Origin: Minisyncoccia bacterium
GTDB lineage: Bacteria; Patescibacteriota; Minisyncoccia; Moranbacterales; GCA-2747515
Direction: 5' to 3'
Assembly: GCA_041738235.1 (NCBI GenBank)
Contig: JBGSQF010000013.1
Location: forward strand, 129,583 to 193,582
Length of the DNA: 64,000 bases
Shown here: in pieces, positions 1-64,000 of the stretch
How positions within the stretch are numbered: position 1 is the first letter of the stretch
Layout of the letters: the number at the start of each line of letters is the position of its first letter
Notes under the pieces: model-generated
The model's input: the letters and a program-made list of their open reading frames with translations, nothing else
What the model was told of the DNA's origin: nothing
Databases searched by the model: none
Made by a program: the position numbers and the translations under genes

Positions 1-1632
1 AACGGCGTGATAAATGACAAGCCATCCTTCTTTTGTTTTGATGGGTGGAGCACCAACCGAGAGTTTTCCACGATCCCAGAAGCCCTCTCGGGGGGTAATG
101 TGGTATTGTCCCTTGAGGTAATTCTTTTCGTTAAAGTCATCGAGGGAGTCGACAAAGTCGATCAGAATATCGGGAAATATTCTATGAAAGATCACATACT
201 TTCCATTTACCTTCTCTGGGAAGAGGGCGGCACTTTTATCTACTACTCCGGGAGGGGAAATAAGTGTTGGTTTTGACCATTTTTCCCACTGTTTTTTGTG
301 AAATGCGGAAAGCGGTATCCAAGAAAGAGCAATGCGTGGAGGCTCCCAGCCGTTAAAGGCGACGTAAGTGAGATAAACTCGGTCTTTGATAAGGGAAACT
401 TTGGGGTCTTCACACCCGCCATAGCCACCAGCAGACATATAGGAGCGCACTACTTCTTTGGAGGAGGGAATTCCAAAACCACCCTCGAACGATTCACGCG
501 GAATATAAGCGGGTTCATTTTCTCGGTGATGTATACTATAACCATCTTTGCTACTTGCATATCCAAGAACAGAGAGTCCGTTATGACCTTGCGCTCGGTA
601 GAGAAGATGTACAATACCTTGTTCGATGAATGCAGCGGGATTGAATGCCGCAAACGATTCCCAAGCGTTTTCAGGGTTTGGTCCTAATATAGGATTTTCT
701 GGAAATCGTTCAAGTGTTGGAGATGGGGAAATAACTCGTTTTGACTTTGTGACGGTTTTTTTTCTGGGAGAGGTTTTCTTGGTTTTTTTCTTTACTTCTT
801 GCCTTGTTTCTTTTGGAGAAGGTGTTGGTGTTTTCTGATAGGGTTTTTCCCAATATTTCACGACGGGCACTGTTTCTAGGATGTTGTTTCTTTCAACGTA
901 GAGATAAAAATATTTCTTATGATCTGCACCACCTATGACTCGGAGAGATTGGTCTTTCCAGGCATAAGGTTCTTCCCAAAGAGGGACGTCTGTTCGCCAG
1001 AGCAAAGTATTTGGGTGGTTTGGATGAAACATTGCCGCGCCAAGTGTGATCCGGCCATATCCATTCCTCGCTGTGTAGAGAAGTAAGATCACTCCTTTGT
1101 GAATACGAACAGTGAGGGGGGCTATCGAGGAAGAGTCGAACATTCGTGTTCGAGCACCCAGTATTACTCCTAGCTCTTCCCATGTTGACGCATCTTGAGA
1201 TATTGAACAGGTTATGTATTTTCTTCCTGAGGCGCTAAAGAGAAAGTATGTTTTCTTCTTCTCGTTTCTTAGTAATGCCAGAACGGAAGAGTGCCTCGCA
1301 GGTAATTGTCCGAGATGTTTCCAATCAAGACCATTTCTCGATGAGGCAAATTGAAGAGCTGGTTCGAAAAGGAGTCGATCTTTGAGATAGGTGAGTAGGA
1401 ATAATCCATCACAAAGGGAAATAGAAAAATGATCGGACCCCGACCATTTTTTGATTGTCCGATTTTTGAAGGTCAGTTTGATATCCTTTCCAAGCACCCG
1501 AAAGTTGGTTCCATCAAGAGATTGGGCATGCTTAAGAAAAGGTGATGCTTTATCGGAGCGAAAGACGAGGTGTGTTTTTTCGTCCTTTTCAAACACAAAA
1601 GCGCCTTGTGGACGGGGATTTTGTTTTTGCAT
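1..1632 (-). CDS. Glycoside hydrolase family 130-like (DUF377 beta-propeller) protein with two modules, partial; the C-terminus continues past the window start.
   Basis: This is absent from the ORF track because no stop codon lies inside the window. My manual minus-strand translation from the ATG at 1632 is open down to position 1 (MQKQNPRPQGAFVFEKDEKTHLVF...). The C-terminal module has GH130 hallmarks: FNPAAFIEQGIVHLLYRAQG, GGCEDPKV, GKYVIFHR and GAPPIKTKEGWLVIYHAV. A K/T/P-rich low-complexity linker at about 700-810 separates the two modules. Confidence 0.75.
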   Translation of the reverse strand, partial: MQKQNPRPQGAFVFEKDEKTHLVFRSDKASPFLKHAQSLDGTNFRVLGKDIKLTFKNRTIKKWSGSDHFSISLCDGLFLLTYLKDRLLFEPALQFASSRNGLDWKHLGQLPARHSSVLALLRNEKKKTYFLFSASGRKYITCSISQDASTWEELGVILGARTRMFDSSSIAPLTVRIHKGVILLLYTARNGYGRITLGAAMFHPNHPNTLLWRTDVPLWEEPYAWKDQSLRVIGGADHKKYFYLYVERNNILETVPVVKYWEKPYQKTPTPSPKETRQEVKKKTKKTSPRKKTVTKSKRVISPSPTLERFPENPILGPNPENAWESFAAFNPAAFIEQGIVHLLYRAQGHNGLSVLGYASSKDGYSIHHRENEPAYIPRESFEGGFGIPSSKEVVRSYMSAGGYGGCEDPKVSLIKDRVYLTYVAFNGWEPPRIALSWIPLSAFHKKQWEKWSKPTLISPPGVVDKSAALFPEKVNGKYVIFHRIFPDILIDFVDSLDDFNEKNYLKGQYHITPREGFWDRGKLSVGAPPIKTKEGWLVIYHAV

Positions 1633-1805
1633 ACTTTGGATTTTTAAGTATTTTTATAATAGCATATGTTTGATATTTTTGGAAGTTTATTATCTGGACA
1701 ATTTGGTCTTTTCGGGATATGCTGGGAATATATTTATGATGTCAATGAAACTAACGCGAGCTATACAACCTCGGAGTAAGAGAAAATATCTATAAAAGAA
1801 CACAA

Positions 1806-2783
1806 ATGAAAGAACAGTATCAACAACTATTAAAGCGTCCCTTAGAGGCCATTTTACACTTTAGCGATGTGTTTTCAGGACCAGAAGTGGACTTTGATGC
1901 GGAACTGACGGCCACGTTTCGTAATTTGGGAGTACTGTCTGATAGGCCTTATTTTGTCGGAGGGAATGTACATCTTGCTGGTTACGGGGCTGTTTTGATC
2001 AATGATCTTTCTCTCGAGCGAAAACGGATCGCTGAAAAGTTGAATGTTCCGTTTGCCCATAAAGAGGATGCTTTGTGTGTGATACTGAATACACTACCTC
2101 GAGAAGGGTATCGTGTGGAAGATGCCCCAAATGGTCGAGATTTTCACTTAGCTATCACGGATCAAGGAGTAGAGATATTTGCTGTTCCTTTGGCAACGCT
2201 TTCGGCACTTGAGTCGCGTAATGCGATCGTCGCTTTGTATCGGATCCCTAATGCTCAGATCCCTTTGACCGATGGCATGCATGAGCAGTTCAGGTCTTCT
2301 ATAATCGCCCTTTCGAGGTATCAGCCTGAGATATTTGAAACCGTCTTCGAATATGAAACGGTAGAGGATATGATCCGTGCTAAATTGTATGGAATGCACC
2401 CTGACGTTATTCCTGTTCAGGAGAATGAGGTTGAATTTGCTTATAGTGATCGATTTGGAAATGTTCGGTTAAGTGTTCGTGATGGGGAAAGATTTCTTGC
2501 TCAGTTGGGTGACCTTCAGTATGGGGATGAGGTACACATCTTTGTTGGAAAGAATGAAGTGATGTCGGCGATATATACCGATGCTCTTGCTGATATTCCT
2601 GTTGGCAAGACGGGACTGTACCAAAATGTTGCCGATATTTCGCGCACGCATCGACGCGCAAAGTATTGGGAGTTGGTCAAGCGAAGCGATCATTGTCTTA
2701 CCGATAAAGAAATGGCTATCGATTTGCTGAAGAAAGGCAACGCTTCTTCTTGGGGCATGCCGATCCGTGTAGAGAAAAAGTAG
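1806..2783 (+). CDS. Hypothetical protein whose C-terminal region weakly resembles the DUF62 / SAM hydroxide adenosyltransferase beta-barrel (DRFGN motif).
   Basis: A 325-aa ORF with good coding appearance. The motif YSDRFGNVRLSV and a following Gly-rich strand pattern resemble the DUF62 C-terminal domain. The N-terminal half is not recognisable. Confidence 0.5.
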   Translation: MKEQYQQLLKRPLEAILHFSDVFSGPEVDFDAELTATFRNLGVLSDRPYFVGGNVHLAGYGAVLINDLSLERKRIAEKLNVPFAHKEDALCVILNTLPREGYRVEDAPNGRDFHLAITDQGVEIFAVPLATLSALESRNAIVALYRIPNAQIPLTDGMHEQFRSSIIALSRYQPEIFETVFEYETVEDMIRAKLYGMHPDVIPVQENEVEFAYSDRFGNVRLSVRDGERFLAQLGDLQYGDEVHIFVGKNEVMSAIYTDALADIPVGKTGLYQNVADISRTHRRAKYWELVKRSDHCLTDKEMAIDLLKKGNASSWGMPIRVEKK

Positions 2784-2899
2784 GACTTGAAATATCGAAT
2801 ATATGGTATAAGAAACGCAAAGGGGTCTATTTCGGATAGAAAAGCGAATGATGGTCATGTGGTAGATCCTATTTCTTTATTTATAATTTATATCGATCT

Positions 2900-4147
2900 A
2901 TGCAATATTCTCATATTAAAAAAACAGATCCGGCTTTGTACAAGATGATCGTTTCGGAACAAAAGCGTCAGGAAGAAGGAATGGAAATGATCGCCTCTGA
3001 GAACTATGTTTCTGAAGCGGTGCTTGAGGCATTAGGGTCCGTAATGACCAATAAGTATTCTGAGGGATATCCGGGAAAGCGCTATTATGGTGGGCAAAAA
3101 TATATCGACCAGTCAGAGTCACTGGCCATCGAACGCGCGAAGAAACTCTTTAGGGCGCAGCATGTGAATGTACAGCCGCTTTCTGGTGCGCCGGCAAACT
3201 TGGCCGTTTATAATGCCGTACTTAAACCTGGGGATACGGTTTTGGGAATGGATCTCTCACATGGAGGACACCTCACGCATGGTCATCCAGTAACACTTCC
3301 AGCCAAGATCTATAACTTTGTGCGTTACAAGACGGAAAGTGATGGAAAGATCGACTATGAAAAGCTGCGGGCCCTTGCCATCAAAGAAAAGCCGAGACTC
3401 ATCCTCGCGGGATTTTCGGCGTATACGCGCAAGTTGAATTATAAAAAATTTCGTGACATTGCTCGTGAGGTGGGAGCCATCACGATGTTTGATATGGCGC
3501 ATGTGGCGGGACTTATTGCCGGGAAAGCGTATCCCAACCCTGTTCCGTACTTTGATATTGTGACGACCACGACACATAAAACCTTGCGAGGTCCTCGTGG
3601 GGGAATGATTCTGTGCAAAAAAGAGTTTGCCAAAGCGATCGACAAATCGGTATTTCCTGGACTTCAGGGAGGCCCGCACGAGAACAACATTGTGGCTAAG
3701 GCAGTGGCATTTGGTGAGGCGCTCAAGCCCTCTTTTCACACGTATGCCAAACAGATTATCAAGAATGCCAAAGTATTGGAGAAGGAACTTCGAAAGTATG
3801 GTTTTCATATGGAATTTGGAGGTACCGATTCCCACATGGTTTTGGTGAACATGGTCAAAAGCAAAGGGGTGACGGGGAAACAAGCGGAAGAGGCGTTGGA
3901 TAAGATCGGGATCACCATCAATAAAAATATGATCCCCGACGATCCAAGAGGGCCCTTTGATCCGAGTGGGGTTCGTATCGGTGTTCCAGCCATCACCACA
4001 CGCGGAATGAAAGAGAGAGAGGTCATCAAGATCGCAAGGTGGATAAATGATGCGATAGAGCATTATGATAAACCCAAGGAACTTGGTCGGATACATAAAG
4101 AGGTCAAGATCCTGTGTAAAAGATTTCCAGTATACACTACAGGTTAA
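2900..4147 (+). CDS. glyA: Serine hydroxymethyltransferase.
   Basis: A 415-aa protein with full-length SHMT similarity. It has the PLP-lysine region TTTTHKTLRGPRGG and the N-terminal MIASENYVS motif. Confidence 0.95.
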   Translation: MQYSHIKKTDPALYKMIVSEQKRQEEGMEMIASENYVSEAVLEALGSVMTNKYSEGYPGKRYYGGQKYIDQSESLAIERAKKLFRAQHVNVQPLSGAPANLAVYNAVLKPGDTVLGMDLSHGGHLTHGHPVTLPAKIYNFVRYKTESDGKIDYEKLRALAIKEKPRLILAGFSAYTRKLNYKKFRDIAREVGAITMFDMAHVAGLIAGKAYPNPVPYFDIVTTTTHKTLRGPRGGMILCKKEFAKAIDKSVFPGLQGGPHENNIVAKAVAFGEALKPSFHTYAKQIIKNAKVLEKELRKYGFHMEFGGTDSHMVLVNMVKSKGVTGKQAEEALDKIGITINKNMIPDDPRGPFDPSGVRIGVPAITTRGMKEREVIKIARWINDAIEHYDKPKELGRIHKEVKILCKRFPVYTTG

Positions 4148-4310
4148 GTAAATATAGCCCTGGTGCCAAGTTTTGGTAGAGATGGGGACTTCAGCAGATA
4201 TCAACCTTGGAATTACTTGCGGTTTTGTTGAAAAATAAGTAGATATCTTCGCACGAACTGGTGCAGAGCATATACTTTCTGGCAAGATTAAAAATTTTGA
4301 AAAAAAATGT

Positions 4311-5099
4311 ATGAAAGGGATCATTCTTGCTGGGGGAACAGGCACGCGACTTCTCCCTCTTACTGCAACAACGAGTAAACAATTACTTCCTATCTATGAT
4401 CGTCAGATGATCTTTTATCCCATAAACACATTAGTGAGCGCTGGGATCAAAGATATTCTTATTATCGTTTCTCCTGATCATAGTGGGCAATTTCTTAATC
4501 TTTTGGGATCGATGTTTTTGAAGTATGGGGTGCATATCTCTTTTATGGTACAGAAGGTTCCTTGTGGACTAGCTGACGCCTTTATTCTGGGAGAGGATTT
4601 CTTGGACGAAGACTCCGTAACAATGGTTCTGGGAGACAATATATTTGAGGACAACTTTACCGAGGCGATCCGATCATTTGAAAAGGGGGGACGGATATTT
4701 GCTCTTAAGGTACCCGATCCGGAACGATTTGGTGTGGTTGAGTTCGACGAGGCGGGAAAAGTTTTGTCTATCGAGGAAAAACCTGAAAATCCGAGGAGCT
4801 CGTACGCTATTCCTGGGATTTATATTTTTGATAATTCCGTTTCCAATATTGCCAAGCGGGTAGTACCGTCTGAGCGAGGGGAAATCGAGATCACTGAGGT
4901 TCACAAGGCATATCTTCAACAAGGTTTGCTTGATGTGCGAAAGATCACCGGACGTTGGTTTGATGCCGGAAAATTTGAAACGCTTCTTGAGGCAAGTCAA
5001 TTTGCACGTGAGAAAAAGGTCGGTGAAAAATTTGATCCAACTGTTAATAAAGCTATTGAAGAATTTAGTATAGAGATGAAGCGATTGGCAAAGCTTTAG
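4311..5099 (+). CDS. rmlA: Glucose-1-phosphate thymidylyltransferase (short RmlA type).
   Basis: It begins MKGIILAGGTGTRLLPLT. It contains LGDNIF and PERFGVVEFD, and aligns along its length with RmlA. Confidence 0.85.
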   Translation: MKGIILAGGTGTRLLPLTATTSKQLLPIYDRQMIFYPINTLVSAGIKDILIIVSPDHSGQFLNLLGSMFLKYGVHISFMVQKVPCGLADAFILGEDFLDEDSVTMVLGDNIFEDNFTEAIRSFEKGGRIFALKVPDPERFGVVEFDEAGKVLSIEEKPENPRSSYAIPGIYIFDNSVSNIAKRVVPSERGEIEITEVHKAYLQQGLLDVRKITGRWFDAGKFETLLEASQFAREKKVGEKFDPTVNKAIEEFSIEMKRLAKL

Positions 5100-5154
5100 G
5101 TATGTCGTTAAATAAATTTTTGATAGGAATACATTATTTCTAACGTATAGACAT

Positions 5155-6021
5155 ATGAAAAAGATCAAAAAAGCGATTGTAGCGGTGGCGGGATCGGGTA
5201 CGCGATTGTTACCAGCGACCAAGTCAATGCCAAAAGAAATGCTTCCCATCATTGATAAACCGGCTATTCAAATCATTGTGGAAGAATTGGTGGAGGCAGG
5301 GATCGAAGATATTATCCTGGTAACGAAGTGGGACAAAAAGCCGTTGGAAGATCACTTTGATCACTCTTGGGCATTGGAAAATGAGCTCGAGAAGTCGGGG
5401 AAGATGGAGAAATTGGAACAAGTACGACGCATTGCTGATCTAGCCAATTTTGTCTATGTTCGACAGAAGGGGCCTTATGGAAACGGCACGCCATTGCTCA
5501 GCGCCGCTTCTTTGGTTGATGATGAACCATTCGTATATGCGTTTGGAGATGACTTGGTAAAGTCCAAAGTGTCATTCACGAAGCAAATGGTGGATGAGTA
5601 CGCACAACACGGTCGCCCGATGGTTGGTGTGCAGAAAGTTCCGGAATCGGATGTAAACCGATATGGGATAGTAAAACTTAAAGAAGGGACGCAGGAAATG
5701 GAAAGTATTGTAGAAAAACCAAGTATTGAAGATGCTCCTTCTCAATTGGCACAGTTTGGGCGTTTTATTCTTGACCAGGATATCATAGATGCGCTCCGAG
5801 AAACAAGCATAGGAAAAGGAAATGAGCTTTGGCTTACCGATGCTATTGAATTGTATCTTAAAAAAGGTGGAATAGTTCGAGTTCGGGAGATCCAAGATGG
5901 GAAGTGGCTTACAACGGGGGATCCACTGAATTATCTGATGGCAACACTGGAATATGCGTTTGATCGACCGGATATTAAAGATCCTTTGCGTGACTATGTT
6001 ATGAAGCATCTCGAAAGGTAG
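5155..6021 (+). CDS. galU: UTP--glucose-1-phosphate uridylyltransferase.
   Basis: It contains AVAGSGTRLLPATKSMPKEMLPIIDKP and the VEKP motif. The length of 288 aa is typical of GalU. Confidence 0.9.
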   Translation: MKKIKKAIVAVAGSGTRLLPATKSMPKEMLPIIDKPAIQIIVEELVEAGIEDIILVTKWDKKPLEDHFDHSWALENELEKSGKMEKLEQVRRIADLANFVYVRQKGPYGNGTPLLSAASLVDDEPFVYAFGDDLVKSKVSFTKQMVDEYAQHGRPMVGVQKVPESDVNRYGIVKLKEGTQEMESIVEKPSIEDAPSQLAQFGRFILDQDIIDALRETSIGKGNELWLTDAIELYLKKGGIVRVREIQDGKWLTTGDPLNYLMATLEYAFDRPDIKDPLRDYVMKHLER

Positions 6022-6109
6022 GTGTCCAAATATTGAGATCAAAAAAAACAAAAGCCAGTTTGTTCCATAGTCTGTTCTGAGACTGCTAATCTCCTTACCT
6101 CGATCGTGT

Positions 6110-6799
6110 ATGTACTGGCTTTACGTTATTCTTTTTGTGTGTACGCTTATTGTTCCTGGTTTTGTCGAGCAGGGATGGCTTCCTTTGGTCTTAAGTCGGG
6201 AAATTACGGAGATCGTGTTCATCTTTATCTTTGCAACACTTGCATTCATCTTGTATATCATTCGGGACTATCAATTCTTGCGTTATGAGAAGGAGTTGAT
6301 CAAAAAACAAAAAGAGGTGAATCGTCTCACAAAAGAGCTTACCTCCTCCTATTCTTATATTGGGGAGGTGAACCGAAAATTTGAGATCCTTCAGGACGTC
6401 ACATTGGAGATGCCGGAATTGATCAGCGGGGAAGGAAAAGAAAAAGTAGGTCCCTATCATGATATTCTTCGTGCAATACGAATATTCTCTGGGTGTCAGG
6501 ACTTTGTCGTGGTTCTTTTTTCCGTGAAAGAGAAGAAGGAATGCGCCCAATTTTTCCTCCCCGATTCCAAACTCACCTCTCTCCCGAGGAGGATGGGTCT
6601 TTTGGAGATGATTCATGAAAATATCCGTTTCGTAAAAAATAAGGGGGAGTATTGTGTCATGGAGGCGAGCGGAACAATAGCCGACCTTCATTGTTTAGGG
6701 ATATTCCATCGTTCCTCGCTTCGGGATGATATTGTCGATCTTATTCGACCGCTTTTGATGCAAATATTGCTTTTGTATGCCTATGCCAAGAACAAATGA
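6110..6799 (+). CDS. Hypothetical membrane protein with a coiled-coil segment.
   Basis: A 229-aa ORF with N-terminal transmembrane helices and a K/E-rich coiled-coil region. I see no recognisable domain. Confidence 0.5.
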   Translation: MYWLYVILFVCTLIVPGFVEQGWLPLVLSREITEIVFIFIFATLAFILYIIRDYQFLRYEKELIKKQKEVNRLTKELTSSYSYIGEVNRKFEILQDVTLEMPELISGEGKEKVGPYHDILRAIRIFSGCQDFVVVLFSVKEKKECAQFFLPDSKLTSLPRRMGLLEMIHENIRFVKNKGEYCVMEASGTIADLHCLGIFHRSSLRDDIVDLIRPLLMQILLLYAYAKNK

Positions 6800-6800
6800 T

Positions 6801-7451
6801 CTAAACGGTTGTTTGTTTTGCTTTGCTGCTACATTTCTCTATAAGGGGAACGAATAGAAATCCTGGAAATTCGAGAGTAGCGATCTTTGTCGGAGAGATT
6901 TTCTGTATTTTGAAAATAGACTGTCCTATGGGAATGACCATGATTCCTGACACGCGCAGTTGTTTAATGAGTTCCGGTGGCATCGTTTGAGATCCAGCAG
7001 ATACAAGTATTCTATCAAAGGGGGCTTCTCTGGGCATGCCGAGGTGATCATTTGCATATTCTATTCTTGTTTGTGGGATGTTATATTTGCTTAAATTTTT
7101 TCTTCCCTGAGTCACCAGCTGTGGTACCCTTTCTATTCCAAGTACACGTCCTTTTTGTCCTACTATATTTCCGAGAAGGGCCGTGGTCCATCCCGAACCA
7201 GAGCCAATATCCAGGACGCTATCTGCATTTTTTGGATCGAGAAGTTCCATCATAAAAGCAACTGTTGAGGGTTGTGATATTGTTTGGCCGTATCCGATGG
7301 GAATGGGATGGTCCTCATAGGCTTCATCTTGATATCTCTTGGGAACGAAATCCTTCCTGTCGATCTTCAAGAATGACTCTATGAGACTTTTTTTACTCAA
7401 GAATCCCTTGGAAATGACATCTGATACGAGTTGTTTTAGGTTTTTTGGCAT
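6801..7451 (-). CDS. pcm: Protein-L-isoaspartate O-methyltransferase.
   Basis: It contains GYGQTISQPSTVAFMMELL and the SAM-binding motif LDIGSGSGW. I trimmed the start to the MPKNLKQ methionine at 7451; the ORF-track ORF extends to 7526. Confidence 0.85.
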   Translation of the reverse strand: MPKNLKQLVSDVISKGFLSKKSLIESFLKIDRKDFVPKRYQDEAYEDHPIPIGYGQTISQPSTVAFMMELLDPKNADSVLDIGSGSGWTTALLGNIVGQKGRVLGIERVPQLVTQGRKNLSKYNIPQTRIEYANDHLGMPREAPFDRILVSAGSQTMPPELIKQLRVSGIMVIPIGQSIFKIQKISPTKIATLEFPGFLFVPLIEKCSSKAKQTTV

Positions 7452-7535
7452 AAGTTGAAGAGTTTCTACAATGTGATACAATAAATTTGTACATAAAGTT
7501 CCAAAAGAGCATAAGAAAATGATCAAAGAATGATT

Positions 7536-7979
7536 ATGCAGGTTTTATTGATACAAAATGTTGCAAAATTGGGTCTTCGTGGGGAGGTCAAGAACGTGGC
7601 TGATGGATATGCCCGAAATTTTCTTTTTCCCAAAAAACTGGCCAAGCCGGCAACCGACTCTCTTGTTGATCAGGTGAAAAAACAAAAGATACAAAAAAAC
7701 CTTCAAAAAGAGCAAAATCGGTCCTTGCTCGAGTCCTCAATTGCAAAATTTCGGGAAACGATAGTCTTCTCACGTCCGGCAATGGGGAATACACTGTTTG
7801 GGTCTGTGAGTGCCAAGGACATCGTGCACGAGCTAAAGGCGAAGGGGATAGAGATCACAGAGAAAAATCTCGATCTTCCGCATCCATTGAAACGTACTGG
7901 TACGGTTGTCATACCAATCGTTATGGATGGAAAAAAGAAAGGGGAGATAACAGTAGATGTTCAAGTGGCCAAGCATTGA
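7536..7979 (+). CDS. rplI: Ribosomal protein L9.
   Basis: It begins MQVLLIQNVAKLGLRGEVKNVADGYARNFLFPKKLA, the classic L9 N-terminus. The ORF-track start at 7530 adds two residues. Confidence 0.9.
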   Translation: MQVLLIQNVAKLGLRGEVKNVADGYARNFLFPKKLAKPATDSLVDQVKKQKIQKNLQKEQNRSLLESSIAKFRETIVFSRPAMGNTLFGSVSAKDIVHELKAKGIEITEKNLDLPHPLKRTGTVVIPIVMDGKKKGEITVDVQVAKH

Positions 7980-8035
7980 GATGCGTTCGTGGAATAGGGA
8001 GTGTCAAGTTCGTCTTTACTCGTAATCATGTTGTT

Positions 8036-9670
8036 ATGTCCAATCCGAAATATATCTTTGTGGTCGGTGGGGTCATGAGCGGGGTGGGAAAGGGGATCAC
8101 TACTTCTTCCATAGGAAAAATACTGCAAGCGCGGGGATCTTCGATTACGGCACTCAAGATCGATCCCTATATCAATGTTGATGCTGGTACGATGAATCCG
8201 ACGGAACACGGAGAGGTTTTTGTCTTAAAAGATGGGTATGAGACAGACCAGGATATGGGGAACTATGAACGGTTCCTTGGTATTGACCTTCCAAGTGAGA
8301 ATTATATGACGACCGGACGGGTCTATCTCAGTGTGATCGAGCGAGAACGAAATTTGGAGTATCACGGGAAGTGTGTGGAAGTGGTGCCTCATATTCCCAT
8401 GGAAGTCATTGATCGCATTAAGAGCGCTCAAAAGAAGTCGCATGCTGATATAACACTTATAGAGATCGGGGGAACGATCGGTGAATATCAGAACGTGTTG
8501 TTTCTTGAGGCGGCGCGCATGATGAAGATCAAAGATCCTGAAGACGTGGTATGCGTATTGGTGAGTTATCTTCCTATTCCTAACAAAGTAGGGGAGATGA
8601 AAACCAAGCCTACCCAGTATGCTGCGCGTACACTCCAGAGCGCAGGCATTCAACCGGACTTTATCGTTGGTCGTAGCGAAAAACCAATCGATAAAAAACG
8701 TAAAGAAAAGATCGCTATGTTTTGTAATGTTCGTGAAGAAGATGTTATTAGTGCGCCTGATATCGAAAGTATTTACGAAGTACCGTTAAATTTCGAGAAG
8801 GACAACTTGAGTACTTTGATCCTTAAGAAATTGCACCTTAAGCCCAAGGGATCGGATATGAAGGAGTGGCGTGGATTTGTGGAGCGTCTTAAGGGTGCAA
8901 AAAAGAAGGTCCGTATTGGTATTGCAGGAAAATATTTTGCTACGGGGGATTTTGTTCTATCTGACTCATATATCAGTGTGATCGAAGCGATAAAGCATGC
9001 TGGAGCGCTTTATGGACTTAAACCAGAGATCGTGTGGCTTGATACGGAAAAGTATGAGAAGGATCCCAAAACGATCATAGAGATCGCGGAACTTCAAGGA
9101 CTGATCGTTCCCGGTGGATTTGGGACGAGAGGCATCGAAGGGAAGATCCTGGCGATCCAGTATGCTCGAGAAAATAAGATCCCCTTCTTGGGAATCTGTT
9201 ATGGAATGCAGATGGCCGTTGTTGAATACGCACGACACATCTTGGGCTATAAAGATGCGCACACAACGGAGATCGATCCAAAGACTACGCATCCGGTCAT
9301 CGACATCTTGCCGGAGCAGAAGAAAAATCTTGAGGAGAAAAATTTTGGTGGCACGATGCGATTGGGGTCGTACATGGCGGAGTTGGTTGCGGGTACCATA
9401 GCGCGGTCACTGTACAAGAAGAGTAAAACTTCCGAAAGGCATCGGCATCGCTATGAAATGAATCCTGAATATATTGAGGCTATTGAGCAAGCAGGAATGG
9501 TATTTTCTGGAAAATCTCCTGATCGACGACTTATGGAGATCGTAGAGCTTCCAGAGAAAGTACACCCTTTTTTCGTTGGTTCCCAGTTTCATCCGGAGCT
9601 TCAATCTCGTCCGGTTGTGGGTCATCCGCTCTTTAACGGGCTTTTGAAGGCTTCAGGAGAGTTAAAATAG
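8036..9670 (+). CDS. pyrG: CTP synthase.
   Basis: It begins MSNPKYIFVVGGVMSGVGKGI and has the C-terminal GATase motifs GICYGMQ and HPE. The start at ATG 8036 is inside the longer ORF that begins at 7976. Confidence 0.95.
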   Translation: MSNPKYIFVVGGVMSGVGKGITTSSIGKILQARGSSITALKIDPYINVDAGTMNPTEHGEVFVLKDGYETDQDMGNYERFLGIDLPSENYMTTGRVYLSVIERERNLEYHGKCVEVVPHIPMEVIDRIKSAQKKSHADITLIEIGGTIGEYQNVLFLEAARMMKIKDPEDVVCVLVSYLPIPNKVGEMKTKPTQYAARTLQSAGIQPDFIVGRSEKPIDKKRKEKIAMFCNVREEDVISAPDIESIYEVPLNFEKDNLSTLILKKLHLKPKGSDMKEWRGFVERLKGAKKKVRIGIAGKYFATGDFVLSDSYISVIEAIKHAGALYGLKPEIVWLDTEKYEKDPKTIIEIAELQGLIVPGGFGTRGIEGKILAIQYARENKIPFLGICYGMQMAVVEYARHILGYKDAHTTEIDPKTTHPVIDILPEQKKNLEEKNFGGTMRLGSYMAELVAGTIARSLYKKSKTSERHRHRYEMNPEYIEAIEQAGMVFSGKSPDRRLMEIVELPEKVHPFFVGSQFHPELQSRPVVGHPLFNGLLKASGELK

Positions 9671-9671
9671 T

Positions 9672-10025
9672 ATGTTTATAGCAGGAGTGGTTATTACCGG
9701 AAAACAACGCGGGAGGGAATTGGGATTTCCAACGGCAAACATACCTTTTGATAAACAAATATCTCCTGGTGTTTATAGCGGGTGGATCTTCTATCAAAAA
9801 AGGAGATTCAGAGCTGCAATCTACGTTCACTTTGACCAGAGACTTCTTGAGGCACACATTCTAGATTTTGAAAGCGACCTTTATGGGAAGCACATAAGGG
9901 TCGAGTTGGGAGAGAAAATTCGTGATCCAATACAATTTGATTCAGTAGATGCGTTGAAAGAACAGATTGCTCGGGATGTTGAAAAAATACGGGAAGTGGT
10001 GTACGGTGGAGGGAACCTGTCTTAA
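9672..10025 (+). CDS. Riboflavin kinase (monofunctional; homolog of the RibF C-terminal domain).
   Basis: It contains GKQRGRELGFPTANI, the riboflavin kinase flavokinase motif. At 117 aa it has no FAD-synthetase domain. Confidence 0.8.
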   Translation: MFIAGVVITGKQRGRELGFPTANIPFDKQISPGVYSGWIFYQKRRFRAAIYVHFDQRLLEAHILDFESDLYGKHIRVELGEKIRDPIQFDSVDALKEQIARDVEKIREVVYGGGNLS

Positions 10026-10037
10026 TGGAATATCTCT

Positions 10038-10661
10038 ATGGAACTTCGAGAATTTTTACGCCTTCTTCAGAGAGAGTGGAAGTCCCTTATTGGTACGGTG
10101 CTTCTTATCATGGGAGGAACATTTTTGTGGCAAAATATACAACCCGTGAGTTATAAGACGGTCGTTTCTTTGCATATTGCACGGGAATTCGATTCGGACC
10201 AGCAGTCCAATGAGTATCGTTATGGAGATTTTTACCGACTTCAAGCGGATGAGAAGTTCGGTGATACGGTAGTTCGCTGGCTTCTTTCTCCGGGGATCGT
10301 ACTTGATATTCTCAAGGGGGCGGGGATCTCTTCGGAAAGACTTTCTTATGGGGATCTGCCAAAGCAGTTCCAACCCAAACGCCTTTCTTCTCAATTCATC
10401 GAAGTTCGTTTTTCTACTCCTGTTCAGGATGAGGGAAAACGTATCGCAGATAGCATGCGGACGGTTCTTAACAAACAAACGAGCGACCTAAACGTAGACT
10501 CAAAAAAACAGGATGGGTGGTTTGTAGTAGTTGTTGACGATCCAGTTACATATCTTGATGTTTTTGATTGGAAAAAAACGCTGACATTTTCGGGGATCCT
10601 CGGTATTATTGCGGGAGTGTGGTTGGTTGTAGGAAAGCGGTATTTTACGGAAGGAAGGTAA
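10038..10661 (+). CDS. Bitopic membrane protein with a Wzz/CpsC-like (polysaccharide chain-length determinant) topology.
   Basis: It has an N-terminal and a C-terminal transmembrane helix flanking a soluble loop. It lies inside a cluster of glycosyltransferases. The call rests on topology and context only. Confidence 0.4.
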   Translation: MELREFLRLLQREWKSLIGTVLLIMGGTFLWQNIQPVSYKTVVSLHIAREFDSDQQSNEYRYGDFYRLQADEKFGDTVVRWLLSPGIVLDILKGAGISSERLSYGDLPKQFQPKRLSSQFIEVRFSTPVQDEGKRIADSMRTVLNKQTSDLNVDSKKQDGWFVVVVDDPVTYLDVFDWKKTLTFSGILGIIAGVWLVVGKRYFTEGR

Positions 10662-10671
10662 AACTACAGGT

Positions 10672-11832
10672 ATGAGAATAGGGGTTGATATCCGGTGTCT
10701 CTCTGAGGGGAGGCGCTCTGGTGTTGAGGAATACGTGGAAGAAACGCTTAAAAGTGTTTTGTCCATGGATCCATATAATGAGTATGTTTTTTTCTTAAAT
10801 GCCTTTTCTGATATAAAAGCTGATCTTTCGTGGACTAAACAATACGCGAATGTTTCTCTGTCTCGATGGAAAATACCAAATAAGATACTAAACCTTTCTT
10901 TGTGGTATCTGAAGTGGCCGAAGCTTGATCGCCTAATCGGAGGAGTAGACATCTTCTTTGCTCCGAATATAAACTTTTTAGCCCTTTCGAAGCGAACAAA
11001 ACTCGTACTCACCATGCATGATCTTTCTTTTGAGCTGTATCCGGAAACATTTTCCTGGAAGCGAAGGTTGTGGCACTTCTTTATTGCGCCGAGAGCGCTC
11101 TGCCGACATGCTGATCGCCTTGTGGCTGTTTCGCGCTCGACTGCCCAGGACCTCATTACGCATTACGCTATTTCTCGAGAAAAGATATCGGTGGTCTACA
11201 GCGGAGTTGGGGAGAAGTATGTTACGATAGACAGGAACGATCCAGTGCTTCTGCGAACTAAGGAGAAGTATGGTCTTCCATACCGATTCATACTTTTTTT
11301 GGGAACATGGGAACCAAGGAAAAATATAGATGCATTGATCGCGGCGTACAATGCGTATAGAAAAGATCATCGGGGAGAGACTTACTATCATTTGGTTTTG
11401 GCTGGAACTCCGGGGTGGAAGTCAAAGTCAATATACGATGCTATTAAGAGTTCTCCTTATCAAGATTCTATCCATCTTTTAGGATTTGTTGATGATGTTG
11501 ATAAACCAGCACTCTATAATTTGGCAGAGATATTCTTGTACCCTTCTTTGTATGAGGGATTTGGATTCCCAGTTCTGGAGGCAATGCGTTGCGGAACGCC
11601 AGCAATCACTTCTCATACATCTTCACTATCAGAGGTAACGGACGGTCAAGCGATCCTGGTGGATCCCTATAAACCAGACGAATTGTATCGAGCTATCAAG
11701 GAGCTTCTAAGCGATAAACAACTACGCAAGATGTGTGCTGAGAATGGTATGAGAAAAGCATATATATACCGTTGGCATCTTTCCGGATCGGCACTTCTCG
11801 AGGTTTTCCGTGAAGTATTGGGTAATAAATAA
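10672..11832 (+). CDS. Glycosyltransferase family 1 (GT4-type).
   Basis: It contains the EX7E region EGFGFPVLEAMRCGTPAITS and is 386 aa. Confidence 0.9.
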   Translation: MRIGVDIRCLSEGRRSGVEEYVEETLKSVLSMDPYNEYVFFLNAFSDIKADLSWTKQYANVSLSRWKIPNKILNLSLWYLKWPKLDRLIGGVDIFFAPNINFLALSKRTKLVLTMHDLSFELYPETFSWKRRLWHFFIAPRALCRHADRLVAVSRSTAQDLITHYAISREKISVVYSGVGEKYVTIDRNDPVLLRTKEKYGLPYRFILFLGTWEPRKNIDALIAAYNAYRKDHRGETYYHLVLAGTPGWKSKSIYDAIKSSPYQDSIHLLGFVDDVDKPALYNLAEIFLYPSLYEGFGFPVLEAMRCGTPAITSHTSSLSEVTDGQAILVDPYKPDELYRAIKELLSDKQLRKMCAENGMRKAYIYRWHLSGSALLEVFREVLGNK

Positions 11833-11876
11833 AAGTTGGTATAGACTTTTTAGCTAGTATACTTTAAATCTTATAT

Positions 11877-12302
11877 ATGTCTTGGATCTTTTATGCGTTT
11901 CTTTCAGCGGGTTTTGCAGCGCTTGTGGCCATATTTGGGAAAGTTGGTATTCAAAACCTTGATTCTACCCTAGCTACAACAGTTCGGTCTGTTATTATGG
12001 CTATATTTTTGCTTACTGTGAGTATATCCTTAGGAAAGTTTAGACATTTTGAAATGTCTTCATTTACCGGGAAAGAATGGCTATTTATCATACTTGCTGG
12101 GATCTCTGGAGCGATGTCTTGGTTATTCTATTTTTTTGCACTTAAAAATGGTCCTGCTGGTGCTGTTTCGGCCATAGATCGAACAAGCATTGTTTTTGTT
12201 GTGGTGTTGGCCGCTCTTTTTTTGGGTGAATCTTTTGGCTGGAAGACGGGTATTGGTGCGACCCTCATCGCTTTGGGAGCGTATCTTATCACAATGAAGT
12301 AA
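11877..12302 (+). CDS. Small EamA-like (DMT superfamily) 4-TM membrane protein.
   Basis: A 141-aa protein with four predicted transmembrane helices and an EamA-like pattern. It is followed by a hairpin terminator. Confidence 0.6.
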   Translation: MSWIFYAFLSAGFAALVAIFGKVGIQNLDSTLATTVRSVIMAIFLLTVSISLGKFRHFEMSSFTGKEWLFIILAGISGAMSWLFYFFALKNGPAGAVSAIDRTSIVFVVVLAALFLGESFGWKTGIGATLIALGAYLITMK

Positions 12303-12343
12303 TTGTATATAGAGAGGGCTACATTGTAACTGTATGATGTGAT

Positions 12344-12377
12344 GAAAGCGGTCCTGGCGAGGGCCGCTTTCTTTGTT
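12344..12377 (+). terminator. Rho-independent terminator after the EamA-like gene.
   Basis: The hairpin GAAAGCGGtcctggcgagggCCGCTTTC is followed by TTTGTT. Confidence 0.6.
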
Positions 12378-12395
12378 GAAGGGAAGGGTGAGGGT

Positions 12396-12920
12396 TTATT
12401 TTTGGGTCAGTGCGTCAACCCGTTCCAGGAAGCCTGTTATAGTGCCTAAATAGGCGGGTGGTGTTCTTTGGAATCTTTTCCGAGATTCATCACGAAGTGT
12501 CTCCACGGCCCTTTTCGCCAGATTGTTGTCGATGCGTCCAAACCTTCTCTTTCCGAGCCTCTTGAGATCAGCCTTTGTCACTGATCCACGTAAGGAGAGT
12601 CCCAGTGCAGACCTTTCGCTTAGCAGAAGAATGATGACGCTTACAACAACTCTCCTTGGCGTGCTGAGAAGATAGTTGATCGAGTTCTCGTTTTTAAGTT
12701 CATCGAGAAGGTCGATCATGATCCCCTCACAACCGTCTTGTTTTATTCTTCCCACGAGTGTTTCTACCGTCTCTACCGGGCATGCTTTGCATGCTTCAGT
12801 CGGGTCTTCCATGTCTTCTTTCGTGGGAGGGGCAGGCACCGGTTTTGTGAGGACATTTTTTAGGATCTTCAAGATACCCATGACACTTTTCCTCTTTTGG
12901 CTGTTATGGGACAACTTCAT
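12396..12920 (-). CDS. Hypothetical protein.
   Basis: A 174-aa ORF transcribed divergently from the miaB-like gene. It is about 48% GC, slightly above the local average. I recognise no domain. Confidence 0.45.
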   Translation of the reverse strand: MKLSHNSQKRKSVMGILKILKNVLTKPVPAPPTKEDMEDPTEACKACPVETVETLVGRIKQDGCEGIMIDLLDELKNENSINYLLSTPRRVVVSVIILLLSERSALGLSLRGSVTKADLKRLGKRRFGRIDNNLAKRAVETLRDESRKRFQRTPPAYLGTITGFLERVDALTQK

Positions 12921-13051
12921 TCTTGCACTTTATTCTAAAAGTAGCAAAGGTAGGACTATGGGTTGATAAAAGCGAGAGAATCCGTTATGCTTCAATCGTT
13001 CTTGTAAAAGGTTTTTTCACGGACTTGTAGATATATATTTGTGAGAGGTGT

Positions 13052-14215
13052 ATGAAGCTATTGATCAAGACATTTGGGTGTCAGCAAAATGTGGCGGATT
13101 CTCAGCGGATCGCGTCCTATTATATTGCACGCGGATACACTTTGATCGAAAATGATGAAAACGCCGATCTTATCGTGATCAATAGCTGTATGATACGGGA
13201 GAAGGCAGAAGAGCGGGTGTATGGATATATCCGGAATTTGCGCAAAATTCGTGGACCTAAGGCCTTACGGATCGTTCTGACGGGATGTATCGTGGGAGCA
13301 TCAGTGCGAGAACCAAGCGGAAAAATGAAGAAAAAACTCGAAAAACGTATTCCTGATGTAGAGCTCTTGTCGATCGATGAGGTGGGTTTTGAACATTTAC
13401 CGGTACGAAAGGAAGGCGAAAAACACGGTTGGGTAGTTATTTCTAACGGGTGCAATAATTATTGTGCATTTTGTATCGTGCCTTTTTCTCGTGGAAAAGA
13501 GGTCTCACGTCCTTATAAAGATGTTCTTGACGAGACAAAAGGAATGGTGGCAGAAGGGTATGAAAGCATCACACTTTTGGGACAAAATGTAAATTCCTAC
13601 GGGAGTGATCTGGTTTGTGAAGGACAATACGCGTTGCCTGATGGAAGAAGGGTGGATCCAGTTATGGTAAAACACTTGGGACGGTATCGTATTCCTACGC
13701 TCTTTCCCTATCTTTTGGAGGATGTGGCCAGGATCCCAGGAATCAAAACCGTTACGTTCACCAGCTCCAATCCGTGGGATTTTTCTGATGAGCTGATCGA
13801 TGTGATCGCGCGCAATAAAAATATTGACCGACTACTTCATCTTCCGGTGCAGTCGGGAAGTACCAAGATCATCAAAGCGATGAACCGATGGTATACACGA
13901 GAGGCGTATCTCGAACTTCTCGAACGAATACAAAAGCATATTCCCGAGGCAAGGTTTATTACCGATATTATCGTCGGATTTCCCGGTGAGACGGAAGAAG
14001 ATTTTGAAGAAACGGTTGATCTGGCACGTCAAGCCGGTTTTGTTCGTGCCTTTATCGCCTGTTATTCTCCTCGACCGGGAACGCATGCCACGAAAGAGAT
14101 GGCTGATGTAATCCCCTGGGAAGAGAAGAAGAGAAGGATGCAAGTACTTAACAAACTCATTAATCTTTCCCACCCAGGCGTGTCAGAGGGAAAGGATTGG
14201 ATACGAAGGTCGTAA
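13052..14215 (+). CDS. MiaB-like tRNA methylthiotransferase (radical SAM MTTase), short form without a TRAM domain.
   Basis: It has an N-terminal MTTase domain (FGCQQN...INSCMIRE) and the radical SAM CxxxCxxC motif (GCNNYCAFC). It stops at 387 aa, before any TRAM domain. Confidence 0.85.
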   Translation: MKLLIKTFGCQQNVADSQRIASYYIARGYTLIENDENADLIVINSCMIREKAEERVYGYIRNLRKIRGPKALRIVLTGCIVGASVREPSGKMKKKLEKRIPDVELLSIDEVGFEHLPVRKEGEKHGWVVISNGCNNYCAFCIVPFSRGKEVSRPYKDVLDETKGMVAEGYESITLLGQNVNSYGSDLVCEGQYALPDGRRVDPVMVKHLGRYRIPTLFPYLLEDVARIPGIKTVTFTSSNPWDFSDELIDVIARNKNIDRLLHLPVQSGSTKIIKAMNRWYTREAYLELLERIQKHIPEARFITDIIVGFPGETEEDFEETVDLARQAGFVRAFIACYSPRPGTHATKEMADVIPWEEKKRRMQVLNKLINLSHPGVSEGKDWIRRS

Positions 14216-14254
14216 AGCGTTCAATATAAATGTCTTATATGTAACATTTATCGT

Positions 14255-14689
14255 ATGAAGCTCCCCGTCAAAAGATTTGATAAAGGGATAGCACTGCCCA
14301 AATATGAGAAATTGGCAGCCGGATTTGATTTCAGAGTACGAAAAGGAGCCACCTTTCAACCGGGGGAAATAAAGCCCGTTCCAGCAAACATTGCCCTTCA
14401 AATTCCGGACGGATACGTTTTATTAGTTGTTCCTCGAAGCAGTACGGCGTCTCGCATCGGACTCGGTATGCCGCATTCTATGGGTGTTATAGATCCCTAC
14501 TACTGTGGGGACGACAATGAGATCATGCTCATCTTTTAAAACATCACAAACCATATTGTCCGAGTAAAAAGAGGAGATATTTTGGCACAAGGACTATTAC
14601 TCCATTGTAAAAAAGTTGAGTTTGAAGAAGTGGATCATTTATCAAAATCAGAAAGGGGGGTCTGGAAACTTAAATATCAAAGAAAATAA
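14255..14689 (+). pseudogene. dut: dUTP diphosphatase (dUTPase) reading frame interrupted by an in-frame TAA at 14537..14539.
   Basis: The upstream segment carries dUTPase motifs 1-3 (AAGFDFR, PRSSTASRIGL, GVIDPYYCGD). Past the TAA the same frame continues through motif 4 (VRVKRGDILAQ) and reaches a stop at 14687..14689. Confidence 0.6.
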
Positions 14690-14700
14690 AAGCTGTTCTT

Positions 14701-15294
14701 ATGAAAAATACCCAAGCGATGCTTTTTGATGTCGACGGAGTGGTGATACGGCCGCCAAAACTTTTTAGCCAGCAATATCAAGAAAAGTTTCACGCGCCGA
14801 GTGATGCGTATTTGAGGGAGTTTTTTGGTGGCGTATTTCGCGAGTGCACGCTTGGCAAGCTCGATCTCAAGGAAGTGATGAGCGAGCGACTTATCGACTG
14901 GAGATGGAATGGCACGGTAGAGGAATTTTTGGATCTTTGGTTTACCTCGGAAAACTATCCGGAGAAAGCTCTCATAGCCAAGATACAGGATATTCGGAAA
15001 AGGGGTGTTCAGTGTTATCTTGCGACCAACCAGGAGAAGTACCGGACTGACTATATGAAAAAGGAAATGGGTTTTGGTGTGCTTTTTGACGGTATTTACA
15101 CACCCTTTGAGATTGGGTACAGAAAACCAGACCTTGAATTTTATACGTATATTGTGCGAGATCTTAGGATAAACCCAGAAAATATTGTATACTTGGATGA
15201 TGAAGTGGAGAATATCGAGAGAGCAAAAGAACTGGGCATTCTCGGACATGTATATTGCGATATACGAGACGTTCTAAAACTTATCGCACAGTAA
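14701..15294 (+). CDS. HAD-superfamily hydrolase.
   Basis: Motif I is LFDVDGVV. The protein is 197 aa with the HAD fold pattern. Confidence 0.8.
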   Translation: MKNTQAMLFDVDGVVIRPPKLFSQQYQEKFHAPSDAYLREFFGGVFRECTLGKLDLKEVMSERLIDWRWNGTVEEFLDLWFTSENYPEKALIAKIQDIRKRGVQCYLATNQEKYRTDYMKKEMGFGVLFDGIYTPFEIGYRKPDLEFYTYIVRDLRINPENIVYLDDEVENIERAKELGILGHVYCDIRDVLKLIAQ

Positions 15295-15300
15295 ATCTTT

Positions 15301-16320
15301 ATGGGGCTTGAAACGATATCGACCGATAAAAAAGAGTGGGAATCGGACAATGAACCATTACCTTCTGAAGAAGAGAGGGAACTCCGATCGGGTTGGGAAA
15401 AGGGTAGGGATACTTTTGTCGTTAATGGAAAGACAGTTGAATTCTATGGATTGTCGCACACCATCGATACGATGCGTCTGTACAGAAAGGAGATCGAAGA
15501 TGCTATTCAAGGAGCTTCCTGTGTCTTTTCTGAGGCAACACCCATTCTTTATTCAGAGAACTCTCCTTTGCAGTTGGATCTGCTTCCTTTATTTCTTCCC
15601 GAGCAACGAGAAGACATAAGAAGGATGACCTATTTTTTTAATGAGATACACCATATATGTCGAGATAATTCTCGTCGGGTGTATACAAGTGATCCTCTTA
15701 TGAGCGGTCGTCTGGCCGATATTGTTGAAAAAAGGTCTTCCCTTCGGGAATTTGAGGTGGCGAGGGAGATGGATCGCCTACAAGTGGTCCTCGGGTCAAT
15801 AGCTGGGATTCTTGTTGGGACAGATGTCGAAGACCCAAAAGATGGAAAAGTGGATCAGCCGAAGGAGCAACAAAAGAAACGGGGGCTTACTCGTCGAGAT
15901 CTGCTCAAGGGAGTTCTTGCAGGTACTGCTATATCGTCCATGAACGGAACTCTTGGAAAAGTACTTTCTTCTCAAGGGAGTGACGAATTTGATAGAACAG
16001 ACATATTAGGATTTAACGTGCACAGTTTTCGGGATTACCGAGATATTTGTATAGCAAAAGGGCTCGATCTGCTTACCAAAAATATTCAGTCAGATGCTCC
16101 AGTGGTTGCCATTTATGGGGCGGATCACACGGCTCCTGTAAAATACTATCTTGGACATCCAAAGGAAAGGGAATTGAGGTTTAAAATGTATGAATCTACG
16201 CGAGAAAAAGTTCCTACCGCACTTCTTGGATATGAAATCGATGAAAATGGTACTTGGAAGATCACTGAAGAGCTGAAATATGAAAGGGACGCCCCATCTT
16301 TTATTTCACATAAAAAATAA
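15301..16320 (+). CDS. Hypothetical protein with an internal twin-arginine-like motif.
   Basis: A 339-aa ORF. The motif TRRDLLKGVLAGTAISS sits near residue 195, not at the N-terminus. Confidence 0.5.
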   Translation: MGLETISTDKKEWESDNEPLPSEEERELRSGWEKGRDTFVVNGKTVEFYGLSHTIDTMRLYRKEIEDAIQGASCVFSEATPILYSENSPLQLDLLPLFLPEQREDIRRMTYFFNEIHHICRDNSRRVYTSDPLMSGRLADIVEKRSSLREFEVAREMDRLQVVLGSIAGILVGTDVEDPKDGKVDQPKEQQKKRGLTRRDLLKGVLAGTAISSMNGTLGKVLSSQGSDEFDRTDILGFNVHSFRDYRDICIAKGLDLLTKNIQSDAPVVAIYGADHTAPVKYYLGHPKERELRFKMYESTREKVPTALLGYEIDENGTWKITEELKYERDAPSFISHKK

Positions 16321-16338
16321 TTCGTAATATATAAGCGT

Positions 16339-16542
16339 ATGCAATGCAATGTAGGAAAGGTCGACAAGTGGATCCGTATCGTTCTTGGAACTCTTATTAT
16401 TGTTTTGGGAGTAGTATACCAAAGTTGGTGGGGTTTATTGGGCCTTGTTCTTGCGGGGACTGAGGTCTTCGGTTTTTGTTTGCTCTATGTTCTTTTGGGT
16501 ATCTCGACCTGCAAAAAGAGCGAACCTTCCCAAAAACAATAG
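16339..16542 (+). CDS. DUF2892 (YgaP-like) small membrane protein.
   Basis: A 67-aa protein with an NVGxxDRxxR-like start (NVGKVDKWIRIVLG) and two transmembrane helices. Confidence 0.6.
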   Translation: MQCNVGKVDKWIRIVLGTLIIVLGVVYQSWWGLLGLVLAGTEVFGFCLLYVLLGISTCKKSEPSQKQ

Positions 16543-16545
16543 CGT

Positions 16546-17085
16546 ATGAAAACATTTACGCCAGCTGAGCAAAATATTGTTTTTTATGACGGTGAGTTCA
16601 CTTCTCTTAACCCTTATACGGGAGAGCTTTTTTCGGTGGGAATGATAAAACCCAGTGGGGAAGAACTGTATGTGGAGATCGAACCAAAGGGAAAATTAAG
16701 CAAGTGGGATCAGGAGCATGTTGTTCCGTATCTTCTAGGAACGTATATTTCTCGCGAGGAGGCGAAGTATGCTATTACTGATTTTCTGGGAAAGGATCAG
16801 CCTCATTTAGTGTGTTTCGTTCCTCAGTATGATATGGTGTTTCTGCACAAACTTTTCAATGTGGGAGATCATTCTCAGGACGATCTCCCGTATCATTGGA
16901 TGCCTATTGATTTTGCTTCTATCCTTTTTTCTCTTGGGGTCAACCCTCGGCATTACAGTGACAGCAATATGACATTTTTTGACACGCTTGGTATTGATCT
17001 AGGGGTGTACAAGAAGCACAATGCGCTTGATGATGCAAGGCTTCTCAAAACGACGTATGAACGACTTTCCCAAAAGCAAGAATGA
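16546..17085 (+). CDS. 3'-5' exonuclease of the DEDDh family (oligoribonuclease / RNase T-like).
   Basis: It contains the HNALDDA motif and an N-terminal acidic motif (FYDGEFT). Confidence 0.7.
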   Translation: MKTFTPAEQNIVFYDGEFTSLNPYTGELFSVGMIKPSGEELYVEIEPKGKLSKWDQEHVVPYLLGTYISREEAKYAITDFLGKDQPHLVCFVPQYDMVFLHKLFNVGDHSQDDLPYHWMPIDFASILFSLGVNPRHYSDSNMTFFDTLGIDLGVYKKHNALDDARLLKTTYERLSQKQE

Positions 17086-17183
17086 TTTATCCTTGCCTTT
17101 TTGTAGAGAATTTGCCTGTTTCCGGGAGGAATGCTATAGTAGAAAATCCGATCAGAAAAGAAAGTCTGATAATACATAATAAA

Positions 17184-17474
17184 ATGAGTATGAGTGATAT
17201 GTTTGCGAGGGTGAAGGCGGGCATCGGTTCGTTCATTCGTCAGCTTCGGAGCAATATGTTTCTTCTGTTCATAGTGGCGGTCATTGTTGGGGGGCTGTTC
17301 AAATTGGGTGTTTCGCAATTTATCACAATCGGGTACAATGATTATCTCACAGAAAAGAATGTGGGCTTTGATTTCGCTCAGATGAAGCAAGACGTTGATA
17401 AAAAAAACCAAGAAGCTCAGCAACAAGGTGGACAAGAGAGTGCAAATCCGGCACCTGCTGCCTGTGGAGCATAG
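17184..17474 (+). CDS. Small hypothetical membrane protein.
   Basis: It has one transmembrane helix and a Gln-rich tail. The start is taken as an internal Met of the ORF 17082..17474. Confidence 0.35.
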   Translation: MSMSDMFARVKAGIGSFIRQLRSNMFLLFIVAVIVGGLFKLGVSQFITIGYNDYLTEKNVGFDFAQMKQDVDKKNQEAQQQGGQESANPAPAACGA

Positions 17475-17525
17475 AAAGCAAGACCAAGGCGTAAGAGTAA
17501 GAAAGTTAATCTGTAAGAAAAAACT

Positions 17526-18665
17526 ATGGAAAACAGCAATGATTCAGAAGTGGTGAGTTCAGAGGATTTGAATACTGAGCCACCAAAGAAAAACGATTTT
17601 CTCGCCGTGATCATTTTGTTGGCAGGACTACTTGTGGGGAGTATGTTTATTGACGTTGCTCAGCTTATTTCTGGACAGGGATTTTCACAAAAAGCTCTTC
17701 GTAAAGCGGATGTCTTCGAATCGGATGGGAAGACCTGGGTAGCCTATACTGATCCCGCCGTTCACGTGAGTGTTCTTACTGATGATACTTGCGATAAATG
17801 TAATCCCGATGAAGCCCTTCTTTTTCTTCGTCAATATATTCCAACAATGATCGCGGAAAAAGTAAACACTTCGTCCGATAAGGGAAAGCAACTGATCGAG
17901 AAGATCAGCGCAAAGACCATCCCCGCATTTGTGTTCGATTCTTCTTTGGAAAAGACAGAATTTTACACACAAGCACAGCAGATCTTGGACAAGAAGGATA
18001 ATTTATTTGTTCTCAACACTCAGGCCATGGGTGTTCCAGTAGGAAAATATCTTACTCTTCCTGAGGTGGGTAACGATGCGATCGTACTTGGAAATAAAGA
18101 TGCACAGCTCCGCGTAATAGAGTACTCTGATTTTCAATGTCCGTATTGCAAGGCGATGTACCCTGTCATCGGTCAAATGCTAAAGGAATATGGCGATAAA
18201 ATAGCTTTTGTCTATAAACAGCTTCCGCTTTCATTTCATCCTCAAGCAGAAAATGCCGCCCTTGCTTCCGAATGTGCTAATGAGCAGGGAAAGTTCAAGG
18301 AATATCACGACAAGCTTTTTGAACAGCAGGATAAGTGGACTGCCACAGAAGGAGTCGCCTCCTTTAAACAATATGCTTTGCAACTTCGCTTAAATGGCCA
18401 GCAATTTAACACCTGCCTTGATTCTAAGAAGTATGCCGATAAGGTTAAGGCCGATTCAGACCAGGCTAAAGAATTTGGTATTAGTGGGACGCCAGGAATA
18501 TTTGTTGGAACGGAATTTCTTGGTGGTGCAGTAGAGTACAGCACCCTTAAAGGAATGATCGATCAGCAATTAGGGAATGCTTCTGCAGAGACTGCTCCGG
18601 CGGACGGCACCACTCCTCAAGAGGAGGGTTCTCAGCAACCGGCCGATGTTGGAAACAAGGCATAA
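17526..18665 (+). CDS. Membrane-anchored DsbA-family thiol:disulfide oxidoreductase.
   Basis: It has an N-terminal transmembrane helix. It carries a CPYC active-site motif inside a thioredoxin fold, plus an upstream thioredoxin-like domain. Confidence 0.8.
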   Translation: MENSNDSEVVSSEDLNTEPPKKNDFLAVIILLAGLLVGSMFIDVAQLISGQGFSQKALRKADVFESDGKTWVAYTDPAVHVSVLTDDTCDKCNPDEALLFLRQYIPTMIAEKVNTSSDKGKQLIEKISAKTIPAFVFDSSLEKTEFYTQAQQILDKKDNLFVLNTQAMGVPVGKYLTLPEVGNDAIVLGNKDAQLRVIEYSDFQCPYCKAMYPVIGQMLKEYGDKIAFVYKQLPLSFHPQAENAALASECANEQGKFKEYHDKLFEQQDKWTATEGVASFKQYALQLRLNGQQFNTCLDSKKYADKVKADSDQAKEFGISGTPGIFVGTEFLGGAVEYSTLKGMIDQQLGNASAETAPADGTTPQEEGSQQPADVGNKA

Positions 18666-18691
18666 AAGTAAGTAATTGGAAATTGGAAAGA

Positions 18692-18727
18692 AAAGAGGTC
18701 GAAGGTGCTTTGCACTCGACCTCTTTA
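18692..18727 (+). terminator. Hairpin terminator downstream of the DsbA-like gene.
   Basis: The hairpin GAGGTCGAaggtgctttgcacTCGACCTC is followed by TTTAAG. Confidence 0.5.
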
Positions 18728-19317
18728 AGATTGTAGATGTTCCCCAGATAGAGCTCATCTTTCCTGGATTCAAATTGGAGAAGGGTATGGGGTGACGAAG
18801 TGTCTAAGAGCTTCAGGCATTTTTCTTCGATCGATCCACATTTTCCTTTCCACCTCTTCTCCCTCTAGACGCACCACAAAGAGATAGATTTCCCCCGCCC
18901 AGTTCCTAAACCAAAACCTTTCTCGAAGGTTTTGAGGAAGGCATCTGCGGACACTTTCTAGAGGGGTTTCCCCCGGAAGCGATGCAACTCGGTAGGAAAT
19001 CTTTGTTATATTTACTTCCTCTACTGGCAGTTGGGTATCTTCCCAAAAGACCGAGGAGGTACTTATTTTGCACATTGAGCTTCTCCCGAATGACCAAAGA
19101 ACTATGCTGCATAAAACAAAAACAACCCCGCGAAGGGCTGCCTGTGTTTTTGTTTGTGAAACTTTTACAAACAACAAGCCCTTCGCGACGTTATCGCAAA
19201 GAAAAACCAAAAACTTACTTGTTGATGCATTTTGTTCATGAGTATATATTACAAGATATCGAGAGGAGCTGTCAAGAATCCTCCCACTCTTTAAAAGATC
19301 GATCATACTGTTCTATA

Positions 19318-20058
19318 ATGAAAAATATTCTCCTTATACAATTTCGGTCCGACGTATCATTTCTTCATGAAAGGATGTGTTTTTATTGCTCCTTGCTTCC
19401 TATAAAGAATATGCGATTGACCATCCTTAATGCACTTGATGAGAGTGTCTTATGGAAGAGACCCCAAGATCTGCTTTCTTCTTTTGATGGGGTTATTTTG
19501 GGTGGGTCAGGAGAGTTTCACTTTCCTGGACACAAGACCATCCAAGCGCAAAACTTGTATGATCGAGCAATACACAATGTACGCCCTCTTGTAGAGAGGA
19601 TCTTAGCTCATGATATTCCCACGTTAGGCATTTGTTTTGGCCACCAGCTCCTTTCTCATATCCTTGGAACAATAGTCGTGTACGATCCGAAGCAGGCAAA
19701 AAAAGCGGGGTCATATCGCGTATGTCTGACTAAAGAAGGGGGAAAAGATCCTATTTTTTCGGATATTCCTAAGAGATTTTTTGCACAGTATGCTCACCGG
19801 GATAGTCTTTCAGCTCTTCCCCAAGGATCAGTATTACTCGCAAAGAATGGGAAAAGATGTCAGACGAGCGCATTTCGATATAGAAATAACATATACGGAG
19901 TGCAGTTTCATCCTGAAATGACAGAAAAGGATTTCTTTTTTAGACTCAAAATAAGCTCTTCGGAGTACTATGGAAAAAAAGTAAAACTTTATCCAACGCG
20001 AGAGGCTCAAAGAGTGCTGATGAACTTTATTAAGAAAAAAGTCTTAAAAGAAGATTAG
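19318..20058 (+). CDS. Class I glutamine amidotransferase-like protein.
   Basis: It contains the GICFGHQ nucleophile elbow and an HPE motif. The start is set at MKNILLIQF (19318), whose ATG overlaps a TATAAT sequence. The track ORF carries a 112-codon non-protein-like extension upstream. Confidence 0.75.
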   Translation: MKNILLIQFRSDVSFLHERMCFYCSLLPIKNMRLTILNALDESVLWKRPQDLLSSFDGVILGGSGEFHFPGHKTIQAQNLYDRAIHNVRPLVERILAHDIPTLGICFGHQLLSHILGTIVVYDPKQAKKAGSYRVCLTKEGGKDPIFSDIPKRFFAQYAHRDSLSALPQGSVLLAKNGKRCQTSAFRYRNNIYGVQFHPEMTEKDFFFRLKISSSEYYGKKVKLYPTREAQRVLMNFIKKKVLKED

Positions 20059-20067
20059 AATGATCTT

Positions 20068-21000
20068 TTACAGAGGTGCCGAGGTAGCATCAGAAGTTTC
20101 ATTTTCCAGGGGGCTACCGATTTTGGGTTGTATCGGTTCTGGTTGAATTGCTTTAAAGGTCATAATGCCAGAGTCATTCTTCAAGTGAAAGAAGAGCTCC
20201 GTGTCGTTCTTGCTAAAGATGCTAGCATTAGAGATTGTCTGCACAAATTGTTGCTCTAAGGAATCTTCCGCACAAGACATTTTCGTAGAAATGATATTTG
20301 AAAAAGTAACTTGATCACTTGAGTTACCAAATACTTTATAGTCACCACTTAGGCGGTTACAATCTGTGGATGCAATAAATCGAGTGTTATTTACAAATAC
20401 CAGTGTAAATAAGCCGGGCTTTGGAGTGTATGAACTTCCATCGCTCATTTCTGTTCCAAACCACTCCCATGATGTTTCAAGGAGGGAATTGGAAGCTGAA
20501 ACAGTGGATGCGGTGTCTTTTTGTCGATGAAGTATCAACCCTTCCGATCCCCATACTGTAGGGTCGTAATCTGTCATTGTAAGAGTATCCTCTTCGTAAT
20601 TAAAATAGATCTCCTCACCTTCATCTGCGATAAAGGTCTCACCGTGGGCAGGTAGTGTCAGAACGATTTGTGAACCATCTGTTTCCCAAAGTCCTTCACG
20701 GATCACTGGACTGGCGTCATCCAAGGAATTTATAGATAAGGACGCTACAGGATTTTCTCCATTAGCGGAAAGCGTAAGTGTGACTACGCGACTAGGAGAA
20801 GTTGTCGAGGGAAATGTATCAGAAATATAAGTGCCCACAAAGTCGTCTGTTGTTTGCTCAGTCTTGTTTTTCTCCGTCGGAACAAGAGCTGTGCTGGGAC
20901 TAGTGGGTTTTGTGTTTTCACTAAATAGAAAAAGGAATACACCAGAAATCGCCAAAACCGCTATAATCCCGAGAGAGAGAAAGAACTTGCGCTGTATCAT
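20068..21000 (-). CDS. Secreted or membrane-anchored protein with META (HslJ-like, DUF306) domain(s).
   Basis: It has an N-terminal transmembrane or signal segment and a Ser/Thr-rich linker. The C-terminal META motif reads ASTDCNRLSGDY...TKMSCAED. Confidence 0.7.
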   Translation of the reverse strand: MIQRKFFLSLGIIAVLAISGVFLFLFSENTKPTSPSTALVPTEKNKTEQTTDDFVGTYISDTFPSTTSPSRVVTLTLSANGENPVASLSINSLDDASPVIREGLWETDGSQIVLTLPAHGETFIADEGEEIYFNYEEDTLTMTDYDPTVWGSEGLILHRQKDTASTVSASNSLLETSWEWFGTEMSDGSSYTPKPGLFTLVFVNNTRFIASTDCNRLSGDYKVFGNSSDQVTFSNIISTKMSCAEDSLEQQFVQTISNASIFSKNDTELFFHLKNDSGIMTFKAIQPEPIQPKIGSPLENETSDATSAPL

Positions 21001-21046
21001 ACATTTTGTATTAACTCAACTATTTTTTGATAAGAAAGGTCATATG

Positions 21047-21119
21047 AGCCGATGGCCGGAATCGAACCGGCGACCTACACGTTACGAGTGTGTTGCTCTA
21101 CCAGCTGAGCTACATCGGC
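21047..21119 (-). tRNA. tRNA-Thr (anticodon CGU).
   Basis: It folds manually as a cloverleaf. The acceptor stem is GCCGATG/CATCGGC, the D-arm is GCTC..GAGC, and the anticodon loop is CTCGTAA with U33 and A37. The T-arm is GCCGG-TTCGATT-CCGGC. The CCA end is not encoded. Confidence 0.8.
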
Positions 21120-21232
21120 GTATCTTACTCATGATAAGAAACGGGGCCTATACTGGTTTATTTTCTCATATCAGAGTATACTTATACTAACAGGTTGGTC
21201 AAGTTTAGGCAATCAATCGTTCTCCCAAGAAC

Positions 21233-21261
21233 TTGACTACAAAAGGAAAAAGTGTTACAAT
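21233..21261 (+). promoter_or_regulatory. Sigma70-like promoter upstream of rnpB.
   Basis: A TTGACT -35 element and a TACAAT -10 element are separated by 17 bp. The promoter lies about 25 bp upstream of the start of the P1 helix. Confidence 0.5.
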
Positions 21262-21282
21262 AACACGGTTGCCTATTTTTTC

Positions 21283-21658
21283 AAGGTGGGGGAGACGATC
21301 GCTTCAAGAAATGTCTTGGAGAGGAAAGTCCGGACACTTAACTACTGTCAAGTAGTAGTAACAGTAGCGGGCAATTCCCGCACGCCGCAAGGCGCGAGGT
21401 GCGAGCAGAGACGTCTCTTTTTGTAAAAAAAGAGACACCTCCAATAGAATGAGAAATATCATCTATTGTTTCGAGGTGAGCTTGCTGAGTGATCGGCAAG
21501 GTGAAACGGCTAAATCCTTACTGGAGTGCAAGGTCGAGTCCCAAGCAACAAGCTTAGGAAGTACCGCAAAGATCGTATTGGCAACAATACGACAAGATAA
21601 ATGATCGTTAGGAAGGTATAAAGCTTTCTGATACAGAATCCGGCTTATCGCCCACCTT
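21283..21658 (+). ncRNA. rnpB: RNase P RNA, bacterial type A.
   Basis: The P4 halves GAGGAAAGTCCGGAC and ACAGAATCCGGCTTA are present. A GGTGAAACGGC motif is present. The P1 helix pairs AAGGTGGG at the 5' end with CCCACCTT at the 3' end. Confidence 0.85.
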
Positions 21659-21736
21659 GAAAAAGTATGCAATTAGAAAAGGAAGATTGTTTTTGTATCA
21701 AGACTCGTGTTTACCACCCATAATTTCTAGAGAAGT

Positions 21737-23161
21737 ATGAAACTTAAACGTTCGGAACTCTTCTTTAGTGGCATTCAACTTCCTGTCGATGCGATAATGC
21801 TCTATCTGGGTGCAATTACCGCTTTTTGGATCCGAAATATACCGGAGGTTTTGAAATACAAGCAAATCCTATATACTTTTTCTTTTTCCGATTACGTAAA
21901 GATTGTTCTTTTGGTTATACCGCTGTTTTTGTGTATCTTTGCTTTAGAGGGGCTATACTCTACACGTGTAACAAGAAAACCTTGGCAAGAAACGATACAG
22001 GTCTTCAAGGCGATCAGTATTGGTTTGGTGATCCTTATTGTGGCGATATTTCTTAAGCGTGAGTGGTTCTCTTCGCGTTTCATTATTTTGGCTGCCTGGG
22101 GATTGGCGTTTGTGTATATCTCGACTATTCGATATCTTCTCCACGGATTTCAGCGGTATTTAGTAGCTAAGCGAGGTATTGGCGTACACCGTGTACTACT
22201 TATTAATGGCAGCAAAAAAACAAAGTTTTTTCAACGTTTATTTCAAGAAAAAAGAATGTTGGGATATCGTGTTGTCGACACTGTATCGGATGCAAATCTC
22301 CATGTTATTAAAGACATCCGAAAGAAAAAGGGTATCGATGAGATCATCTTATGTGACCCAACTATCCCCGATGATCAGCAAGAGAAACTTATCGACTACT
22401 GTTCCATTCATAATATTGGGTATAGTTACGTACCTACTTCACTTCAGACGGCCAAATTTTCTATACGCTTCCTTGGTGGAGAACCTTTGTTCGAGATAAC
22501 CCATACGCCTTTGGATGGATGGAACCGAATACTTAAACGAACCTTTGATATTATCGCCTCATCAATACTGATCGTTCTTTTTTCGCCCATCATTCTCATT
22601 ACTGCAATAGCCATTCGTCTTGAAAGCAAGGGGCCGGTTATTTTTAAAAACGAACGCATTGGAGCGGATGGCAAAAAATTCAAACTACTCAAGTTTCGAT
22701 ATATGAAATGGGAGCATAGTACAAGCCAGGAGAATCCAAATTGGAAAAAGGCATTAGAATACGAAAAACAGCTCATCATAGAACGAAGTTTACGTAAAGG
22801 TCCTCTTTATAAGATCAAGGATGATCCTAGAAAAACAAGGGTTGGAGCATTCATTGAGCGCTATTCAATCGATGAACTTCCTCAACTCTTTAACGTTTTT
22901 ATGGGTTCTATGAGCTTGGTGGGGCCACGTCCACATCAGGAGCGTGAGGTCAATAAGTATCGAGAATATCATCGGCGCTTACTGACCATAAAGCCAGGAG
23001 TGACTGGAATGGCACAAATATCGGGTCGAAGCGACCTTGATTTTGAAGATGAATACAAGTTAGACGTGTTCTACATTGAAGAGTGGTCTTTATGGCTTGA
23101 TATCTCCATCTGTCTCAAGACCGTACCAGCACTGTTGAGAAGGAGAAAAAATACTGCATAA
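21737..23161 (+). CDS. Undecaprenyl-phosphate sugar phosphotransferase (WbaP/EpsB-like bacterial sugar transferase).
   Basis: It has N-terminal transmembrane helices. The C-terminal domain contains KRTFDII...LESKGPVIF...DELPQL...SLVGPRP. Confidence 0.9.
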   Translation: MKLKRSELFFSGIQLPVDAIMLYLGAITAFWIRNIPEVLKYKQILYTFSFSDYVKIVLLVIPLFLCIFALEGLYSTRVTRKPWQETIQVFKAISIGLVILIVAIFLKREWFSSRFIILAAWGLAFVYISTIRYLLHGFQRYLVAKRGIGVHRVLLINGSKKTKFFQRLFQEKRMLGYRVVDTVSDANLHVIKDIRKKKGIDEIILCDPTIPDDQQEKLIDYCSIHNIGYSYVPTSLQTAKFSIRFLGGEPLFEITHTPLDGWNRILKRTFDIIASSILIVLFSPIILITAIAIRLESKGPVIFKNERIGADGKKFKLLKFRYMKWEHSTSQENPNWKKALEYEKQLIIERSLRKGPLYKIKDDPRKTRVGAFIERYSIDELPQLFNVFMGSMSLVGPRPHQEREVNKYREYHRRLLTIKPGVTGMAQISGRSDLDFEDEYKLDVFYIEEWSLWLDISICLKTVPALLRRRKNTA

Positions 23162-23223
23162 ATCGTGTTATTGAAGAATTTTCAACACAATATAGTAAAT
23201 ATTTTATACTAAATACCATATCT

Positions 23224-25008
23224 ATGCTGCGAACAAACACCTGCGGAGAACTGACAGAGGGACATATTGGTAGAACGGTAACGCTTTGCGGGTGGGTTCA
23301 TCGTCGTCGTGATCATGGCGGGATCGTATTCATTGATCTCCGAGATCGCTATGGTATAACACAAATCACACTTCATCCTGACACTTGTTCCGATTTTTGG
23401 AAGGATGTTGAGGTGCTTCGGAGTGAGTGGGTGATCGCGGTTACGGGAGAGGTGTCAGCTCGCCCCAAAGAGATGATCAACGAGAAATTGGAAACAGGAC
23501 ATATCGAGATCTCTGTACGATCTTTAGAAGTGCTTGGGAAGTCAAAGACTTTACCATTTGAGATCGATGAAGATAAGCCTGTTGAGGCCAACGAAAATCT
23601 TCGTCTTCACTATCGCTTCCTTGATCTTCGTCGTTCCAGGCTTCAGCACATATTGCAACTCAAAGATCGCTATATTCAGCACATGCGAAACTATTTTCAC
23701 GCATTGGGTTTCATAGAGATCCAAACACCGATCTTGGCAAACTCTTCCCCAGAGGGAGCTCGTGACTTTATTATTCCCTCGCGACTTCATCCGGGAAAGT
23801 TTTATGCATTACCACAGGCACCACAACAATTCAAACAACTTCTCATGGTGGGTGGTGTAGATCGATATTTTCAGATCGCACCATGCTTTCGAGACGAGGA
23901 CCCGAGAATGGATCGTCACTACGGAGAGTTTTATCAGTTGGACATGGAGATGAGCTTTGTTTCACAAGAGGATATATTTGAAGTGATGGAGCCTCTTATG
24001 AAAGAACTTACTGAAAAATTTTCCAACAAAAAGATCATAAACCTCTTGGAAAATGGAAGGTTTCGGCAGATCCCATGGCGAGAAGCGATGACACGATACG
24101 GATCTGACAAACCGGATATTCGTTTTGATATGGAGATTGTTCCTGTGAGCGACCTGGTAGGAGATTGTGGCTTCTCTGTTTTTTCAAATGTTATAGAGAG
24201 GGGCGGGGTAGTACATATGCTTAAAGTTGATGGTGGAGCACGATTCACACGCAGAGAGATCGATGAGCTGACAGAAATAGCCAAAGAAAAAGGCGCCAAA
24301 GGATTAGCCTATATTATTGTTCAAGAAGATGGATCATTACAATCTCCGATCGTAAAATTTTTAGGTGATGAACTTGCTCGAATGCTTGTGGAAAAAGTTG
24401 ATGCTAGGGGAGGGGACATTCTGTTCTTTGGAGCAGATGAGTGGAAAACTGTCTGTACGAGTCTTGGGGCAGTACGCAATGAATGTGGGTCTCGGTTGGG
24501 ACTTAAGGACAATGCAAAAGCGGCATGGTGCTGGATCATCGATTTCCCTATGTATTCCCATTCTGAAATTGAACCGGGAAAGATCGACTTTGATCATAAT
24601 CCTTTCTCTATGCCTCAAGGAGGGCTCAAAGCCCTTCAAGAAAAGGATCCGCTCGAGATCCTTGCTTACCAGTATGATCTGGTACTCAACGGATTTGAAG
24701 CTTCTAGCGGCGCGATCCGAAACCACGACCCGGAGATCATGTATACCGCTTTTGGTATTGCAGGGTATACTCGAGAAGAGGTGGATCAACGTTTTGGAGG
24801 ACTCATTCGTGCGTTCGAATATGGTACCCCTCCGCATGGAGGGAATGCGCCCGGTATCGATCGTATTCTGATGGTGTTACAAGACCTGGATTCTATTCGT
24901 GACATTTATGCCTTTCCCAAAGACGGTAAAGGAAAGGATCTTATGATGAACAGCCCATGTGAGATCGATGCCAAGCAATTGAAAGACGCAAACATTCGAC
25001 TCGTCTAA
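23224..25008 (+). CDS. aspS: Aspartyl-tRNA synthetase.
   Basis: A 594-aa protein with an N-terminal OB anticodon-binding domain and class II motifs (FRDED, GGGAPGIDR-like GGNAPGIDR). Confidence 0.95.
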   Translation: MLRTNTCGELTEGHIGRTVTLCGWVHRRRDHGGIVFIDLRDRYGITQITLHPDTCSDFWKDVEVLRSEWVIAVTGEVSARPKEMINEKLETGHIEISVRSLEVLGKSKTLPFEIDEDKPVEANENLRLHYRFLDLRRSRLQHILQLKDRYIQHMRNYFHALGFIEIQTPILANSSPEGARDFIIPSRLHPGKFYALPQAPQQFKQLLMVGGVDRYFQIAPCFRDEDPRMDRHYGEFYQLDMEMSFVSQEDIFEVMEPLMKELTEKFSNKKIINLLENGRFRQIPWREAMTRYGSDKPDIRFDMEIVPVSDLVGDCGFSVFSNVIERGGVVHMLKVDGGARFTRREIDELTEIAKEKGAKGLAYIIVQEDGSLQSPIVKFLGDELARMLVEKVDARGGDILFFGADEWKTVCTSLGAVRNECGSRLGLKDNAKAAWCWIIDFPMYSHSEIEPGKIDFDHNPFSMPQGGLKALQEKDPLEILAYQYDLVLNGFEASSGAIRNHDPEIMYTAFGIAGYTREEVDQRFGGLIRAFEYGTPPHGGNAPGIDRILMVLQDLDSIRDIYAFPKDGKGKDLMMNSPCEIDAKQLKDANIRLV

Positions 25009-25014
25009 ATATTT

Positions 25015-25848
25015 ATGAAAAACAAAACTCTCATCGGAATCTCTTCTGTTTTGGTTTTGTGTTTTGGAGCGCTATTTCTATTTCTTGCGACCCAAAGACC
25101 TGCCCACGATCGCGATTGGGAGCTTGGACAAGAGAAACTTCCCCAGATACTCTTTGAAGGGAATCAAATAACCATCACAAATCTGCGAGATTTCCATTGG
25201 ATAGGACCATTTGAAGCTGTACCTCACTACATTACGGAGACCTATGCCCTCGACACGATGGAGACGGCAGATGTGGTCATTTCTCATTTTGATAGTTTTG
25301 AGGGGTTAGCTCATATCTTTTTAAGTTTTGGGTTCTCCGATGGAAGACACGTGAGTGTTTCTATTGAGACGCGACGGGAGAAGGGGGAGGAATTTTCTCC
25401 ACTACTTGGTCTAATGCGTCAGTTCGAGATCATTTATGTCGTTGGAACGGATAGTGACCTTCTGGGTGTTCGGACAGGTCCGAGGGGTGAGCGTGTCTAC
25501 ATCTATCCCACTGTGGCTTCTCCGGAACAGACTCGAGAGCTTTTTAAAAAGATAGCGCGTGATGTAAACGACATTTCCCAAAGTCCGACCTTTTACAACA
25601 CGCTCACAAATAATTGCACTAACCGAGTCACTCGACGAGTGGAAGAGATGAGTAGCCTTAAATTCCCCTCTACCTATAAAACGATCCTCCCTGGATACTT
25701 TGATGAAGTCCTTTACAATATGGATCTTATTGATCGTAGAGGATCGTTCCAAGAAACTAAAAATAAGGCCTTCATTGACAACAGTACTGCGGAGCCCAAT
25801 GACCCGGAATATGCGACAAAGATCCGATCTGCTCATAGTTCTCAATAA
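25015..25848 (+). CDS. DUF4105-like exported protein.
   Basis: It has an N-terminal transmembrane or signal segment. The motif YNTLTNNCTN is recalled as characteristic of DUF4105. Confidence 0.5.
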   Translation: MKNKTLIGISSVLVLCFGALFLFLATQRPAHDRDWELGQEKLPQILFEGNQITITNLRDFHWIGPFEAVPHYITETYALDTMETADVVISHFDSFEGLAHIFLSFGFSDGRHVSVSIETRREKGEEFSPLLGLMRQFEIIYVVGTDSDLLGVRTGPRGERVYIYPTVASPEQTRELFKKIARDVNDISQSPTFYNTLTNNCTNRVTRRVEEMSSLKFPSTYKTILPGYFDEVLYNMDLIDRRGSFQETKNKAFIDNSTAEPNDPEYATKIRSAHSSQ

Positions 25849-25865
25849 GAAGTTTTCTTATTTTC

Positions 25866-26777
25866 TTATCGGAGCAGCTGCGAGTAGTGTTCTCGTAGTT
25901 TTTTGAGTTTTGGATTGATAATAACCTGACAATAGCCCTGACTGGGATTTTTTGCATAATAATCCTGATGGTATTCTTCGGCTGGAAAGAACTGCACGAG
26001 CGGGAGTACCTCTGTGATGATGGGTGCACTAAAGATCTTTTCTTGACTAATCTTCAATATGAATTTTTCAGCCTCTTCTTTTTGGGCCCAGGTGGAGTAA
26101 AAGACAGCTGATCGATATTGCGTGCCAACGTCATTGCCCTGCCTATCAGGGGTTGTGGGGTCATGAACGGCAAAGAATACAGTCAGTATATCGCTAAAGG
26201 AGACTTTTCTTGGGTCATAAGTGATGCGTACGACTTCAGCATGATGGGTATTTCCAGTGCATACCTTTTCATAGGTTGGGTTTGGAGAGGTTCCCCCTGC
26301 ATAACCTACTTCCGTCTTTAACACTCCTTCTATCATTCGATAAGAGGCATCTAGACACCAAAAGCACCCCCCACCAAGAACGATGTTCTGATCTTCTTTC
26401 GAGGTTTGTTCTCTTGGAATGAATCGCATCGAAAGGGAGTTCACACAGTGTCGAGTATTTTTTTCTGTGAGTTGTTCGCCGAGAAAGACATGTCCAAGAT
26501 GTGCTCCGCAAGATGCACATGTTATTTCAATCCTCTGACCGTCGGCGTCAGTTGTTTTCTGTATGGCCTCAGGGATCTCATCGTCAAAAGCGGGCCAGCC
26601 ACAATGTGCATCAAATTTATCCTTGGAGTCATAAAGGGGTGCGTTACAGTGTCGACAGAGGTACACGCCATCACGGGTGAAATGTTCGTATTCCCCAGTC
26701 CCAGGTGCCTCAGTTCCCTTGTGTAAAATTACACGTTCTTCTTCGGACGTAAGTGTATTAAGTATTCTTTTTTGCAT
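25866..26777 (-). CDS. msrBA: Bifunctional peptide methionine sulfoxide reductase, MsrB-MsrA fusion.
   Basis: The N-terminal SelR/MsrB domain has CxxC...CxxC zinc ligands and HLGHVF. The C-terminal MsrA domain has GGGCFWC. The start is trimmed to MQKRIL. Confidence 0.9.
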   Translation of the reverse strand: MQKRILNTLTSEEERVILHKGTEAPGTGEYEHFTRDGVYLCRHCNAPLYDSKDKFDAHCGWPAFDDEIPEAIQKTTDADGQRIEITCASCGAHLGHVFLGEQLTEKNTRHCVNSLSMRFIPREQTSKEDQNIVLGGGCFWCLDASYRMIEGVLKTEVGYAGGTSPNPTYEKVCTGNTHHAEVVRITYDPRKVSFSDILTVFFAVHDPTTPDRQGNDVGTQYRSAVFYSTWAQKEEAEKFILKISQEKIFSAPIITEVLPLVQFFPAEEYHQDYYAKNPSQGYCQVIINPKLKKLREHYSQLLR

Positions 26778-26845
26778 AGATCTTTTCAAAAAAATAAAAA
26801 CACTCCACAAGAGAGTGTCCATATTTGTACAAACACAGGTTGAAT

Positions 26846-27133
26846 TTATTTCTTCTCTTCAGGAATCACTGAAACAAACTGTCGCGTAACAAGTTTCCCA
26901 GTAAAGCTTGTAACTTTCTTTTTCAGAAACTTTACAATACCGGGAGTTTTTGCATAAAGCGTATCGTCTTCACCGCGCAAAACGTTCTTTCCAGGATGAA
27001 ATTTTGTTCCACGTTGACGCACGATGATAGCGCCAGAATTTGCTGGTTGTCCACCGTAGATCTTGACCCCCAATCGCTTAGATATGGAATCTCTTCCGAG
27101 TCGCGTTGATCCACCCGCCTTCTTTGTTGACAT
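26846..27133 (-). CDS. rpmA: Ribosomal protein L27.
   Basis: It contains [10 protein letters not shown]...[13 protein letters not shown]. No rplU lies adjacent. Confidence 0.9.
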
Positions 27134-27210
27134 AGTTGCGAAAATTATAAAGTAAAGATATACTTCCTTTAACTAAAGCAGTAGGGGAAATATATCAAAT
27201 AAAGGCATTT

Positions 27211-27654
27211 ATGTCAATATTGACTGACTGGAAAAGGAAGGCCGTGCTTTTTTTGAAGAGAAATGAAAGAATTTTCGTTTTTGCTTTCTCTTTAGTGATT
27301 GCCTGCGGACTTTCTTTTGAGCTGGGAATGCTTTATAAAGGGCAGGTAAAAGACCAGGTGCTTGTCATAGAAAAGCCAACTGTCTCTTTGGCTCAGATAA
27401 AAAAAGAGGTGGGTATTCCGGAAGGGAAAATTGTTGCAATGGCACAAGCTGAAGCGGCGATAGCACCCAAGCAAGAGGCTGATCAGTCACAAAACATACA
27501 AACCAGTTGCACTTTTGTGGGAAGCAAAAATTCAGATAAATATCACTCACCATCATGCAGTTACGCCAAACGCATAAAACCGGAGAATGTCGTGTGCTTT
27601 AAAAATAAAGAAGAAGCTGAGGGGAGGGGATACACGGCGGGATGTATACAATAG
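27211..27654 (+). CDS. Membrane-anchored protein with a C-terminal Ada-like zinc-binding domain.
   Basis: It has an N-terminal transmembrane helix. The C-terminal motif KYHSPSCSYAKRIKPENVVCFKNKEEAEGRGYTAGC matches the Ada_Zn_binding pattern (YHxPxC...PENxVxF...EAxxxGYxxC). Confidence 0.5.
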   Translation: MSILTDWKRKAVLFLKRNERIFVFAFSLVIACGLSFELGMLYKGQVKDQVLVIEKPTVSLAQIKKEVGIPEGKIVAMAQAEAAIAPKQEADQSQNIQTSCTFVGSKNSDKYHSPSCSYAKRIKPENVVCFKNKEEAEGRGYTAGCIQ

Positions 27655-27691
27655 ACAAGGTCTTGAAATTATAAATTTAAAATCTACTCTT

Positions 27692-28390
27692 ATGCAAAAG
27701 ATGTGCATCTTGTCCCTAGGTGGATCACTTATTGTTCCAGAAGATATTGATGCGGTATACTTAAGAGCCTTACGAGAAACCATTGAAAAAGAGATCCAAA
27801 ATGGTTGGAAATTTGTTATTATTACTGGGGGCGGGAAGATCTGTCGTAAGTATATCGCTTCAGCTGCGGAGGCTCACGGCGGTGTCACCGATGAAGATAA
27901 AGACTGGCTTGGTATCCATGTGACTCGCTTGAACGCTCAACTTGTCCGAACCATTTTTCGTGATATCGCACATCCTCGTGTTAATACGAACCCTCACGAT
28001 CTTGAAGATTTCTACGATTTTAAAGAATCGGTACTTATAGCTGCGGGATGGCGTCCAGGGTTTTCGACTGATTATGCTGCGGTTATTTTGGCCAAATATC
28101 TTGATATTGAAAAGATCGTGAATTTTACGAATATTGACTATGTCTATACCGAGGATCCAAAAATGAATCCGCATGCTGAAAAGATAGAAAATATTTCCTG
28201 GACTGACTTTCGAAAGATCGTTGGGGATGAGTGGAGCCCTGGTCTTAATGCTCCTTTTGATCCCATTGCTTCTAAACTTGCGCAAGAGGCAGGACTTGAG
28301 GTAGCCATTCTCAATGGAAAAAATCTTAAAAACTTCCAGGACTATTTGGAAGAAAAATCCTATATTGGAACGAAGATCTCGGGGAAATGA
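27692..28390 (+). CDS. pyrH: UMP kinase (archaeal/eukaryotic-like amino-acid-kinase fold).
   Basis: It contains MCILSLGGSLIV and ITGGGKICRKY. It ends with TGA. Confidence 0.85.
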   Translation: MQKMCILSLGGSLIVPEDIDAVYLRALRETIEKEIQNGWKFVIITGGGKICRKYIASAAEAHGGVTDEDKDWLGIHVTRLNAQLVRTIFRDIAHPRVNTNPHDLEDFYDFKESVLIAAGWRPGFSTDYAAVILAKYLDIEKIVNFTNIDYVYTEDPKMNPHAEKIENISWTDFRKIVGDEWSPGLNAPFDPIASKLAQEAGLEVAILNGKNLKNFQDYLEEKSYIGTKISGK

Positions 28391-28528
28391 GATCCGCTCT
28401 TCTCTGAAAGGTCAGCAAATAGAAACCTTACTCCTCAAAAAGAAAAACTCAGACCAGAACGTATTGCTTTCGAACAACGGCATTCATTGCTCGTAAAAAC
28501 AAAAGGGTGAATGATCGATCATCCAAGG

Positions 28529-29665
28529 TCACTGTTTTTTCACTGTTAGGCTTTTAGTTTCTTTGTCTATTTTTTTCGTGGTGTCTAATTCTTTTTTTAG
28601 CGAGAAGGGGAGTTCACCAGAAACTTTTTTAAGGGCTACACCATCGATCTTGATCACTCGATCAAACAATCCTTTTGGCTCAAGTAAACGACGAACAGAA
28701 GCGATATCGTACGTATACGTTGTGCGTACAGCTCGTTCAATAATCTTTGTTTCACCAAATATTCGTTCTATGCCTTCTTGATTCATACAGTCAGTTATAA
28801 CACCTTGTAACTCTCCGAGGCGTCTTCGATCCGTTGTAGCACGCTCTTTTATTTCCAGATATTCGGCGATCGCCTTCTGGACATCTTCAGTTTCAAGTTT
28901 GCGTTCATCCTTAAATTTATGTCGCCACATTGGGCAGATCTTTTGGAACCCACAGTAGTCACAAAGAGGGGAGACACGCGGATCAAATTTCTGTGCTTCG
29001 ATATCGTGTATTACTTCCAGAAATTTATCATCTAGTTCTTTTAAGTCTTCTTTGGTTCTTAAGGAAGTAAGTTTGACGCCGTGTCGAAGAAAATAAAGGC
29101 TTACAGAAATGTTTTGGAGATCATTCTCCTCTTTTGGATAGCGTTTAAGAAAGGCTCTCATATAGACCGAAAGTTGTATATTATCATCTACGTCTTTTTG
29201 AGAAGGCATCTTCCTTCCAGTTTTGTAGTCCACAATCTCATAGCCCGCATCTGTTTTGTCAATACGGTCGATGATACCAGATATAATATGGACCTCCTTT
29301 GACCTTGGGTCCTCTAGTTCTATAGCAAATCGAGTCTCGAGTCCCACAATGATGATCGAGGCGGGGTCATTGTTCTTGTAATACCTTTGAATGATCTCGA
29401 CCCCCTGAGTGAATGCTGTGCGCTCATCAACTTCTTCGATAAAAAGGGGAGCAATCTCATTGAATTTTTTTGCGAAGAAGTCAAGTGTCTGCTCAAGCGT
29501 TGGTTGGGAAAATCCCGGAGCGTGAACATATTCTAGTACACTATGAAGCAATGTCCCAAAAGCGGCTTCGCGGGATTTTGGTTCCTTGAGCTTATCAATT
29601 TCTTTGTATTTATATTTGAGCGGACAATTCTTGTACGACTCGAAGGATGAGTAGGAAAGACGCAT
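28529..29665 (-). CDS. PD-(D/E)XK superfamily nuclease, Cas4/RecB-like, with a C-terminal Cys cluster.
   Basis: The D...E.K core is IDRIDK...YEIVDYKTG, and it has a QxxxY-like segment. The C-terminal CDYCGFQKICP resembles the Cas4/AddB iron-sulfur cysteine cluster. Neither flank carries a cas gene or a helicase. Confidence 0.7.
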   Translation of the reverse strand: MRLSYSSFESYKNCPLKYKYKEIDKLKEPKSREAAFGTLLHSVLEYVHAPGFSQPTLEQTLDFFAKKFNEIAPLFIEEVDERTAFTQGVEIIQRYYKNNDPASIIIVGLETRFAIELEDPRSKEVHIISGIIDRIDKTDAGYEIVDYKTGRKMPSQKDVDDNIQLSVYMRAFLKRYPKEENDLQNISVSLYFLRHGVKLTSLRTKEDLKELDDKFLEVIHDIEAQKFDPRVSPLCDYCGFQKICPMWRHKFKDERKLETEDVQKAIAEYLEIKERATTDRRRLGELQGVITDCMNQEGIERIFGETKIIERAVRTTYTYDIASVRRLLEPKGLFDRVIKIDGVALKKVSGELPFSLKKELDTTKKIDKETKSLTVKKQ

Positions 29666-29761
29666 ACAAAAAATTATAGGTTATGTTTTGCTGGACTTTA
29701 AGAAGGAGTTACTCTGTATACGGTAGCATTTCTTTTATTAGAAGCAACTTTTTTGAAATAT

Positions 29762-29796
29762 ATAATGTCGCACAATGTATATTTTACGACATTATA
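29762..29796. promoter_or_regulatory. Perfect 9-bp inverted repeat (ATAATGTCG-N17-CGACATTAT) in the promoter region of the PD-(D/E)XK nuclease gene.
   Basis: I read it directly from the sequence at 29762..29770 and 29788..29796, about 100 bp upstream of the nuclease start codon in an AT-rich region. Confidence 0.45.
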
Positions 29797-29816
29797 GAAT
29801 GACCTGTGCTCATATT

Positions 29817-30269
29817 TCAATGATTGTCTGAGTCTACCCATGCCTTATCAACAATGGCAAGCGTTTTAAAAAATGCAAGATAGACCACTAACATCCCTAT
29901 GCTGAACAGAGCAAAAAGTATATTGATCTCCAGAGGCTGATTTTCGGATGCAAAAATCAGTTCAATGGCTGGCGCAATAATGGATATCTCTACGATGTAT
30001 TTTACGCTAATATGATGGTAGCGCATGTAGTATAAAAGCATCCTATAGGACTTCACAAAAACGATTGTAAGCGCTATCGTGTGGAGCACCTTTTCAGCTG
30101 TGAGATTTGGAAAATTAACATAGAGCTTATAAAACTCCAGCAAAGAAAAGAAAATAAGCACAAATATGGTTGCGAGTATGATGACCGACATGAGACTATC
30201 AGTATACCCAACTATTTTTGATATGCTGCCCTTTTTCATGGAGATATTTTTATTCTTAGAATAAGGCAT
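29817..30269 (-). CDS. PsiE-like (phosphate-starvation-inducible) membrane protein.
   Basis: A 150-aa protein with four transmembrane helices. The topology is PsiE-like. Sequence resemblance is modest. Confidence 0.45.
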   Translation of the reverse strand: MPYSKNKNISMKKGSISKIVGYTDSLMSVIILATIFVLIFFSLLEFYKLYVNFPNLTAEKVLHTIALTIVFVKSYRMLLYYMRYHHISVKYIVEISIIAPAIELIFASENQPLEINILFALFSIGMLVVYLAFFKTLAIVDKAWVDSDNH

Positions 30270-30347
30270 TTGAACGTCTTTTACAATGGATTAGGAGGGA
30301 TAGGGGGCTCAAAAAAGCTTATGCTCTCCCCTGCCCCCAAGAAAAAA

Positions 30348-30752
30348 TTATTTTATCCCGTTCTTTTTAAAGCATGCTGTATATTTTTTATCTTCTTCCA
30401 TAATGTGCACTACAAGCCAATCGTTCATAAATTCAAGTAGGTCATACTCAAAAAGCTCCTGTCCCTCATTGAATCGGCTTTCCAAGAGTTTTATTTGCTT
30501 TTTAAATGTGGCATGACCTCTTTTGTGTTCTTCAGTGTGCTCATAATGAAAATCATCGAAATATCTCTCCTCAAAAGCGAAGTGCTGTTCCGCATATTCT
30601 GACAATCCTTTGAGTATCTTTCGTATAGTTTGTTTGTTGTCTGGCTTTAAGAGTGAATGGGAAAGCCTATTAAGGATCTCCACAAATCTTTTGTGCTGTT
30701 TGTCTATTACTGTGAGTCCAGTGCTATATTCTTCTTTCCAAAGTATTGCCAT
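30348..30752 (-). CDS. Hemerythrin-like (bacteriohemerythrin) protein.
   Basis: It contains WKEEYSTGLTVIDKQHK...H...E, the H/E iron-ligand pattern. The start is trimmed to MAILW. Confidence 0.8.
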   Translation of the reverse strand: MAILWKEEYSTGLTVIDKQHKRFVEILNRLSHSLLKPDNKQTIRKILKGLSEYAEQHFAFEERYFDDFHYEHTEEHKRGHATFKKQIKLLESRFNEGQELFEYDLLEFMNDWLVVHIMEEDKKYTACFKKNGIK

Positions 30753-31134
30753 AAGGCTCGGGTATATAAGAATAGACCTATTTTTCCTCCTTTTTAAAAC
30801 CATAGCATATTTTTTCTATTTATGCTAAGCTCATTCATAGAAGACCTTCAGAATAAGGCACTGAATACGGGCGCGAAAGTGCTCATCATGGAACCCACCT
30901 GAGATCTCAGGGAAAATATATTTTTTCCGATGTCTATTTTTACGGGATCCATACGTGCCTTTGCATTGAGGGTCTTTTTGGTTTTTTTGCCCTTTAATAG
31001 CTTTGAGACAAAATTTAAAGACGCATACCACCTCAAGTCCTCCTGGACTCTCGGTATTTATGCGCCTCTCGGTTTTAGAAGGAGTGGTCACTTCCTCAAG
31101 GTGGGGTCGATCTCCCACTTGTTTTACGCATTTA

Positions 31135-31156
31135 CTCGACTGCAATCGAGTTTTTT
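31135..31156 (+). terminator. Weak plus-strand hairpin plus U-tract inside a 560-bp noncoding region.
   Basis: The hairpin CTCGActgcaaTCGAG is followed by TTTTTT. No annotated plus-strand gene lies upstream of it. Confidence 0.35.
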
Positions 31157-31364
31157 AGCAGCTACAAGTGTGCTTGTCAGGCAATGAGACGCCTACCTTT
31201 CTGGGGGGTGTAATACCCTCGAGTGAATATTTTTCCTTCTCTCAGCCGAATTTTCAATTTTAGGATAGATTGAAGTTTTTGTCAATAGCAGAATATTTCC
31301 AAAAGAAGCACAAAAAGGGCTTTGATTGTTTTATTATAAGCGTCTTCCCCACCCTACCAATTTT

Positions 31365-32573
31365 CTAAAATGTGCACCAGATGTCATTTTTGGCTTTTTT
31401 TTCAGATTTTACTGCTTGTGCTACCGCTCTGGCTGCACAGGTATCAAATGGGTCTGGAATGATATTATTTGGCCCAGGTTTTTTTACACAAGCGGCGAGT
31501 GCGTGAGCAGCACGTAAAAACATGGCATCGGTGAATTGTGCGATTCCCCCATCCAGAGCACCTCTAAAAAGCCCCGGAAATGCGAGTACGTTATTTACCT
31601 GGTTGGGAAAGTCGCTTCGTCCTGTTGCCACAATGCTTGCCCCAGCTTCGAGAGCTTCTTGTGGCATGATCTCCGGATCGGGATTGGCAAGTGCAAATAT
31701 TATAGGATTTGGATGCATAAGTCGCACAAGTTCCTTTGTGAGCACACCTCCTTTACTTACCCCTATGAAGACATCAGCGTCCCGTATGCTTGTACTGAGT
31801 CCACCTGTAATACACCGAGGATCATCTATATCAATCTGGCAAGAGATATTTGTCAACATGGCAAGTTTTTCTTTTTCACTCTCCATTTGGGTGCGCCCTG
31901 TATAGAGAGCGCCTTTGCTATCTGACACGACCACATTTCGAAAACCTTCCATGAGCAAAAGCTTGACGATCGAAACACCGGCAGCGCCAGCACCATTTAC
32001 AATCACCTTGGCCTCTTTTTTATCTATTCCTCGGATCCTGAGAGCGTTGAGAAGTCCAGCCAACACAACAATGGCCGTCCCATGTTGATCGTCATGCATA
32101 ACTGGGATAGGGAGAAGTTTACGAAGCCGCTCTTCCACCTCAAAACATCTTGGCGCAGAAATATCTTCCAAGTTGATACCTCCAAATGTAGGCGCGATAG
32201 CTTTTATAGCTGCTACTATCTCATCTACATTTTGTGTATCTAAGACTATGGGCATTGCATCAACATTCGCAAATCGTTTAAAGAGAGCTGCCTTTCCCTC
32301 CATAACCGGAAGCGCTGGAAGTGCTCCCAAATTTCCCAGACCCAAAACAGCAGAACCGTCTGAAATGACCGCTATGGTATTTCGCTTAGAGGTTAGTTCC
32401 CGAGAGCGCTTCGGGTCGTTCGCAATAACATGACACACCTCTGCCACACCCGGAGTATAGACTAGAGAAAGATCCTCGCGATCCTCAATGGCCACTTTTC
32501 CTGTGATCTCGATCTTTCCTTTATGTTTTTTGTGCAACAAAACGGAACGTTCTCCCAGTGATGATCTTTTCAT
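31365..32573 (-). CDS. NAD(P)-dependent malic enzyme (small ~400-aa type, no PTA domain).
   Basis: It contains LSLVYTPGVA and the Rossmann motif VNGAGAAG. It aligns along its full length with malic enzymes. Confidence 0.9.
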   Translation of the reverse strand: MKRSSLGERSVLLHKKHKGKIEITGKVAIEDREDLSLVYTPGVAEVCHVIANDPKRSRELTSKRNTIAVISDGSAVLGLGNLGALPALPVMEGKAALFKRFANVDAMPIVLDTQNVDEIVAAIKAIAPTFGGINLEDISAPRCFEVEERLRKLLPIPVMHDDQHGTAIVVLAGLLNALRIRGIDKKEAKVIVNGAGAAGVSIVKLLLMEGFRNVVVSDSKGALYTGRTQMESEKEKLAMLTNISCQIDIDDPRCITGGLSTSIRDADVFIGVSKGGVLTKELVRLMHPNPIIFALANPDPEIMPQEALEAGASIVATGRSDFPNQVNNVLAFPGLFRGALDGGIAQFTDAMFLRAAHALAACVKKPGPNNIIPDPFDTCAARAVAQAVKSEKKAKNDIWCTF

Positions 32574-32582
32574 ATCTTATTG

Positions 32583-32972
32583 CTATTCGGCGTGATGGTG
32601 TTCCTTTTCGTACTCATCAGCTTCTGCCTTGTTATGATGAACCGTTCCATCTGGATGTTCAGCTGGGGCGTAGACCGTATAAAGTTTCATAGGCTTTTCT
32701 CCAGAATTGATCACATTATGTTGTGACCCTGCAGGAACGATGATTGCTGATCCATCCATAAGGGAAAATTCTTCGTTACCAATGATTGCCTTCCCCTCCC
32801 CTTCTTCTACGCGAATGAATTGGTCATGTGTGTCATGTGTTTCCAAGCCGATCTCTTCACCAGATTGTAGCGTCATAAGAACGAGTTGCATGTGTTTGGC
32901 CGTAAACAAAACCCTGCGAAAGTCATCATTACTCAGTGTTGCTTGTTCAAGTGATACGTGAAATCCTTGCAT
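32583..32972 (-). CDS. Cupin-domain protein.
   Basis: A 129-aa protein with cupin motifs (G..H.H...E...G; PAGSQH) and a His-rich tail. Confidence 0.7.
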   Translation of the reverse strand: MQGFHVSLEQATLSNDDFRRVLFTAKHMQLVLMTLQSGEEIGLETHDTHDQFIRVEEGEGKAIIGNEEFSLMDGSAIIVPAGSQHNVINSGEKPMKLYTVYAPAEHPDGTVHHNKAEADEYEKEHHHAE

Positions 32973-33178
32973 ATTTTTTCTTTAAAAAATTAGAAATCCC
33001 AAATACACTTACTAATACGCCAAACAGGGTCTAAAATTTCAGCTTATAGGGGCACCTTGATCCGCTGATGCCCGCTCTGCGCATCTTTCCAAAACAATAC
33101 GTGTTTCCCTATCATCTTTACAAGAAGTATCTATAGACCCAAAGGAGTGTGCGATCCATGACATGCTTCTAAGAAACC

Positions 33179-34633
33179 CTAGGAAATAAGTAAAATTGCT
33201 ATATGTATACGCTTAAGTGTGGCTTCTTTGCCGATCACCCAGGCGATGTCTTGAGGTGGAGGCGACTGTTTGGCGCCAGTCAGAGACACGCGAAGTGGCC
33301 AGAGAAACTCTCCTCGCCGTTCACCCGCTTCAGCAAGAAATATTTCCCCTAATTTTTCACGATCCCAATTTTCTTTGGGAATATTTTGTATCATTGCATG
33401 AGCTTTCTCAAGCATTTCTCTGAGTATTTTATCGTCCATATCTTTCCACCGAAGCAATGTACTATTATACTCTGGGTCGACAAAAAGGAATGGATTTTTT
33501 TCTCCTATTTGGTCAAGTCGATCAAGTCGATCTTGCTCTATAGCAAGTACCCGCTTCCAGTACTCCTCCCCCACCTCAGGATATTTTGACATCCACGGTT
33601 GAACTTTCTTATATAATTCATCGATCGGCATCCTTTTAATATATTCCCCATTCATCCAATCTAATCGCTTGATATCAAATATTGCTCCAGCCTTGTTAAC
33701 CTGTTCCAAAGAAAAATTCTTTACCAATTCCTCCAGTGAGAATATCTCTTTTTCCGACCCTTTGCCTGGGTTCCAGCCAAGTAATGCCACGAAATTGAGA
33801 ATAGCCTCTTTGAGGTAGCCTTTTTGCACATAATCCTCTACAGCAACATCACCCTGACGTTTAGAAAGCTTGCTTCGGTCAGGATTGAGAAGAAGTGGAA
33901 GATGAGCGAATACCGGTACCTCCCATCCGAATGCACGGTACAACAAAATGTGCTTGGGTGTACTGGGAAGCCACTCTTCACCACGGATCACGTGTGAGAT
34001 CTGCATAACATGATCGTCTATAACGCTTGCCAGATGGTAGGTGGGAAATCCGTCTGACTTAAGGATCACTTGATCATCAAGAAGCTCTGTTCGAAATCCT
34101 ACCTTTCCGCGAATGGCATCCGTGTACTCAACTTGAACGATCTCTTCATTGGGAATCAAGAATCGAATAACGTGTGCTTCACCGGTAACTATTTTTTGTT
34201 TGACCTCCTGTGGAGAAAGATGAAGGCAACGCCTATCATATTTTGGAGCCATTTTTTTTGCTTGCTGTTCTTTCCGCATCGAATCAAGCTCTTCAGGGGA
34301 ACAGAAACAGGGGTAAGCTTTTTTCTCGCTCACTAATTGCTCGGCATATTTTTTGTATATCGAAAGATGTTGTGATTGAAAGATGATCTCGGGATTATCC
34401 CAGGTAAGTCCGGCCCATTTAAGGGATTCCTGCAGTTTTTCTTCTGCTCCTGCAACATAGCGGCTTCGGTCGGTATCCTCGATACGCAAATAAAACCCTC
34501 CATCGTGATGACGTGCAAATAAGAAGCTATAGAGAGCTGTGCGTAGACCACCAATGTGCAGATACCCCGTTGGGGATGGTGCAAATCGCGTACGAATAGA
34601 CGTATGGCTCTTTGATGTCGTAGTTGCTGTCAT
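33179..34633 (-). CDS. gltX: Glutamyl-tRNA synthetase.
   Basis: It has an HIGH-like motif (PTGYLHIGG) and a KMSKS-like motif (KLSKR). It is 484 aa. Confidence 0.9.
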   Translation of the reverse strand: MTATTTSKSHTSIRTRFAPSPTGYLHIGGLRTALYSFLFARHHDGGFYLRIEDTDRSRYVAGAEEKLQESLKWAGLTWDNPEIIFQSQHLSIYKKYAEQLVSEKKAYPCFCSPEELDSMRKEQQAKKMAPKYDRRCLHLSPQEVKQKIVTGEAHVIRFLIPNEEIVQVEYTDAIRGKVGFRTELLDDQVILKSDGFPTYHLASVIDDHVMQISHVIRGEEWLPSTPKHILLYRAFGWEVPVFAHLPLLLNPDRSKLSKRQGDVAVEDYVQKGYLKEAILNFVALLGWNPGKGSEKEIFSLEELVKNFSLEQVNKAGAIFDIKRLDWMNGEYIKRMPIDELYKKVQPWMSKYPEVGEEYWKRVLAIEQDRLDRLDQIGEKNPFLFVDPEYNSTLLRWKDMDDKILREMLEKAHAMIQNIPKENWDREKLGEIFLAEAGERRGEFLWPLRVSLTGAKQSPPPQDIAWVIGKEATLKRIHIAILLIS

Positions 34634-34723
34634 TGCAGTAGAGTAAAATGTGTTTATTCTGTAAATTTAGATTATCACGTCACAACTGGAACTGCAATAT
34701 TTTCCTACAAACAAGGTATATTA

Positions 34724-35473
34724 CTATTCTTCCTTTTTAAGGATATATTCAAAAATGAGCAATGTTGGGAAAACGATAACAGCGCGGAAAATACGCAGTA
34801 CACGACTTGGTTGTCGTATCAAACGAAAAAGCCACTCAAAGCCCAACCGTTGCATCCAACCAGGGGCACGGGAAACTTTTCCGGTCATAAAGTCAAAAGC
34901 ACCTCCTACACCCATCATAATAGCGGGAATTTTTTTCTCTTGTAACTCTCTTAAAAGAAGCTCTTGTTGAGGCGCCCCGAGAGAAGCAAGGATCACTTGA
35001 GCCGTTGAGATCTCTTTGATCATTGTAGAGGATGCCCATTGTTTTGATCCCGAATTTCTGAGTGGAGGGATCAGATCAAACCCGAAGAGCTGTATATTGG
35101 GATATTTTTTTTGAATACGTTCTTTTATTTCCAGAAGCGTACTAAGTCCATGCCTGTGATTGATAACACATACGGTCCAACGATCTCTATGTGCCATTGC
35201 CAAAAGGTCTGAAACCAAATCTACACCAGTGATCCGATCTGGCGCATGACTTCCTCGGATCCAGTAGGCCAACGCGATCCCGTATCCATCACGCACACAT
35301 ATATCAGCGTGACAGAGCGCATCGGAAAATTCAAGATCTCGACGTGCTCTCAAAAGAAATTCCGGATTGATCGTTGCGATGCGAAGAGGTTTTTTGAGTT
35401 GTATGTACTCCCCTATCTGGTGAAGGAGCTCTCGTTTCGAAATGTCGTGTATGGGAACGTTAAATATCTTCAT
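34724..35473 (-). CDS. WecB/TagA/CpsF-family glycosyltransferase (GT26).
   Basis: It contains GVDLV...GFEWLFRLIRQPSRVLR. It is 249 aa. Confidence 0.85.
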   Translation of the reverse strand: MKIFNVPIHDISKRELLHQIGEYIQLKKPLRIATINPEFLLRARRDLEFSDALCHADICVRDGYGIALAYWIRGSHAPDRITGVDLVSDLLAMAHRDRWTVCVINHRHGLSTLLEIKERIQKKYPNIQLFGFDLIPPLRNSGSKQWASSTMIKEISTAQVILASLGAPQQELLLRELQEKKIPAIMMGVGGAFDFMTGKVSRAPGWMQRLGFEWLFRLIRQPSRVLRIFRAVIVFPTLLIFEYILKKEE

Positions 35474-35622
35474 ATTCCCTATTCTACTCTAGGTAGCGAT
35501 ATATTGACAAATCGTAGGTAACATGCTTAGATGTACAATCCTCTGGAAACTCTGTCTCAATGATGGGGACGAAGTGCGATCCGTGAGGTCAGCCAGGCGC
35601 CCAACATAGGGAGGCGCCATAC

Positions 35623-35862
35623 ATGGGGCAACATGCCCCAAGGAGAAAGACCGTGTCCTACCTAGTACTAAGTCGCCGAGCTGGAGAAAAAATCCTAATT
35701 GGCGATAACATGGTGATCACCATCGTGGAGCTCGGCGGAGGCCAGGTCAAGGTTGGTGTGAAGGCTCCGCCCGAGGTTCCGGTTGACAGGGAAGAGGTTC
35801 GGAAACGCAAGGAGGCCGAAAAGGACTATCGGAGGCGGAAAAAGGATCGCAACCGCCGTTAG
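35623..35862 (+). CDS. csrA: Carbon storage regulator CsrA-family RNA-binding protein with a basic C-terminal tail.
   Basis: The motif LVLSRRAGEKILIGDNMVITIVELGGGQVKVGVKAPPEVPVDREEV aligns with CsrA, including the VxREE region. The locus is about 58% GC against about 42% for the window. An alternative start is GTG 35653, which lies 7 nt after an AAGGAG Shine-Dalgarno. Confidence 0.75.
   Translation: MGQHAPRRKTVSYLVLSRRAGEKILIGDNMVITIVELGGGQVKVGVKAPPEVPVDREEVRKRKEAEKDYRRRKKDRNRR
35625..35645 (+). promoter_or_regulatory. Leader hairpin GGGGCAacaTGCCCC followed by an AAGGAG Shine-Dalgarno, upstream of the csrA GTG start.
   Basis: This is a perfect 6-bp stem with a 3-nt loop, read from the sequence. 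GGA-containing sites flank it (aGGGAGG, aaGGAGaa). Confidence 0.4.
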
Positions 35863-35957
35863 ACGGCGACAGCCAGAGGCCAGGGACGGCCCAACAAGAA
35901 ACATCGCAGGAAGCATCCGCGGTGTTTTTTTAATGGGGATTTTTTTGGACAGATTAC

Positions 35958-36500
35958 TTATCTCCCCAGCCCGATCCGTTCGATAGCAACGTACTTTCGT
36001 TTACCTTCAATGATGGTGCTTTCAAATATCAAAACCTCCGTGGCAGGAACAGAAAAGTGTGCGGCAATATCGATCACAGGTTTTTGTGGGAGTGCTTTCC
36101 ATTGTCCTCGACGTACACGTCCTAGGGTGATGTGTGGGTGAAACGATCGGCGGTCCACTACAAAATCACTCAGAGACCTTGCAATACGATTATAAAGATC
36201 TTTTAACTCGTCATTCCCCTCCCCTGTCAGCTCAATGCGGTCAGGATTGTCTATTGGCGTTATCGCAATTTGAGAAACATCCACATCAAAAGCCATCACT
36301 TCTTGACAAGCAAGGGAGATCTTTTCCACGATCTCCGGGAGATCCATGTCATCTACCCAACCCAAGAATAACACCGTGATGTGACGATTTTCCGAGACCG
36401 TCCAAATGACCGGAAGTTCCAAGAAAGGTTCGATCTTTCGGTCGATCCGCTTACCGATGTCCTGAGGCACCGAAATACCAATAAAAAGTCTTCGTTTCAT
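35958..36500 (-). CDS. thpR: 2'-5' RNA ligase / 2H phosphoesterase (LigT/ThpR family).
   Basis: It has two HxT/S motifs (HITVLF and HITLGR). It is about 180 aa after trimming the start to MKRRLFIG. Confidence 0.8.
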   Translation of the reverse strand: MKRRLFIGISVPQDIGKRIDRKIEPFLELPVIWTVSENRHITVLFLGWVDDMDLPEIVEKISLACQEVMAFDVDVSQIAITPIDNPDRIELTGEGNDELKDLYNRIARSLSDFVVDRRSFHPHITLGRVRRGQWKALPQKPVIDIAAHFSVPATEVLIFESTIIEGKRKYVAIERIGLGR

Positions 36501-36618
36501 ATACCTATTGAAACACGAGGTTCGCTTTTTGTACAGGATAGAAGTTTGACTTTTTTTACTGTACCCAGTAAAATTATCTTTCTTCTTTAACAATCCAAAA
36601 ACCCCCAGGAGGTGCAAG

Positions 36619-37248
36619 ATGGACAGGAAAGAGCCTTTCCTGCTATCACTCGCCCTCCGTGGGCGAAAAGGAAACGAAAAGGTGCAGGATGCATTCTTTT
36701 TCATGATGGAGGCCCATCAGGGACAGACCAGGGATACGGGTGAACCGTACTTGGTACACCCCCTCGGCGCAGCTAGGATAGTGTGCTGTGAATTGGGACT
36801 TACGGATGATGTGGAACTCCTTCAGGCGTTGCTGTTGCACGACATCCTGGAGGACACGCGGAAAACTGAAAGGGAACTCTTGGAAAGGTTTGGGGAGGTG
36901 GTGACCGGCTTAGTGGTAATTGTCACAAAGCCTCCAAAACCGCTTGATGAGAAACCACCAGTATTTCAAGCAGTGGAACTTTCCCGCAAGGACCACGCAC
37001 GCAGGATATATGTGCAGGGGATTGCCGACTACCCCGATTGGCGAGCAATACTGGTGAAGCTCGCAGACGCGCTTCACAACCTCCGAACGCTTGACCCCAG
37101 GAAGCCGGAAAAGAGGAAGAGAGTCAAGGAAAAGGTCCTCTTTTACTATCTCTGGTTGGTCGACGTGCTTATCAAGAAAGCACCTGACCAAAGAGAACGT
37201 GCTAAATATCTCCGCAGAGAGATCCTTTTGGCAATCCAATCCATCTAG
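36619..37248 (+). CDS. RelA/SpoT-type HD-domain protein (small alarmone hydrolase, (p)ppGpp hydrolase-like).
   Basis: It contains AHQGQTRDTGEPYLVHPL...LLHDILEDT...ILVKLADALHNLRTL, the canonical SpoT HD hydrolase motifs. At 209 aa it has no synthetase domain. Confidence 0.75.
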   Translation: MDRKEPFLLSLALRGRKGNEKVQDAFFFMMEAHQGQTRDTGEPYLVHPLGAARIVCCELGLTDDVELLQALLLHDILEDTRKTERELLERFGEVVTGLVVIVTKPPKPLDEKPPVFQAVELSRKDHARRIYVQGIADYPDWRAILVKLADALHNLRTLDPRKPEKRKRVKEKVLFYYLWLVDVLIKKAPDQRERAKYLRREILLAIQSI

Positions 37249-37329
37249 AACCCCCGGGACGCAGTAGCGCTCGGGGGTTCAACACATAGACCTTTGCGTT
37301 CGAGCGCCTTCTTGCTACACTAACGATAT

Positions 37330-39318
37330 ATGAAACAAGAAAAAACATGCCTCCTCTCTGTGATCCCCCTGGTACATATCGCTCCCTCTCGTGGACATAT
37401 TTTTTCCTATACTTTTTCTTCCCCGATCCCCATCGGTACATTAGTAGAGATCCCATTAGGAAAAACTCGCATAGTATTGGGCATTGTAGTTACCTCGAAG
37501 ATCACAACTATCTCCCAAAAAGGACTGAAGTCTATCAAAAAAATAGTCTCCCCTTCTCTTCTTGCCGAAAAACATATTGCTTTTGCCGAATATATCGCTC
37601 GGGAATATTTTGGATCGGTCGGAACGATCCTTGATCTTTTTCGTCCTCCCAAGATCAAGAAGGTCAAGTCTCAAAAGTCACTCAAGAATGAGTCTATTGA
37701 GAGCATACAACTTACCCCAAAACAAAAAAATGCTGTAAAGAAAATAGCACAAACAAAAAATCCCATTCTTCTCACAGGACCCCCTGCATCAGGAAAGACG
37801 GAGGTGCTGATCGAGGTGGTCAAGAGGGTTCTTCAGGAAGGTAAACAGGTTCTATTTCTGCTTCCTGAGATCACGCTTACACCGCATTCGGTCGATCGAA
37901 TGACCAGGAGACTGGGAAGTGGTTGCGTCTCTGTTTTTCATAGCGCACTCACCAAGGGTCAACGTGCATCCGTATGGCACGGTATTGCCTCAGGAAGATC
38001 GCAAGTCGTGATCGGTTCACGGTCCGCGCTTTTCCTTCCCTTCCAGAATTTGGGGCTTGTGATCGTTGATGAGGAAAATGACGATTCTTATAAACAAACA
38101 CTGAAATCTCCTCGATATGATACTCGGATCGTAGCGGAAAAACTCGCCAAGATCCACCAAGCGAGAACAATATTTTGTAGTTCTACACCCAGAAGTGAAA
38201 CACTTTTTCGAGTTGATCATAAGACCCTGGATATCGTCGATCTCCCAATATTAGAGATGAAAAAAAGTCTCTCTCCTCCTCAAATACAGATCGTAGATAT
38301 GCGCCTTGCTCACTGGAAGAACAAACAAAAGAAAATGTCCCCACCTATTTTTTCAGAAGATCTGATCGAACGCATTCGAGAAACACTCAAAAGAAAGGAA
38401 CAGATCCTGCTTTTGGTGAGCCGCCAAGGAATGAATGCATTCTCTTTATGTACAGTGTGTAAAAATATTCTTCGTTGCCCAAAATGTGACCGCGCCCTCG
38501 TAGGACAACACTCCGGTCACTACTTGTGCCTTGGAGGGCACTTCCGAACACAAGCATTTCCCAAATGTCCAACTTGCGGAGGATTGCAGTTTACAAGTCA
38601 TGGTGTTGGAACCCAAAAGGTAGAAGAGGAACTTGTGCGTCTTTTTCCTTATTCACGGATCGCTCGATTTGATTCTCAAGTGGCCCAAAAACGGTCTCTT
38701 CGTGAGTCGCTATTCTCCGATATGTCAGATAGAAAGATCGATATCCTCATCGGAACACAGATGATAGCTAAGGGCTGGGACATCTCCCACCTTTCACTGA
38801 TCGGGATCATAGACTCTGATTCTTTTTTCTCCATTCCCGACTACTCTACTGATGCTCGAATAGCACAGCTCTTGTTCCAGGCGCGAGGACGACTCAACCG
38901 CGTGGGAAGTATTTCTTCCGGAGCGCTTCTTATACAAACATACCATTCCGAAAGACCAATTTTTTCCTTCCTTGAAAAGAACAATTACACTGGATTTATA
39001 ACAGAGGAAATGGAAACACGACAAGCGTTAAAATACCCCCCCTATTGTCGCTTGCTTCGATTAGTGGGTAAGAGTACCAATGATATCAAATTACGTGCCC
39101 AGGCACTTGATCTCTATAAAGAGATGGCAAGCATCAAAGATCCCGATCTTGTCATAGCACGCCCCACAAAATCTCTCAAACGTCAAAAAATGGGGATCTT
39201 TTCCCGTCAGATAGTGATCAAGCATTTTTCCCAACAAATTTCGCCCCCCATTCGAAAAATACTTGAAAATATCCCTAAGAACTGGTACATTGATAATGAT
39301 GCTGTGTCCATTGCTTAA
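37330..39318 (+). CDS. priA: Primosomal protein N' (PriA helicase).
   Basis: Walker A is GPPASGKT. It has a Cys-rich zinc-binding insertion (CTVCKNILRCPKCD...CPTCGG) and a helicase C domain. Confidence 0.9.
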   Translation: MKQEKTCLLSVIPLVHIAPSRGHIFSYTFSSPIPIGTLVEIPLGKTRIVLGIVVTSKITTISQKGLKSIKKIVSPSLLAEKHIAFAEYIAREYFGSVGTILDLFRPPKIKKVKSQKSLKNESIESIQLTPKQKNAVKKIAQTKNPILLTGPPASGKTEVLIEVVKRVLQEGKQVLFLLPEITLTPHSVDRMTRRLGSGCVSVFHSALTKGQRASVWHGIASGRSQVVIGSRSALFLPFQNLGLVIVDEENDDSYKQTLKSPRYDTRIVAEKLAKIHQARTIFCSSTPRSETLFRVDHKTLDIVDLPILEMKKSLSPPQIQIVDMRLAHWKNKQKKMSPPIFSEDLIERIRETLKRKEQILLLVSRQGMNAFSLCTVCKNILRCPKCDRALVGQHSGHYLCLGGHFRTQAFPKCPTCGGLQFTSHGVGTQKVEEELVRLFPYSRIARFDSQVAQKRSLRESLFSDMSDRKIDILIGTQMIAKGWDISHLSLIGIIDSDSFFSIPDYSTDARIAQLLFQARGRLNRVGSISSGALLIQTYHSERPIFSFLEKNNYTGFITEEMETRQALKYPPYCRLLRLVGKSTNDIKLRAQALDLYKEMASIKDPDLVIARPTKSLKRQKMGIFSRQIVIKHFSQQISPPIRKILENIPKNWYIDNDAVSIA

Positions 39319-39378
39319 TCGCGGTTGTTTATTGCATCCAAATAGGTATGTCAGAGCTGAGAAAGCTTTTTAGTCTAT

Positions 39379-39813
39379 ATGCTTACACTCGTTACACATC
39401 CAAATGAAATCCTTCGAACCAAAGGGGAAAAGATCCTCGATCCGCTTGATCCAAAGATCCAGGCGCTCATCCCTGAAATGATCGGAACGATGCACGCTGA
39501 GAAGGGTGTAGGACTTGCTGCACAACAGATCGGTCAAGCTCTTCAGATCGCTGTCATTGAAGTTGAACATATTGTGTATATTCTCATTAATCCTAAGATC
39601 ACAGCACTATCTCGAGAAACAGAACCAATGGAAGAAGGATGTCTCAGTGTTCCTGGAAAATTTTTTCCAATAAAACGATCCACATCCGTTCAGGTACGTT
39701 ATACCAATGAAAAAGGAGAGCGAAAAAAACTTCGCGCTCGGGGACTTTTGGCCCAAGCTATCCAACATGAAGTGGATCATCTCAATGGCATTATTATTCT
39801 TGATCGACTCTAA
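39379..39813 (+). CDS. def: Peptide deformylase.
   Basis: It has the three PDF motifs: GVGLAAQQIG, EGCLSVPG and QHEVDHLNG. Confidence 0.9.
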   Translation: MLTLVTHPNEILRTKGEKILDPLDPKIQALIPEMIGTMHAEKGVGLAAQQIGQALQIAVIEVEHIVYILINPKITALSRETEPMEEGCLSVPGKFFPIKRSTSVQVRYTNEKGERKKLRARGLLAQAIQHEVDHLNGIIILDRL

Positions 39814-39837
39814 AATACACCTAAAACAATAAGGGTC

Positions 39838-40827
39838 ATGTCTTTTTTTCACAAATTCTTCTCAAAACCAAAAGATCCAAAAAAAATACATATTGTCTTT
39901 TTTGGTACCCCAGAATTTGCAGCGATCGTTCTTGAAGCACTTTTGAAAGAATCTTACACTATTCGGGCAGTTGTCACACAACCGGATAAGGCCGCTGGGA
40001 GAAAAAGGATCGTTGTTCCAAGTCCTGTCAAGGAGGTTGCTCTGAGAAGTTCGATCCCAGTTTTACAACCCACGAAGATAGGAAAAGACTTCTTACAGGT
40101 GCTTAGCAAATATCAACCGGAGCTCATCCTTGTTGCAGCCTATGGAAAGATATTTCCTGCCCCCCTCCTCGACTTCCCCAAACACGGATGTGTCAATGTT
40201 CATGCATCCCTGCTTCCTTTGTACCGGGGAGCCTCACCCATCCAGAATGCTATTCTCAATGGTGAAAAGATGACAGGTGTTTCTTTAATGCAGTTAAACA
40301 AGGGACTTGATACTGGACCAATCTATGCCAAACAGATCATCTCATTAGAAGATAATGAACTTTTCCCGGAGGTGCTCGACCGACTTGCCCATACAGCTGC
40401 AACACTAACTATAAACATGCTGCCGACAATACTTAAGGGCGACCTTATGCCAATCCCTCAAAATGATGAGGAAGCGACAGTTTGCCAGCTTATTGAGAAA
40501 GAGGATGGTCGTATATACTGGAACGAAACGGCACGAGAGGTCTTCAATAAATATAGAGCCTTCTTTCCTTGGCCGGGGATATATACACACTGGAAAAGAG
40601 GTGCTAATATTCTTCGTATTAAACTTATTCGTATTCAGTTGCGTGAAGATGTGCAAGTAAAAGAGCACGCAATGGGGCAGGTGTTTCTGCAAGAATCTAA
40701 TGTTTTTGTAAGCACATCCCTTGGCTGTATCGAACTTCTCGAGGTACAACTAGAGGGTAAGAGCGTTTTGAATGTTCATGATTTTATTCGTGGGTCTGAT
40801 GAATTTATCGGATCCGTGCTACAATAG
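39838..40827 (+). CDS. fmt: Methionyl-tRNA formyltransferase.
   Basis: It begins IVFFGTPEFA. It contains HASLLPLYRG and a C-terminal Fmt domain. It lies immediately downstream of def. Confidence 0.9.
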   Translation: MSFFHKFFSKPKDPKKIHIVFFGTPEFAAIVLEALLKESYTIRAVVTQPDKAAGRKRIVVPSPVKEVALRSSIPVLQPTKIGKDFLQVLSKYQPELILVAAYGKIFPAPLLDFPKHGCVNVHASLLPLYRGASPIQNAILNGEKMTGVSLMQLNKGLDTGPIYAKQIISLEDNELFPEVLDRLAHTAATLTINMLPTILKGDLMPIPQNDEEATVCQLIEKEDGRIYWNETAREVFNKYRAFFPWPGIYTHWKRGANILRIKLIRIQLREDVQVKEHAMGQVFLQESNVFVSTSLGCIELLEVQLEGKSVLNVHDFIRGSDEFIGSVLQ

Positions 40828-40900
40828 AGACACAAACATACATTGGAAAATGAATCTTATTTGAAGATCTTGCTATTTTTCCTAAAAACAAAACTTTTCT

Positions 40901-41698
40901 ATGAAAGATTCTATCTTCCCTAAAGAGGTCTTAGTTGTTGTCGTTGGCGTCTTACTGATTGTCGGTGTTATGCTTTTCACGCTCCTTCGCTCTGATACCA
41001 AGATACAGAATGTACTTAAAACATCTTCCGAAGACTCACAAACAACGCAATTCTTTGATCAAATAGATTATATACAGGCCAATAAACTGATAACAGAACT
41101 GCACAACGAAGGATTGGTCATTCTTGATGTTCGAGATAGGACGTACTTTGATCTGAGCCATATTCCAGGTTCCATCTCAGTAACTCCCACTACTGCCGCA
41201 GAAGCGTTTACGTCTTATAGATCAAACCCACAAAAGATCGTGTTAGTTGACTCAGAAGGACAAACACCTCAGCTCAAGGCAACCGTTGAGGATCTTCGTG
41301 AGAAGAACATAAAGAATGTCCGAATACTTTCTGGAGGATACTCAGCATGGGATACGCGCGCTTACCCGACCGTTTCCTGGGGAGATCCAGAGTCTCCCAC
41401 AGATCTTGCAAAAGTTCGATCCATCTCCCCAGAGAATGTTCAGAAAGTAAAAAATGACAAAGAGGTCATATTCTTAGATGTTCGGACAACAGAAGACTAC
41501 GCTAAAGACCACAGAGAAGGATCTATTAACATTCCTTTTGACGCATTAGAGTCTTCGAGCGATAAGATACCAAAAATGCAAATGTTGATCGTTTACGGCA
41601 CAACACCCATTGATAGTTTCCGTGCAGGTGTGCGTCTTTTTGATATGGGCTATAATCTTGCCTATACAGTTGTTGGTGGCTATATTGATATCAAATAG
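40901..41698 (+). CDS. Membrane-anchored tandem rhodanese-domain protein.
   Basis: It has an N-terminal transmembrane helix and two rhodanese-like modules (VILDVRD...; IFLDVRTTEDY...). Confidence 0.65.
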   Translation: MKDSIFPKEVLVVVVGVLLIVGVMLFTLLRSDTKIQNVLKTSSEDSQTTQFFDQIDYIQANKLITELHNEGLVILDVRDRTYFDLSHIPGSISVTPTTAAEAFTSYRSNPQKIVLVDSEGQTPQLKATVEDLREKNIKNVRILSGGYSAWDTRAYPTVSWGDPESPTDLAKVRSISPENVQKVKNDKEVIFLDVRTTEDYAKDHREGSINIPFDALESSSDKIPKMQMLIVYGTTPIDSFRAGVRLFDMGYNLAYTVVGGYIDIK

Positions 41699-41710
41699 AT
41701 TTATAAACAT

Positions 41711-42553
41711 CTATAGAAAAGGATTTGGTTTAAGTCCAATATTTTTCCAGAATTCTCTGGCAATTTTTTTTGTTATGTCCCCTACTACTCCATTACCGAT
41801 CTTTTGTTCATCCACACTCACCACAGGAAGGATGTTTTTGTAGCTCCCTGTGAGAAACATCTCATCAGCGTCAAGCATTTCAAAAGCTAACACATCACGT
41901 TCTTCCACAACGAGTCCCATTTCTCGCGCCAGGGATAGTGCGTATTTTCTTGTTATTCCACCAAGCACACTCGTTTTGGGACTTATGACCTTTCCCTTCG
42001 ATACGATACATACGTTGGCCGTAGAGGCCTCTAAAAGATTTCCGTTAGCTATGTATACGATCTCCACAGCTCCTTTCGCTTTCTTCTCAGCCAGGTAGGA
42101 GATCGGAAATACATAATCCACCGTTTTAGCTTCTGGGAACTTTCTAATATAGGGCTTAGTGATCACGCCCACACCTTTTTCATACCATTCGGATGAGATT
42201 TCCTTCCAGATATCCATCAAAATATAGAAAGTTGGTTGTTTAAAGTTTGGCTCAAAAGCATTTTCACTCACTCCTCCAGTCAACACCGTCCGAACCGAGG
42301 CGTCTTGCAAATGATTCTTCTGCAAAAGATACTTGATAATTTCTGTCCATTGTTCAAAAGAGATGGGTAGACCAAGTGAGAGCGTATCGGCTGACCGAAC
42401 TAATCTTTCCCAATGCTCACGAGCGAGGAAGGGATCCTCATTAAATATCGGCATAACATCAAATACTGCATATCCTCGTAGCACCCCGATATCTCGAGGA
42501 TTAATCCGCATATCCTCTTCAACAACTACGTTCCCGTTTATATATCCAAACAT
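41711..42553 (-). CDS. Class IV aminotransferase (branched-chain / D-amino-acid aminotransferase family).
   Basis: A 280-aa protein with the fold-type IV PLP pattern (EERDVL...TGS..), aligning with IlvE/PabC-like enzymes. Confidence 0.75.
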   Translation of the reverse strand: MFGYINGNVVVEEDMRINPRDIGVLRGYAVFDVMPIFNEDPFLAREHWERLVRSADTLSLGLPISFEQWTEIIKYLLQKNHLQDASVRTVLTGGVSENAFEPNFKQPTFYILMDIWKEISSEWYEKGVGVITKPYIRKFPEAKTVDYVFPISYLAEKKAKGAVEIVYIANGNLLEASTANVCIVSKGKVISPKTSVLGGITRKYALSLAREMGLVVEERDVLAFEMLDADEMFLTGSYKNILPVVSVDEQKIGNGVVGDITKKIAREFWKNIGLKPNPFL

Positions 42554-42581
42554 ATGTTTCTATGACAAGCCTTTAAATAGA

Positions 42582-44408
42582 TTATCGTTTAAGAACATTC
42601 AGAAATGCCTCGGGCGGAATATTTACACGTCCAGATGATTTCATACGTTGCTTGCCTTTTTTCTGCTTTTCTAAGAGTTTTTTCTTTCGTGAAAAATCTC
42701 CTCCATAGAGTTTTGCAATAACGTCCTTTCGGTAGGCACTTATGCTCGATCGAGCGATGATCTTCCCTCCAATGGCCGCTTGAAGCGCCACAACGAAGTT
42801 TTGTCTTGGGATCACCTCTTTTAATTTATCTACGATCTTTTTACCCTCAGAAAACGCTTGGCTTTTTGGAACGATCCGACTGAATGCCTCCACTACATCC
42901 CCAGCAACCAGAATGTCAATCTTTACCAGATCACTTGTTCGATACCCAATAAGCTCATAATTCATTGAAGCAAAACCCGAAGAGATGCTCTTGAGATCAT
43001 CATGAAAATTGACGATCACCTCCATTAAGGGCGCCTCAAATTCCAGTACCGCACGGTCAGCATCCAGGTACTGTGTATTTTTATAGGTTGAACGAAGCGA
43101 ACTAAGCAACTTCATTATGCCTCCCATGTATTCTGCCGGGGTGATCACCTCTAACTTTACAAAGGGCTCTGCAACGCTTTCAAGGGTTGAGGGATCAGGA
43201 TATTCAACAGGAGAATAGATGTGTTTCTTTTCTTTATTTTTTAATATGATCTCATAGACCACGCTTGGCGTTGTGATAACTGGGGAAAATTCAAATTCCC
43301 GCTCCAATCGGGCTTGGATGATCTCTAAATGGAGCATGCCGAGAAATCCACAGCGAAACCCACGCCCCAAGGCAAGATTACTTTCAGGCTCAAAAACAAA
43401 CGAAGCATCATTAAGGCGTAGCTTTTCCAAGGCATCTCGCATACCATTATAATCCTCTCCTTCTCTTGGATAGAAGCTGGCATACATTACCGGTCTCACT
43501 TCACGATATCCAGGAAGAGGTTTGATGGATATAGACTCCGCTTCTGGTATATCCACTCTGACCCTTTCTGTTTTTGACCTTGTGCTATAGACCGTATCTC
43601 CCACACGGCAAACGCTCACGCTCTTGAGTCCTGTGGCGATATAACCCACCTCACCTGCATGAAGTTTTCCTGTTTTGACAAGCGCTGGGAAAAAATAACC
43701 CACCTCAATGGCAATACCTTGTGTTTGTGTGGCAAAGTATCGAAGTATCTCATCTCGACCCACTTCACCATCAACTACACGAACATATGCCACAACACCC
43801 CTATAATCATCATATACGGAATCGAAGATCAGTGCACGGAGTGGCGCTCGAGGATCACCCTTAGGTGGAGAGATACGCGTGACAATAGTATCCAGTATTT
43901 CTTTTACTCCCAATCCAGTTTTTCCAGAAGCACAAAGAATATCTTCTTCTTTGCATCCTAAAATATGGATGATCTCTTTTTTTGTCCGTTCCACCTCAGC
44001 ATTTGGCAGATCGATCTTATTGACTACAGGTATGATCTCCAAACCCTGTTCAATGGCACTATAAAGGTTTGCCAATGTCTGCGCCTGAACACCTTTGGTT
44101 GAATCGACCAACAATACAGCTCCCTCTACAGCAGCAAGAGAACGAGACACTTCATATTGAAAATCCACATGGCCCGGAGTGTCTATAAGGTTGAGCACAT
44201 AATCCTTCCCCTGAAATACATAATTCATTCGTACAGGCTGGAGCTTAATAGTAATCCCTCGTTCACGCTCAAGATCCATCTGATCAAGAAGTTGTTCTTT
44301 CATCTTCCGATCTTCTACTGTATGTGTAACCTCAAGCATTCGATCTGCCAATGTGGATTTCCCATGATCGATATGTGCGATAATACAAAAATTTCGGATA
44401 TTCTCCAT
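42582..44408 (-). CDS. lepA: Elongation factor 4.
   Basis: It begins IRNFCIIAHIDHGKSTLADR, continues with a G-domain, and has the LepA C-terminal domain. It is 608 aa. Confidence 0.95.
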   Translation of the reverse strand: MENIRNFCIIAHIDHGKSTLADRMLEVTHTVEDRKMKEQLLDQMDLERERGITIKLQPVRMNYVFQGKDYVLNLIDTPGHVDFQYEVSRSLAAVEGAVLLVDSTKGVQAQTLANLYSAIEQGLEIIPVVNKIDLPNAEVERTKKEIIHILGCKEEDILCASGKTGLGVKEILDTIVTRISPPKGDPRAPLRALIFDSVYDDYRGVVAYVRVVDGEVGRDEILRYFATQTQGIAIEVGYFFPALVKTGKLHAGEVGYIATGLKSVSVCRVGDTVYSTRSKTERVRVDIPEAESISIKPLPGYREVRPVMYASFYPREGEDYNGMRDALEKLRLNDASFVFEPESNLALGRGFRCGFLGMLHLEIIQARLEREFEFSPVITTPSVVYEIILKNKEKKHIYSPVEYPDPSTLESVAEPFVKLEVITPAEYMGGIMKLLSSLRSTYKNTQYLDADRAVLEFEAPLMEVIVNFHDDLKSISSGFASMNYELIGYRTSDLVKIDILVAGDVVEAFSRIVPKSQAFSEGKKIVDKLKEVIPRQNFVVALQAAIGGKIIARSSISAYRKDVIAKLYGGDFSRKKKLLEKQKKGKQRMKSSGRVNIPPEAFLNVLKR

Positions 44409-44583
44409 ATGTCCTCAAAGAAGTTTTCCTATAAAATATATCCAAAGTATGCTATAAAAAGGGAAAAAGAGCAATATCCTATACAGAGCAACATTCTTGA
44501 CATTTTTTGGACACTTTTAAAGTAAAATGCTATACTTCCCAACCGCAAACAGTTCTAGGTCCTATCCATCACAATCTTCTTTT

Positions 44584-45825
44584 ATGAGAATAAATAAAGT
44601 CCTTTTTACTCTTTTTCTTGTCACTACAATATCGCCTCCCTTATTCTCTCACGCACAAAACATCTCCGCCACCAACACATCGGTGGTTCCTCTCTATGTA
44701 TTTTCGCGAGAAGACTGTGCGCATTGCGCTGAGGAAAAACAATTTCTCGAGGAACTTGCTCAGCGAGACCAAACTATACAGATACAGATCTTGGACATTG
44801 GGGATGCAATCTACCACAAGCAATGGACAGAGATCGCACGAATAAATAAACTATCACTCGCCACCCCGATCACCGTAGTAGGCAATACCGTGCTTCAAGG
44901 ATTTGATTCGGCCGATACGACCGGCAAAAGGATCGAACAGATCATCGACAAAAGCAGAGGAAAAGAAACGCTCTCCCCTGAGGAAATGATTGCGATGGGG
45001 GCAAATGGAAGTGTGGAGTCTTTTGAAGGATCTAGCTGTGCCGATGGGGCAACTGTTTGTGCGTTCCCCGCTCAGCAACCTCTCGTGGTCTCCCTTCCCT
45101 TTGTTGGAGCTACTGATCTGAGTAAATACTCCCTTCCCTTCCTGTCTGTGGTATTGGGTTTTGTTGATGGATTCAATCCCTGTGCAATGTGGGTTCTAGT
45201 CACCTTTCTTATCATCCTCACGCAAGCCCGATCGCGAAAACGAATGTTTCTTATCGCCGGGGTCTTTATCTTTGCAGAAGCTGTATTGTACTGGCTCATT
45301 CTCAACGTATGGTTCACAACATGGAATTTTGTTGCTTTGGACCGTGTTGTGACCCCACTCATTGGATTACTAGCCCTTTTAGGAGGAATGTTTTTCTTGT
45401 ACGAATGGAGTCAAGCCACAGGGACCTGCAAGATCATTGGCGCATCCACAAGAGAAAAATTCATGCGTCGCATCCATTCTTTGTCCAATAAACCAGTTGG
45501 TATAGCTATGGTATTGAGTGTTGTTGGACTTGCTTTTTCCGTTAACATTATTGAATTTGCTTGTTCTATAGGTATTCCTCAAGCATTCACGAAGATATTG
45601 GAGTTCAACCACCTCAATCTCTTTCAGCAACAATCCCTGATGGGAATCTATATCTTCTTCTATATGATCGATGACCTGGCGGTGTTTGCCCTAGCTCTCT
45701 GGAGTATTGACAAGATCGGGCTTACTGCCAAATACACCACTTGGACCAACCTCATTGGCGGGATCCTCATGGTCATTCTTGGATTCCTCTTCCTTTTTGC
45801 CCCACAAACACTTCGTTTTTTATAG
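44584..45825 (+). CDS. Thioredoxin/glutaredoxin-like domain fused to a DsbD/CcdA-like multi-pass membrane domain.
   Basis: An N-terminal signal/TM segment is followed by a Trx-like domain with CAHC. The C-terminal transmembrane domain has two xNPC-like half-sites (GFNPCAMWV and EFACSIGIP). The start is trimmed to MRINK. Confidence 0.55.
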   Translation: MRINKVLFTLFLVTTISPPLFSHAQNISATNTSVVPLYVFSREDCAHCAEEKQFLEELAQRDQTIQIQILDIGDAIYHKQWTEIARINKLSLATPITVVGNTVLQGFDSADTTGKRIEQIIDKSRGKETLSPEEMIAMGANGSVESFEGSSCADGATVCAFPAQQPLVVSLPFVGATDLSKYSLPFLSVVLGFVDGFNPCAMWVLVTFLIILTQARSRKRMFLIAGVFIFAEAVLYWLILNVWFTTWNFVALDRVVTPLIGLLALLGGMFFLYEWSQATGTCKIIGASTREKFMRRIHSLSNKPVGIAMVLSVVGLAFSVNIIEFACSIGIPQAFTKILEFNHLNLFQQQSLMGIYIFFYMIDDLAVFALALWSIDKIGLTAKYTTWTNLIGGILMVILGFLFLFAPQTLRFL

Positions 45826-45931
45826 TCTTTCTAGAAACTCTTTGACAAGAAATACTTTTTCTTGTTATCTTGTTATATCCGTACACAGTCGTGCGGATCT
45901 TTGAAAAAAACAGCCAAGGAGAAGATCGAAA

Positions 45932-46282
45932 ATGAAAAAAATTGAGATGTGTTACGACCCCGCGTGCGCGGAGGACCCTCCGCACGCACTCCTTTTGGAC
46001 GAGCAGGGGAGCAAGGTATGCCCTATCCCGCTCTACTCCAAGGACCACGCCAGGGAGGCGATCCTTGAGTGCGGTCGCTACTGGTCGAGCACAGAACGCT
46101 CGCGTCTCTTGGAAGCAGTGGAAAGTTTTCCACTCCCCAACAAGATCCCTGCGGTATTTGAAGGGGCGACCCTCTGCGAGTTGGTTGCCGAATATGAGGA
46201 ACATCTCAGGCGGAGGTCTAAACCAAGCAGTCTCGTTATCCTAAGGTTCTACTACCTGCCTCAGTCAGGATTCATTGCCTGA
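45932..46282 (+). CDS. Hypothetical GC-rich small protein.
   Basis: A 116-aa ORF of about 55% GC in a 42% GC background. The GC richness creates overlapping antisense ORFs. I recognise no domain. Confidence 0.4.
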   Translation: MKKIEMCYDPACAEDPPHALLLDEQGSKVCPIPLYSKDHAREAILECGRYWSSTERSRLLEAVESFPLPNKIPAVFEGATLCELVAEYEEHLRRRSKPSSLVILRFYYLPQSGFIA

Positions 46283-46406
46283 CCTCAATATTGGGAAATA
46301 GACTTTCCGGCATAAGAAACCAAGCGCTCCCAAGGATAGTATTCCGAGGGAGCGCACACATTTTTATAAAGCTCAAGGGAAACAAGATATTCCCCCATAA
46401 TTACTA

Positions 46407-46781
46407 CTACTTCTTTATTTTTTCATGATCGAAGTAGACGGCTTCGATATTATGTCCATCCATATCATACACGAACGCCGCATAGTATCCGGGCCAATAT
46501 TCTGTGCGATACCCCGGTTTACCGTTATCCCTTGCCCCTGCCGACAAGGCCTCTTTGTAAAATGCATTTACCTGTCGCTTATTCTTAGCCTCGAACGCAA
46601 CATGCGTTGGGGAATGTTTTTTTGTTCTTGTGATCCAAAAGCTCGTATTACCCCCCTCTTCAAATCCAGCTGCCTCCCCAAATTCCATTGTCTGTTTGTA
46701 TTTTAGAGGCTTTAACGCTTTAGTATAGAACTTTTTTGCCCTCTGATAGTCGCTCACCGAGAGAGAAATATGTGCGATCAT
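46407..46781 (-). CDS. VOC-family protein (glyoxalase / bleomycin-resistance / dioxygenase fold).
   Basis: A 124-aa protein with the HISLSV start and the betaalphabetabetabeta VOC pattern. Confidence 0.7.
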   Translation of the reverse strand: MIAHISLSVSDYQRAKKFYTKALKPLKYKQTMEFGEAAGFEEGGNTSFWITRTKKHSPTHVAFEAKNKRQVNAFYKEALSAGARDNGKPGYRTEYWPGYYAAFVYDMDGHNIEAVYFDHEKIKK

Positions 46782-46860
46782 ATATTTACTTTAAAGAAGT
46801 TAGTTGAAACAAAAACAAACAGAACGCTCTCCCTCTTTTTATCCCATATATGGCGTGTTG

Positions 46861-47274
46861 TCATTTACCGTCAGAGTTATTTGCTATCATTTGCATCATT
46901 CCGACACGATTCCCCTCCGTATCCTCAAAGGATATATAGCGACCCACCCCACCAATGGCCATAGGTTCTCCTAGTATTTTTCCCCCGGAATCCACAACCT
47001 TTTTCATCTGCTCCTCCAAATTCTCCACATTAACAACCACCGATGGATATTGTGCTGGTTCATCCGTCGCCCGCTGATAAAAACCTCCATTGATAGCGCC
47101 GAGATTTTTTGGACCGTTTTTGTCCGATTCCGTTGTCATCGCCATAACATAGTCCCCGAATTCAGAACCGAGTTGTTGCATTTCCCAACCGAATGCCTTG
47201 CTGTAAAAATCGATGACGCGTTTTCGATCATACGCCGGCATCTCAAAATGTACTACTGCATTTTTATTGTTCAT
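46861..47274 (-). CDS. VOC-family protein (glyoxalase-like), second copy.
   Basis: A 137-aa protein with HFEMPAYD at the start and the G..G pattern typical of VOC proteins. Confidence 0.7.
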   Translation of the reverse strand: MNNKNAVVHFEMPAYDRKRVIDFYSKAFGWEMQQLGSEFGDYVMAMTTESDKNGPKNLGAINGGFYQRATDEPAQYPSVVVNVENLEEQMKKVVDSGGKILGEPMAIGGVGRYISFEDTEGNRVGMMQMIANNSDGK

Positions 47275-47375
47275 ACATGTACATAATACTATTTATACGC
47301 TGGTATGCGTTTGTCTTCATCTTTTATTTTCCTTGGCTGTGGGATAATAGTGAGTCTCGAGTTTGTTCATGCGTT

Positions 47376-47407
47376 CAAAAATAAAAGGGATGTAACGCAA
47401 TACATCC
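47376..47407 (-). terminator. Rho-independent terminator after the 47448..48236 gene.
   Basis: The hairpin GGATGTAttgcgtTACATCC is followed on the minus strand by TTTTATTTTTG. Confidence 0.6.
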
Positions 47408-47447
47408 TGATCTTTCAAAAATTTCACCCTTTTAAACAAATACAAAT

Positions 47448-48236
47448 TTATACACCAAGAACCCTCGGGAGTTCCTGTGTGCTGAAAAAGTCATCAAAAA
47501 ATTGAGAAAGAGCGTCTGTCACTCTACTTGTGACCTCAGAAGTGTAAAACTGCTCTTCACCTCCTTTCTCAGACGCAATTCTCTCAATAAGAAGCTCATC
47601 CTCACCAAGCTGATTTGAAGGATATCGGTAAAGATTTAAAATAAGATTGACCTTTTTTATGCAAACTCTATTTGAGTCAAAGTACATAGAATTCATCTTG
47701 TCTATAAATTCTCGTTTGAGTCCTTCTCTGAATTCTTCTCCTGGATACTCCAGTTCATCCTCATCAAGTTCCGTCTCATGTTCAACAGCCTCACGGCGCA
47801 TCTTGTTCTCACGACACGTTCCCCACAAGAAGTTCATACGCATCCTGGAAAAATAAAATACATACCCCAGTTGCAAGTCGCTTACAGCATGCCCGGATTG
47901 AAATAAGGTGTTTATCTTTTCTGTGAAGAGATCACAAGAAGTGGAAAATCTTTTGTATCTGCTTCTACTCAATTGAGAAAACGAATCCTCGAATTTTCGC
48001 AAAGCAAGTCCCTCTGGATAGATATCAGCAGCAAGTCCGGAATCAAAGATATGACCCATTCGATCTTGTTTCCCTAATATTTCAGGAACTTGAGTAAGAT
48101 ACTCTTCTAAATGTGCGGAATTCTCGATCTCCTCCGGAAATAATGCTTGTAACAAAAAAATAGAATCTTTTTGAAAGTCAGCAAGAGCACGGAGCAACTG
48201 TTCTGGAGCCTCTGTTATTGAGGGTACTTCGCGCAT
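47448..48236 (-). CDS. Hypothetical protein.
   Basis: A 262-aa acidic protein with no recognisable domain. A terminator lies downstream. Confidence 0.5.
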   Translation of the reverse strand: MREVPSITEAPEQLLRALADFQKDSIFLLQALFPEEIENSAHLEEYLTQVPEILGKQDRMGHIFDSGLAADIYPEGLALRKFEDSFSQLSRSRYKRFSTSCDLFTEKINTLFQSGHAVSDLQLGYVFYFSRMRMNFLWGTCRENKMRREAVEHETELDEDELEYPGEEFREGLKREFIDKMNSMYFDSNRVCIKKVNLILNLYRYPSNQLGEDELLIERIASEKGGEEQFYTSEVTSRVTDALSQFFDDFFSTQELPRVLGV

Positions 48237-48275
48237 AGCTTCAAAAATTGGTTAGATTTATAATCTCCGCACAGA

Positions 48276-50225
48276 TCAGCTGGCTCCGCCACCTCCTCCG
48301 CCACCTCCTCCGCCAGCACTCCCTCCTCCTCCGGAGGCCCCACCACCTCCAGATTGAGCCAGAGATGAGGATAAACTCGAACTCAGTGATGCAGAGAATG
48401 CTCCAGCAGAAAATGAAGAGGTAGATGAAAAAGAGGACCCTGTTGTAGAAGAAGACGCATACCAATTTGGTGGAGTTGTGGCTATGTTTTGAAATGCTTT
48501 CGCCCACGCCTTTTCTACTCCAAATATCATAGCGTACGGCAAAAATCTCTCAAAAATCTCCGGTGTCAGATCTTGCATACGGTATCGCTCCGCAGTGTAG
48601 AGATACTGCTTGAACCCCAGCCACTTTTCCTTAAAAATATTTCCCTGTTGGCTGAGACGCGCTTCAAAGAAGACAAAATATCCAATAAGCATCCCCACGC
48701 CAAGAACCGAGAGTATAAGAAAAACAATATGGCCCAAAACAAAGAACATAAAAAAGAGAAAAAAAAGTACTGAAAATGCTACCAAAAGAACTGCTTTTCC
48801 CCAATACTCATGACGAATAGTTTTTTTCCGTTCATACATGCCCAGATCTGAAACATTTTTAAGTAATGTCTTTTGTAGTTTTGTGAACAAAAGAGATACT
48901 TTTTGTGAAAGCGTAGAATTTTCACGAATATCGCGTGTTGAAAAATGCCTTAATTCTCCCGAAGAAAAAAAGAGGATATTGATAAGATCTTTTTCATAGG
49001 GTTTTAATGTATTTGATCCTATGTTATACGTTTCTTCGTTAAGGATCAATTGGTAATCCCTCGATTCAGTAACTCCGCGAATACTGAAAATAAGACGAAT
49101 AATGATCAGTACTAATATGATCCCATAGGGAAGTAGTATATGTAGCATGTTTATAAGAAAACCGTAATTTGAATAAAACGAAAATCCATCTTTGAGTAGA
49201 AACCAAAAAAATCCAACTATAAGAATAGTTATTACTATTTGAACAATCTTTTTAAGTTTCGGATAGATAGGTTTTTCCTCTTGAATTTTCAAAAATCCAC
49301 GAACCGCCAAATCGACAATAGTGGCAGGCCAAGTATCGCGAGTCGTTTTCTCTTTTACGATCACTTCACCCATTGCCGGCGGAAGTCCTTCGGGTGGTTC
49401 GTATTCAGCTATGATCGTACCCCTTCCTTTTTTCCAACGTTCACCAAAAAACCAATATACAAAACAAAATATAACAGCAAATATCCAAATGACACCAGAG
49501 GCGATATACCCCCAATACGTTTCTAAAAAGAATTTCCAATACTGCTTTTGGTCTACTACACCCTTAGGCCAACCAAAGGCAACGGTAAATTTTGCCTGAG
49601 GTTGCAACTGAGAAGCTTGTGCCTTGATCGAGTTACCACTCACGACCTTGGAAGAAGACGCGACTCCCCCAGAAAGATACTCGGTGATCTGTAGATCCTC
49701 CTCGGAAACCTCTTTCGGGAGCGTTATTTTGACCTGAGAACTCCCAATATTGGTGTCATAATCTGTAAGTATGTTCCAATATAGTTCATCGTGATCTTTA
49801 TAAAAAGACAGTCCTCCTACAACCGTATAACTGATTATCCACGACCGAATCTCATCATTAGCATTAAAATACCACTCTATCTCCATTGAACCAGCGTTCT
49901 TGTGGAATGTATATTTCCCTTCAGAGTCTAGGTCAAGCGGATCTAGCTGCTTTGGAGAATACACCAAAAAGGTCCTGGTTCTTTCGTCAAATACCTTTAT
50001 ATTTCGTATATCATCGATCTTATTAAATGGTATGGAACGCCATCCTTTGTGAAATTCTCCTTCAAATTTGTATGTTTGTGTCTCCTGAACATCAAAAGTA
50101 GTATCTTGATTGATCTGTATATCCTCACTAATATTCGTGTAGGTATATGACTTCGCATACACCGAAGAGAATGCACAAAAGAACATGCAAAAAATAGAAA
50201 AAGCAAGGGGTATATATTTTTTCAT
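48276..50225 (-). CDS. DUF2207-like membrane protein with a Gly/Ser-rich C-terminal tail.
   Basis: It has a signal peptide, a large extracytoplasmic domain and multiple transmembrane helices. The tail is SGGGGASGGGGSAGGGGGGGGGGAS. The architecture is recalled as typical of DUF2207. Confidence 0.65.
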   Translation of the reverse strand: MKKYIPLAFSIFCMFFCAFSSVYAKSYTYTNISEDIQINQDTTFDVQETQTYKFEGEFHKGWRSIPFNKIDDIRNIKVFDERTRTFLVYSPKQLDPLDLDSEGKYTFHKNAGSMEIEWYFNANDEIRSWIISYTVVGGLSFYKDHDELYWNILTDYDTNIGSSQVKITLPKEVSEEDLQITEYLSGGVASSSKVVSGNSIKAQASQLQPQAKFTVAFGWPKGVVDQKQYWKFFLETYWGYIASGVIWIFAVIFCFVYWFFGERWKKGRGTIIAEYEPPEGLPPAMGEVIVKEKTTRDTWPATIVDLAVRGFLKIQEEKPIYPKLKKIVQIVITILIVGFFWFLLKDGFSFYSNYGFLINMLHILLPYGIILVLIIIRLIFSIRGVTESRDYQLILNEETYNIGSNTLKPYEKDLINILFFSSGELRHFSTRDIRENSTLSQKVSLLFTKLQKTLLKNVSDLGMYERKKTIRHEYWGKAVLLVAFSVLFFLFFMFFVLGHIVFLILSVLGVGMLIGYFVFFEARLSQQGNIFKEKWLGFKQYLYTAERYRMQDLTPEIFERFLPYAMIFGVEKAWAKAFQNIATTPPNWYASSSTTGSSFSSTSSFSAGAFSASLSSSLSSSLAQSGGGGASGGGGSAGGGGGGGGGGAS

Positions 50226-50319
50226 ACAACTAGTATACCATAGACGTTTTTCTCAAGAAAGGATTGCCATAAAAAAACTCTCACCGGAGATAGAGCCGGT
50301 GAGAGTCTTTATGAAGGGA

Positions 50320-50700
50320 CTATTGGTTGTGTCTTCCCTGTCCGTTTCCAAATACCTTCATTCCAATTTCCTCACGAAGCTGTCTTGCTTCTTGATATTT
50401 CCCTTCCAATGAAAGCCTGTGCGCCTCTTGAAGCTTTGGAAACTCTGATTCCGTTACCTCATTAGCATTCGGGCGGTCGCCCATTGCCTTCTTCCAGGCG
50501 TTGTAGTCCCCACTTTCTACTGCTGCTCGGATAGCAACCCGTTCCTGTACTCTTTCAGCACGCTTCTCTTGATTTATCCCGAGATGTCTTTGTGCTTGTG
50601 AACCCATATCGGCTGAAGCAGTAAGCGAACTTCCCGCAACGGCAGCTGACATCGCTAATACCCCCAACACTGATCCAACAAAAAACTTCTTCTTGTTCAT
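50320..50700 (-). CDS. Small secreted hypothetical protein.
   Basis: It has a signal peptide (MNKKKFFVGSVLGVLAMSAAVAGS) followed by a helical charged region. It sits downstream of the sigma/anti-sigma pair. Confidence 0.5.
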   Translation of the reverse strand: MNKKKFFVGSVLGVLAMSAAVAGSSLTASADMGSQAQRHLGINQEKRAERVQERVAIRAAVESGDYNAWKKAMGDRPNANEVTESEFPKLQEAHRLSLEGKYQEARQLREEIGMKVFGNGQGRHNQ

Positions 50701-50799
50701 ATATAATTGTTTTACCGAGTTAAAAGAATCAGGTGGCCAACCCTCTGAACCCTCTCGCATTATATCCCCTATGAGTTAGTATAGGACTTGCAATCGGAC

Positions 50800-51609
50800 T
50801 CACTTATTGTTACGCACACCCCTTTGGATTTCTTTCACTCGTCCCTGACCATCAGTATGTCCTGCGCCCTGCCCAGATCCATCTCGCAACCCTCGCTTCT
50901 CAGGGGAAGGAAGGATCTTTATCCGCTGTGCCTGAAATTCTCCTTCGGATATCTCTTCACCCACTGCGCCAACGGTCATGTCTGCATGAAGATCTGGAAA
51001 TACACCATTTTCCGGGCTCGACTCGATCACTAGCCACTCTTTTCCTGAGGGATCTTGTAAAATAAATGAGTTCGTCCCATCCTCCATCTCTAATATCTCC
51101 CCAGCTATTCTTCCCTCTTCTGGATGAAACCACATCATCTCCCGCATTGTTTCCACGGGAAAATATCCTGGAATACTTTTTCCTAAGCCACGATCAACCC
51201 AGTGACTAATGCCCGTAAAGTATAAAACGCTTCCCAGTATAAGCGAAAGTGCTACATTAAAACCTACGATGCTCCACAAACGAAATCGATACCCGTTCTT
51301 TGTGTGACGAATAGCAAAATGAGCCGCTAGAAGAAAAAGAATGAATGTGATCGCCCACACAAAAGGAAACATTTTGAAAACAGCGTTCAAAAGTGATCCA
51401 TGAAGCAATCGGTATTCTACCCAATCGTCATTAAATATAAAGAGTAGTGTCAAAGAAAAAGCAATAGCTCCACTCACAACCGAAATACCTCCCAAAAACC
51501 ATAAAGCAAAGTACTTAAGAACGAACTTCCACCGTGGTATTGGATGAAGTTGTTTCTTTTCTATCTCCTCCATAACCTTTGAAACTGTTTTTTCTTGTGG
51601 TGTGGTCAT
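50800..51609 (-). CDS. Membrane protein, putative anti-sigma factor partner of the upstream ECF sigma.
   Basis: A cytoplasmic N-terminus is followed by about four transmembrane helices and an extracytoplasmic C-terminal domain. It lies immediately downstream of the ECF sigma gene with a 16-bp gap. The call rests on context only. Confidence 0.45.
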   Translation of the reverse strand: MTTPQEKTVSKVMEEIEKKQLHPIPRWKFVLKYFALWFLGGISVVSGAIAFSLTLLFIFNDDWVEYRLLHGSLLNAVFKMFPFVWAITFILFLLAAHFAIRHTKNGYRFRLWSIVGFNVALSLILGSVLYFTGISHWVDRGLGKSIPGYFPVETMREMMWFHPEEGRIAGEILEMEDGTNSFILQDPSGKEWLVIESSPENGVFPDLHADMTVGAVGEEISEGEFQAQRIKILPSPEKRGLRDGSGQGAGHTDGQGRVKEIQRGVRNNK

Positions 51610-51625
51610 ACGGGAATATAAACAT

Positions 51626-52204
51626 TTAGGACTTGGATTTTTCTTCTAAAAGAATACGTAATTTCTTCTTGGCTCGATAAAGATGTGTGGCCACTGTTCC
51701 TGCAGGCTCCTGTAAAATATCTGCTATTTCAGCGTAATCTTTTTCTTCAAAGTATCTCAATACCAAGATCTCTCTTGTTGGCTCATCCAATCTCTCGATC
51801 GCCTCTCGGATCACTTGGGCCTGGATCTCGCGATCGAGGTTGCGAGCAATATCTTCATCAGAGGCTATTTGATGCAACACGTTTTCTTCCACATCAATCC
51901 GATTGCCCTCGGGACGCACTTGTCTTTTCCGATAAGCGCTTATTGTTTGGTGATGAGCTATCCGATATATCCAAGAAGAAAATCTGAGCGAGGTGTCAAA
52001 ATCATTGAGATTGAGATACGCTTTAATAAAGACTTCCTGGACCAGATCCTCCGCCTCTTCTTTGGTCACGCCGGATATCCGTATAACATACCGAAACAGA
52101 CGCGAGGCATAGCGCTCCATCAAAATAGCAAAGTATTCTTTTTTTTCAACCGACAAAGAGACCAATTCCTCATCAGTAGCCTCTGTTTTTTTGGGGTCCA
52201 TCAA
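51626..52204 (-). CDS. ECF-subfamily RNA polymerase sigma-70 factor.
   Basis: Region 2 reads LVQEVFIKAY...FSSWIYRIAHH. Region 4 reads EILVLRYFEEKDYAEIADIL. Confidence 0.85.
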   Translation of the reverse strand: MMDPKKTEATDEELVSLSVEKKEYFAILMERYASRLFRYVIRISGVTKEEAEDLVQEVFIKAYLNLNDFDTSLRFSSWIYRIAHHQTISAYRKRQVRPEGNRIDVEENVLHQIASDEDIARNLDREIQAQVIREAIERLDEPTREILVLRYFEEKDYAEIADILQEPAGTVATHLYRAKKKLRILLEEKSKS

Positions 52205-52290
52205 TATTCGAAATTAATGTTCTTGCGATATATCGTTACATCCCACGGCCAAACGCCTTATCTCTTCTACGCAAACAAGGATGTTTTCTT

Positions 52291-54156
52291 TCACTCGACC
52301 TTTTTGACAAATAATCGAGCAGAGTTAATAAGAGGAAAAAAATCGGTAATGAAATTGTATAGCGCTGCCAATGCTGGATCAAGCACTCCAACCAAAACGA
52401 GCCCAAAGCCTAATAAGTTAGTAACAACCCATATAATAATATTCCACCGAACAACAGAGAGCGTCTTCCGTCCTAGTCGTATCAAGTAGGAAAGTCTACT
52501 GAGATCATCCTCCAAAAGGACGACATCTGCTGACTCAATGGCGATGGCCGTACCCCGAACTCCCATTGCGATCCCTACGGAAGAGCGCGCCAGAACTGGA
52601 GCATCGTTAACTCCATCACCCACCATTGCGACACTCCCTTCTTGGAGATATTTTCCAACCTCTTCTACCTTATCCTCAGGACGAAGTCCATAGCGAAATT
52701 CTTCAATGCCAAGATTCTTTGCTACATCTTTTGCTGTCTTTTCTGTATCTCCTGTAAGCATTACCACATGTTGAACACCCTCTTCTCGCAAGGCCTCAAG
52801 ACTTTCTCGTGCTCCCTCCTTTGGCGTATCTGCAACAGTGATCAGTCCAGCAAACGACCCATCAAGAAAAACAAGAAGGGTGGTCTGCCCATGATCTTCC
52901 TTTTCTTTTAAAAATTTCTGGTGTACAACCTCCTCTATTTCTAGTCCCGATGCTTGAGCTATGTCCTCATCCCCCACTGAAACACGAACTCCTTCCACCT
53001 CTCCAGTAATACCCGCTCCATCATGCACTACAACATCCACAGCTTCAGCAATATCCCTATCATACTTCTTTCGTGCATCCCGATAGACAGCCTTCCCTAC
53101 CGGATGTGCCGCATATCTTTCCAATCCCGCAACCGATCGCCAAAACACACTTTCCTCTATGCCTGGCTCAATATGTGCGTCACGAATAGAAAATGCCCCA
53201 TACGTGAGAGTTCCTGTTTTGTCCAGCACGAATGTTTTGATCTGGGCAAACGTTTCTAACCACTTTCCACCCTTAATAATGATCCCATTCCGTGCTGCCT
53301 GGCCCAATGCGGCAGAAAATGCCAATGGAATAGAAACGGCAATATCGTCTGCACATGCTACCAAAAAATAGGCAATAACCGTTGTCATATTATGCGTCAG
53401 AAAATATACGCCAATACCCCCTAGAAGAACCAGGGGAAGAAAGATCTGCGCAAATCTATCTGCCATAAGATGTGTCTTGGATTTGTTCTTCTCTGCGGCC
53501 TCAACGATCTTGACCATTCGCTCTACCGTTGAATCCTCCCCAACAGAAGTCGCCTTAACACGAACGTGTCCTCGCACAACAACTGTTATTCCCAGCACAT
53601 CATCGCCAATGCTCTTTTCTTGAAAAGCCGATTCTCCCGTCATTGAAGACGCGTCGATACTCGCCGATCCAGAAACTATAACACCGTCCACTGGAATTCG
53701 TTCTCCCTCACGAATCAGTACCACATCCCCCTTGTGAACATCATGCACGGATATGTCTTGAAGTTCTCCGTTTTTTTGTTCAATCGTTGCTCGTTCTGGA
53801 CGAAGCGAAAGTAATTCTGAAACCGCTCGACTTGCTCGACGTCGTGTGTTCCATTCAAGAATACTGGCCGACTGAAGCATGAGCACAATAAATCCGGCAG
53901 ATGCCGCGTCCACCATTCCATATGTCACCAAAAGAGCCAGCATATTAAAGGTGTCGATCGATATTCGACGCTCCTCCAGAACCGACAGAAGACCGGACCA
54001 TATCGTTGGAATTCCCCCAATAACAGCCAATATAAGCAATACCGTCTTGCCCCCAGGAACACCTATCCAGGTCACAAGTAGCCCAAACAATACCAAACAA
54101 ATAAGAACTGTCTGACGAAAAGGAGAAGAAAGAACCTTCAAAAGCTGTGAGGGCAT
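52291..54156 (-). CDS. P-type cation-transporting ATPase with no N-terminal metal-binding domain; substrate unknown.
   Basis: It contains DKTGTLT, TGES and MVGDGVNDAPVLARSSVGIAMG. The TM6 region reads ACADD instead of a CPC motif. Confidence 0.85.
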   Translation of the reverse strand: MPSQLLKVLSSPFRQTVLICLVLFGLLVTWIGVPGGKTVLLILAVIGGIPTIWSGLLSVLEERRISIDTFNMLALLVTYGMVDAASAGFIVLMLQSASILEWNTRRRASRAVSELLSLRPERATIEQKNGELQDISVHDVHKGDVVLIREGERIPVDGVIVSGSASIDASSMTGESAFQEKSIGDDVLGITVVVRGHVRVKATSVGEDSTVERMVKIVEAAEKNKSKTHLMADRFAQIFLPLVLLGGIGVYFLTHNMTTVIAYFLVACADDIAVSIPLAFSAALGQAARNGIIIKGGKWLETFAQIKTFVLDKTGTLTYGAFSIRDAHIEPGIEESVFWRSVAGLERYAAHPVGKAVYRDARKKYDRDIAEAVDVVVHDGAGITGEVEGVRVSVGDEDIAQASGLEIEEVVHQKFLKEKEDHGQTTLLVFLDGSFAGLITVADTPKEGARESLEALREEGVQHVVMLTGDTEKTAKDVAKNLGIEEFRYGLRPEDKVEEVGKYLQEGSVAMVGDGVNDAPVLARSSVGIAMGVRGTAIAIESADVVLLEDDLSRLSYLIRLGRKTLSVVRWNIIIWVVTNLLGFGLVLVGVLDPALAALYNFITDFFPLINSARLFVKKVE

Positions 54157-54173
54157 AAATAAAAGATTATAGT

Positions 54174-55457
54174 TTATTTGGAGTGTTTAACCGTCTCTAC
54201 GATATTTTGCTTCACGTCGTGAGCCACATGGTGCACATTATTTGCTATTATTTTTACTTCTCCAGCAACTCGCTTTACCCCATGACCAACTCGTTTTACC
54301 CCTTGCGTTATTCGACCCTCTCTTTTACCAGTGAGATCAGAATCTGGCTTGTTATGGACTGTTACTGAAACCACTTCTGGAGTATTTCCAAAGCGTATAG
54401 GCGGACCCCAAGTACCGATCCCATTGGTGGTATACAACGTATAATCTCCCAGTTCAAACTTTCCATAATCAAACCCCTTGTGCATATAGTGCGTGATCAG
54501 ATTGTATGGGGTCATTTGTCCAAAATGGGTATGCCCAGAAAGCTGTAATGCAATTCCCATTCGACTGATCTTTTTGATCTGCTCTGGGGTATGATTCAGA
54601 AGCAATGTCGGATATCCTTGGTATTCTGAAAAAAGCTCTCGCAACGTTTTTATAAAGTTTTTTTTCTTTCCACGATCAGGATAAGATAGCCCCACGATCT
54701 TAAGCCCCTTCACCTCTGTCACAACATTATCCAAAACCTGCAATGATGTTTCTTTGAGAACGGATAAAGCCTTCTCTACACCAAGATAGGTTTCATGATT
54801 TCCAATGATAAAAAAAATGCCGCTTTTCGCCTGTATACGAGAAATTGGCTCAATAAATGTTGAAAGCCACCCATCAGTGCCGTCGAACGTGTCGCCTGTA
54901 AACACCACTATCTCTGGCTTCTCAGCATTTGCCATTGTAGCTATCTTACGAAAGTGTTGGGCGCCGTATACCGCTCCCAAATGCACATCGGAAAGCTGAA
55001 CGATCTTCTTTCCCTCCCAATAAGGAGGGAGGTTACGAATACGAACTTCAACCTGGCGCACACGAGGGTGAAACGCATTCCAAATCCCGTACGATACTGC
55101 AAGAGCAGAAATAACAGCAAAGAAAGAGAATGTCATGCTAAGAGAGATACTTCGATCAAAAAATGCATCCATCCAAAAAACTCCCCATGTCAAGAACATT
55201 GAAAAAAAGAGAAATGAAAAATATCCCATCCAAATAGAGGAAAATAGATATAGCCAACGTGCAGGGTCACTCTCTCGATTGTGTATGATCCCAGTGGCTA
55301 GAAAGAAAACACCCGGAAAAAGAATCGCCAACAGAATTATTGCAGACGCAGATAGTCCAATACTCCAAAAAAAATCAATAGAGATAAAAAGTATCCAGTG
55401 AGCAAAAAAAACGGCTAGTGCGATAAGGGAAAATATCGAAAAATGAGCTAGCTTCAT
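54174..55457 (-). CDS. Membrane-anchored calcineurin-like metallophosphoesterase.
   Basis: It has N-terminal transmembrane helices and the GDTFDG, GNHE and GHTH motifs. The C-terminal tail is repetitive (GVKRVGHGVKRVAGEVK). Confidence 0.8.
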   Translation of the reverse strand: MKLAHFSIFSLIALAVFFAHWILFISIDFFWSIGLSASAIILLAILFPGVFFLATGIIHNRESDPARWLYLFSSIWMGYFSFLFFSMFLTWGVFWMDAFFDRSISLSMTFSFFAVISALAVSYGIWNAFHPRVRQVEVRIRNLPPYWEGKKIVQLSDVHLGAVYGAQHFRKIATMANAEKPEIVVFTGDTFDGTDGWLSTFIEPISRIQAKSGIFFIIGNHETYLGVEKALSVLKETSLQVLDNVVTEVKGLKIVGLSYPDRGKKKNFIKTLRELFSEYQGYPTLLLNHTPEQIKKISRMGIALQLSGHTHFGQMTPYNLITHYMHKGFDYGKFELGDYTLYTTNGIGTWGPPIRFGNTPEVVSVTVHNKPDSDLTGKREGRITQGVKRVGHGVKRVAGEVKIIANNVHHVAHDVKQNIVETVKHSK

Positions 55458-55478
55458 AGACGCCTCTGAGTCAAATTG

Positions 55479-55784
55479 TTATAAATTTTCTTTACGTGCG
55501 ATCAGTTGTGATTCTATATAGCCGAGCATTTGAAGATGTCTACCCCATTCGGTTCGCGTCTCACTTGGGTAACGCTCATCTAGAACCATCTGAGAAAATG
55601 ACTTCTTCGCATTCTCTATATAAGATCGGAGGTCCATAGTACTATCTTTTTCCAGTTCTGCTCGAGCGCTCTCGAGAACCCCGGTAACCACCTTCAAAGA
55701 TTCCAACATATCTTCAACGAAAACCTTATCTCTATGCAAAGCATCAAGATTCTCTGGGTTTATAGGCATCTCAACCATAAACAA
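55479..55784 (-). CDS. Hypothetical small helical protein with an Rx5H motif, possibly HEPN-like.
   Basis: A 101-aa protein containing RTEWGRH. No MNT-type partner gene lies adjacent. Confidence 0.35.
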   Translation of the reverse strand: MFMVEMPINPENLDALHRDKVFVEDMLESLKVVTGVLESARAELEKDSTMDLRSYIENAKKSFSQMVLDERYPSETRTEWGRHLQMLGYIESQLIARKENL

Positions 55785-55965
55785 AAAAGTTACTTCTAAG
55801 CAACTTCATTATATCCCATATTAAAGGATATTACCACACAAAGAACGAGAATTCGTCTCTGTCATAGCCACATGTTCATTTTTGTAAAGTTGTAGAACCA
55901 GAGCTATCAAGAACAAGAGGGCTCTCTTTAAATGAACACTCTTTGCTGTGAGAATCAATCAACAT

Positions 55966-56871
55966 CTAAACTGCCAGTCCTCTCCTCGTCTCACTACTGA
56001 AATACTGGTCAAATATCGCATTACCCAGTGAATAATAGATCATCTTTTCGTGATAAATTTCTTTTTCCTGAACCACATGAGGATGTGACCCTATCACCAT
56101 ATCCGCCCCAGCATCGATGAAGTTGTGAGCTTTTTCTCGTTGTGACTCACTTGAATGTGTTTCATATTCTATTCCCCAGTGCGTGTACACTATCACAATA
56201 TCAGACCTTGCTCTCTCCCGACCAATGTGATCTATCGTCCTTGCGATAGGAACCTCTGAGAATTGATTGTAATTGATAACAGAGATTGACACACCAGGCC
56301 GTACAATACGAACCGTATCCTCTTCTGAGTCGTCACGCACAGCACCAAAATATCCAACATTGGCTAATTGTAAAAAGTCTTTCGTTTGAGCAAGTCCCTC
56401 TACGCCAAAATTAAGAATATGGTTATTTCCAATATTCACAACTCGAATGTTTTTATCATACAGAAACCGCGCCGCTTCGGGGTCAAAGGTAAATATATAG
56501 TTGTCTGCTGATCCAAAAACACTTCCCACAGATCGAGACGGACTTCCTGTTATAGGCCCTTCAAGATTTCCAACGACTACGTCGCTTGACCCCAAGATAT
56601 TTTCGGGGTCCTTCAAAAGAGCATCGTACCCACTTTTTTTGGCCATTTCACGAATATGACGATCGAACATCATATCACCCAAGAATGTGATAGAAACGTT
56701 TCTGTTCTCCGCTCTCTCTTGTATTGGACCACTAACTCTTGATAAGACCCGAAAACGAGAGTGTAACCCCGCGCCTTCTCCTGACACAGTATCCATAACT
56801 AAAAAAACAGTAACAGCAACCAAACCAAGGAATAGTAATATTCCCCCTAGAATAAAGAAGTATTTTTTCAT
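55966..56871 (-). CDS. CapA/PgsA-family (poly-gamma-glutamate synthesis-type) metallophosphatase.
   Basis: It has an N-terminal transmembrane helix and the motifs FLGDMMFDRH, VGNLEGPIT, NIGNNHILNFG and GSHPHVVQ. Confidence 0.8.
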   Translation of the reverse strand: MKKYFFILGGILLFLGLVAVTVFLVMDTVSGEGAGLHSRFRVLSRVSGPIQERAENRNVSITFLGDMMFDRHIREMAKKSGYDALLKDPENILGSSDVVVGNLEGPITGSPSRSVGSVFGSADNYIFTFDPEAARFLYDKNIRVVNIGNNHILNFGVEGLAQTKDFLQLANVGYFGAVRDDSEEDTVRIVRPGVSISVINYNQFSEVPIARTIDHIGRERARSDIVIVYTHWGIEYETHSSESQREKAHNFIDAGADMVIGSHPHVVQEKEIYHEKMIYYSLGNAIFDQYFSSETRRGLAV

Positions 56872-56938
56872 ATCAAAACTTTCGGACTTTCGAATTGTTA
56901 AACACTACATGAGCTTTCTGTATCGATTGGTCATCATA

Positions 56939-58015
56939 TCACAAAACACCCGACCGGTGAAGTGCGCCTGAAGCATGCAAGGCAAATATATCCAGAAAAT
57001 CAAACTCTTGTTTATCAAAAGAAGAGACACTACCAAAACCAAGGAATATAAATCCCCGCAACCTAGAATCTTGTATGATAGGTAGGGTCACAAAATAATC
57101 AAGTTTCTTGTTGAGAGCGAACAGGTCCCCTTGATACCGACGAATCTCCCCATTGAGTCGATTTTTGCTCTTATTGAGAGATTTCAACATTTTTACTCTT
57201 CGAGAAGAGATGTCGGTCAACAATGAGCATTGTGACTTACTAGTGCCCCTACAGGCAAGGAGGTGGTACTTTCCTTGACCCACCGTTGAATATAGATATC
57301 CGGTCACTGCTCCAGAAACTTTCATTGCCATGCGAAGCACATAGTCTACCACATAATCCTTATCCATGCCGGGTTGAGGACATCTTTCAAGTTCCTTGAG
57401 AAGAGTGATCTTTCGATTGACTATACCCGCATTCTTATATGATTCCATAAGAAGCTGTTCGATCTGTCTCTTGGAATTTCGTCGCGTTTTCTCTAAAAGA
57501 CGTTCTGTCTTTCTGCGATCCCGAATATCTCTCAAAAAGGCCACGATCAAACCATCCGAATAGTGAGCACAATAGTGAGCGCTTACCTCAACTTCAACCG
57601 GAACACCATTTTTGTCACGATGACGTGTTAAGAATCTATCACTTCCCCGCTTTACTATTTTCTCAATGAGCTTTTTTATCCTCTCGGGCTCATGAGACAC
57701 CTGCAGATCCATCACGTTCATGCGAAGCATCTCCTTTCGAGTATACTTTAAAAGTCGACAATAAGCTTCATTTACATCGAGGATTTTCCCACTCTTACTT
57801 ACAAGCAAAAAACCATCCAACGAGTATCGAAGAATATGTTGGTACATCTTCGCCGTTTCTTTAACCATCTCGTATTCCTTCTTTCCAACCAGGTTTAGCA
57901 TACTCGACATATTGGGAGATATTACCTCACCTATCTGTACGCCACCACTCAAGAAATTTTCAGGGCAAGGGGGACCACACACTGAAACCTCAAGCCGAAT
58001 AGTCAAAACACTCAC
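56939..58015 (-). CDS. PAS-domain plus GAF-like domain regulatory protein.
   Basis: A PAS fold is seen around YQHILRYSLDGFLLVSKSGKILDVNEAYCRLL. The C-terminal region is GAF-like. The true start may be an internal Met (MSSMLNLV). Confidence 0.55.
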   Translation of the reverse strand: MSVLTIRLEVSVCGPPCPENFLSGGVQIGEVISPNMSSMLNLVGKKEYEMVKETAKMYQHILRYSLDGFLLVSKSGKILDVNEAYCRLLKYTRKEMLRMNVMDLQVSHEPERIKKLIEKIVKRGSDRFLTRHRDKNGVPVEVEVSAHYCAHYSDGLIVAFLRDIRDRRKTERLLEKTRRNSKRQIEQLLMESYKNAGIVNRKITLLKELERCPQPGMDKDYVVDYVLRMAMKVSGAVTGYLYSTVGQGKYHLLACRGTSKSQCSLLTDISSRRVKMLKSLNKSKNRLNGEIRRYQGDLFALNKKLDYFVTLPIIQDSRLRGFIFLGFGSVSSFDKQEFDFLDIFALHASGALHRSGVL

Positions 58016-58071
58016 AATTTTAATACAGAGATCTGGTATTTTTCTTTCAAAAAAATGGAAATTTTATAGTA

Positions 58072-58581
58072 TTAGGACATTTTCACCAATTTTTCCATAA
58101 CTATACCAGAAAAAATAGCAAAAATAACCACATAAAAAGCAAATATGAGAGAAAACCCCCAACCAAAGTAGTATGCCATGACTGGCAAAAATGTGAGTTG
58201 AACATTGCGATTGTTCAGAAATACCGTAATAAGTGAGTATTTCATTCCGTGATCCTTCAACTCTCCTAGAAGCGGGAAAAGTACATAGGGCGGCCCAGAG
58301 ATCACCATAGAGGCCAGTAATGTATAAAGCCATCCCCTGAGACCCGAGTCATGACCAAGATGCTTCCCTATCGCCTCTGGTTTTACAAAGACATTGTTCA
58401 AAAACATAATAAAAAATACAAATGCCAAAATTGGTAATATAGACAAAAACGTTTTCAGAAAATCCTGAAAAGCAGCAGAGACCAACGTGGGAGTTGCAAA
58501 GAATAAAACTCCATATAAAAAAGTAATTGCCAAAAAGAACATCATCCCACCCGAAAGTTTTTTTAGACAAGTCATCATCAA
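58072..58581 (-). CDS. Predicted permease, C-terminal half-gene (COG0701 / ArsP-like).
   Basis: A 169-aa polytopic protein. It overlaps the upstream gene by 4 nt (ATGA), which suggests translational coupling. Confidence 0.5.
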   Translation of the reverse strand: MMMTCLKKLSGGMMFFLAITFLYGVLFFATPTLVSAAFQDFLKTFLSILPILAFVFFIMFLNNVFVKPEAIGKHLGHDSGLRGWLYTLLASMVISGPPYVLFPLLGELKDHGMKYSLITVFLNNRNVQLTFLPVMAYYFGWGFSLIFAFYVVIFAIFSGIVMEKLVKMS

Positions 58582-59018
58582 AATATCCTAAGAGTTATCG
58601 TCGTAAGCATTGCAATAAGAATTGCGAGGAAAAAATTCAGAGCGTTTCGCATAAATGCAAAACGTTTCCCCAGATGAGCCGACTCCAAAAAAATCATCGG
58701 GATCCCAACGGTTGTCCAAGAAAAGATAAATGCCGTCACTACCAACAAACTCACACCCTCCTTCAAAAGCTCTCCCCCAACCACATAACTGGCAATAGGA
58801 ATACCGAAGGAAAAACTCCCAGCAATTGTTCCGATCAGCGGATCAACCAGATAGTTCCCGGTAAAGATCTTTGGATAATACTCCTTAAACAGTGGATTTA
58901 AGATGCTCAACACCAACAACACCCCCATCAAAATCGGCAGGGATGCTTGTATAGATTGAAAAGTTTTTCGAAGCGAGCTTCTTATGTCCTGCATATAAAA
59001 GTCTATTTGTATTCCCAA
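58578..59018 (-). CDS. Predicted permease, N-terminal half-gene (COG0701 / ArsP-like).
   Basis: A 146-aa polytopic protein paired with the 58072..58581 gene. Confidence 0.5.
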   Translation of the reverse strand: MGIQIDFYMQDIRSSLRKTFQSIQASLPILMGVLLVLSILNPLFKEYYPKIFTGNYLVDPLIGTIAGSFSFGIPIASYVVGGELLKEGVSLLVVTAFIFSWTTVGIPMIFLESAHLGKRFAFMRNALNFFLAILIAMLTTITLRIF

Positions 59019-59455
59019 TCTGAATTACCTCCGTATCTTCGCATATATGCGAAAAAATTCGATCTGCTTGCCACAGAAAGTGTTTCGGGATCTATCTGAG
59101 CAATATCCTCCCATTGTATTTCGTCACATTTGTGCGGCTCCATGATCTTTGCTTTGCCAGAAACTAGTCGTGCAATATATGATGGCGAAACCCAATGCTG
59201 GTTCTCCTCCGGAAGAATATGATCTACCACTTCCAAAAGCTCCACCACTTCAATATCGATATCGTGCTCCTCTTTGATTTCCCTTGTTACGGCGTCTTCA
59301 CATTTCTCTCCAAACTTGACACCCCCACCCGGGAAGTCCCACTTTCCCACTTCGTTCCTCACCTGTTTCCCTCACTTGGCTAAAAAAACTTTTCCTTCAT
59401 CATTAAATATCATCGCCCCACACCCCACCCCGATATAATCTTTTCCTTTTATCAT
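59003..59455 (-). pseudogene. NUDIX hydrolase reading frame interrupted by an in-frame TGA at 59372..59374.
   Basis: The upstream segment MIKGKDYIGVGCGAMIFNDEGKVFLAK ends at the TGA. Past it the same frame continues as GKQVRNEVGKWDFPGGGVKFGE...REIKEEHDI, the Nudix box. The TGA occupies the position of the conserved Arg of the LAKRG motif. The ORF track reports only the GTG-initiated downstream part. Confidence 0.55.
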
Positions 59456-59513
59456 AAAATTGCTTTTATAGTATACCTCCTCTCGTATATACGCTGTTAT
59501 GTAATCAGTTACG

Positions 59514-59873
59514 TCACTCATTACGTAACTCTTCGATCGCCATGAGGATCCAATTTCCTCTTAATTTATCTTTCATCCCCACTAAATCTTCATAACTCCA
59601 CCAACGTGCGTCCAGTATCTCATATTCCGGGTAGTGAAGCTCCCCTCCGATAATTTGTGCTTCAAAAGTGCCGACATATTCTATGGTGTCCAGCACAAGA
59701 TCAATACTCAGCTCTTCTTTTATCTCTCGAACAAGCGCCTCTTGGTCACTCTCCCCACTCTCTCTTTTTCCACCCGGAATATAGTAGATATCATTATTTT
59801 TTGAGCGCGTGCTTAAAATATTTCTATCCTTGATAGAGATCCAAGCGAGTTTATCAATATATTGATTATTCAT
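59514..59873 (-). CDS. NUDIX hydrolase (MutT-like).
   Basis: The Nudix box reads GGKRESGESDQEALVREIKEELSI. Confidence 0.8.
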   Translation of the reverse strand: MNNQYIDKLAWISIKDRNILSTRSKNNDIYYIPGGKRESGESDQEALVREIKEELSIDLVLDTIEYVGTFEAQIIGGELHYPEYEILDARWWSYEDLVGMKDKLRGNWILMAIEELRNE

Positions 59874-59938
59874 GATGCAAATGTATGCCTCAGTTGTTTT
59901 TATAGCTCTATATATGGCTCAATTATACACTATTACTC

Positions 59939-60586
59939 CTATTTTATCTTGAGTACATTCACGACTTTCCCATTGATGACGAAGTTGTCTTCTGAGGTAA
60001 GAAATATAGGTTTGTGCTTGATATCCGTAGACTCCGGCATGAGGACAATATTGTGCCCATCGTGCGAGCGATAGGTTTTGACGGTTGCCAGGCCGTCGAT
60101 AATGACCAACACCTTATCACCCGTTTCATAATTACGAGCGGATTTGTCCACCAGAACAAAATCACCATCCTCTATCGTCTTGCCATTCACCTTAGCCTTG
60201 TTCATAGACGTTCCGGAGATCTGCACCGCAAACACATCACGATTCCGCACGATATTCCTCGAAACTTTAAGATATCCTTCCACGTATTCATCTGCAAAGG
60301 CCAAGGCTGTTCCAGCATTTGCCATGCCTAAAACAGGCACATCCATAAATGTTTCCATTGTGACCCCTTTGAGTTTTATACCTCGATCCTCTGAAGTTCG
60401 TTGTATATACCCCTTCTCCTCTAGTTCATTGAGATAGAGAAAGAAACTGCGAATGCTCTTGAGCTTGAGTCCTAATTTTCCAGCCTCCCCTTGTATCTCT
60501 CGAACTGTAGGCATCTGCTTGTGCTGAGAAAAATACCCCTTGATCGCTTGAAGCACGATCTTTTGTTTTGGTGTGAGCAACTCCAT
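59939..60586 (-). CDS. lexA: LexA repressor.
   Basis: The N-terminus is a winged helix-turn-helix. The C-terminal S24 peptidase domain has the catalytic Ser-Met dyad (ISGTSM) and the catalytic Lys (KHKPIF). Confidence 0.85.
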   Translation of the reverse strand: MELLTPKQKIVLQAIKGYFSQHKQMPTVREIQGEAGKLGLKLKSIRSFFLYLNELEEKGYIQRTSEDRGIKLKGVTMETFMDVPVLGMANAGTALAFADEYVEGYLKVSRNIVRNRDVFAVQISGTSMNKAKVNGKTIEDGDFVLVDKSARNYETGDKVLVIIDGLATVKTYRSHDGHNIVLMPESTDIKHKPIFLTSEDNFVINGKVVNVLKIK

Positions 60587-60600
60587 ATGTTTGTGTGTTT

Positions 60601-60634
60601 ACTTTTATTACATATACTATTACATAGTAAAAGA
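60601..60634. promoter_or_regulatory. Direct repeat TATTACATA-N3-TATTACATA in the lexA promoter region (candidate operator).
   Basis: I read the repeats at 60606..60614 and 60618..60626. They are flanked by an inverted repeat TTTGTGTGT...ACACACAAA (about 60594 and about 60680). Confidence 0.3.
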
Positions 60635-60727
60635 TGTAAGAAATTCTGTCAAGAGATGTATTATGTAAAATTATCCACACACAAAAACACCCTTTTGGGG
60701 CGTTCTTTCAAAAACACGATCGCCTTC

Positions 60728-60743
60728 TTATGCGGTTAGTCCT
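60728..60743 (-). other. 3' arm of the long-range 16S precursor processing stem (pairs with 62499..62514).
   Basis: The plus-strand sequence TTATGCGGTTAGTCCT at 60728..60743 is the exact reverse complement of AGGACTAACCGCATAA at 62499..62514. The two arms bracket the 16S gene. Confidence 0.6.
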
Positions 60744-60838
60744 GAATCTATTCGGACCATTCTCATAAAGAGAATGATCGACCTTAGTGTGCTTGAGAAA
60801 TTGATATTGACTATCAACTCTCTCACCTTAATCTCCCT

Positions 60839-62329
<1,491 letters not shown>

Positions 62330-62498
62330 AATAAATACGATCGTTGCGAGTCGCTTTGTTCGTATCAACAAAAGCGAAAGAATTTCAATTTACATTGAGA
62401 ACTCTCAACAATGTTTTCTGAACTGTGTTCAGATTGTTTTGAATAGACTCTTGTTTTTTTAGTATCTGACCACCGTTACCGGGGTCATCTCCTAAAAA

Positions 62499-62514
62499 AG
62501 GACTAACCGCATAA
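62499..62514 (-). other. 5' arm of the long-range 16S precursor processing stem.
   Basis: It is the reverse complement of 60728..60743 and sits about 170 nt upstream of the mature 16S 5' end. Confidence 0.6.
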
Positions 62515-62763
62515 AATTGCGATTTTCTCTGAATTACATATTCAGAGACGTGTTGTATTCAGTTGTCAAAGACCCTGTTCCTACTTCCCACGAAACAGCC
62601 CCTGCATGGAATACAGGAAGGCAATTCCGGAAACGAAATAAAAACACATCTCTTCCAGCTTTATCTCTCGGGAAGAAATGTATTTTCATTTACCCGTTCC
62701 TTGTCTTGCACAAATAGTGCCGGCCAAATCTTAAAGAGAACTCTTTTCTAAAACGTGCTTCTG

Positions 62764-62792
62764 AGTATAGAGCACTCTTGTTTTCCTGTCAA
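62764..62792 (-). promoter_or_regulatory. Candidate rRNA promoter.
   Basis: Read on the minus strand, a TTGACA -35 element and a TATACT -10 element are separated by 17 bp. This gives a leader of about 430 nt. Confidence 0.45.
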
Positions 62793-62849
62793 GTCCCGGA
62801 CAACCCCCAAACAGTCACTTGAACTGCGCCGTATACAATAAAGGGTTTA

Positions 62850-63404
62850 CTATTTTGAACATGCCCATACGCCAAGACCTTTCTCCTGCGCTTCACGTAC
62901 CCAATTTTTTATATTTTCGGCATACTTGACGTCGGGCTTGATGGTCATTTCCTTAGCAAATCCCTCTCTTGTCAGGGTTTCTTCTACTGAGACATCTCCC
63001 ACAAAAACCAGATAGAGCCATCGACCATACTTGTCCTTTTCAGAGGTATCTCGTTCAAGGCGCACCTCTTTTCCCTCAACTAAATCTTTATTTCGCTCCA
63101 ACGCCTCTTGACCAAAACATTCTCCCTTTTGTTTTCCACGGGCGATCTCTGGGGTATTGATCCCCACATATCGCACACGTCGTCCATCTGCAAGGTCCAC
63201 TGTATCCCCATCGATCACTCGAGAAACTACCGCATACTCACTTGATCGACCCGCCTGATCCGTGGAATTGGTAGAATTGGGAACGAGTGTCCCTAGGTCT
63301 TTACCTGAATACAAGGCATATCCCAATAAGACCAGGGAAATGAGCAAAGAGAGAATTTGCTTATTACTAAACGACAGGGACATGCCGAGGATCTTTATTT
63401 TCAT
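62850..63404 (-). CDS. Secreted thermonuclease (staphylococcal nuclease/SNase homolog).
   Basis: It has a signal/TM segment followed by VVSRVIDGDTVDL...VRYVGINTPE...FGQEA...GKEVRLERD...DKYGRWLYLVF. These are the Ca-binding and catalytic residues of the SNase fold. Confidence 0.8.
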   Translation of the reverse strand: MKIKILGMSLSFSNKQILSLLISLVLLGYALYSGKDLGTLVPNSTNSTDQAGRSSEYAVVSRVIDGDTVDLADGRRVRYVGINTPEIARGKQKGECFGQEALERNKDLVEGKEVRLERDTSEKDKYGRWLYLVFVGDVSVEETLTREGFAKEMTIKPDVKYAENIKNWVREAQEKGLGVWACSK

Positions 63405-63437
63405 TCCTTTATTTTCTGGAAGTTACTTATTGAGAGA

Positions 63438-64000
63438 CTACTTCTTAGACTCAACAACACTAATTACCAGTATCCTATCAATACGAAATATCCGACGATC
63501 TCCGCTCTGCTCATCATCCGCATCAACACCCAAGAATGTTTTATCTTGATAGATCATATTGGCCACACGATATGGAGTGATAACACGTGTTGTTCTTTCA
63601 TCACTGGTTTTAAGATAGTCTATCTTAAAAGACTGCCCCTTTTCTATTCCCTCGCGGAGCATTCGTACACGTGCCTCCAAAGGAAGTGCTTCTTCCGCCA
63701 ATCCGTATTGAAAACTTGTTAGAAAATCTGTCACGATCTTATCCATAAAAATATGCCTCTTCTGGATCGGAGATTTTAGCACGATCCCCTCCAATGTTCT
63801 GGCTCGAGAGAGAGCAACGTACATCTGCCCATGCGCAAATGTTCCACGACCAATGTCAATGGCCACTTGATCAAATGTCTTTCCTTGACTCTTATGAATG
63901 GTCACGGCCCATGATAGCACCATGGGATACTGACGAAATGATCCAACAGACTGAGATACGATAGATCGAGAGGTTTCATCGTAAGAAAATCGAAACACCT
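63438..64000 (-). CDS. Pif1/RecD-family helicase, C-terminal part, with a C-terminal WYL domain; partial, with the N-terminus beyond the window end.
   Basis: The helicase C-terminal motifs are AVTIHKSQGKTFDQVAID and YVALSRARTLEGIVL. They are followed by a WYL-like domain (...YLKTSDERTTRVITPYRV...RIFRIDRI). The frame is open to the window edge, and the track start at 63998 is only an in-frame GTG. Confidence 0.65.
   Translation of the reverse strand, partial: VFRFSYDETSRSIVSQSVGSFRQYPMVLSWAVTIHKSQGKTFDQVAIDIGRGTFAHGQMYVALSRARTLEGIVLKSPIQKRHIFMDKIVTDFLTSFQYGLAEEALPLEARVRMLREGIEKGQSFKIDYLKTSDERTTRVITPYRVANMIYQDKTFLGVDADDEQSGDRRIFRIDRILVISVVESKK

Follow-up and report, generated by a model that had tools for sequence, protein, structure and literature searches.

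The window analysed here, a 64-kb stretch of DNA, contains a gene (dut) for dUTPase, which guards DNA against uracil, and this gene is cut by a single stop codon, which raises the question whether this gene is a genuine and recent casualty, an artefact of the consensus sequence, or a gene whose stop codon is tolerated by the translation machinery. The first ORF (14255..14539, + strand) encodes 94 amino acids and is closed by a TAA at 14537-14539. After this TAA the same frame resumes for another 49 codons (NITNHIVRVKRGDILAQ...YQRK) until a second TAA at 14687-14689, a continuation that is far above chance and that reads in full NITNHIVRVKRGDILAQGLLLHCKKVEFEEVDHLSKSERGVWKLKYQRK. Conserved motifs I, II and III (AAGFDF, PRSSTA and GVIDPYYCGD) are encoded in the 5' part of the gene (14255..14536, + strand, 94 codons). 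Motif IV (RGDILAQ, within KRGDILAQ) lies past the stop in the same frame, in an untranslated remnant of 49 codons (14540..14689, + strand) that ends with the basic C-terminal tail typical of the clade. Motifs I-IV thus correspond to the family patterns AxGxDL-like, PRSS, GxIDxxYxG and RIAQ-like. On the joined sequence, the dUTPase profile PF00692 matches residues 14-135 and thereby spans the stop (E 4.4e-18, 65.7 bits with a gathering cutoff of 22). The N-terminal piece alone scores 36.8 bits, and the 49-residue tail by itself still hits positions 82-122 of the profile (E 0.001). The joined sequence aligns over its whole length with intact homologs of 144-150 aa, with no gap at the stop. The original prediction of a dut gene cut by one in-frame TAA between motifs 3 and 4, with no frameshift and with an intact motif 4 downstream, is thus confirmed by the ORF map, by the Pfam match across the stop, by the gapless alignment of homologs and by the presence of RGDILAQ in frame. 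The product is also present in the protein collection (P0003), from NCBI (407,907-bp contig) and from Logan, and only the 94-aa form is recorded.

The codon that preceded the stop can be read from the relatives of the gene. Homologs of dut, and also of the second interrupted gene discussed below, belong mostly to Patescibacteria (CPR), including Moraniibacteriota, Parcubacteria and Doudnabacteria, among others. Closest among the full-length relatives are P0001 (73% identity, 144 aa) and P0002 (68%, 146 aa), and both are intact; a hand count in the alignment gives 32 of the 49 residues of the remnant as identical to P0001. At the P0001 locus a MiaB-like gene, dut and a HAD hydrolase follow each other in an order matching the window, and at the P0002 locus a HAD gene lies ahead of dut. 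Both neighbours are intact in the window: the upstream MiaB-like radical-SAM methylthiotransferase (13052..14215, + strand), which has 80-82% identity to its orthologs and served as synteny anchor, and the downstream HAD-family hydrolase (14701..15294, + strand), giving the order MiaB-dut-HAD as in L003. Comparison with orthologous dut loci, which had been proposed as a check on the lesion, supported it. In the DNA alignment the two closest orthologs (L003 and L006) read ...TT(C/T) CAA AAT... at the site where the window reads ...TTT TAA AAC..., and dut was uninterrupted in all ten GTDB-representative Patescibacteria loci recovered with an alignment of 8 sequences as query. Since the orthologs have CAA (Gln) where the window has the premature TAA (14537..14539, + strand), one C-to-T transition at 14537 accounts for the stop, and the ancestral base at this position is C. 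At protein level the column is variable: 6 of 28 homologs have Q there, 15 have Y, 3 have H and the rest have single other residues.

Profile, motifs I-IV and predicted fold together place dut in the homotrimeric dUTPase superfamily. Its best sequence match in the PDB is YncF (E 1.9e-16). Scores against the NCBIfam equivalogs are below cutoff (79.8 vs 103 for NF001862 and 77.2 vs 102.55 for TIGR00576), and the gene is no uninterrupted ORF, as it is cut at codon 95. The structure was modelled with AlphaFold2 on the intact ortholog P0001, which has the same length as the joined window sequence (mean pLDDT 93.3). Judged on this model, the dut product has the jelly-roll dUTPase fold: the model matches YosS and YncF of B. 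subtilis and the M. tuberculosis dUTPase with TM scores of 0.80-0.91, and for YosS and YncF (TM 0.8-0.9) the rmsd is 1.6-1.8 Å. Residue 95 falls within the strand formed by residues 91-96 of the model, which is followed by two more strands, 102-104 and 111-117, and by the C-terminal arm. In trimeric dUTPases, the active site is built from one subunit's motif III together with motifs I, II and IV of its neighbour (PMC12524310). Because the stop lies in a core beta-strand and two more strands and motif 4 are lost, the 94-aa fragment should be inactive.

The clade to which dut belongs has a peculiarity of its own at the C-terminus. P0001-P0049 and the window gene (14630-14689) carry KSxRxKW plus a Lys/Arg-rich tail in place of the catalytic motif V, and the motif V sequence RGGFGSTG is kept in the more distant P0051, P0052, P0067 and L016-L018. 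This motif-V-less dUTPase clade may merit biochemical study of its own.

How old is the lesion? Within dut we found no sign of relaxed constraint, that is no second stop, no indel and no faster divergence than in the intact relatives. The N-terminal part of the window gene has a mean identity of 63.0% to 26 outgroups, vs 61.3% for P0001 and 61.4% for P0002. For the C-terminal part the values are 46.8% for the window, 50.7% for P0001 and 48.8% for P0002, a gap that amounts to one or two residues. With neither a second lesion nor accelerated divergence, the lesion is recent. Another Patescibacterial MAG (GCA_027016395.1, JALVZZ010000132.1; L026:1501-1960, and L027) has a dut with a 1-nt frameshift inside motif 4, where frame 0 ends with ...KKGEKLAKAY and a stop and the +2 frame goes on as GILVKFEKAEFNEVDKLGKSKRPVW. 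This frameshift is present in both the NCBI and ENA assemblies, and it indicates that occasional decay of dut is not unique to the genome of the window.

A second gene of the window, encoding a MutT-like NUDIX protein on the - strand, is interrupted as well. Its 5' part (59375..59455, MIKGKDY...FLAK) comprises 27 codons from the start that is common to its homologs, followed by a premature TGA (59372..59374) that replaces an invariant Arg and is seen in both Logan runs, and by a remnant of 122 codons (59003..59371) that includes the NUDIX box and then ends with a stop. The Arg in question (KRGK) is invariant over 19 aligned homologs. Its codon is AGA in three relatives and CGA in one, so the change to TGA was either A to T or C to T. 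A C-to-T signature common to both lesions was considered and rejected: dut fits it, but with AGA in three of four relatives A to T is at least as likely for the NUDIX gene. The claim that this gene is broken in the same manner as dut therefore holds in so far as there is one in-frame nonsense codon and no frameshift, but not for the codon itself, which is TGA and not TAA. The related claim, that two nucleotide-pool genes each carry a single nonsense codon, stands, with TAA in dut and TGA in the MutT-like gene and both stops in two Logan runs. An intact, shorter NUDIX paralog of 119 aa lies directly upstream of the broken gene (59514-59873). On its other side (58072-59018, - strand), two ORFs of 146 and 169 aa overlap by 4 bp and each weakly matches the N-terminal half of the ArsP_1 profile; they may form a two-gene permease pair rather than a split gene. 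In a relative (L021), a gene of 149 aa is likewise found 3' of the NUDIX gene.

Before any biological meaning is given to these stops, it must be asked whether they exist in the DNA. Logan contigs of SRR28170474 and SRR28170473 agree with the window at 100% identity over 1395 and 1107 bp, respectively, TAA included, and two further contigs, again from both runs, do so over 1606 and 1450 bp including the TGA of the NUDIX gene. Over the ~5.5 kb in which these four contigs overlap the window there are 0 mismatches. The two accessions are different runs, whose samples may be related and whose reads may underlie the window's own assembly, and the Logan evidence is assembled consensus and not read-level allele counts. 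If the stop in dut were a consensus or sequencing error, the true base would be C and the gene ordinary and intact. A one-base difference is the smallest artefact possible, the site has runs of T and A on its two sides (TTTTAAAA), and should the public runs be the same data as the assembly, a systematic platform error would recur in each. However, three assemblies concur (the window and two Logan runs), and ~65 genes have no frameshift or other stop despite many homopolymers. Moreover, stops are rare among random errors, as a stop results from only 4.4% of all single substitutions that the genes of the window could undergo, yet two genes have one. At this rate two error-made stops imply ~45 errors in the window, in conflict with the absence of mismatches. 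Since four contigs from two runs match both stops and no other gene is damaged, a sequencing or assembly error is very unlikely.

The same contigs bear on the question whether the whole population has lost the gene. TAA could be the majority or consensus state while an intact CAA allele coexists, in which case the species would keep a working dut. Assemblers give one path per site, and the Logan contigs are short (1.1-1.6 kb), as expected at low coverage or in a strain mixture. In addition, the dut lesion is very young, and young deleterious alleles are often unfixed. On the other hand, the TAA allele was assembled in both runs, and no intact allele of the species was found in a search of 5.8 billion proteins, where the best non-self match had 73% identity, or in JGI metagenome contigs, in which an exact-DNA search found neither the TAA nor the CAA allele. 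A polymorphism of this kind therefore seems improbable.

Translation through the stops is a further way in which the genes could have remained functional. Leaky termination or recoding would imply that TAA is read as Gln by a near-cognate tRNA-Gln or a suppressor, that the TGA is read too, and that useful low levels of full-length protein result. The downstream frames are indeed perfectly kept, the TAA stands at a position that is Gln in relatives, which is the residue that a near-cognate tRNA-Gln would insert, and two genes with related function are hit. Nevertheless, neither stop is conserved in any ortholog. At the dut site all 28 aligned homologs and all ten GTDB loci have sense codons. 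The original prediction suggested a search for readthrough context, but what was found at the dut stop is an ordinary terminator without downstream structure. No true terminator context is more common in the window than TAAA (14 of 26 TAA stops), TGAG closes 4 of its 14 TGA-ending genes, and a 101-nt stretch that surrounds and follows the dut stop folds no better than shuffled sequences (z -0.29). No suppressor tRNA was found in the 64-kb window, whose sole tRNA is a tRNA-Thr (CGU). Among bacterial stop codons UAA leaks least, and to our knowledge no bacterial code reassigns TAA. The TGA of the NUDIX gene stands at an invariant Arg and not at Gly or Trp, as in known TGA reassignments. The 65 curated genes of the window end in TAA (26), TAG (25) and TGA (14) at a high coding density, and since all three stop codons close densely packed genes, the code is the standard bacterial one. 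TAA ends aspS (25006), priA (39316) and lepA (42582..44408), in agreement with the earlier statement that it works as a normal terminator elsewhere. Taken together, functional leaky termination or recoding is very unlikely.

An alternative genetic code is ruled out by the three functioning stops, the high coding density, the position of the TGA at Arg and the 63 complete ORFs, and the dut stop is no evidence for such a code in this Patescibacteria genome. What real recoding looks like is illustrated by a related dut (L023:1501-1851, from ENA ERZ27284394 and many other samples) in which TGA occurs three times in frame, twice at near-invariant Gly columns of the dUTPase clade (IPD-TGA-YVLL and KQ-TGA-DMIAQ). 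In the database these TGA codons are translated as Trp, and this dut ends early, at 116 aa. The pattern points to an organism with a code-25-type code (TGA=Gly), so that the gene can serve as a positive control for real recoding, and nothing comparable is present in the dut of the window. We also considered and rejected a split dUTPase made of two pieces. The first in-frame ATG, GTG or TTG past the stop is a TTG at 14582, and the SD-like AGAGGAG ahead of it represents merely the K-R-G-D codons. As a start at this TTG loses the RGD of motif 4 and gives a peptide of only 35 aa, a working enzyme made of two pieces is implausible.

The remainder of the window was searched for comparable damage. 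No other truncated genes were found: a Pfam scan of the 63 other ORFs gave only domain matches that are complete at both ends of the profile, and six candidate pairs of adjacent same-frame or overlapping ORFs in the window, also scanned with Pfam, contained no truncated gene. The MiaB-like gene aligns end to end with its orthologs at 80-82% identity outside the inserts. The orthologs (L003:993-2453 and L006:2884-4197) contain two variable low-complexity insertions of up to ~60 and ~40 residues, and the window gene is shorter solely through the absence of these internal inserts. Gaps in the gene map are accounted for by rRNA, RNase P and tRNA genes, with the 16S rRNA gene at 60841-62335 (- strand) and the RNase P RNA at 21282-21663. 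The 16S rRNA gene stands alone, with a LexA-like repressor gene (59939-60586) downstream instead of a tRNA and the 23S rRNA gene, and the rRNA genes are thus unlinked. A region of ~580 bp (45826-46406) holds only mutually overlapping ORFs, 45773-46204 (- strand) and 45932-46282 (+ strand), neither with a Pfam match. Between ~27000 and 31000 the GC skew changes sign, with a cumulative skew maximum near 30 kb, and in the same region gene orientation switches from mostly + to mostly -, with the genes convergent. The skew and the flip in orientation suggest that a replication terminus lies within the window.

Both of the interrupted genes among the ~67 of the window are (d)NTP pyrophosphatases. 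With two of 67 genes hit at random and three genes in the class, the chance of this is roughly 0.1%, for a class that was chosen with hindsight. The shared role of both broken genes in cleaning the nucleotide pool is mildly curious. It could also be taken to mean that the joint loss of dut and the NUDIX gene is no coincidence, and that the lineage is shedding pool sanitation, either as a mutator or as a host-dependent CPR cell without need for it. Such shedding would fit a dUTPase clade that is already without motif V and the frameshift in GCA_027016395.1. We nonetheless regard it as unlikely, and rarer still would be a variant of it in which leaky stops serve to throttle the expression of both genes. 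A literature search on Patescibacteria pseudogenes gave no matches. If a genome-wide survey were to find loss confined to pool-sanitising genes, this would suggest that ultra-small, host-dependent bacteria have relaxed the hygiene of their DNA precursors.

The original prediction had left three explanations side by side, a recent lesion, an error, or readthrough of the stop. Of these, the recent lesion has gained from the CAA of the orthologs and the lack of decay, error has become unlikely, and readthrough has found no support. We therefore propose that the interruption is most probably a real and recent CAA-to-TAA nonsense mutation, which has made the chromosomal dut an ordinary young pseudogene in an uncultured Patescibacteria (CPR) bacterium with a small genome. 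A single C-to-T transition turned Gln codon 95 (CAA) into TAA, so that translation would halt in a core beta-strand and yield a 94-residue fragment. This fragment, devoid of two further jelly-roll strands, motif 4 and the C-terminal arm, would be unable to fold or trimerise properly or to form the inter-subunit active site, and the 49 codons past the stop would be a remnant that has not yet decayed. In at least two sequenced samples the mutant allele is the consensus state. The MutT-like NUDIX gene 45 kb away has been struck by a second nonsense substitution, also a single one, that put TGA in place of an invariant Arg.

E. coli and M. smegmatis do not survive a dut knockout, although some species are without any dut (PMC12524310). 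The lethality elsewhere makes the loss of an only dut somewhat unexpected. The existence of dut-less species makes it plausible in a reduced, host-dependent bacterium, and more so if an enzyme encoded outside the window compensates. The cell would tolerate the loss of dut, for example through relaxed selection in a host-dependent organism or through a paralog outside the window. Taken alone the finding matters little, other than that dut and the NUDIX gene should be annotated as pseudogenes and not as two short hypothetical ORFs each.

Interruption by a nonsense substitution is a kind of feature that is already known. With ordinary nonsense pseudogenes dut shares a one-base path from an orthologous sense codon, intact syntenic orthologs and a remnant that is still in frame. 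It differs in lacking further decay, which places it at the youngest end of the range, and it is maybe not yet fixed. The nearest known enzymes are the solved homotrimeric dUTPases, namely B. subtilis YncF (2xcd/4aoo), the prophage protein YosS (2xy3/2baz) and M. tuberculosis Dut (1sjn). In contrast to these, the window dut is interrupted and belongs to a Patescibacterial subclade without the glycine-rich motif V (RGGFGSTG). The NUDIX gene resembles MutT-like NUDIX hydrolases (PF00293; TIGR00586, mutt) in its NUDIX fold signature and NUDIX box, and is 54-81% identical to aligned homologs of ~143-170 aa, some of them annotated as MutT or 8-oxo-dGTP diphosphatase. Unlike MutT, it is cut at an invariant Arg 27 codons in, and its score stays under the MutT equivalog cutoff (55 vs 97.9). 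Lastly, genetic code 25 (TGA=Gly) is used by Gracilibacteria and Absconditabacteria, which belong to the same superphylum as the organism of the window. Here, however, TGA, TAG and TAA all end genes, the one in-frame TGA is at an Arg site, and the stop in dut is a TAA.

Follow-up and report, generated by a model that had tools for sequence, protein, structure and literature searches.

A native 2H phosphoesterase gene between two separate accessory genes, csrA and an alarmone hydrolase-like gene, at the wecG-priA locus of a Minisyncoccia bacterium

Genes and signals at the locus

The block considered here (35520-37330) lies in a window of 64 kb, by which the whole stretch of DNA that was analysed is meant, and is enclosed by two core genes. 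On its left is a wecG/tagA-family glycosyltransferase gene (GT26; 34724-35473, minus strand; Pfam Glyco_tran_WecG, 7.7e-40) and on its right is priA (37313-39318, plus strand; Pfam PriA_3primeBD, DEAD and Helicase_C), which are the flanks named in the original prediction. The priA region begins with an extended -10 box, TGcTACACT (37313-37321), 8 nt ahead of the ATG at 37330, and this motif is kept in seven relatives whether or not the gene preceding it here is present. The block itself holds three genes, namely csrA on the plus strand, convergent with a 2H phosphoesterase gene (2H) on the minus strand, which in turn is divergent from a plus-strand gene for a RelA/SpoT-type HD hydrolase (HD). 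Separate promoters or ribosome-binding sites and separate terminators serve the three genes, and hence, as had been predicted, they do not form a single operon.

The promoter and 5' leader of csrA span 35504-35652 (plus strand) and comprise putative promoter elements, two hairpins and a Shine-Dalgarno sequence, a layout also present in the related locus L006. The putative -35 box TTGACA (35504-35509) is shared, back to back, with the wecG promoter and is followed by TGc-TTAGAT at 35524-35532; the promoter is assigned from the pattern TTGACA-N14-TGCTTAnAT kept in L006. Hairpin 1 (35596-35618) has GGCGCC stems and an 11-nt loop ending in GGA (35610-35612), hairpin 2 follows at 35624-35640, and the Shine-Dalgarno sequence AAGGAG (35640-35645) contains a further GGA (35642-35644). 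Both hairpins are part of the minimum free energy fold of the leader (z = -3.1). The L006 leader likewise has two hairpins and AAGGAG, the conservation being based on these two sequences. The reading frame (35653-35862, plus strand) encodes an accessory protein of 69 aa with a basic C-terminal tail, and translation most likely starts from the GTG at 35653, 7 nt past AAGGAG and homologous to the ATG with which the L006 orthologue starts; an in-frame ATG upstream (35623) is not conserved.

The protein scores 68.8 bits against the CsrA profile (Pfam PF02599, cutoff 27 bits, 3.9e-19), as was expected from the first reading of the sequence, and falls narrowly under two NCBIfam equivalog cutoffs (64.1 vs 73 and 61 vs 70.1 bits). 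Its best PDB matches are the CsrA proteins of E. coli and Yersinia (~1e-13), and alignment to these shows that the RNA-binding residues are kept, LxLxRR as YLVLSRR and VxVxREE as VPVDREEV. Neither a fliW gene nor a CsrB-like decoy RNA was seen in the window. Between the convergent ends of csrA and 2H is a bidirectional terminator hairpin (35896-35931) flanked by A and T runs, and the fold of 35860-35960 reaches -33.4 kcal/mol (z = -4.7). The L006 orthologue occupies the same slot in the same orientation and is 52% identical to the csrA of the window, and the two cassettes are homologous throughout, i.e., in the promoter, both leader hairpins, the Shine-Dalgarno spacing, the reading frame and the terminator.

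The 2H gene, a native core gene, was refined to 35958-36500 (minus strand; 180 aa) instead of a 248-aa reading frame. The protein was correctly predicted to be of the ThpR/LigT type, an RNA 2',3'-cyclic phosphodiesterase, as it matches LigT_PEase/2_5_RNA_ligase2 in Pfam (1.7e-12) and scores 87.4 bits against the NCBIfam equivalog TIGR02258 (cutoff 65.7). Both HxT motifs are present (HITV and HITL), and H40-I-T and H123-I-T are kept in 12 of 13 orthologues. The identity of the orthologues in conserved synteny is graded from 87% down to 52%, and dN/dS between the window and L001 is 0.054.

The divergent spacer between 2H and HD (36501-36618) carries a promoter found by a promoter scan, TTGACT-17-TAAAAT (36546-36574), and the ribosome-binding site GGAGG (36609-36613). 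The spacer is kept in L001, with TTGACT, TAAAAT and CAGGAGGT. HD (36619-37248, plus strand; 209 aa) is an accessory gene whose product resembles the small alarmone hydrolases (SAHs) and scores 71.1 bits against PF13328 (HD_4; cutoff 27.2 bits, 1.1e-19), again in line with the predicted identity. The best PDB match is the N-terminal domain of T. thermophilus Rel (1.8e-25), followed by MESH1 at 4e-16, with bacterial SAHs at 1e-7 or weaker (P. aeruginosa SAH, ~1e-6); taken together, Rel, SpoT and MESH1 structures match at 1e-25 to 1e-15. The catalytic and metal residues H47, H74, D75, E78, D79, D150 and N154 are invariant in nine aligned sequences, which include every family member. The protein has a single domain without synthetase, TGS or ACT, and the reading frame ends after 209 aa, upstream of a hairpin and of priA. 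That no alarmone synthetase accompanies it had been noted before; RelA_SpoT is not encoded in the 64 kb, and no similarity to it was found anywhere in the window.

The HD proteins of the window, L001, L172, P0069, P0070 and P0073 have in common the motifs VTKP..PKP, DWR, KLAD[AV]LHN and a C-terminal KEK..YY. The family is tiny, with about six known members, and in a set of 1.84 billion representatives only three proteins match at E<=1e-30; no viral relative was found. By its sequence, HD is a member of a very small hydrolase-only family nearest to the hydrolase domains of long RSHs. Its orthologues in the same slot are 71-73% (L001) and 43% (L172) identical. The hairpin right after the stop codon (37248-37280, plus strand; -31.6 kcal/mol, z = -3.5), the stem of which is kept in both L001 and L172, is probably a terminator or an mRNA-stabilising stem.

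Composition of the block

Over 1.8-kb stretches, the GC content of the window (mean 43.0%, sd 2.1%) peaks in the block at 49.9%, level with the 16S rRNA gene. The block is also an outlier in tetranucleotide composition (z ~2.8), ranking third in the window after an AT-rich stretch at 29-30 kb and the 16S rRNA gene. However, the block is not uniformly GC-rich at the 50-58% that had been claimed. The excess is confined to csrA (GC 55.7%, GC3 0.63, z = 5.3) and HD (51.7%, 0.60, z = 4.5), whereas 2H between them is at background (46.4%, 0.46, z = 1.2), all z values being relative to 59 genes of the window. Hence there are two separate GC-rich genes and no single island. The ribosomal protein genes of the window do not have a high GC3 (L9, 0.45; L27, 0.36), so the excess in csrA and HD does not reflect a composition typical of high expression.

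A genomic island is expected to deviate in composition over the whole element, and here csrA and HD deviate while 2H is normal. No integrase or transposase gene, tRNA or flanking direct repeat was found at the block. The repeats that occur there are short, imperfect chance matches within coding regions only, and the sole tRNA of the window is at 21 kb. Hairpins do stand at both borders, but they are the csrA leader and ordinary terminators rather than island boundaries. Likewise, PADLOC-DB models matched the CsrA, 2H and HD proteins with zero families, which leaves a role as a nucleotide-signalling defence effector without support.

Distribution among relatives and age

The core order in nine related loci (L001, L005, L006, L007/8, L009, L170, L172 and L253) is fmt-def-priA, divergent from 2H-wecG-gltX. 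A recheck with HMMs placed 2H in the same slot in all nine, and wecG is directly downstream of 2H in most relatives, with synteny in L005, L009, L253, L010 and L011. The adjacency of 2H and wecG persists even in distant Parcubacteria and Moranbacteria MAGs. The other two genes are patchy and occupy different intergenic spacers, one on each side of 2H. Both are present in the window, HD without csrA in L001 and L172, csrA without HD in L006, and neither in L005, L007, L009 and L253. Thus, in this sample of only nine related loci from a sparsely sampled clade, several of them on short contigs, csrA and HD occur independently of one another. An island should also be missing as a unit from close relatives in which its flanks are retained, and here the parts vary separately, with 2H kept in all.

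The 2H tree groups the window with L001, as sister to (L005, (L006, P0045)), and the scenario of gain and loss is based on this one-gene neighbour-joining tree of a 180-aa protein. Remnants of the csrA cassette are found in two of the loci that lack the gene. In L001 about 100 bp of the csrA leader are left, with the -35 box and the reading frame gone, and in L005 half of the csrA terminator is fused to the ATG of wecG. These remnants imply loss rather than primary absence, and, judged from them, csrA has been lost twice by deletion. No deletion scars of HD were found in relatives, and parsimony does not clearly favour an ancestral presence of this gene, with at least four losses, over two gains into one spacer.

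Neither gene is a recent arrival. Synonymous divergence between the window and L001 is 1.1-2.5 in 14 of 14 gene pairs. HD is common to L001, at this saturated dS, and to L172, and the csrA cassette has its homologue in L006; on these comparisons both genes are older than divergences with saturated synonymous sites. The high GC3 of HD recurs in each genome that carries it (0.60, 0.54 and 0.60, vs ~0.41, 0.35 and 0.52 in neighbours).

Co-localisation of the three families elsewhere, on which the idea of a module depended, is essentially lacking. Among 160 distant 2H loci, none carries HD_4, only one related pair has csrA within 2 kb, and the trio is not seen again; 2H occurs at 0 of 80 viral csrA loci.

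Interpretation

Rather than one acquired module, the block consists of a native gene of the RNA-repair type and, beside it, two accessory genes that are separate and older. In the fuller form of this reading, to which a probability of roughly 80% is given, the region is made up of three transcription units that are independent of one another. The 2H gene would be the resident, a vertically inherited ThpR/LigT-type RNA 2',3'-cyclic phosphodiesterase gene in the conserved backbone of the lineage, which has Parcubacteria and Moranbacteria as its closest named relatives and hence probably belongs to the CPR/Patescibacteria. A self-contained csrA cassette (promoter, leader of ~115 nt, reading frame and terminator) would have entered the spacer between 2H and wecG in the common ancestor of the window, L001, L005 and L006, which form a subclade, and afterwards been deleted in L001 and L005. 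Its product would be a canonical GGA-binding translational regulator. The conserved two-hairpin leader with its GGA motifs suggests autorepression, in which CsrA probably bridges the GGA of the hairpin 1 loop and that of the Shine-Dalgarno sequence 32 nt downstream.

HD, an RSH gene that encodes a hydrolase domain (HD_4) only, would have been inserted between 2H and the promoter proper to priA; it is kept in the window, L001 and L172 and missing from the other relatives. Its predicted activity is that of a Mn2+-dependent 3'-pyrophosphohydrolase removing (p)ppGpp or (p)ppApp, and a promoter of its own together with a strong ribosome-binding site would drive its expression. The high GC would be an old trait of csrA and HD only, retained in orthologues across saturated synonymous divergence, and is most likely a mark of foreign origin with amelioration incomplete or resisted. 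The suggested foreign acquisition would apply to csrA and HD, two compositionally foreign-looking, patchy accessory genes, and not to the vertically inherited 2H.

It is also conceivable, if doubtful, that the GC excess of csrA and HD bears no trace of transfer and is kept by selection or a local process, such as mRNA structure or stability, the codon preference of small regulators with very high expression, or GC-biased gene conversion in accessory slots that recombine frequently. GC3 stays 0.13-0.4 above neighbours in orthologues at saturated dS, which simple amelioration does not predict. Besides, csrA is mildly GC-enriched in the unrelated, low-GC, CPR-like loci L094 and L096, and in groundwater ultra-small bacteria it reportedly ranks with the most strongly expressed genes (PMC9938205). 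However, the modest GC3 of the ribosomal protein genes speaks against a general expression-linked bias, and the lack of excess in 2H argues against a regional recombination effect.

A more improbable account makes the spacers beside 2H insertion hot spots, which gained csrA (window vs L006) and HD (window and L001 vs L172) repeatedly from external donors, such as phages or bacteria of higher GC content. Both genes look foreign by GC3 in every carrier genome, csrA is common on viral contigs (>379 matches, up to 57% identity), and the patchiness of HD comes without visible deletion scars. The csrA of L006, with a GC3 of 0.78, is very near proteobacterial CsrA (84.6 bits against E. coli CsrA, vs 53.6 bits for that of the window) and well removed from its counterpart in the window; this would also fit a later allele replacement inside the cassette. 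Against repeated gain stand the cassette-wide homology between the window and L006 and the remnants in L001 and L005. Similarly, the HD genes of the window, L001 and L172 have common derived motifs absent from long RSHs and the same orientation, ~80 bp from priA and followed by the conserved hairpin, and HD had no viral relative among the matches.

One horizontally acquired 1.8-kb island with a functional module of the three genes (a post-transcriptional and alarmone-clearing unit or the effector side of a nucleotide-signalling system) is largely refuted and highly improbable: the compositional peak, the action of all three proteins on RNA or nucleotides and an IMG/VR contig (L186) with csrA and a phage-type SAH ~400 bp apart would favour it, but 2H is ordinary in composition and present in every relative, its neighbours vary independently in different spacers, the trio does not recur in the 160 distant 2H loci, the transcription units are separate, and mobility genes, repeats and PADLOC matches are all absent.

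Comparison with known systems

The csrA product belongs to the fold family of CsrA/RsmA (E. coli 1Y00, Yersinia 2BTI, Pseudomonas RsmE 2JPP) by Pfam and PDB sequence matches, and it retains both the LxLxRR strand at the N-terminus (beta1) and the VxVxREE strand (beta5), including the key arginine (Arg44 equivalent). E. coli CsrA represses its own synthesis, and the csrA leader described here has the GGA motifs known from that autorepression, one in a hairpin loop and one in the Shine-Dalgarno sequence. The differences are that the protein is only ~50% identical to any other CsrA found, that it bears a strongly basic C-terminal tail, RKRKEAEKDYRRRKKDRNRR, and that its gene stands alone as a cassette in what is probably a CPR genome.

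The 2H protein resembles ThpR/LigT proteins (TIGR02258, E. coli ThpR) in its equivalog score, two HxT motifs and length of ~180 aa, and differs in nothing notable, save that its place between priA and wecG is conserved within this lineage. Small alarmone hydrolases have been listed in 11 subfamilies (Jimmy et al., 2020; PMC7229694). HD is similar to Mesh1, PbcSpo, PaSpo and C. glutamicum RelH in its size (~200 aa), in consisting of HD_4 alone and in having all metal and catalytic residues. However, its sequence is nearer to the hydrolase domains of long Rel/SpoT proteins than to any solved SAH, its family has its own VTKP and DWR motifs, lacks an Arg after KLAD and carries a helical extension at the C-terminus, and no toxSAS gene adjoins HD.

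Taken as a whole, a native 2H with two independently varying additions makes the finding mostly ordinary. The block resembles genomic islands in its local compositional deviation and in having two genes that are patchy among relatives. It differs from them in having no integrase, tRNA, att repeats or single pair of boundaries, in that its middle gene is native, and in that its two deviant genes are old and have separate histories.

Composition of the block

The original prediction described 35520-37330, between wecG (GT26) and priA, as one horizontally acquired island of three genes: csrA (a CsrA-family RNA-binding regulator), a ThpR/LigT-type RNA 2',3'-cyclic phosphodiesterase gene (here 2H), and HD, a stand-alone RelA/SpoT-type (RSH) HD_4 hydrolase gene. 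The GC excess is real: the block has 49.9% GC, the highest of all 1.8-kb stretches (which average 43.0%, sd 2.1%, over the window) and on a par with the 16S rRNA gene (60841-62335). However, the excess is confined to csrA and HD and is not shared by the 2H gene between them. The 200-nt profile has two peaks and no single plateau, with 54-60% GC at 35600-35999 and 50-55% at 36600-37299, separated by a trough of 39-47%. Most of the excess is carried by third codon positions. Against the 59 other ORFs of the window (mean GC3 0.411, sd 0.041), the z-score is 5.3 for csrA (GC 55.7%, GC3 0.63) and 4.5 for HD (51.7%, 0.60), and 1.2 for 2H (46.4%, 0.46). The codon usage is not that of highly expressed genes, as L9 and L27, ribosomal protein genes of the window, are without the GC3 excess. 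The block ranks third in the window in tetranucleotide deviation.

The top tetranucleotide outlier (z = 3.6), beyond the flagged block, is an AT-rich stretch (36-37% GC) at 29100-31000, which is kept in the related locus L001 and holds a hemerythrin-domain ORF (30348-30803; Pfam assignment taken from the L001 orthologue) together with a hypothetical, membrane-like ORF of 150 aa.

Gene anatomy and transcription units

Profile searches bore out the protein identities (CsrA, 3.9e-19; LigT_PEase/2_5_RNA_ligase2, 1.7e-12; HD_4, 1.1e-19) and the flanking WecG and PriA. The 2H protein lies above the NCBIfam equivalog cutoff for RNA 2',3'-cyclic phosphodiesterase and is an ordinary ThpR-type enzyme. 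The view that the three genes do not form a single operon also held: own promoters or ribosome-binding sites and terminator hairpins, as read from the sequence, point to three separate transcription units. The csrA gene (35653-35862, + strand) most likely starts at GTG 35653, which is 7 nt past AAGGAG and is homologous to the ATG of the orthologue in L006, another related locus. Its predicted leader has one hairpin at 35596-35618 (+), with GGCGCC stems and a GGA at the loop's end, and a second at 35624-35640 (+) that abuts the Shine-Dalgarno AAGGAG. A strong predicted bidirectional terminator (35896-35931, z = -4.7) lies between the convergent csrA and 2H, the latter at 35958-36500 (- strand, 180 aa). 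The divergent spacer of 118 bp between 2H and HD (36619-37248, + strand) has a predicted HD promoter, TTGACT-17-TAAAAT, and a GGAGG ribosome-binding site. A conserved hairpin stands at the end of HD (37248-37280), and downstream of it priA has its own predicted extended -10 box, with 8 nt between box and ATG. Other candidate frames were set aside: ATG 35623 as a csrA start is not conserved, and a 248-aa version of 2H and antisense ORFs inside csrA and HD are artefacts that arise where reading frames are long or GC-rich.

The extended -10 box (TGnTACAMT; window 37313-37332) is found 7-9 nt before the priA ATG with or without HD, and is likewise present in all the relatives (L001, L005, L007, L009, L170, and L172); its conserved position suggests a leaderless priA mRNA. 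Similarly, TTGTCA-18-TAGAAT ends 8 nt before the start codon of wecG (ATG at 35473, - strand).

A native gene and its conserved backbone

At this locus, a native 2H gene has an accessory cassette in each flanking spacer, and the two cassettes are independent, old, and patchily kept. Sampling of the lineage is very poor, with the exact proteins of the window found on one NCBI contig and a few Logan contigs only. Homologues of 2H and HD led to nine related loci, which share a backbone in which fmt-def-priA is divergent from 2H-wecG-gltX-cupin-malic enzyme. The 2H gene is present in every relative, with identity declining from 87% to 52% (dN/dS 0.054 against L001). Its adjacency to wecG reaches GTDB MAGs named Parcubacteria group (39% identity) and Moranbacteria (35%). 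These nearest GTDB matches are the sole indication of the affiliation of the lineage, which is probably CPR/Patescibacteria.

The 2H gene is directly upstream of wecG/tagA on the same strand in all clade loci and in the distant GTDB/JGI loci L010, L011, L091, and L092. The two are a deep gene pair, the functional rationale of which is not obvious. One orthologue, P0053 of the related locus L253 (2825-3367), is without both catalytic histidines (NQYVIL and HPRCTL replace NRHITV and HPHITL), is otherwise well conserved and syntenic, and may be an inactivated or repurposed enzyme.

The three genes are not a module

The claim of a horizontally acquired three-gene module fails, as 2H is native and csrA and HD are independent of each other. 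HD and csrA occur together in the window, HD alone in L001 and L172, csrA alone in L006, and neither in L005, L007, L009, and L253; with all four combinations found there is no sign of co-inheritance. A distant panel of 160 2H loci from GTDB and JGI metagenomes, in which the clade itself is absent (best identity 39-40%), served only as a negative co-occurrence panel. None of the 160 has an HD_4 gene within 5-6 kb of 2H, and csrA is within 2 kb of 2H in only two, the related loci L094 and L096, where the order is 2H-murC with csrA convergent. Likewise, 2H is present in none of 80 viral csrA loci, and none of the three proteins matched a PADLOC model. The absence of the trio from distant and viral loci and from PADLOC indicates that it is not a recurring module. 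No integrase, tRNA, or meaningful flanking repeat was found at the block, the repeats seen there being chance matches.

In L094 (2617-5195) and L096 (473-2844), both of 36-37% GC, the murC-like ORF was judged by eye, and the convergent csrA has its own predicted TTGACA-N17-TAnAAT promoter, a second and different arrangement of csrA near 2H. In one of the 80 viral loci (L186, IMGVR_UViG_3300033153_006739), a phage-type small alarmone hydrolase (SAH) lies about 400 bp from csrA; this 1.2-kb segment (3690-4891) holds, in this order, an HTH-like ORF (by eye), csrA, a 138-aa ORF, and the SAH. No other csrA/HD co-occurrence turned up beyond the window.

The csrA cassette

The csrA gene is found between 2H and wecG in the window and L006 only, convergent with 2H in both. 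The two cassettes can be aligned over the -35 box, a TGCTTAnAT box, the two leader hairpins, the Shine-Dalgarno spacing, the coding region, and the terminator. Deletion scars are seen in two relatives. In L001, about 100 bp of the csrA leader is left, without the -35 box and without any of the sequence that began at the start codon. In L005, a clean ~490-bp deletion has brought the left half of the terminator right up against the start codon of wecG. The 2H tree pairs the window with L001, and their sister group is L005 plus the pair of L006 and P0045, the latter a further homologous protein. The tree and the scars together argue that the cassette was carried by the common ancestor of the window, L001, L005, and L006 and was lost twice. 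An 81-aa ORF after 2H in L007 and a 69-aa ORF in L172 are not csrA.

The residues with which E. coli CsrA binds RNA are kept in the protein. In the leader, 32 nt separate the GGA of the first hairpin's loop from the GGA in the Shine-Dalgarno, a layout conserved in L006. It fits dual-site binding, in which a CsrA dimer would bind both GGAs and repress translation of its own mRNA. A window scan for CsrB-like GGA-dense RNAs gave nothing above coding-region background. A csrA gene in ultra-small bacteria is not new, as it has been reported among the highly expressed genes of those from groundwater (PMC9938205). The solitary cassette with a conserved leader of autoregulatory type is a modest but real result.

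Rfam matches in the window are limited to 16S, RNase P, and one tRNA. The 16S rRNA gene (60841-62335, - strand) is complete and alone; the 23S, 5S, and spacer tRNAs were not found in the window, which implies unlinked rRNA genes. The gene downstream of it (59939-60586) is LexA-like, from its N-terminal translation only. The class A RNase P RNA (21282-21663, + strand, 119 bits) adjoins the window's only tRNA, tRNA-Thr (CGT anticodon; 21046-21119, - strand).

The HD cassette

Three genomes carry HD in the spacer between 2H and priA: the window, L001 (71-73% identity), and L172 (43%, against 52% for priA and 55% for 2H in the same comparison). All three have it in the same orientation, about 80 bp from priA and with the same hairpin after it. 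It is missing from L005, L007/8, L009, and L170, all of which keep priA adjoining 2H, and also from L253 and L006.

Residues 3-180 align to the T. thermophilus Rel hydrolase domain (1.8e-25), and the match is stronger to long Rel/SpoT enzymes than to MESH1 (4e-16) or bacterial SAHs. Across the family, the residues for metal binding and catalysis (H47, H74, D75, E78, D79, D150, and N154) do not vary. HMMER, run exhaustively on 1.84 billion representatives, gave only three proteins at E<=1e-30 and a handful of ~200-aa proteins with the family's own motifs, the others being long RSHs or unrelated fragments. The family counts about six members among 15 billion proteins. HD is therefore a hydrolase-only RSH of a small, apparently undescribed branch, with a predicted (p)ppGpp or (p)ppApp 3'-pyrophosphohydrolase activity. 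Two long-contig matches (P0009 and P0013, 37-38% identity) are not SAHs but N-terminal pieces of frameshifted long RSH genes.

A viral scan with the HD alignment gave no viral relatives, and no alarmone synthetase is encoded within the 64-kb window. A literature search linking SAHs or ppGpp with CPR returned nothing useful.

Age and origin of the GC3 excess

Divergence between the window and L001 is saturated at synonymous sites (dS 1.1-2.5 in all 14 orthologous pairs). HD nevertheless has a GC3 of 0.60 in the window (neighbouring genes about 0.41), 0.54 in L001 (about 0.35), and 0.60 in L172 (about 0.52), while for csrA the values are 0.63 (window) and 0.78 (L006, a locus of 43.9% GC). The compositional signal is thus real but old, and is a property of two genes with separate histories.

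Despite saturated synonymous sites, a GC3 of 0.54-0.78 is kept in genomes of 40-48% GC by the csrA (window 35653-35862, L006 7709-7939) and HD orthologues (window 36619-37248, L001 10001-10627, L172 5180-5878).

A foreign origin is plausible for each gene. Viral contigs very commonly carry csrA, the best match being only 57% identical; no donor is named, because a word-indexed protein search for CsrA returned the query alone. The nearest relatives of HD outside its own family are long RSH enzymes, some named Methylomirabilis, Thermoanaerobaculia, and Polyangia. The lasting GC3 excess of both genes is not predicted by simple amelioration. The persistence of GC-rich codon usage across saturated divergence in two accessory genes bears on amelioration models, though it is a small point.

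A joint reading, to which we give roughly one chance in ten, is that a reduced CPR genome, probably of an episymbiont and without a synthetase, would have HD as its only alarmone enzyme. HD would then not end the cell's own stringent response but remove or recycle the (p)ppGpp or (p)ppApp coming from a host cell, scavenged nucleotide pools, or toxSAS-type attack, and the persistently foreign codon composition of HD and csrA would be the mark of cassettes exchanged again and again, at fixed slots, between related ultra-small bacteria. If the genome is without any alarmone synthetase, the question is which alarmone pool an ultra-small symbiont would need to degrade.

Relation to known systems

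The presence of a rare hydrolase-only RelA/SpoT branch in a lineage that has hardly been sampled and is probably CPR is likewise a modest but real result. This SAH branch is uncommon and the leader of csrA is a neat one; even so, neither comes as a great surprise. All three proteins belong to known families and reveal no new system; rather, the locus offers a clean, small case in which accessory genes were gained and later lost at fixed intergenic slots of a conserved backbone, the deletion scars being still visible.

Follow-up and report, generated by a model that had tools for sequence, protein, structure and literature searches.

Positions 35623 to 35862 of the window (the whole 64-kb stretch of DNA analyzed here) encode, on the plus strand, a secure yet divergent member of the CsrA family. 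The best explanation of this locus, and one that we consider probable, is that csrA in this genome of the Patescibacteria is intact, is an accessory gene, and was acquired horizontally; its product would be a canonical-like CsrA with an RNA-affine basic tail. Judging from its sequence and genomic setting, csrA is an accessory gene that was acquired horizontally, because it interrupts an otherwise conserved gene block, is absent from the same site in 15 relatives, and has a third-position GC content of 0.62. This status, which the first-pass annotation of the region missed, is the chief feature of the gene.

Family membership and predicted fold

The ORF codes for 79 amino acids (aa) if read from the ATG at position 35623 and for 69 aa if read from the in-frame GTG at position 35653. 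The first-pass annotation had called its product a CsrA homolog, and the profile search bears this out: the Pfam CsrA profile (PF02599), whose gathering cutoff is 27 bits, gives 68.8 bits (E value of 3.9e-19), with the match spanning residues 14 to 62 of the 79-aa form and profile positions 2 to 50 of 53. The PHROG family phrog_9500 (“CsrA-like regulator”) matches the same protein with 75.6 bits. The cutoffs of the NCBIfam CsrA equivalogs NF002469 and TIGR00202 are both missed (63.6 versus 73 bits and 60.4 versus 70.1 bits), so that these scores speak for family membership only and do not certify functional equivalence to the canonical CsrA.

A full HMMER scan covering 1.84 billion representative proteins returned 18,917 matches at E values of up to 1e-3, among which the closest single-domain relatives showed 55 to 64% identity across the core and none was nearer. 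No closer orthologs came up in scans of genome contigs and viral contigs, and in a word-index protein search the CsrA protein matched itself alone, forming a cluster of one member.

The structure of the monomer, modeled with AlphaFold2 from an alignment of 56 relatives, has a mean pLDDT of 95.6 and consists of strands followed by a helix at residues 47 to 68. In a Foldseek search of the PDB with this model, the top 15 matches were all CsrA, RsmA, or RsmE chains, and the full-length chains of these proteins matched it with TM scores of 0.79 to 0.87 (normalized to the target) and root mean square deviations of 1.2 to 1.8 Å. Five residues (L4, R8, P39, R46, and E48, corresponding to L2, R6, P37, R44, and E46 of the Escherichia coli protein) are invariant among the 56 aligned relatives. 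The equivalents of the E. coli residues L2, L4, R6, R7, R44, and E46, which make up the known RNA-binding surface, are all kept as L4, L6, R8, R9, R46, and E48. The fold and the binding residues thus agree with the profile match.

At this locus, the Logan gene caller picked an antisense 73-aa ORF (35695..35916, minus strand) and not csrA. That ORF is rejected as a true gene because the plus strand yields the strong CsrA match.

Host genome and insertion site

The housekeeping genes in the window include those for SHMT, CTP synthase, AspRS, GltX, PriA, Fmt, LepA, and LexA, as well as RNase P RNA and 16S rRNA. GltX shows its best identity (58%) to proteins of metagenome-assembled genomes of the Moraniibacteriota type and of other Patescibacteria. 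The host is therefore a Patescibacteria (CPR) bacterium, which we regard as Parcubacteria/Moraniibacteriota-like.

The neighbors of csrA are gltX, wecG, ligT, the gene for an HD_4 protein, and priA. The csrA gene itself lies between wecG and ligT, on the opposite strand, inside the conserved ligT-wecG-gltX block. The order rhodanese-fmt-priA/ligT-wecG-gltX is kept in 14 of the 80 related loci that were fetched around gltX, and in 7 of these 14 the gap between ligT and wecG is only 10 to 27 nt. CsrA is encoded in none of the 80 loci. A further relative is the sister contig L093 (a 23-kb Logan contig from ERR14790927), which was located through its 71%-identical homolog of the HD_4 protein. It is colinear with window positions 28531 to 44144 at 74 to 78% nucleotide identity, the neighboring proteins being 63 to 91% identical. 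It carries the HD_4 gene and lacks csrA, with 247 nt separating wecG from ligT. Taken together, none of the 15 relatives (14 syntenic loci and L093) has csrA at the ligT-wecG site. A metagenome scan with WecG for additional relatives from the clade gave a best identity of 33%.

Homology to L093 stops at position 35619, a few bases before a GC-rich hairpin, and the csrA-specific DNA can therefore be placed at approximately 35620 to 35930. The features of the locus are as follows.

35499..35528, no strand assigned: 30-nt segment without a counterpart in L093 (alignment with L093), carrying TTGACAA
35531..35619, no strand assigned: native element of the wecG-ligT spacer, with an ortholog at L093 positions 9123-9205 (local alignment score of 38), which makes up most of the csrA upstream region
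35596..35618, plus strand: hairpin GGCGCC-CAACAUAGGGA-GGCGCC, whose loop contains GGA; candidate binding site for CsrA (GGA-loop hairpin scan and fold)
35623..35652, plus strand: N-terminal extension that a start at ATG 35623 would add, yielding the 79-aa form of the NCBI annotation; probably untranslated
35624..35640, plus strand: hairpin UGGGGCA-aca-UGCCCCA of 7 bp with a 3-nt loop, abutting the Shine-Dalgarno sequence and marking the left boundary of the insert (minimum free energy [MFE] and centroid folds)
35640..35645, plus strand: Shine-Dalgarno sequence AAGGAG, separated from the GTG by 7 nt (read from the sequence; unpaired in the centroid structures)
35653..35862, plus strand: csrA coding sequence with the favored GTG start, 69 aa, stop codon TAG at 35860-35862 (Pfam match, fold, and alignment of homologs)
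35854..35868, plus strand: hairpin CGCCGU-UAG-ACGGCG with the stop codon in the loop (hairpin scan and fold)
35878..35891, plus strand: hairpin GGCC-AGGGAC-GGCC in the 3' untranslated region, with GGA in the loop (GGA-loop scan and fold)
35896..35930, plus strand: predicted intrinsic terminator of csrA, a long stem and a U-run (MFE structure of 35540-35935), convergent with the 3' end of ligT

In the proposed scenario, a segment of approximately 310 nt (~35620 to 35930) would have entered the ligT-wecG spacer on the opposite strand, bringing with it the GC-rich hairpin, the AAGGAG, the 69-aa CsrA with its GTG start, a pair of small hairpins on the 3' side, and the strong terminator. The minus strand has a predicted terminator-like site as well, at 35921..35905. 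Since positions 35531 to 35619 have an ortholog in L093, the leader of csrA is mostly native wecG-ligT spacer, as opposed to a leader that co-evolved with the gene. Farther upstream, the TTGACAA in the 30-nt segment reads as a -35-like hexamer both ways, as TTGACA on the plus strand toward csrA and as TTGTCA on the minus strand toward wecG, and the scan found a minus-strand promoter-like site toward wecG (TTGTCA-18-TAGAAT, 35510..35481). On the plus strand, the hexamer would belong to a putative promoter of csrA.

Composition and origin of csrA

The third-position GC content of csrA (0.62) stands 3.1 standard deviations above that of 51 window genes (0.426 ± 0.064; z = +3.1), and the GC content of the csrA region peaks at 0.58 against a window mean of 0.43, making it one of only three protein-coding GC islands. 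Two more genes are outliers in third-position GC: that for the HD_4 protein (0.59) and a 116-aa orphan ORF at 45932-46282 (0.66). A chimeric assembly as the source of this GC island is ruled out by the flanking synteny on both sides and by the independent Logan contigs from SRR28170473 and SRR28170474, which are 100% identical to the window over both junctions. A search around the insert for flanking repeats or a target-site duplication turned up nothing beyond chance: the repeats seen were 10 nt long (for example, TCAATGATGG at 35557 and 36007), and roughly 2 pairs of this kind would be expected at random, a figure that is our own estimate and not a computed value.

The same observations could be read in two other ways. 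Alleles of csrA move on plasmids and phages, including in hosts whose chromosome has no csrA (PMC7366521), so that the gene might be the leftover of a phage or another mobile element that it once served, as CsrT and RsmM do, with little or no present role in the host. The foreign composition of csrA and its strong match to the phage family phrog_9500 would fit such an origin, and so would the relative P0133, which has the same N terminus and whose gene adjoins that for a phage tail protein (Minor_tail_Z) among small unknown ORFs. These two traits, the phrog_9500 match and the composition, are indeed common to the present gene and the mobile-element csrA genes (Legionella csrT on integrative and conjugative elements, the RsmM type of Pseudomonas phages and plasmids, and PHROG 9500). 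However, here csrA is a lone insertion among housekeeping genes, and its neighborhood contains no integrase, transposase, phage, or conjugation genes. In the phage, plasmid, and viral collections, no close match to csrA was found: the best ones reach 48 to 56% identity over half of the protein, with the CsrA-type proteins of Pseudomonas phages at only 48% over half the length. In addition, the ORF, the ribosome site, and the terminator are all intact, and we regard a defunct mobile-element gene as improbable.

The other reading concerns the age of the acquisition. If the common ancestor of the host and L093 already had csrA, which may have arrived along with the HD_4 gene, and the sister then lost it by deletion, csrA would be an old accessory gene and not a recent gain. 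In favor of this, csrA and the HD_4 gene flank a single native gene, ligT, and are alike in third-position GC (0.62 and 0.59) and in the context of their ribosome sites (CCCCAAGGAG and CCCCAGGAGG, respectively). Both genomes have the HD_4 gene, which in L093, too, has kept a high GC content (third-position GC of 0.54 versus 0.356); therefore, high GC does not date the transfer and by itself does not mean a recent one. The 247-nt spacer of L093 is also far longer than the 10 to 27 nt seen in the more distant relatives. On the other hand, tblastn detected no coding remnant of csrA in L093, and the similarity of the csrA segment to L093 on its 3' side amounts to 11 nt only. A gain in the host lineage and a loss in the sister cost one event each, and with no outgroup within the clade the two are not separable with the present genomes. 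On balance, we view an ancestral csrA as possible but rather unlikely.

Translation start and leader of csrA

Our results agree with the proposal of the first-pass annotation that translation likely begins at GTG 35653, following the AAGGAG, which is indeed readable in the sequence. Most homologs have their second residue opposite residue 14 of the 79-aa form in the alignment, and P0133 begins with MSYLVLSRR, which is identical to the product of the GTG start. By contrast, the ATG at 35623 falls within the 5' arm of the GC-rich hairpin, 4 nt beyond the end of the homology to the csrA-less sister, and its putative Shine-Dalgarno sequence (GGGAGG, 35608-35613) is part of the native spacer, the L093 counterpart being TTGAGG. 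The alignment of homologs, the start of P0133, and the unpaired AAGGAG, set against an ATG that sits in a hairpin arm at the junction of native and inserted DNA, make the GTG the probable start codon.

The perfect hairpin that had been noted immediately before the Shine-Dalgarno sequence is real (35624-35640), but the guarding of the ribosome site that had been ascribed to it is not borne out, as the hairpin abuts the Shine-Dalgarno sequence without sequestering it, leaving it unpaired. The window contains 145 perfect 6-bp hairpins, of which the GC-rich ones are concentrated in the three GC-rich islands; those with at least 5 GC pairs make up approximately 6 distinct sites (nine start positions), including 35624..35640.

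The layout of the leader had also been described as consistent with CsrA autoregulation. E. coli CsrA autoregulates through GGA sites in its own leader, and in the corresponding model for the present gene CsrA would repress its own translation by binding the leader GGA sites, one of which overlaps the Shine-Dalgarno sequence, while the GC-rich hairpin would help guard the ribosome site. The GGA at 35610, in the loop of the hairpin at 35596-35618, and the one at 35642, in the Shine-Dalgarno sequence, are 32 nt apart, which is within the reach of a bridging CsrA dimer. The left arm of the former hairpin and the GGA in its loop are specific to the csrA-bearing genome, and only the right arm is common to L093, which reads CAG--TCCCAATACATTGAGGCGCCA at this place. 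The last 136 nt of the transcript contain 3 GGA-loop hairpins versus 0.56 expected (nominal P = 0.014, for a segment that was picked post hoc and that is the GC-rich stretch encoding the tail).

Against this model, the fold of the 111-nt leader is not beyond chance (z = -0.82), and both the GGA motifs in the leader (4 versus 2.97 expected; P = 0.32) and the GGA-in-loop hairpins in the putative transcript (4 versus 1.84 in shuffled sequences; P = 0.12) are at chance level; with composition controlled, there is no significant GGA enrichment or sponge-like clustering. GGA is, moreover, part of any AAGGAG Shine-Dalgarno sequence, and, of the four GGA sites in the leader, three fall within the native spacer (35531-35619), which is common to the csrA-less genome. 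The csrA mRNA (35540-35935) folds with a z score of about -4, within the range of the background 396-nt segments (+2.3 to -4.0, RNase P excluded); the terminator at 35896-35930 explains most of this value, which is therefore not counted as evidence of unusual structure. We conclude that autoregulation of csrA is possible but without positive support from its sequence, and that repression through the leader GGA sites, with the hairpin as a guard, is unlikely.

FliW, sponge RNAs, and comparison with known CsrA systems

None of the approximately 60 ORFs scanned in the 64-kb window belongs to FliW (PF02623) or to flagellar families, in agreement with the first-pass annotation, which had reported no fliW or flagellar genes nearby. 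Sponge RNAs of the CsrB, CsrC, and Rsm types are likewise absent from the window, as judged by Rfam searches at the gathering score or at E values of up to 1 (novel sponges fall outside Rfam), and no intergenic clusters of GGA-loop hairpins stand out in the window beyond the GC-rich coding islands. The annotation had further implied that the missing FliW partner is odd; the absence holds for the window but is less odd than that. The protein scores 54 bits against CsrA and RsmA of E. coli, Yersinia, and Pseudomonas, versus 36.8 bits (Geobacillus) and 30.1 bits (Bacillus subtilis) against proteins of the FliW-controlled type. Given this likeness to the CsrA/RsmA proteins that are controlled by small RNAs (sRNAs), the absence of FliW is to be expected, and the control of the csrA product is, on its sequence, most likely not FliW-based.

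The closest solved structures are those of the gammaproteobacterial proteins, namely, CsrA of E. coli (PDB entry 1Y00), RsmA of Yersinia (2BTI), RsmA of Pseudomonas aeruginosa (1VPZ), and RsmE of Pseudomonas fluorescens (2JPP), with scores of 45.7 to 54.3 bits and 43 to 49% identity. They share the five-strand-plus-helix fold and the six RNA-binding residues named above, are similar in length (61 aa, compared with 69 aa here), and likewise have no FliW partner. The present protein differs from them in two added N-terminal residues (MSY-), in having D in place of H before the key arginine (VDREE versus VHREE), and in the charge of the C-terminal helix region (net +9), as well as in missing the NCBI equivalog cutoffs, in having no CsrB, CsrC, or Rsm sponge in the 64-kb window, and in belonging to a CPR host. 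The FliW-partnered CsrA proteins of Bacillus, Geobacillus, and Campylobacter (5DMB and 1T3O) are of the same family and fold and also have a C-terminal region past the core; however, the similarity to them is weak (36.8 bits for 5DMB_D and 30.1 bits for 1T3O), and the window has no fliW or flagellar genes. The CPR host group is generally regarded as nonflagellated.

By analogy with the canonical CsrA/RsmA, the product would most likely form a domain-swapped homodimer on GGA motifs in or near ribosome-binding sites. Such a GGA-bound dimer would repress translation or alter mRNA stability.

The basic C-terminal tail

The tail that follows the conserved R-E-E (VRKRKEAEKDYRRRKKDRNRR) contains 13 basic and 4 acidic residues, for a net charge of +9 over 21 residues. 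The first-pass annotation had singled out this Lys/Arg tail as unusual, and so it is: both its net charge (mean of 1.3 and standard deviation of 2.6 in the comparison set) and its basic fraction (0.62 versus 0.21 ± 0.11) rank first among 125 relatives, the set being those with an extractable C-terminal tail among the best 150 of the 18,917 matches. The calculated pI of the protein is 10.3, compared with 8.2 for E. coli CsrA.

The tail is nevertheless the extreme of a known continuum and not a new domain, because RKRKEAEK, which makes up its first half, lines up with the usual C-terminal helix of CsrA, the protein extends just 6 residues beyond E. coli CsrA at this end, and the C terminus is variable throughout the family. 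RKRKEAEK also fits the “VR.RK.AE” pattern that is frequent among relatives of this subgroup, and one relative has D-x-Y-R-R in common with the tail. CsrA's C-terminal extension has been described as highly variable (PMC7366521), and the length of its helix does not follow function (PMC13443453).

In the AlphaFold2 model, in which few aligned sequences cover this part, the very basic C terminus would lengthen the normal C-terminal helix, with the whole tail modeled as its continuation (residues 47 to 68). Such a tail would probably strengthen RNA binding through nonspecific electrostatic contacts, much as arginine-rich motifs do, instead of serving to dock FliW. The tail (REEVRKRKEAEKDYRRRKKDRNRR) resembles arginine-rich RNA-binding helices and E/R/K-rich single alpha-helices in being rich in Arg and Lys with interspersed Glu and Asp and in its predicted helicity. 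Unlike these, it is appended to a sequence-specific RNA-binding domain, and it has no sequence homology to them.

The tail could instead be a docking surface for some protein partner or antagonist, comparable to the FliW-binding extension in Bacillus, and make no contact with RNA. In CsrA of the FliW type, the C-terminal helix or extension is indeed the partner-binding site (PMC7366521, PMC13443453), and the tail here is predicted to form a long, exposed helix. Yet the insertion holds one gene and therefore no adjacent candidate for a partner, the sequence is nearer to the sRNA-controlled CsrA than to the FliW type, and a net charge of +9 would be more typical of nucleic acid binding. A docking role is thus highly improbable, and RNA affinity is the function that we favor for the tail.

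Biological significance

CsrA is among the best-studied bacterial posttranscriptional regulators. To our knowledge, its role in the ultra-small symbiotic CPR bacteria is essentially unexplored. CsrA has been reported in most phyla (PMC13443453), and the only related statement that we found in the literature names csrA as one of the genes that ultra-small prokaryotes from groundwater express at high levels (PMC9938205).

A bolder interpretation, which we put forward as a long shot, is that, by virtue of the basic helical tail, this CsrA binds RNA with high affinity and is self-sufficient, operating without a FliW or sponge antagonist in a minimal CPR cell. If true, this would be a stripped-down, antagonist-free Csr system, taken over from another bacterium or from a phage and newly connected to a native promoter region.

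The locus does not overturn the current understanding of CsrA. It is a clean natural case of one regulator gene dropped into a reduced genome and, since there is a close sister without csrA, the pair lends itself to the question of how a global regulator of foreign origin becomes part of a minimal regulatory network. The extreme basic tail of this protein provides a simple, testable variation on the variable C terminus of the CsrA family.

Foreign and probably foreign genes near csrA

A second foreign regulator-type gene, coding for a protein with an HD_4 domain, lies 1 kb from csrA, and an orphan open reading frame (ORF) further along the window is probably a third foreign gene. The features of this region are as follows.

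36619-37248, + strand: single-domain HD_4 gene, 209 aa, with an HD domain of the (p)ppGpp-hydrolase type
36494-36503 and 37327-37336: perfect 10-nt inverted repeat, GTTTCATATA / TATATGAAAC
45932-46282, + strand: orphan ORF, 116 aa; third-position GC 0.66, the highest value in the window

In more distant relatives, ligT and priA are neighbors; in the window, the HD_4 gene is inserted between the two. Its third-position GC is 0.59 (z = +2.6 versus the window genes), and the HD_4 gene is the most GC-rich gene of L093, the 23-kb Logan contig of the sister genome, the two HD_4 proteins sharing 71% amino acid identity. More distant relatives of this protein carry the name guanosine-3',5'-bis(diphosphate) 3'-pyrophosphohydrolase. 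The genes ligT and priA are divergent, and the arms of the inverted repeat overlap their start codons and flank the HD_4 insertion on both sides, an arrangement that may be a coincidence.

The ribosome-site context of the orphan ORF, CCAAGGAGAAGA, resembles that of csrA. Searches of Pfam and PHROG returned no match for its product, and the sole database match, from a Logan assembly, belongs to the same organism.

A conserved spacer element and a segment of stable predicted fold

35531-35619: spacer element of ~89 nt between wecG and ligT, corresponding to positions 9123-9205 of L093
30800-31195: segment of stable predicted fold

The spacer element is kept in both sister genomes, whereas in more distant relatives the wecG-ligT spacer is nearly nil; it has no match in Rfam. 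The second segment, which is far more stable in folding than its own shuffles (z of about -4.0), lies mostly inside 30804-31364, a stretch with no assigned gene. It has no Rfam match either, and at the corresponding position of the sister genome a 95-aa gene has been called.

Tandem and probably phage-borne CsrA relatives

Among the best 150 of the 18,917 matches found in the library of 1.84 billion representative proteins, most of the best-scoring CsrA relatives (P0002 to P0150) have 2 to 4 CsrA domains per chain. For example, P0002 (170 aa) contains two CsrA stretches and P0012 (282 aa) contains four, and CsrA-like stretches are also found in the 2,639-aa protein P0048. CsrA proteins in the form of a tandem "single-chain dimer" are apparently common. 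A further relative, P0133, is a 67-aa CsrA with the same N terminus, MSYLVLSRR, as the window protein. In the three Logan loci that encode it (L081 to L083; SRR28702527-9), a Minor_tail_Z gene is found directly downstream, among a run of small unknown ORFs, and this csrA is probably phage-borne.

Annotation of csrA

35695-35916, - strand: antisense ORF, 73 aa, from the Logan gene caller

On a contig identical to the window, the Logan gene caller annotated this ORF in place of csrA, which is why the CsrA product is absent from the Logan gene index. The case provides an example of the mis-calling of small GC-rich genes.

Follow-up and report, generated by a model that had tools for sequence, protein, structure and literature searches.

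A NUDIX hydrolase gene downstream of lexA, here called NUDIX-C, very probably carries a genuine and recent nonsense mutation, representing strain-specific pseudogenisation under the standard genetic code. We propose that a recent C-to-T transition turned CGA into TGA at the codon for an invariant arginine (Arg28) of this MutT-like gene. Under the standard bacterial code the TGA would be read as a stop, and translation from ATG 59455 would end after 27 residues, before the Nudix box (residues 44–66). Most likely the gene is null, a pseudogene of recent origin. It sits in a cluster of NUDIX paralogs that lies downstream of lexA and varies between strains; a paralog-to-paralog deletion has taken place there in the strain analyzed here, and other lesions in a related strain. 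Throughout, "the window" denotes the whole 64,000-nucleotide stretch of DNA that was analyzed; the features discussed are listed in Table 1.

Table 1 Features of the lexA–NUDIX region, in window coordinates.
Feature	Position	Strand	Remarks
Promoter-like site TTGACA-17-TACTAT upstream of lexA	60624..60652	(-)	Consensus match only
lexA	59939..60586	(-)	Pfam LexA_DNA_bind and Peptidase_S24; heads the gene string
Upstream NUDIX gene, 119 aa	59514..59873	(-)	Deletion hybrid of two paralogs: 5' part from NUDIX-A, 3' part from NUDIX-B
NUDIX hydrolase gene NUDIX-C	59003..59455	(-)	150 codons, interrupted at codon 28; single-frame translation, Pfam match
Codons 1–27 of NUDIX-C	59375..59455	(-)	27-residue peptide; strand 1 and most of strand 2
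In-frame TGA replacing the Arg28 codon	59372..59374	(-)	CGA in related strain L090
Residual 119-codon ORF from GTG (codon 32)	59003..59362	(-)	Called as a stand-alone NUDIX protein (P0002); lacks both N-terminal strands
Two half-size permease-like genes, 146 and 169 aa	58072..59018	(-)	Weak ArsP_1 matches

Read in a single frame from 59455 down to 59003, the minus strand gives MIKGKDYIGVGCGAMIFNDEGKVFLAK-stop-GKQVRNEVGKWDFPGGG..., and the product around codon 28 is MIKGKDYIGVGCGAMIFNDEGKVFLAK-stop-GKQVRNEVGKWDFPGGGVKFGEKCEDAVTREIKEEHDIDIE.... The TGA at 59374..59372 is the only internal stop and there is no frameshift. ORF listing nevertheless splits the region into a 49-aa ORF (59372..59521) and the 119-aa ORF that begins at GTG 59362, the latter being present in both NCBI and Logan. 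When the stop was replaced by Arg, the Pfam NUDIX profile (PF00293) matched residues 11–128, across the stop, with an E-value of 2.7e-19 and a score of 69.9 bits against a cut-off of 21.1, a sequence match that places NUDIX-C in the NUDIX superfamily. Homologs number 1535 at E≤1e-5, and the best intact ones are 77–82% identical and align without gaps over the stop. Because both the Pfam match and the gapless homolog alignments span the stop, a chance juxtaposition of two ORFs is rejected. Downstream of the stop, the Nudix box pattern GX5EX7REUXEEXGU is represented by G44-x5-E50-x7-R58-E59-I60-K61-E62-E63-H64-D65-I66, with D65 in place of the last G, as in all close homologs. NUDIX-C does not have the uninterrupted ORF for a complete alpha/beta/alpha fold, owing to the TGA at codon 28, and is thus a disrupted member of the NUDIX superfamily (a pseudogene) rather than an intact one.

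The residue lost to the stop is strongly conserved. In one alignment all 21 other sequences have Arg in the codon-28 column, in another, of 30 homologs, the residue is likewise invariant, and in homologs of 77–80% identity the codon is AGA. The nearest relative was found through a look-up of the neighboring LexA protein. It is a 3332-bp Logan contig from run SRR35430752 (L090), which encodes a LexA (215 aa) identical to that of the window and shares 94.9% nucleotide identity with the window over the lexA and NUDIX-A region and 90.9% over the interrupted gene. L090 carries an intact, colinear NUDIX-C ortholog at positions 2546–2998 (91% nucleotide identity), in which codon 28 stands in the context GCC AAG CGA GGG AAA, compared with GCC AAG TGA GGG AAA in the window. 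Since L090 has CGA at codon 28 and an intact frame, the lesion is a single C-to-T transition (CGA to TGA). A close relative therefore holds a sense codon one substitution away in an open frame, as is expected where a nonsense mutation has created a pseudogene.

L090 also bears on where the gene begins. Gene callers start the N-terminal fragment at ATG 59521, overlapping the stop of the upstream gene. This 22-codon extension (window 59456–59521) differs from L090 at five positions, and because every one of these differences is non-synonymous the extension looks non-coding; the true start of NUDIX-C is probably ATG 59455. A preliminary description of the window, made from its letters and ORFs, had reported a NUDIX gene starting at ATG 59455 and interrupted by an in-frame TGA with no frameshift, had suggested that a CGA or AGA codon for the conserved Arg before the Nudix box had changed to TGA, and had proposed a comparison with orthologs. 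The single-frame translation and the Pfam match spanning the stop bear out the first of these points and the probable non-coding nature of the extension supports the choice of start. The ortholog comparison returned Arg in all aligned homologs (invariant among 30) and CGA in L090.

We looked for further alleles in several collections. The 30-nt stretch around the codon (GGAAAAGTTTTTYTAGCCAAGNGAGGGAAA) had no matches in JGI metagenome contigs, and exact look-ups of the 49-aa and 146-aa ORFs for other carriers of the TGA allele returned runs SRR28170473 and SRR28170474 only. A scan of GTDB species representatives recovered 80 NUDIX homolog loci, of which the best was 77% identical (a Moraniibacteriota MAG); there was no closer relative among these representatives, from which the window's own genome is also absent. 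Homologs of 77–80% identity (L003 and L005) have a gene context different from that of the window; in L003 the NUDIX gene is followed by an ORF with no relation to the permease-like gene of the window. Close homologs (55–77% identity) occur in Patescibacteria, DPANN archaea (Woesearchaeota, Nanoarchaeia), Nitrospirota, Chlamydiae, Chloroflexota, and others, a scattered taxonomic spread which suggests that the gene is frequently transferred horizontally.

Divergence from L090 indicates that the stop is young. Over 137 colinear sense codons of NUDIX-C there are 28 synonymous and 10 non-synonymous codon differences (dS = 0.51, dN = 0.034, dN/dS = 0.068), and, the stop aside, all family-invariant residues are kept. 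Together, the low dN/dS and the retention of every invariant residue argue for purifying selection over essentially all of the divergence, and hence for a stop that arose late within it. The expected consequence can be read from the AlphaFold2 model of an 82%-identical homolog with the same residue numbering (P0001, pLDDT 95.3), which places strands at residues 9–17 and 23–28, the Nudix helix at 52–64, and more strands after it. Judged against this model, the 27-residue peptide is without the catalytic box and the 119-aa remainder is without the two N-terminal core strands. We infer from this that NUDIX-C has lost its function.

There is a counterpoint to the pseudogene reading, in that the rest of the gene is intact, as a still-functional gene would also show. 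If a near-cognate tRNA read through the UGA at a low but useful rate, some full-length NUDIX protein would be made and the stop would act as an attenuator. UGA is the leakiest of the stop codons, and the absence of a second lesion together with the retention of every invariant residue would fit such leakage. Yet a young pseudogene would be just as likely to have an intact sequence, and several observations make read-through quite improbable. Near-cognate insertion in bacteria is mostly of Trp, which would replace the invariant Arg28. The TGA is not conserved, the nearest relative having CGA. Nor is there a stimulatory structure downstream: an 81-nt segment beginning just before the TGA has a folding energy of -12.3 kcal/mol, where shuffled sequences average -15.3 kcal/mol (z = +1.17), and 182 of the 200 shuffled sequences fold at least as well.

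Reinitiation at GTG 59362 would instead yield a 119-aa, N-terminally truncated NUDIX protein, acting alone or as a split enzyme with the 27-aa peptide. This GTG lies 9 nt after the stop and has GAGGG 6 nt upstream of it, the 3' end of the 16S rRNA carries CCUCC, and the 119-aa ORF is predicted by gene callers. However, the GAGGG belongs to the Arg-Gly codons and recurs in the intact allele, and initiation from a Shine–Dalgarno (SD) motif plus GTG would be atypical for the organism, given that an SD motif was found in 3 of 42 window genes and an ATG start in all 42. The truncated product would moreover be without the core-sheet strands 9–17 and 23–28 of the P0001 model, and among the 120 homologs listed none is naturally this short except the 119-aa ORF itself. 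We therefore consider restart very unlikely. As to initiation in general, the SD motif was scored as GGAG, GAGG, or AGGA located 7–16 nt upstream of the start, the 42 genes were the well-supported ones in the window, and their leaders are A/T-rich. The 16S 3' end (about 60841–60860, minus strand) carries the canonical CCUCC anti-SD sequence. Translation initiation in the window genes appears to be largely SD-independent.

A further possibility concerns selection on the allele. The TGA allele might be maintained through a trickle of read-through or restart product, or selection in a natural patescibacterial population might have favored the loss of a nucleotide-sanitising NUDIX enzyme encoded immediately downstream of lexA, as a mutator or hypomorph allele. 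We see only a slim chance of this. A recent nonsense mutation that has simply inactivated NUDIX-C continues to be the preferred reading.

It is highly improbable that the TGA is a sequencing or assembly error with C as the true base and the gene intact. MAGs can carry consensus errors, but three assemblies (the window and the contigs of two runs) agree base for base over 1.4–1.6 kb, and the change to TGA is a substitution in a context that is not a homopolymer. The two Logan contigs, of 1606 nt from SRR28170473 (L001) and 1450 nt from SRR28170474 (L002), are 100% identical to the window over their full length, TGA included, and both the 119-aa and 49-aa ORFs are found on contigs from both runs. 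The MAG was probably built from the libraries of these two runs, which therefore confirm the base call but do not amount to a second population. From these comparisons an assembly or consensus error specific to the MAG appears unlikely at the TGA. The preliminary description had advised a check of read support at 59372..59374; this was approximated by means of the assemblies, and the independent contigs of the two runs carry the TGA.

Within the window TGA is a normal terminator, and codes 4 and 25 are excluded; the checks of the genetic code cover these 64 kb. Stop codon usage across 73 non-overlapping likely ORFs is TAA 31, TAG 24, and TGA 18. Genes terminated by TGA end where their families do: L9 (rplI) reaches profile position 85 of 86 at residue 145 of 149, a glyoxalase reaches profile position 119 of 121, and an AA_kinase/pyrH-like gene covers positions 1–234 of a 234-position profile. 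Extensions obtained by reading through the stops of TGA-terminated genes with family support measure 5–39 codons, and the single long extension follows a rejected ORF (7–276). Read with code 11, about 20 conserved genes keep their full length and show no in-frame TGA, among them those for PriA, LepA, AspRS, PyrG, GluRS, SHMT, malic enzyme, a MiaB-like radical-SAM enzyme, Fmt, and MsrB-MsrA (MsrAB). When all stops with an open frame on both sides were considered across the 64 kb, no other TGA fell within a homology-supported frame. A candidate second in-frame TGA at 274–276, between ORFs 7–276 and 298–687, was rejected because, by eye, its translation does not resemble a protein. The signature of an alternative code, with many in-frame TGAs at conserved Gly or Trp columns and TGA not serving as terminator, is thus not seen in the window. 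The preliminary description had likewise thought a genome-wide recoding of UGA unlikely on the grounds that TGA ends pyrH normally, which agrees with the full profile coverage of the pyrH-like kinase, and the count of in-frame TGAs in conserved genes that it recommended, run here on 64 kb, found no other homology-supported frame interrupted.

Selenocysteine insertion was rejected as well, there being no SECIS-like element 3' of the UGA and no Cys or Sec in relatives. The preliminary description had named a test for such an element, which it thought unlikely here. An Rfam scan of 58900–59600 at E≤10 gave no matches and folding revealed no downstream hairpin, while the codon-28 position in relatives (30 homologs) is invariably Arg and never Cys or Sec. 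The Patescibacteria lineages Gracilibacteria/JAEDAM01 and SR1 do read UGA as Gly (PMC13293708), and the present case resembles theirs (table 25) in that a gene from a genome of probable patescibacterial origin contains an in-frame UGA. However, that recoding is reported as restricted to the Gracilibacteria/JAEDAM01 (and SR1) lineage and occurs at Gly columns (PMC13293708), whereas here there is a single occurrence at an invariant Arg, in a column that is not Gly, Trp, or Cys, with TGA otherwise serving as terminator at the expected ends of conserved genes and absent from the frames of about 20 conserved proteins. We accordingly attach almost no credence to an alternative code (4 or 25) or to selenocysteine insertion at this UGA.

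The cluster of NUDIX paralogs is decaying and recombining, and the stop in NUDIX-C is one among several lesions that it has acquired independently. The minus-strand string in the window comprises lexA, a NUDIX gene, the interrupted NUDIX gene, and then the two half-size permease-like genes. The string of lexA, NUDIX, interrupted NUDIX, and permease had been recognized in the preliminary description, and its membership stands; the interrupted gene, however, is third in the string and not first as was stated there. The lexA gene scores 112.7 bits against the NCBIfam model TIGR00498 (cut-off 110.95), and consensus matching of the minus strand found no terminator-like sites separating lexA from the NUDIX genes. 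In L090 the gene order is lexA, NUDIX-A (134 aa), a Peptidase_S51 gene, NUDIX-B, intact NUDIX-C, and a purH-like ORF.

Positions 1–1211 of L090 align to window 60862–59655 and positions 2333–2956 to window 59668–59045. The window is without 1121 bp of L090, the Peptidase_S51 gene included (hybrid region L090 993–2451). The junction of the resulting hybrid lies at about 59655–59668, with the crossover in a shared stretch of ~14 nt (CTTTTGARGCAMAA). In L090, NUDIX-B (2088–2451) is itself split into 46-aa and 81-aa ORFs, with a frameshift near an A7 run, and ends earlier, at a TAG where the window has TGG. It is either a second pseudogene or the product of a homopolymer assembly error. Homology between the window and L090 ends within the last ~14 codons of NUDIX-C (window 59045). 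Beyond this breakpoint the window (59003–59045 on) continues into the permease-like genes and L090 (2957–3332) into the purH-like ORF. The family consensus agrees with the C-terminal tail of NUDIX-C in the window but not with that in L090, suggesting that the rearrangement breakpoint at the NUDIX-C tail belongs to L090.

Before its interruption, NUDIX-C would have resembled the MutT/NUDIX pyrophosphohydrolases (PF00293), with which it shares a full NUDIX domain, the Nudix box, and the conserved Arg ending strand 2; it differs from intact members in having its frame broken at codon 28. By sequence, the closest solved structure is 4dyw, a "MutT/NUDIX family protein" (E = 3.7e-21, residues 9–131). 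NUDIX-C scores below every NCBIfam equivalog cut-off, and for this reason no substrate is assigned to it. Identity with the 8-oxo-dGTP diphosphatase MutT (equivalog TIGR00586) was considered and rejected, the score being 59.2 bits against a cut-off of 97.9, and where homologs bear the name "MutT" it comes from source annotation alone.

The stop is an already known kind of event, an ordinary nonsense-mutation pseudogene. As in other bacterial pseudogenes of this type, one transition has converted a sense codon to a stop in a gene that is otherwise intact, the allele of a close relative is unbroken, and neighboring paralogs carry a deletion or frameshift; we find no material difference. For annotation, the region should be treated as one disrupted NUDIX gene and not, as gene callers have it, as a 49-aa hypothetical protein plus a 119-aa "NUDIX protein." With regard to recoding the result is negative, and the TGA in NUDIX-C should not be taken as evidence for stop-codon recoding in the lineage. 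More widely, the locus shows that in a bacterium with a small genome a NUDIX cluster next to lexA is still losing genes and recombining its paralogs, and it has little significance beyond annotation.

Other features of the window were recorded in passing. A complete 16S rRNA gene lies at 60841–62335 on the minus strand (1418.8 bits). No 23S, 5S, or tRNA gene stands beside it on either side within the window, and this lone 16S is consistent with unlinked rRNA genes. The other RNA genes found in the window were two: the class A RNase P RNA at 21282–21663 on the plus strand (119 bits) and a tRNA-Thr(CGU) at 21046–21119 on the minus strand.

The first permease-like gene overlaps the NUDIX-C stop by 16 nt, and the same arrangement is present in the SRR28170474 contig. 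In the ArsP_1 "predicted permease" profile, the N-terminal half alone is matched by both permease-like ORFs, with scores that fall short of the Pfam cut-off; an NCBIfam search of both gave no match. That they represent one frameshifted gene is disfavored, on weak evidence, since they lie in different frames and match the same half of ArsP_1. Judging from these matches, the two ORFs may form a two-gene, half-size permease pair.
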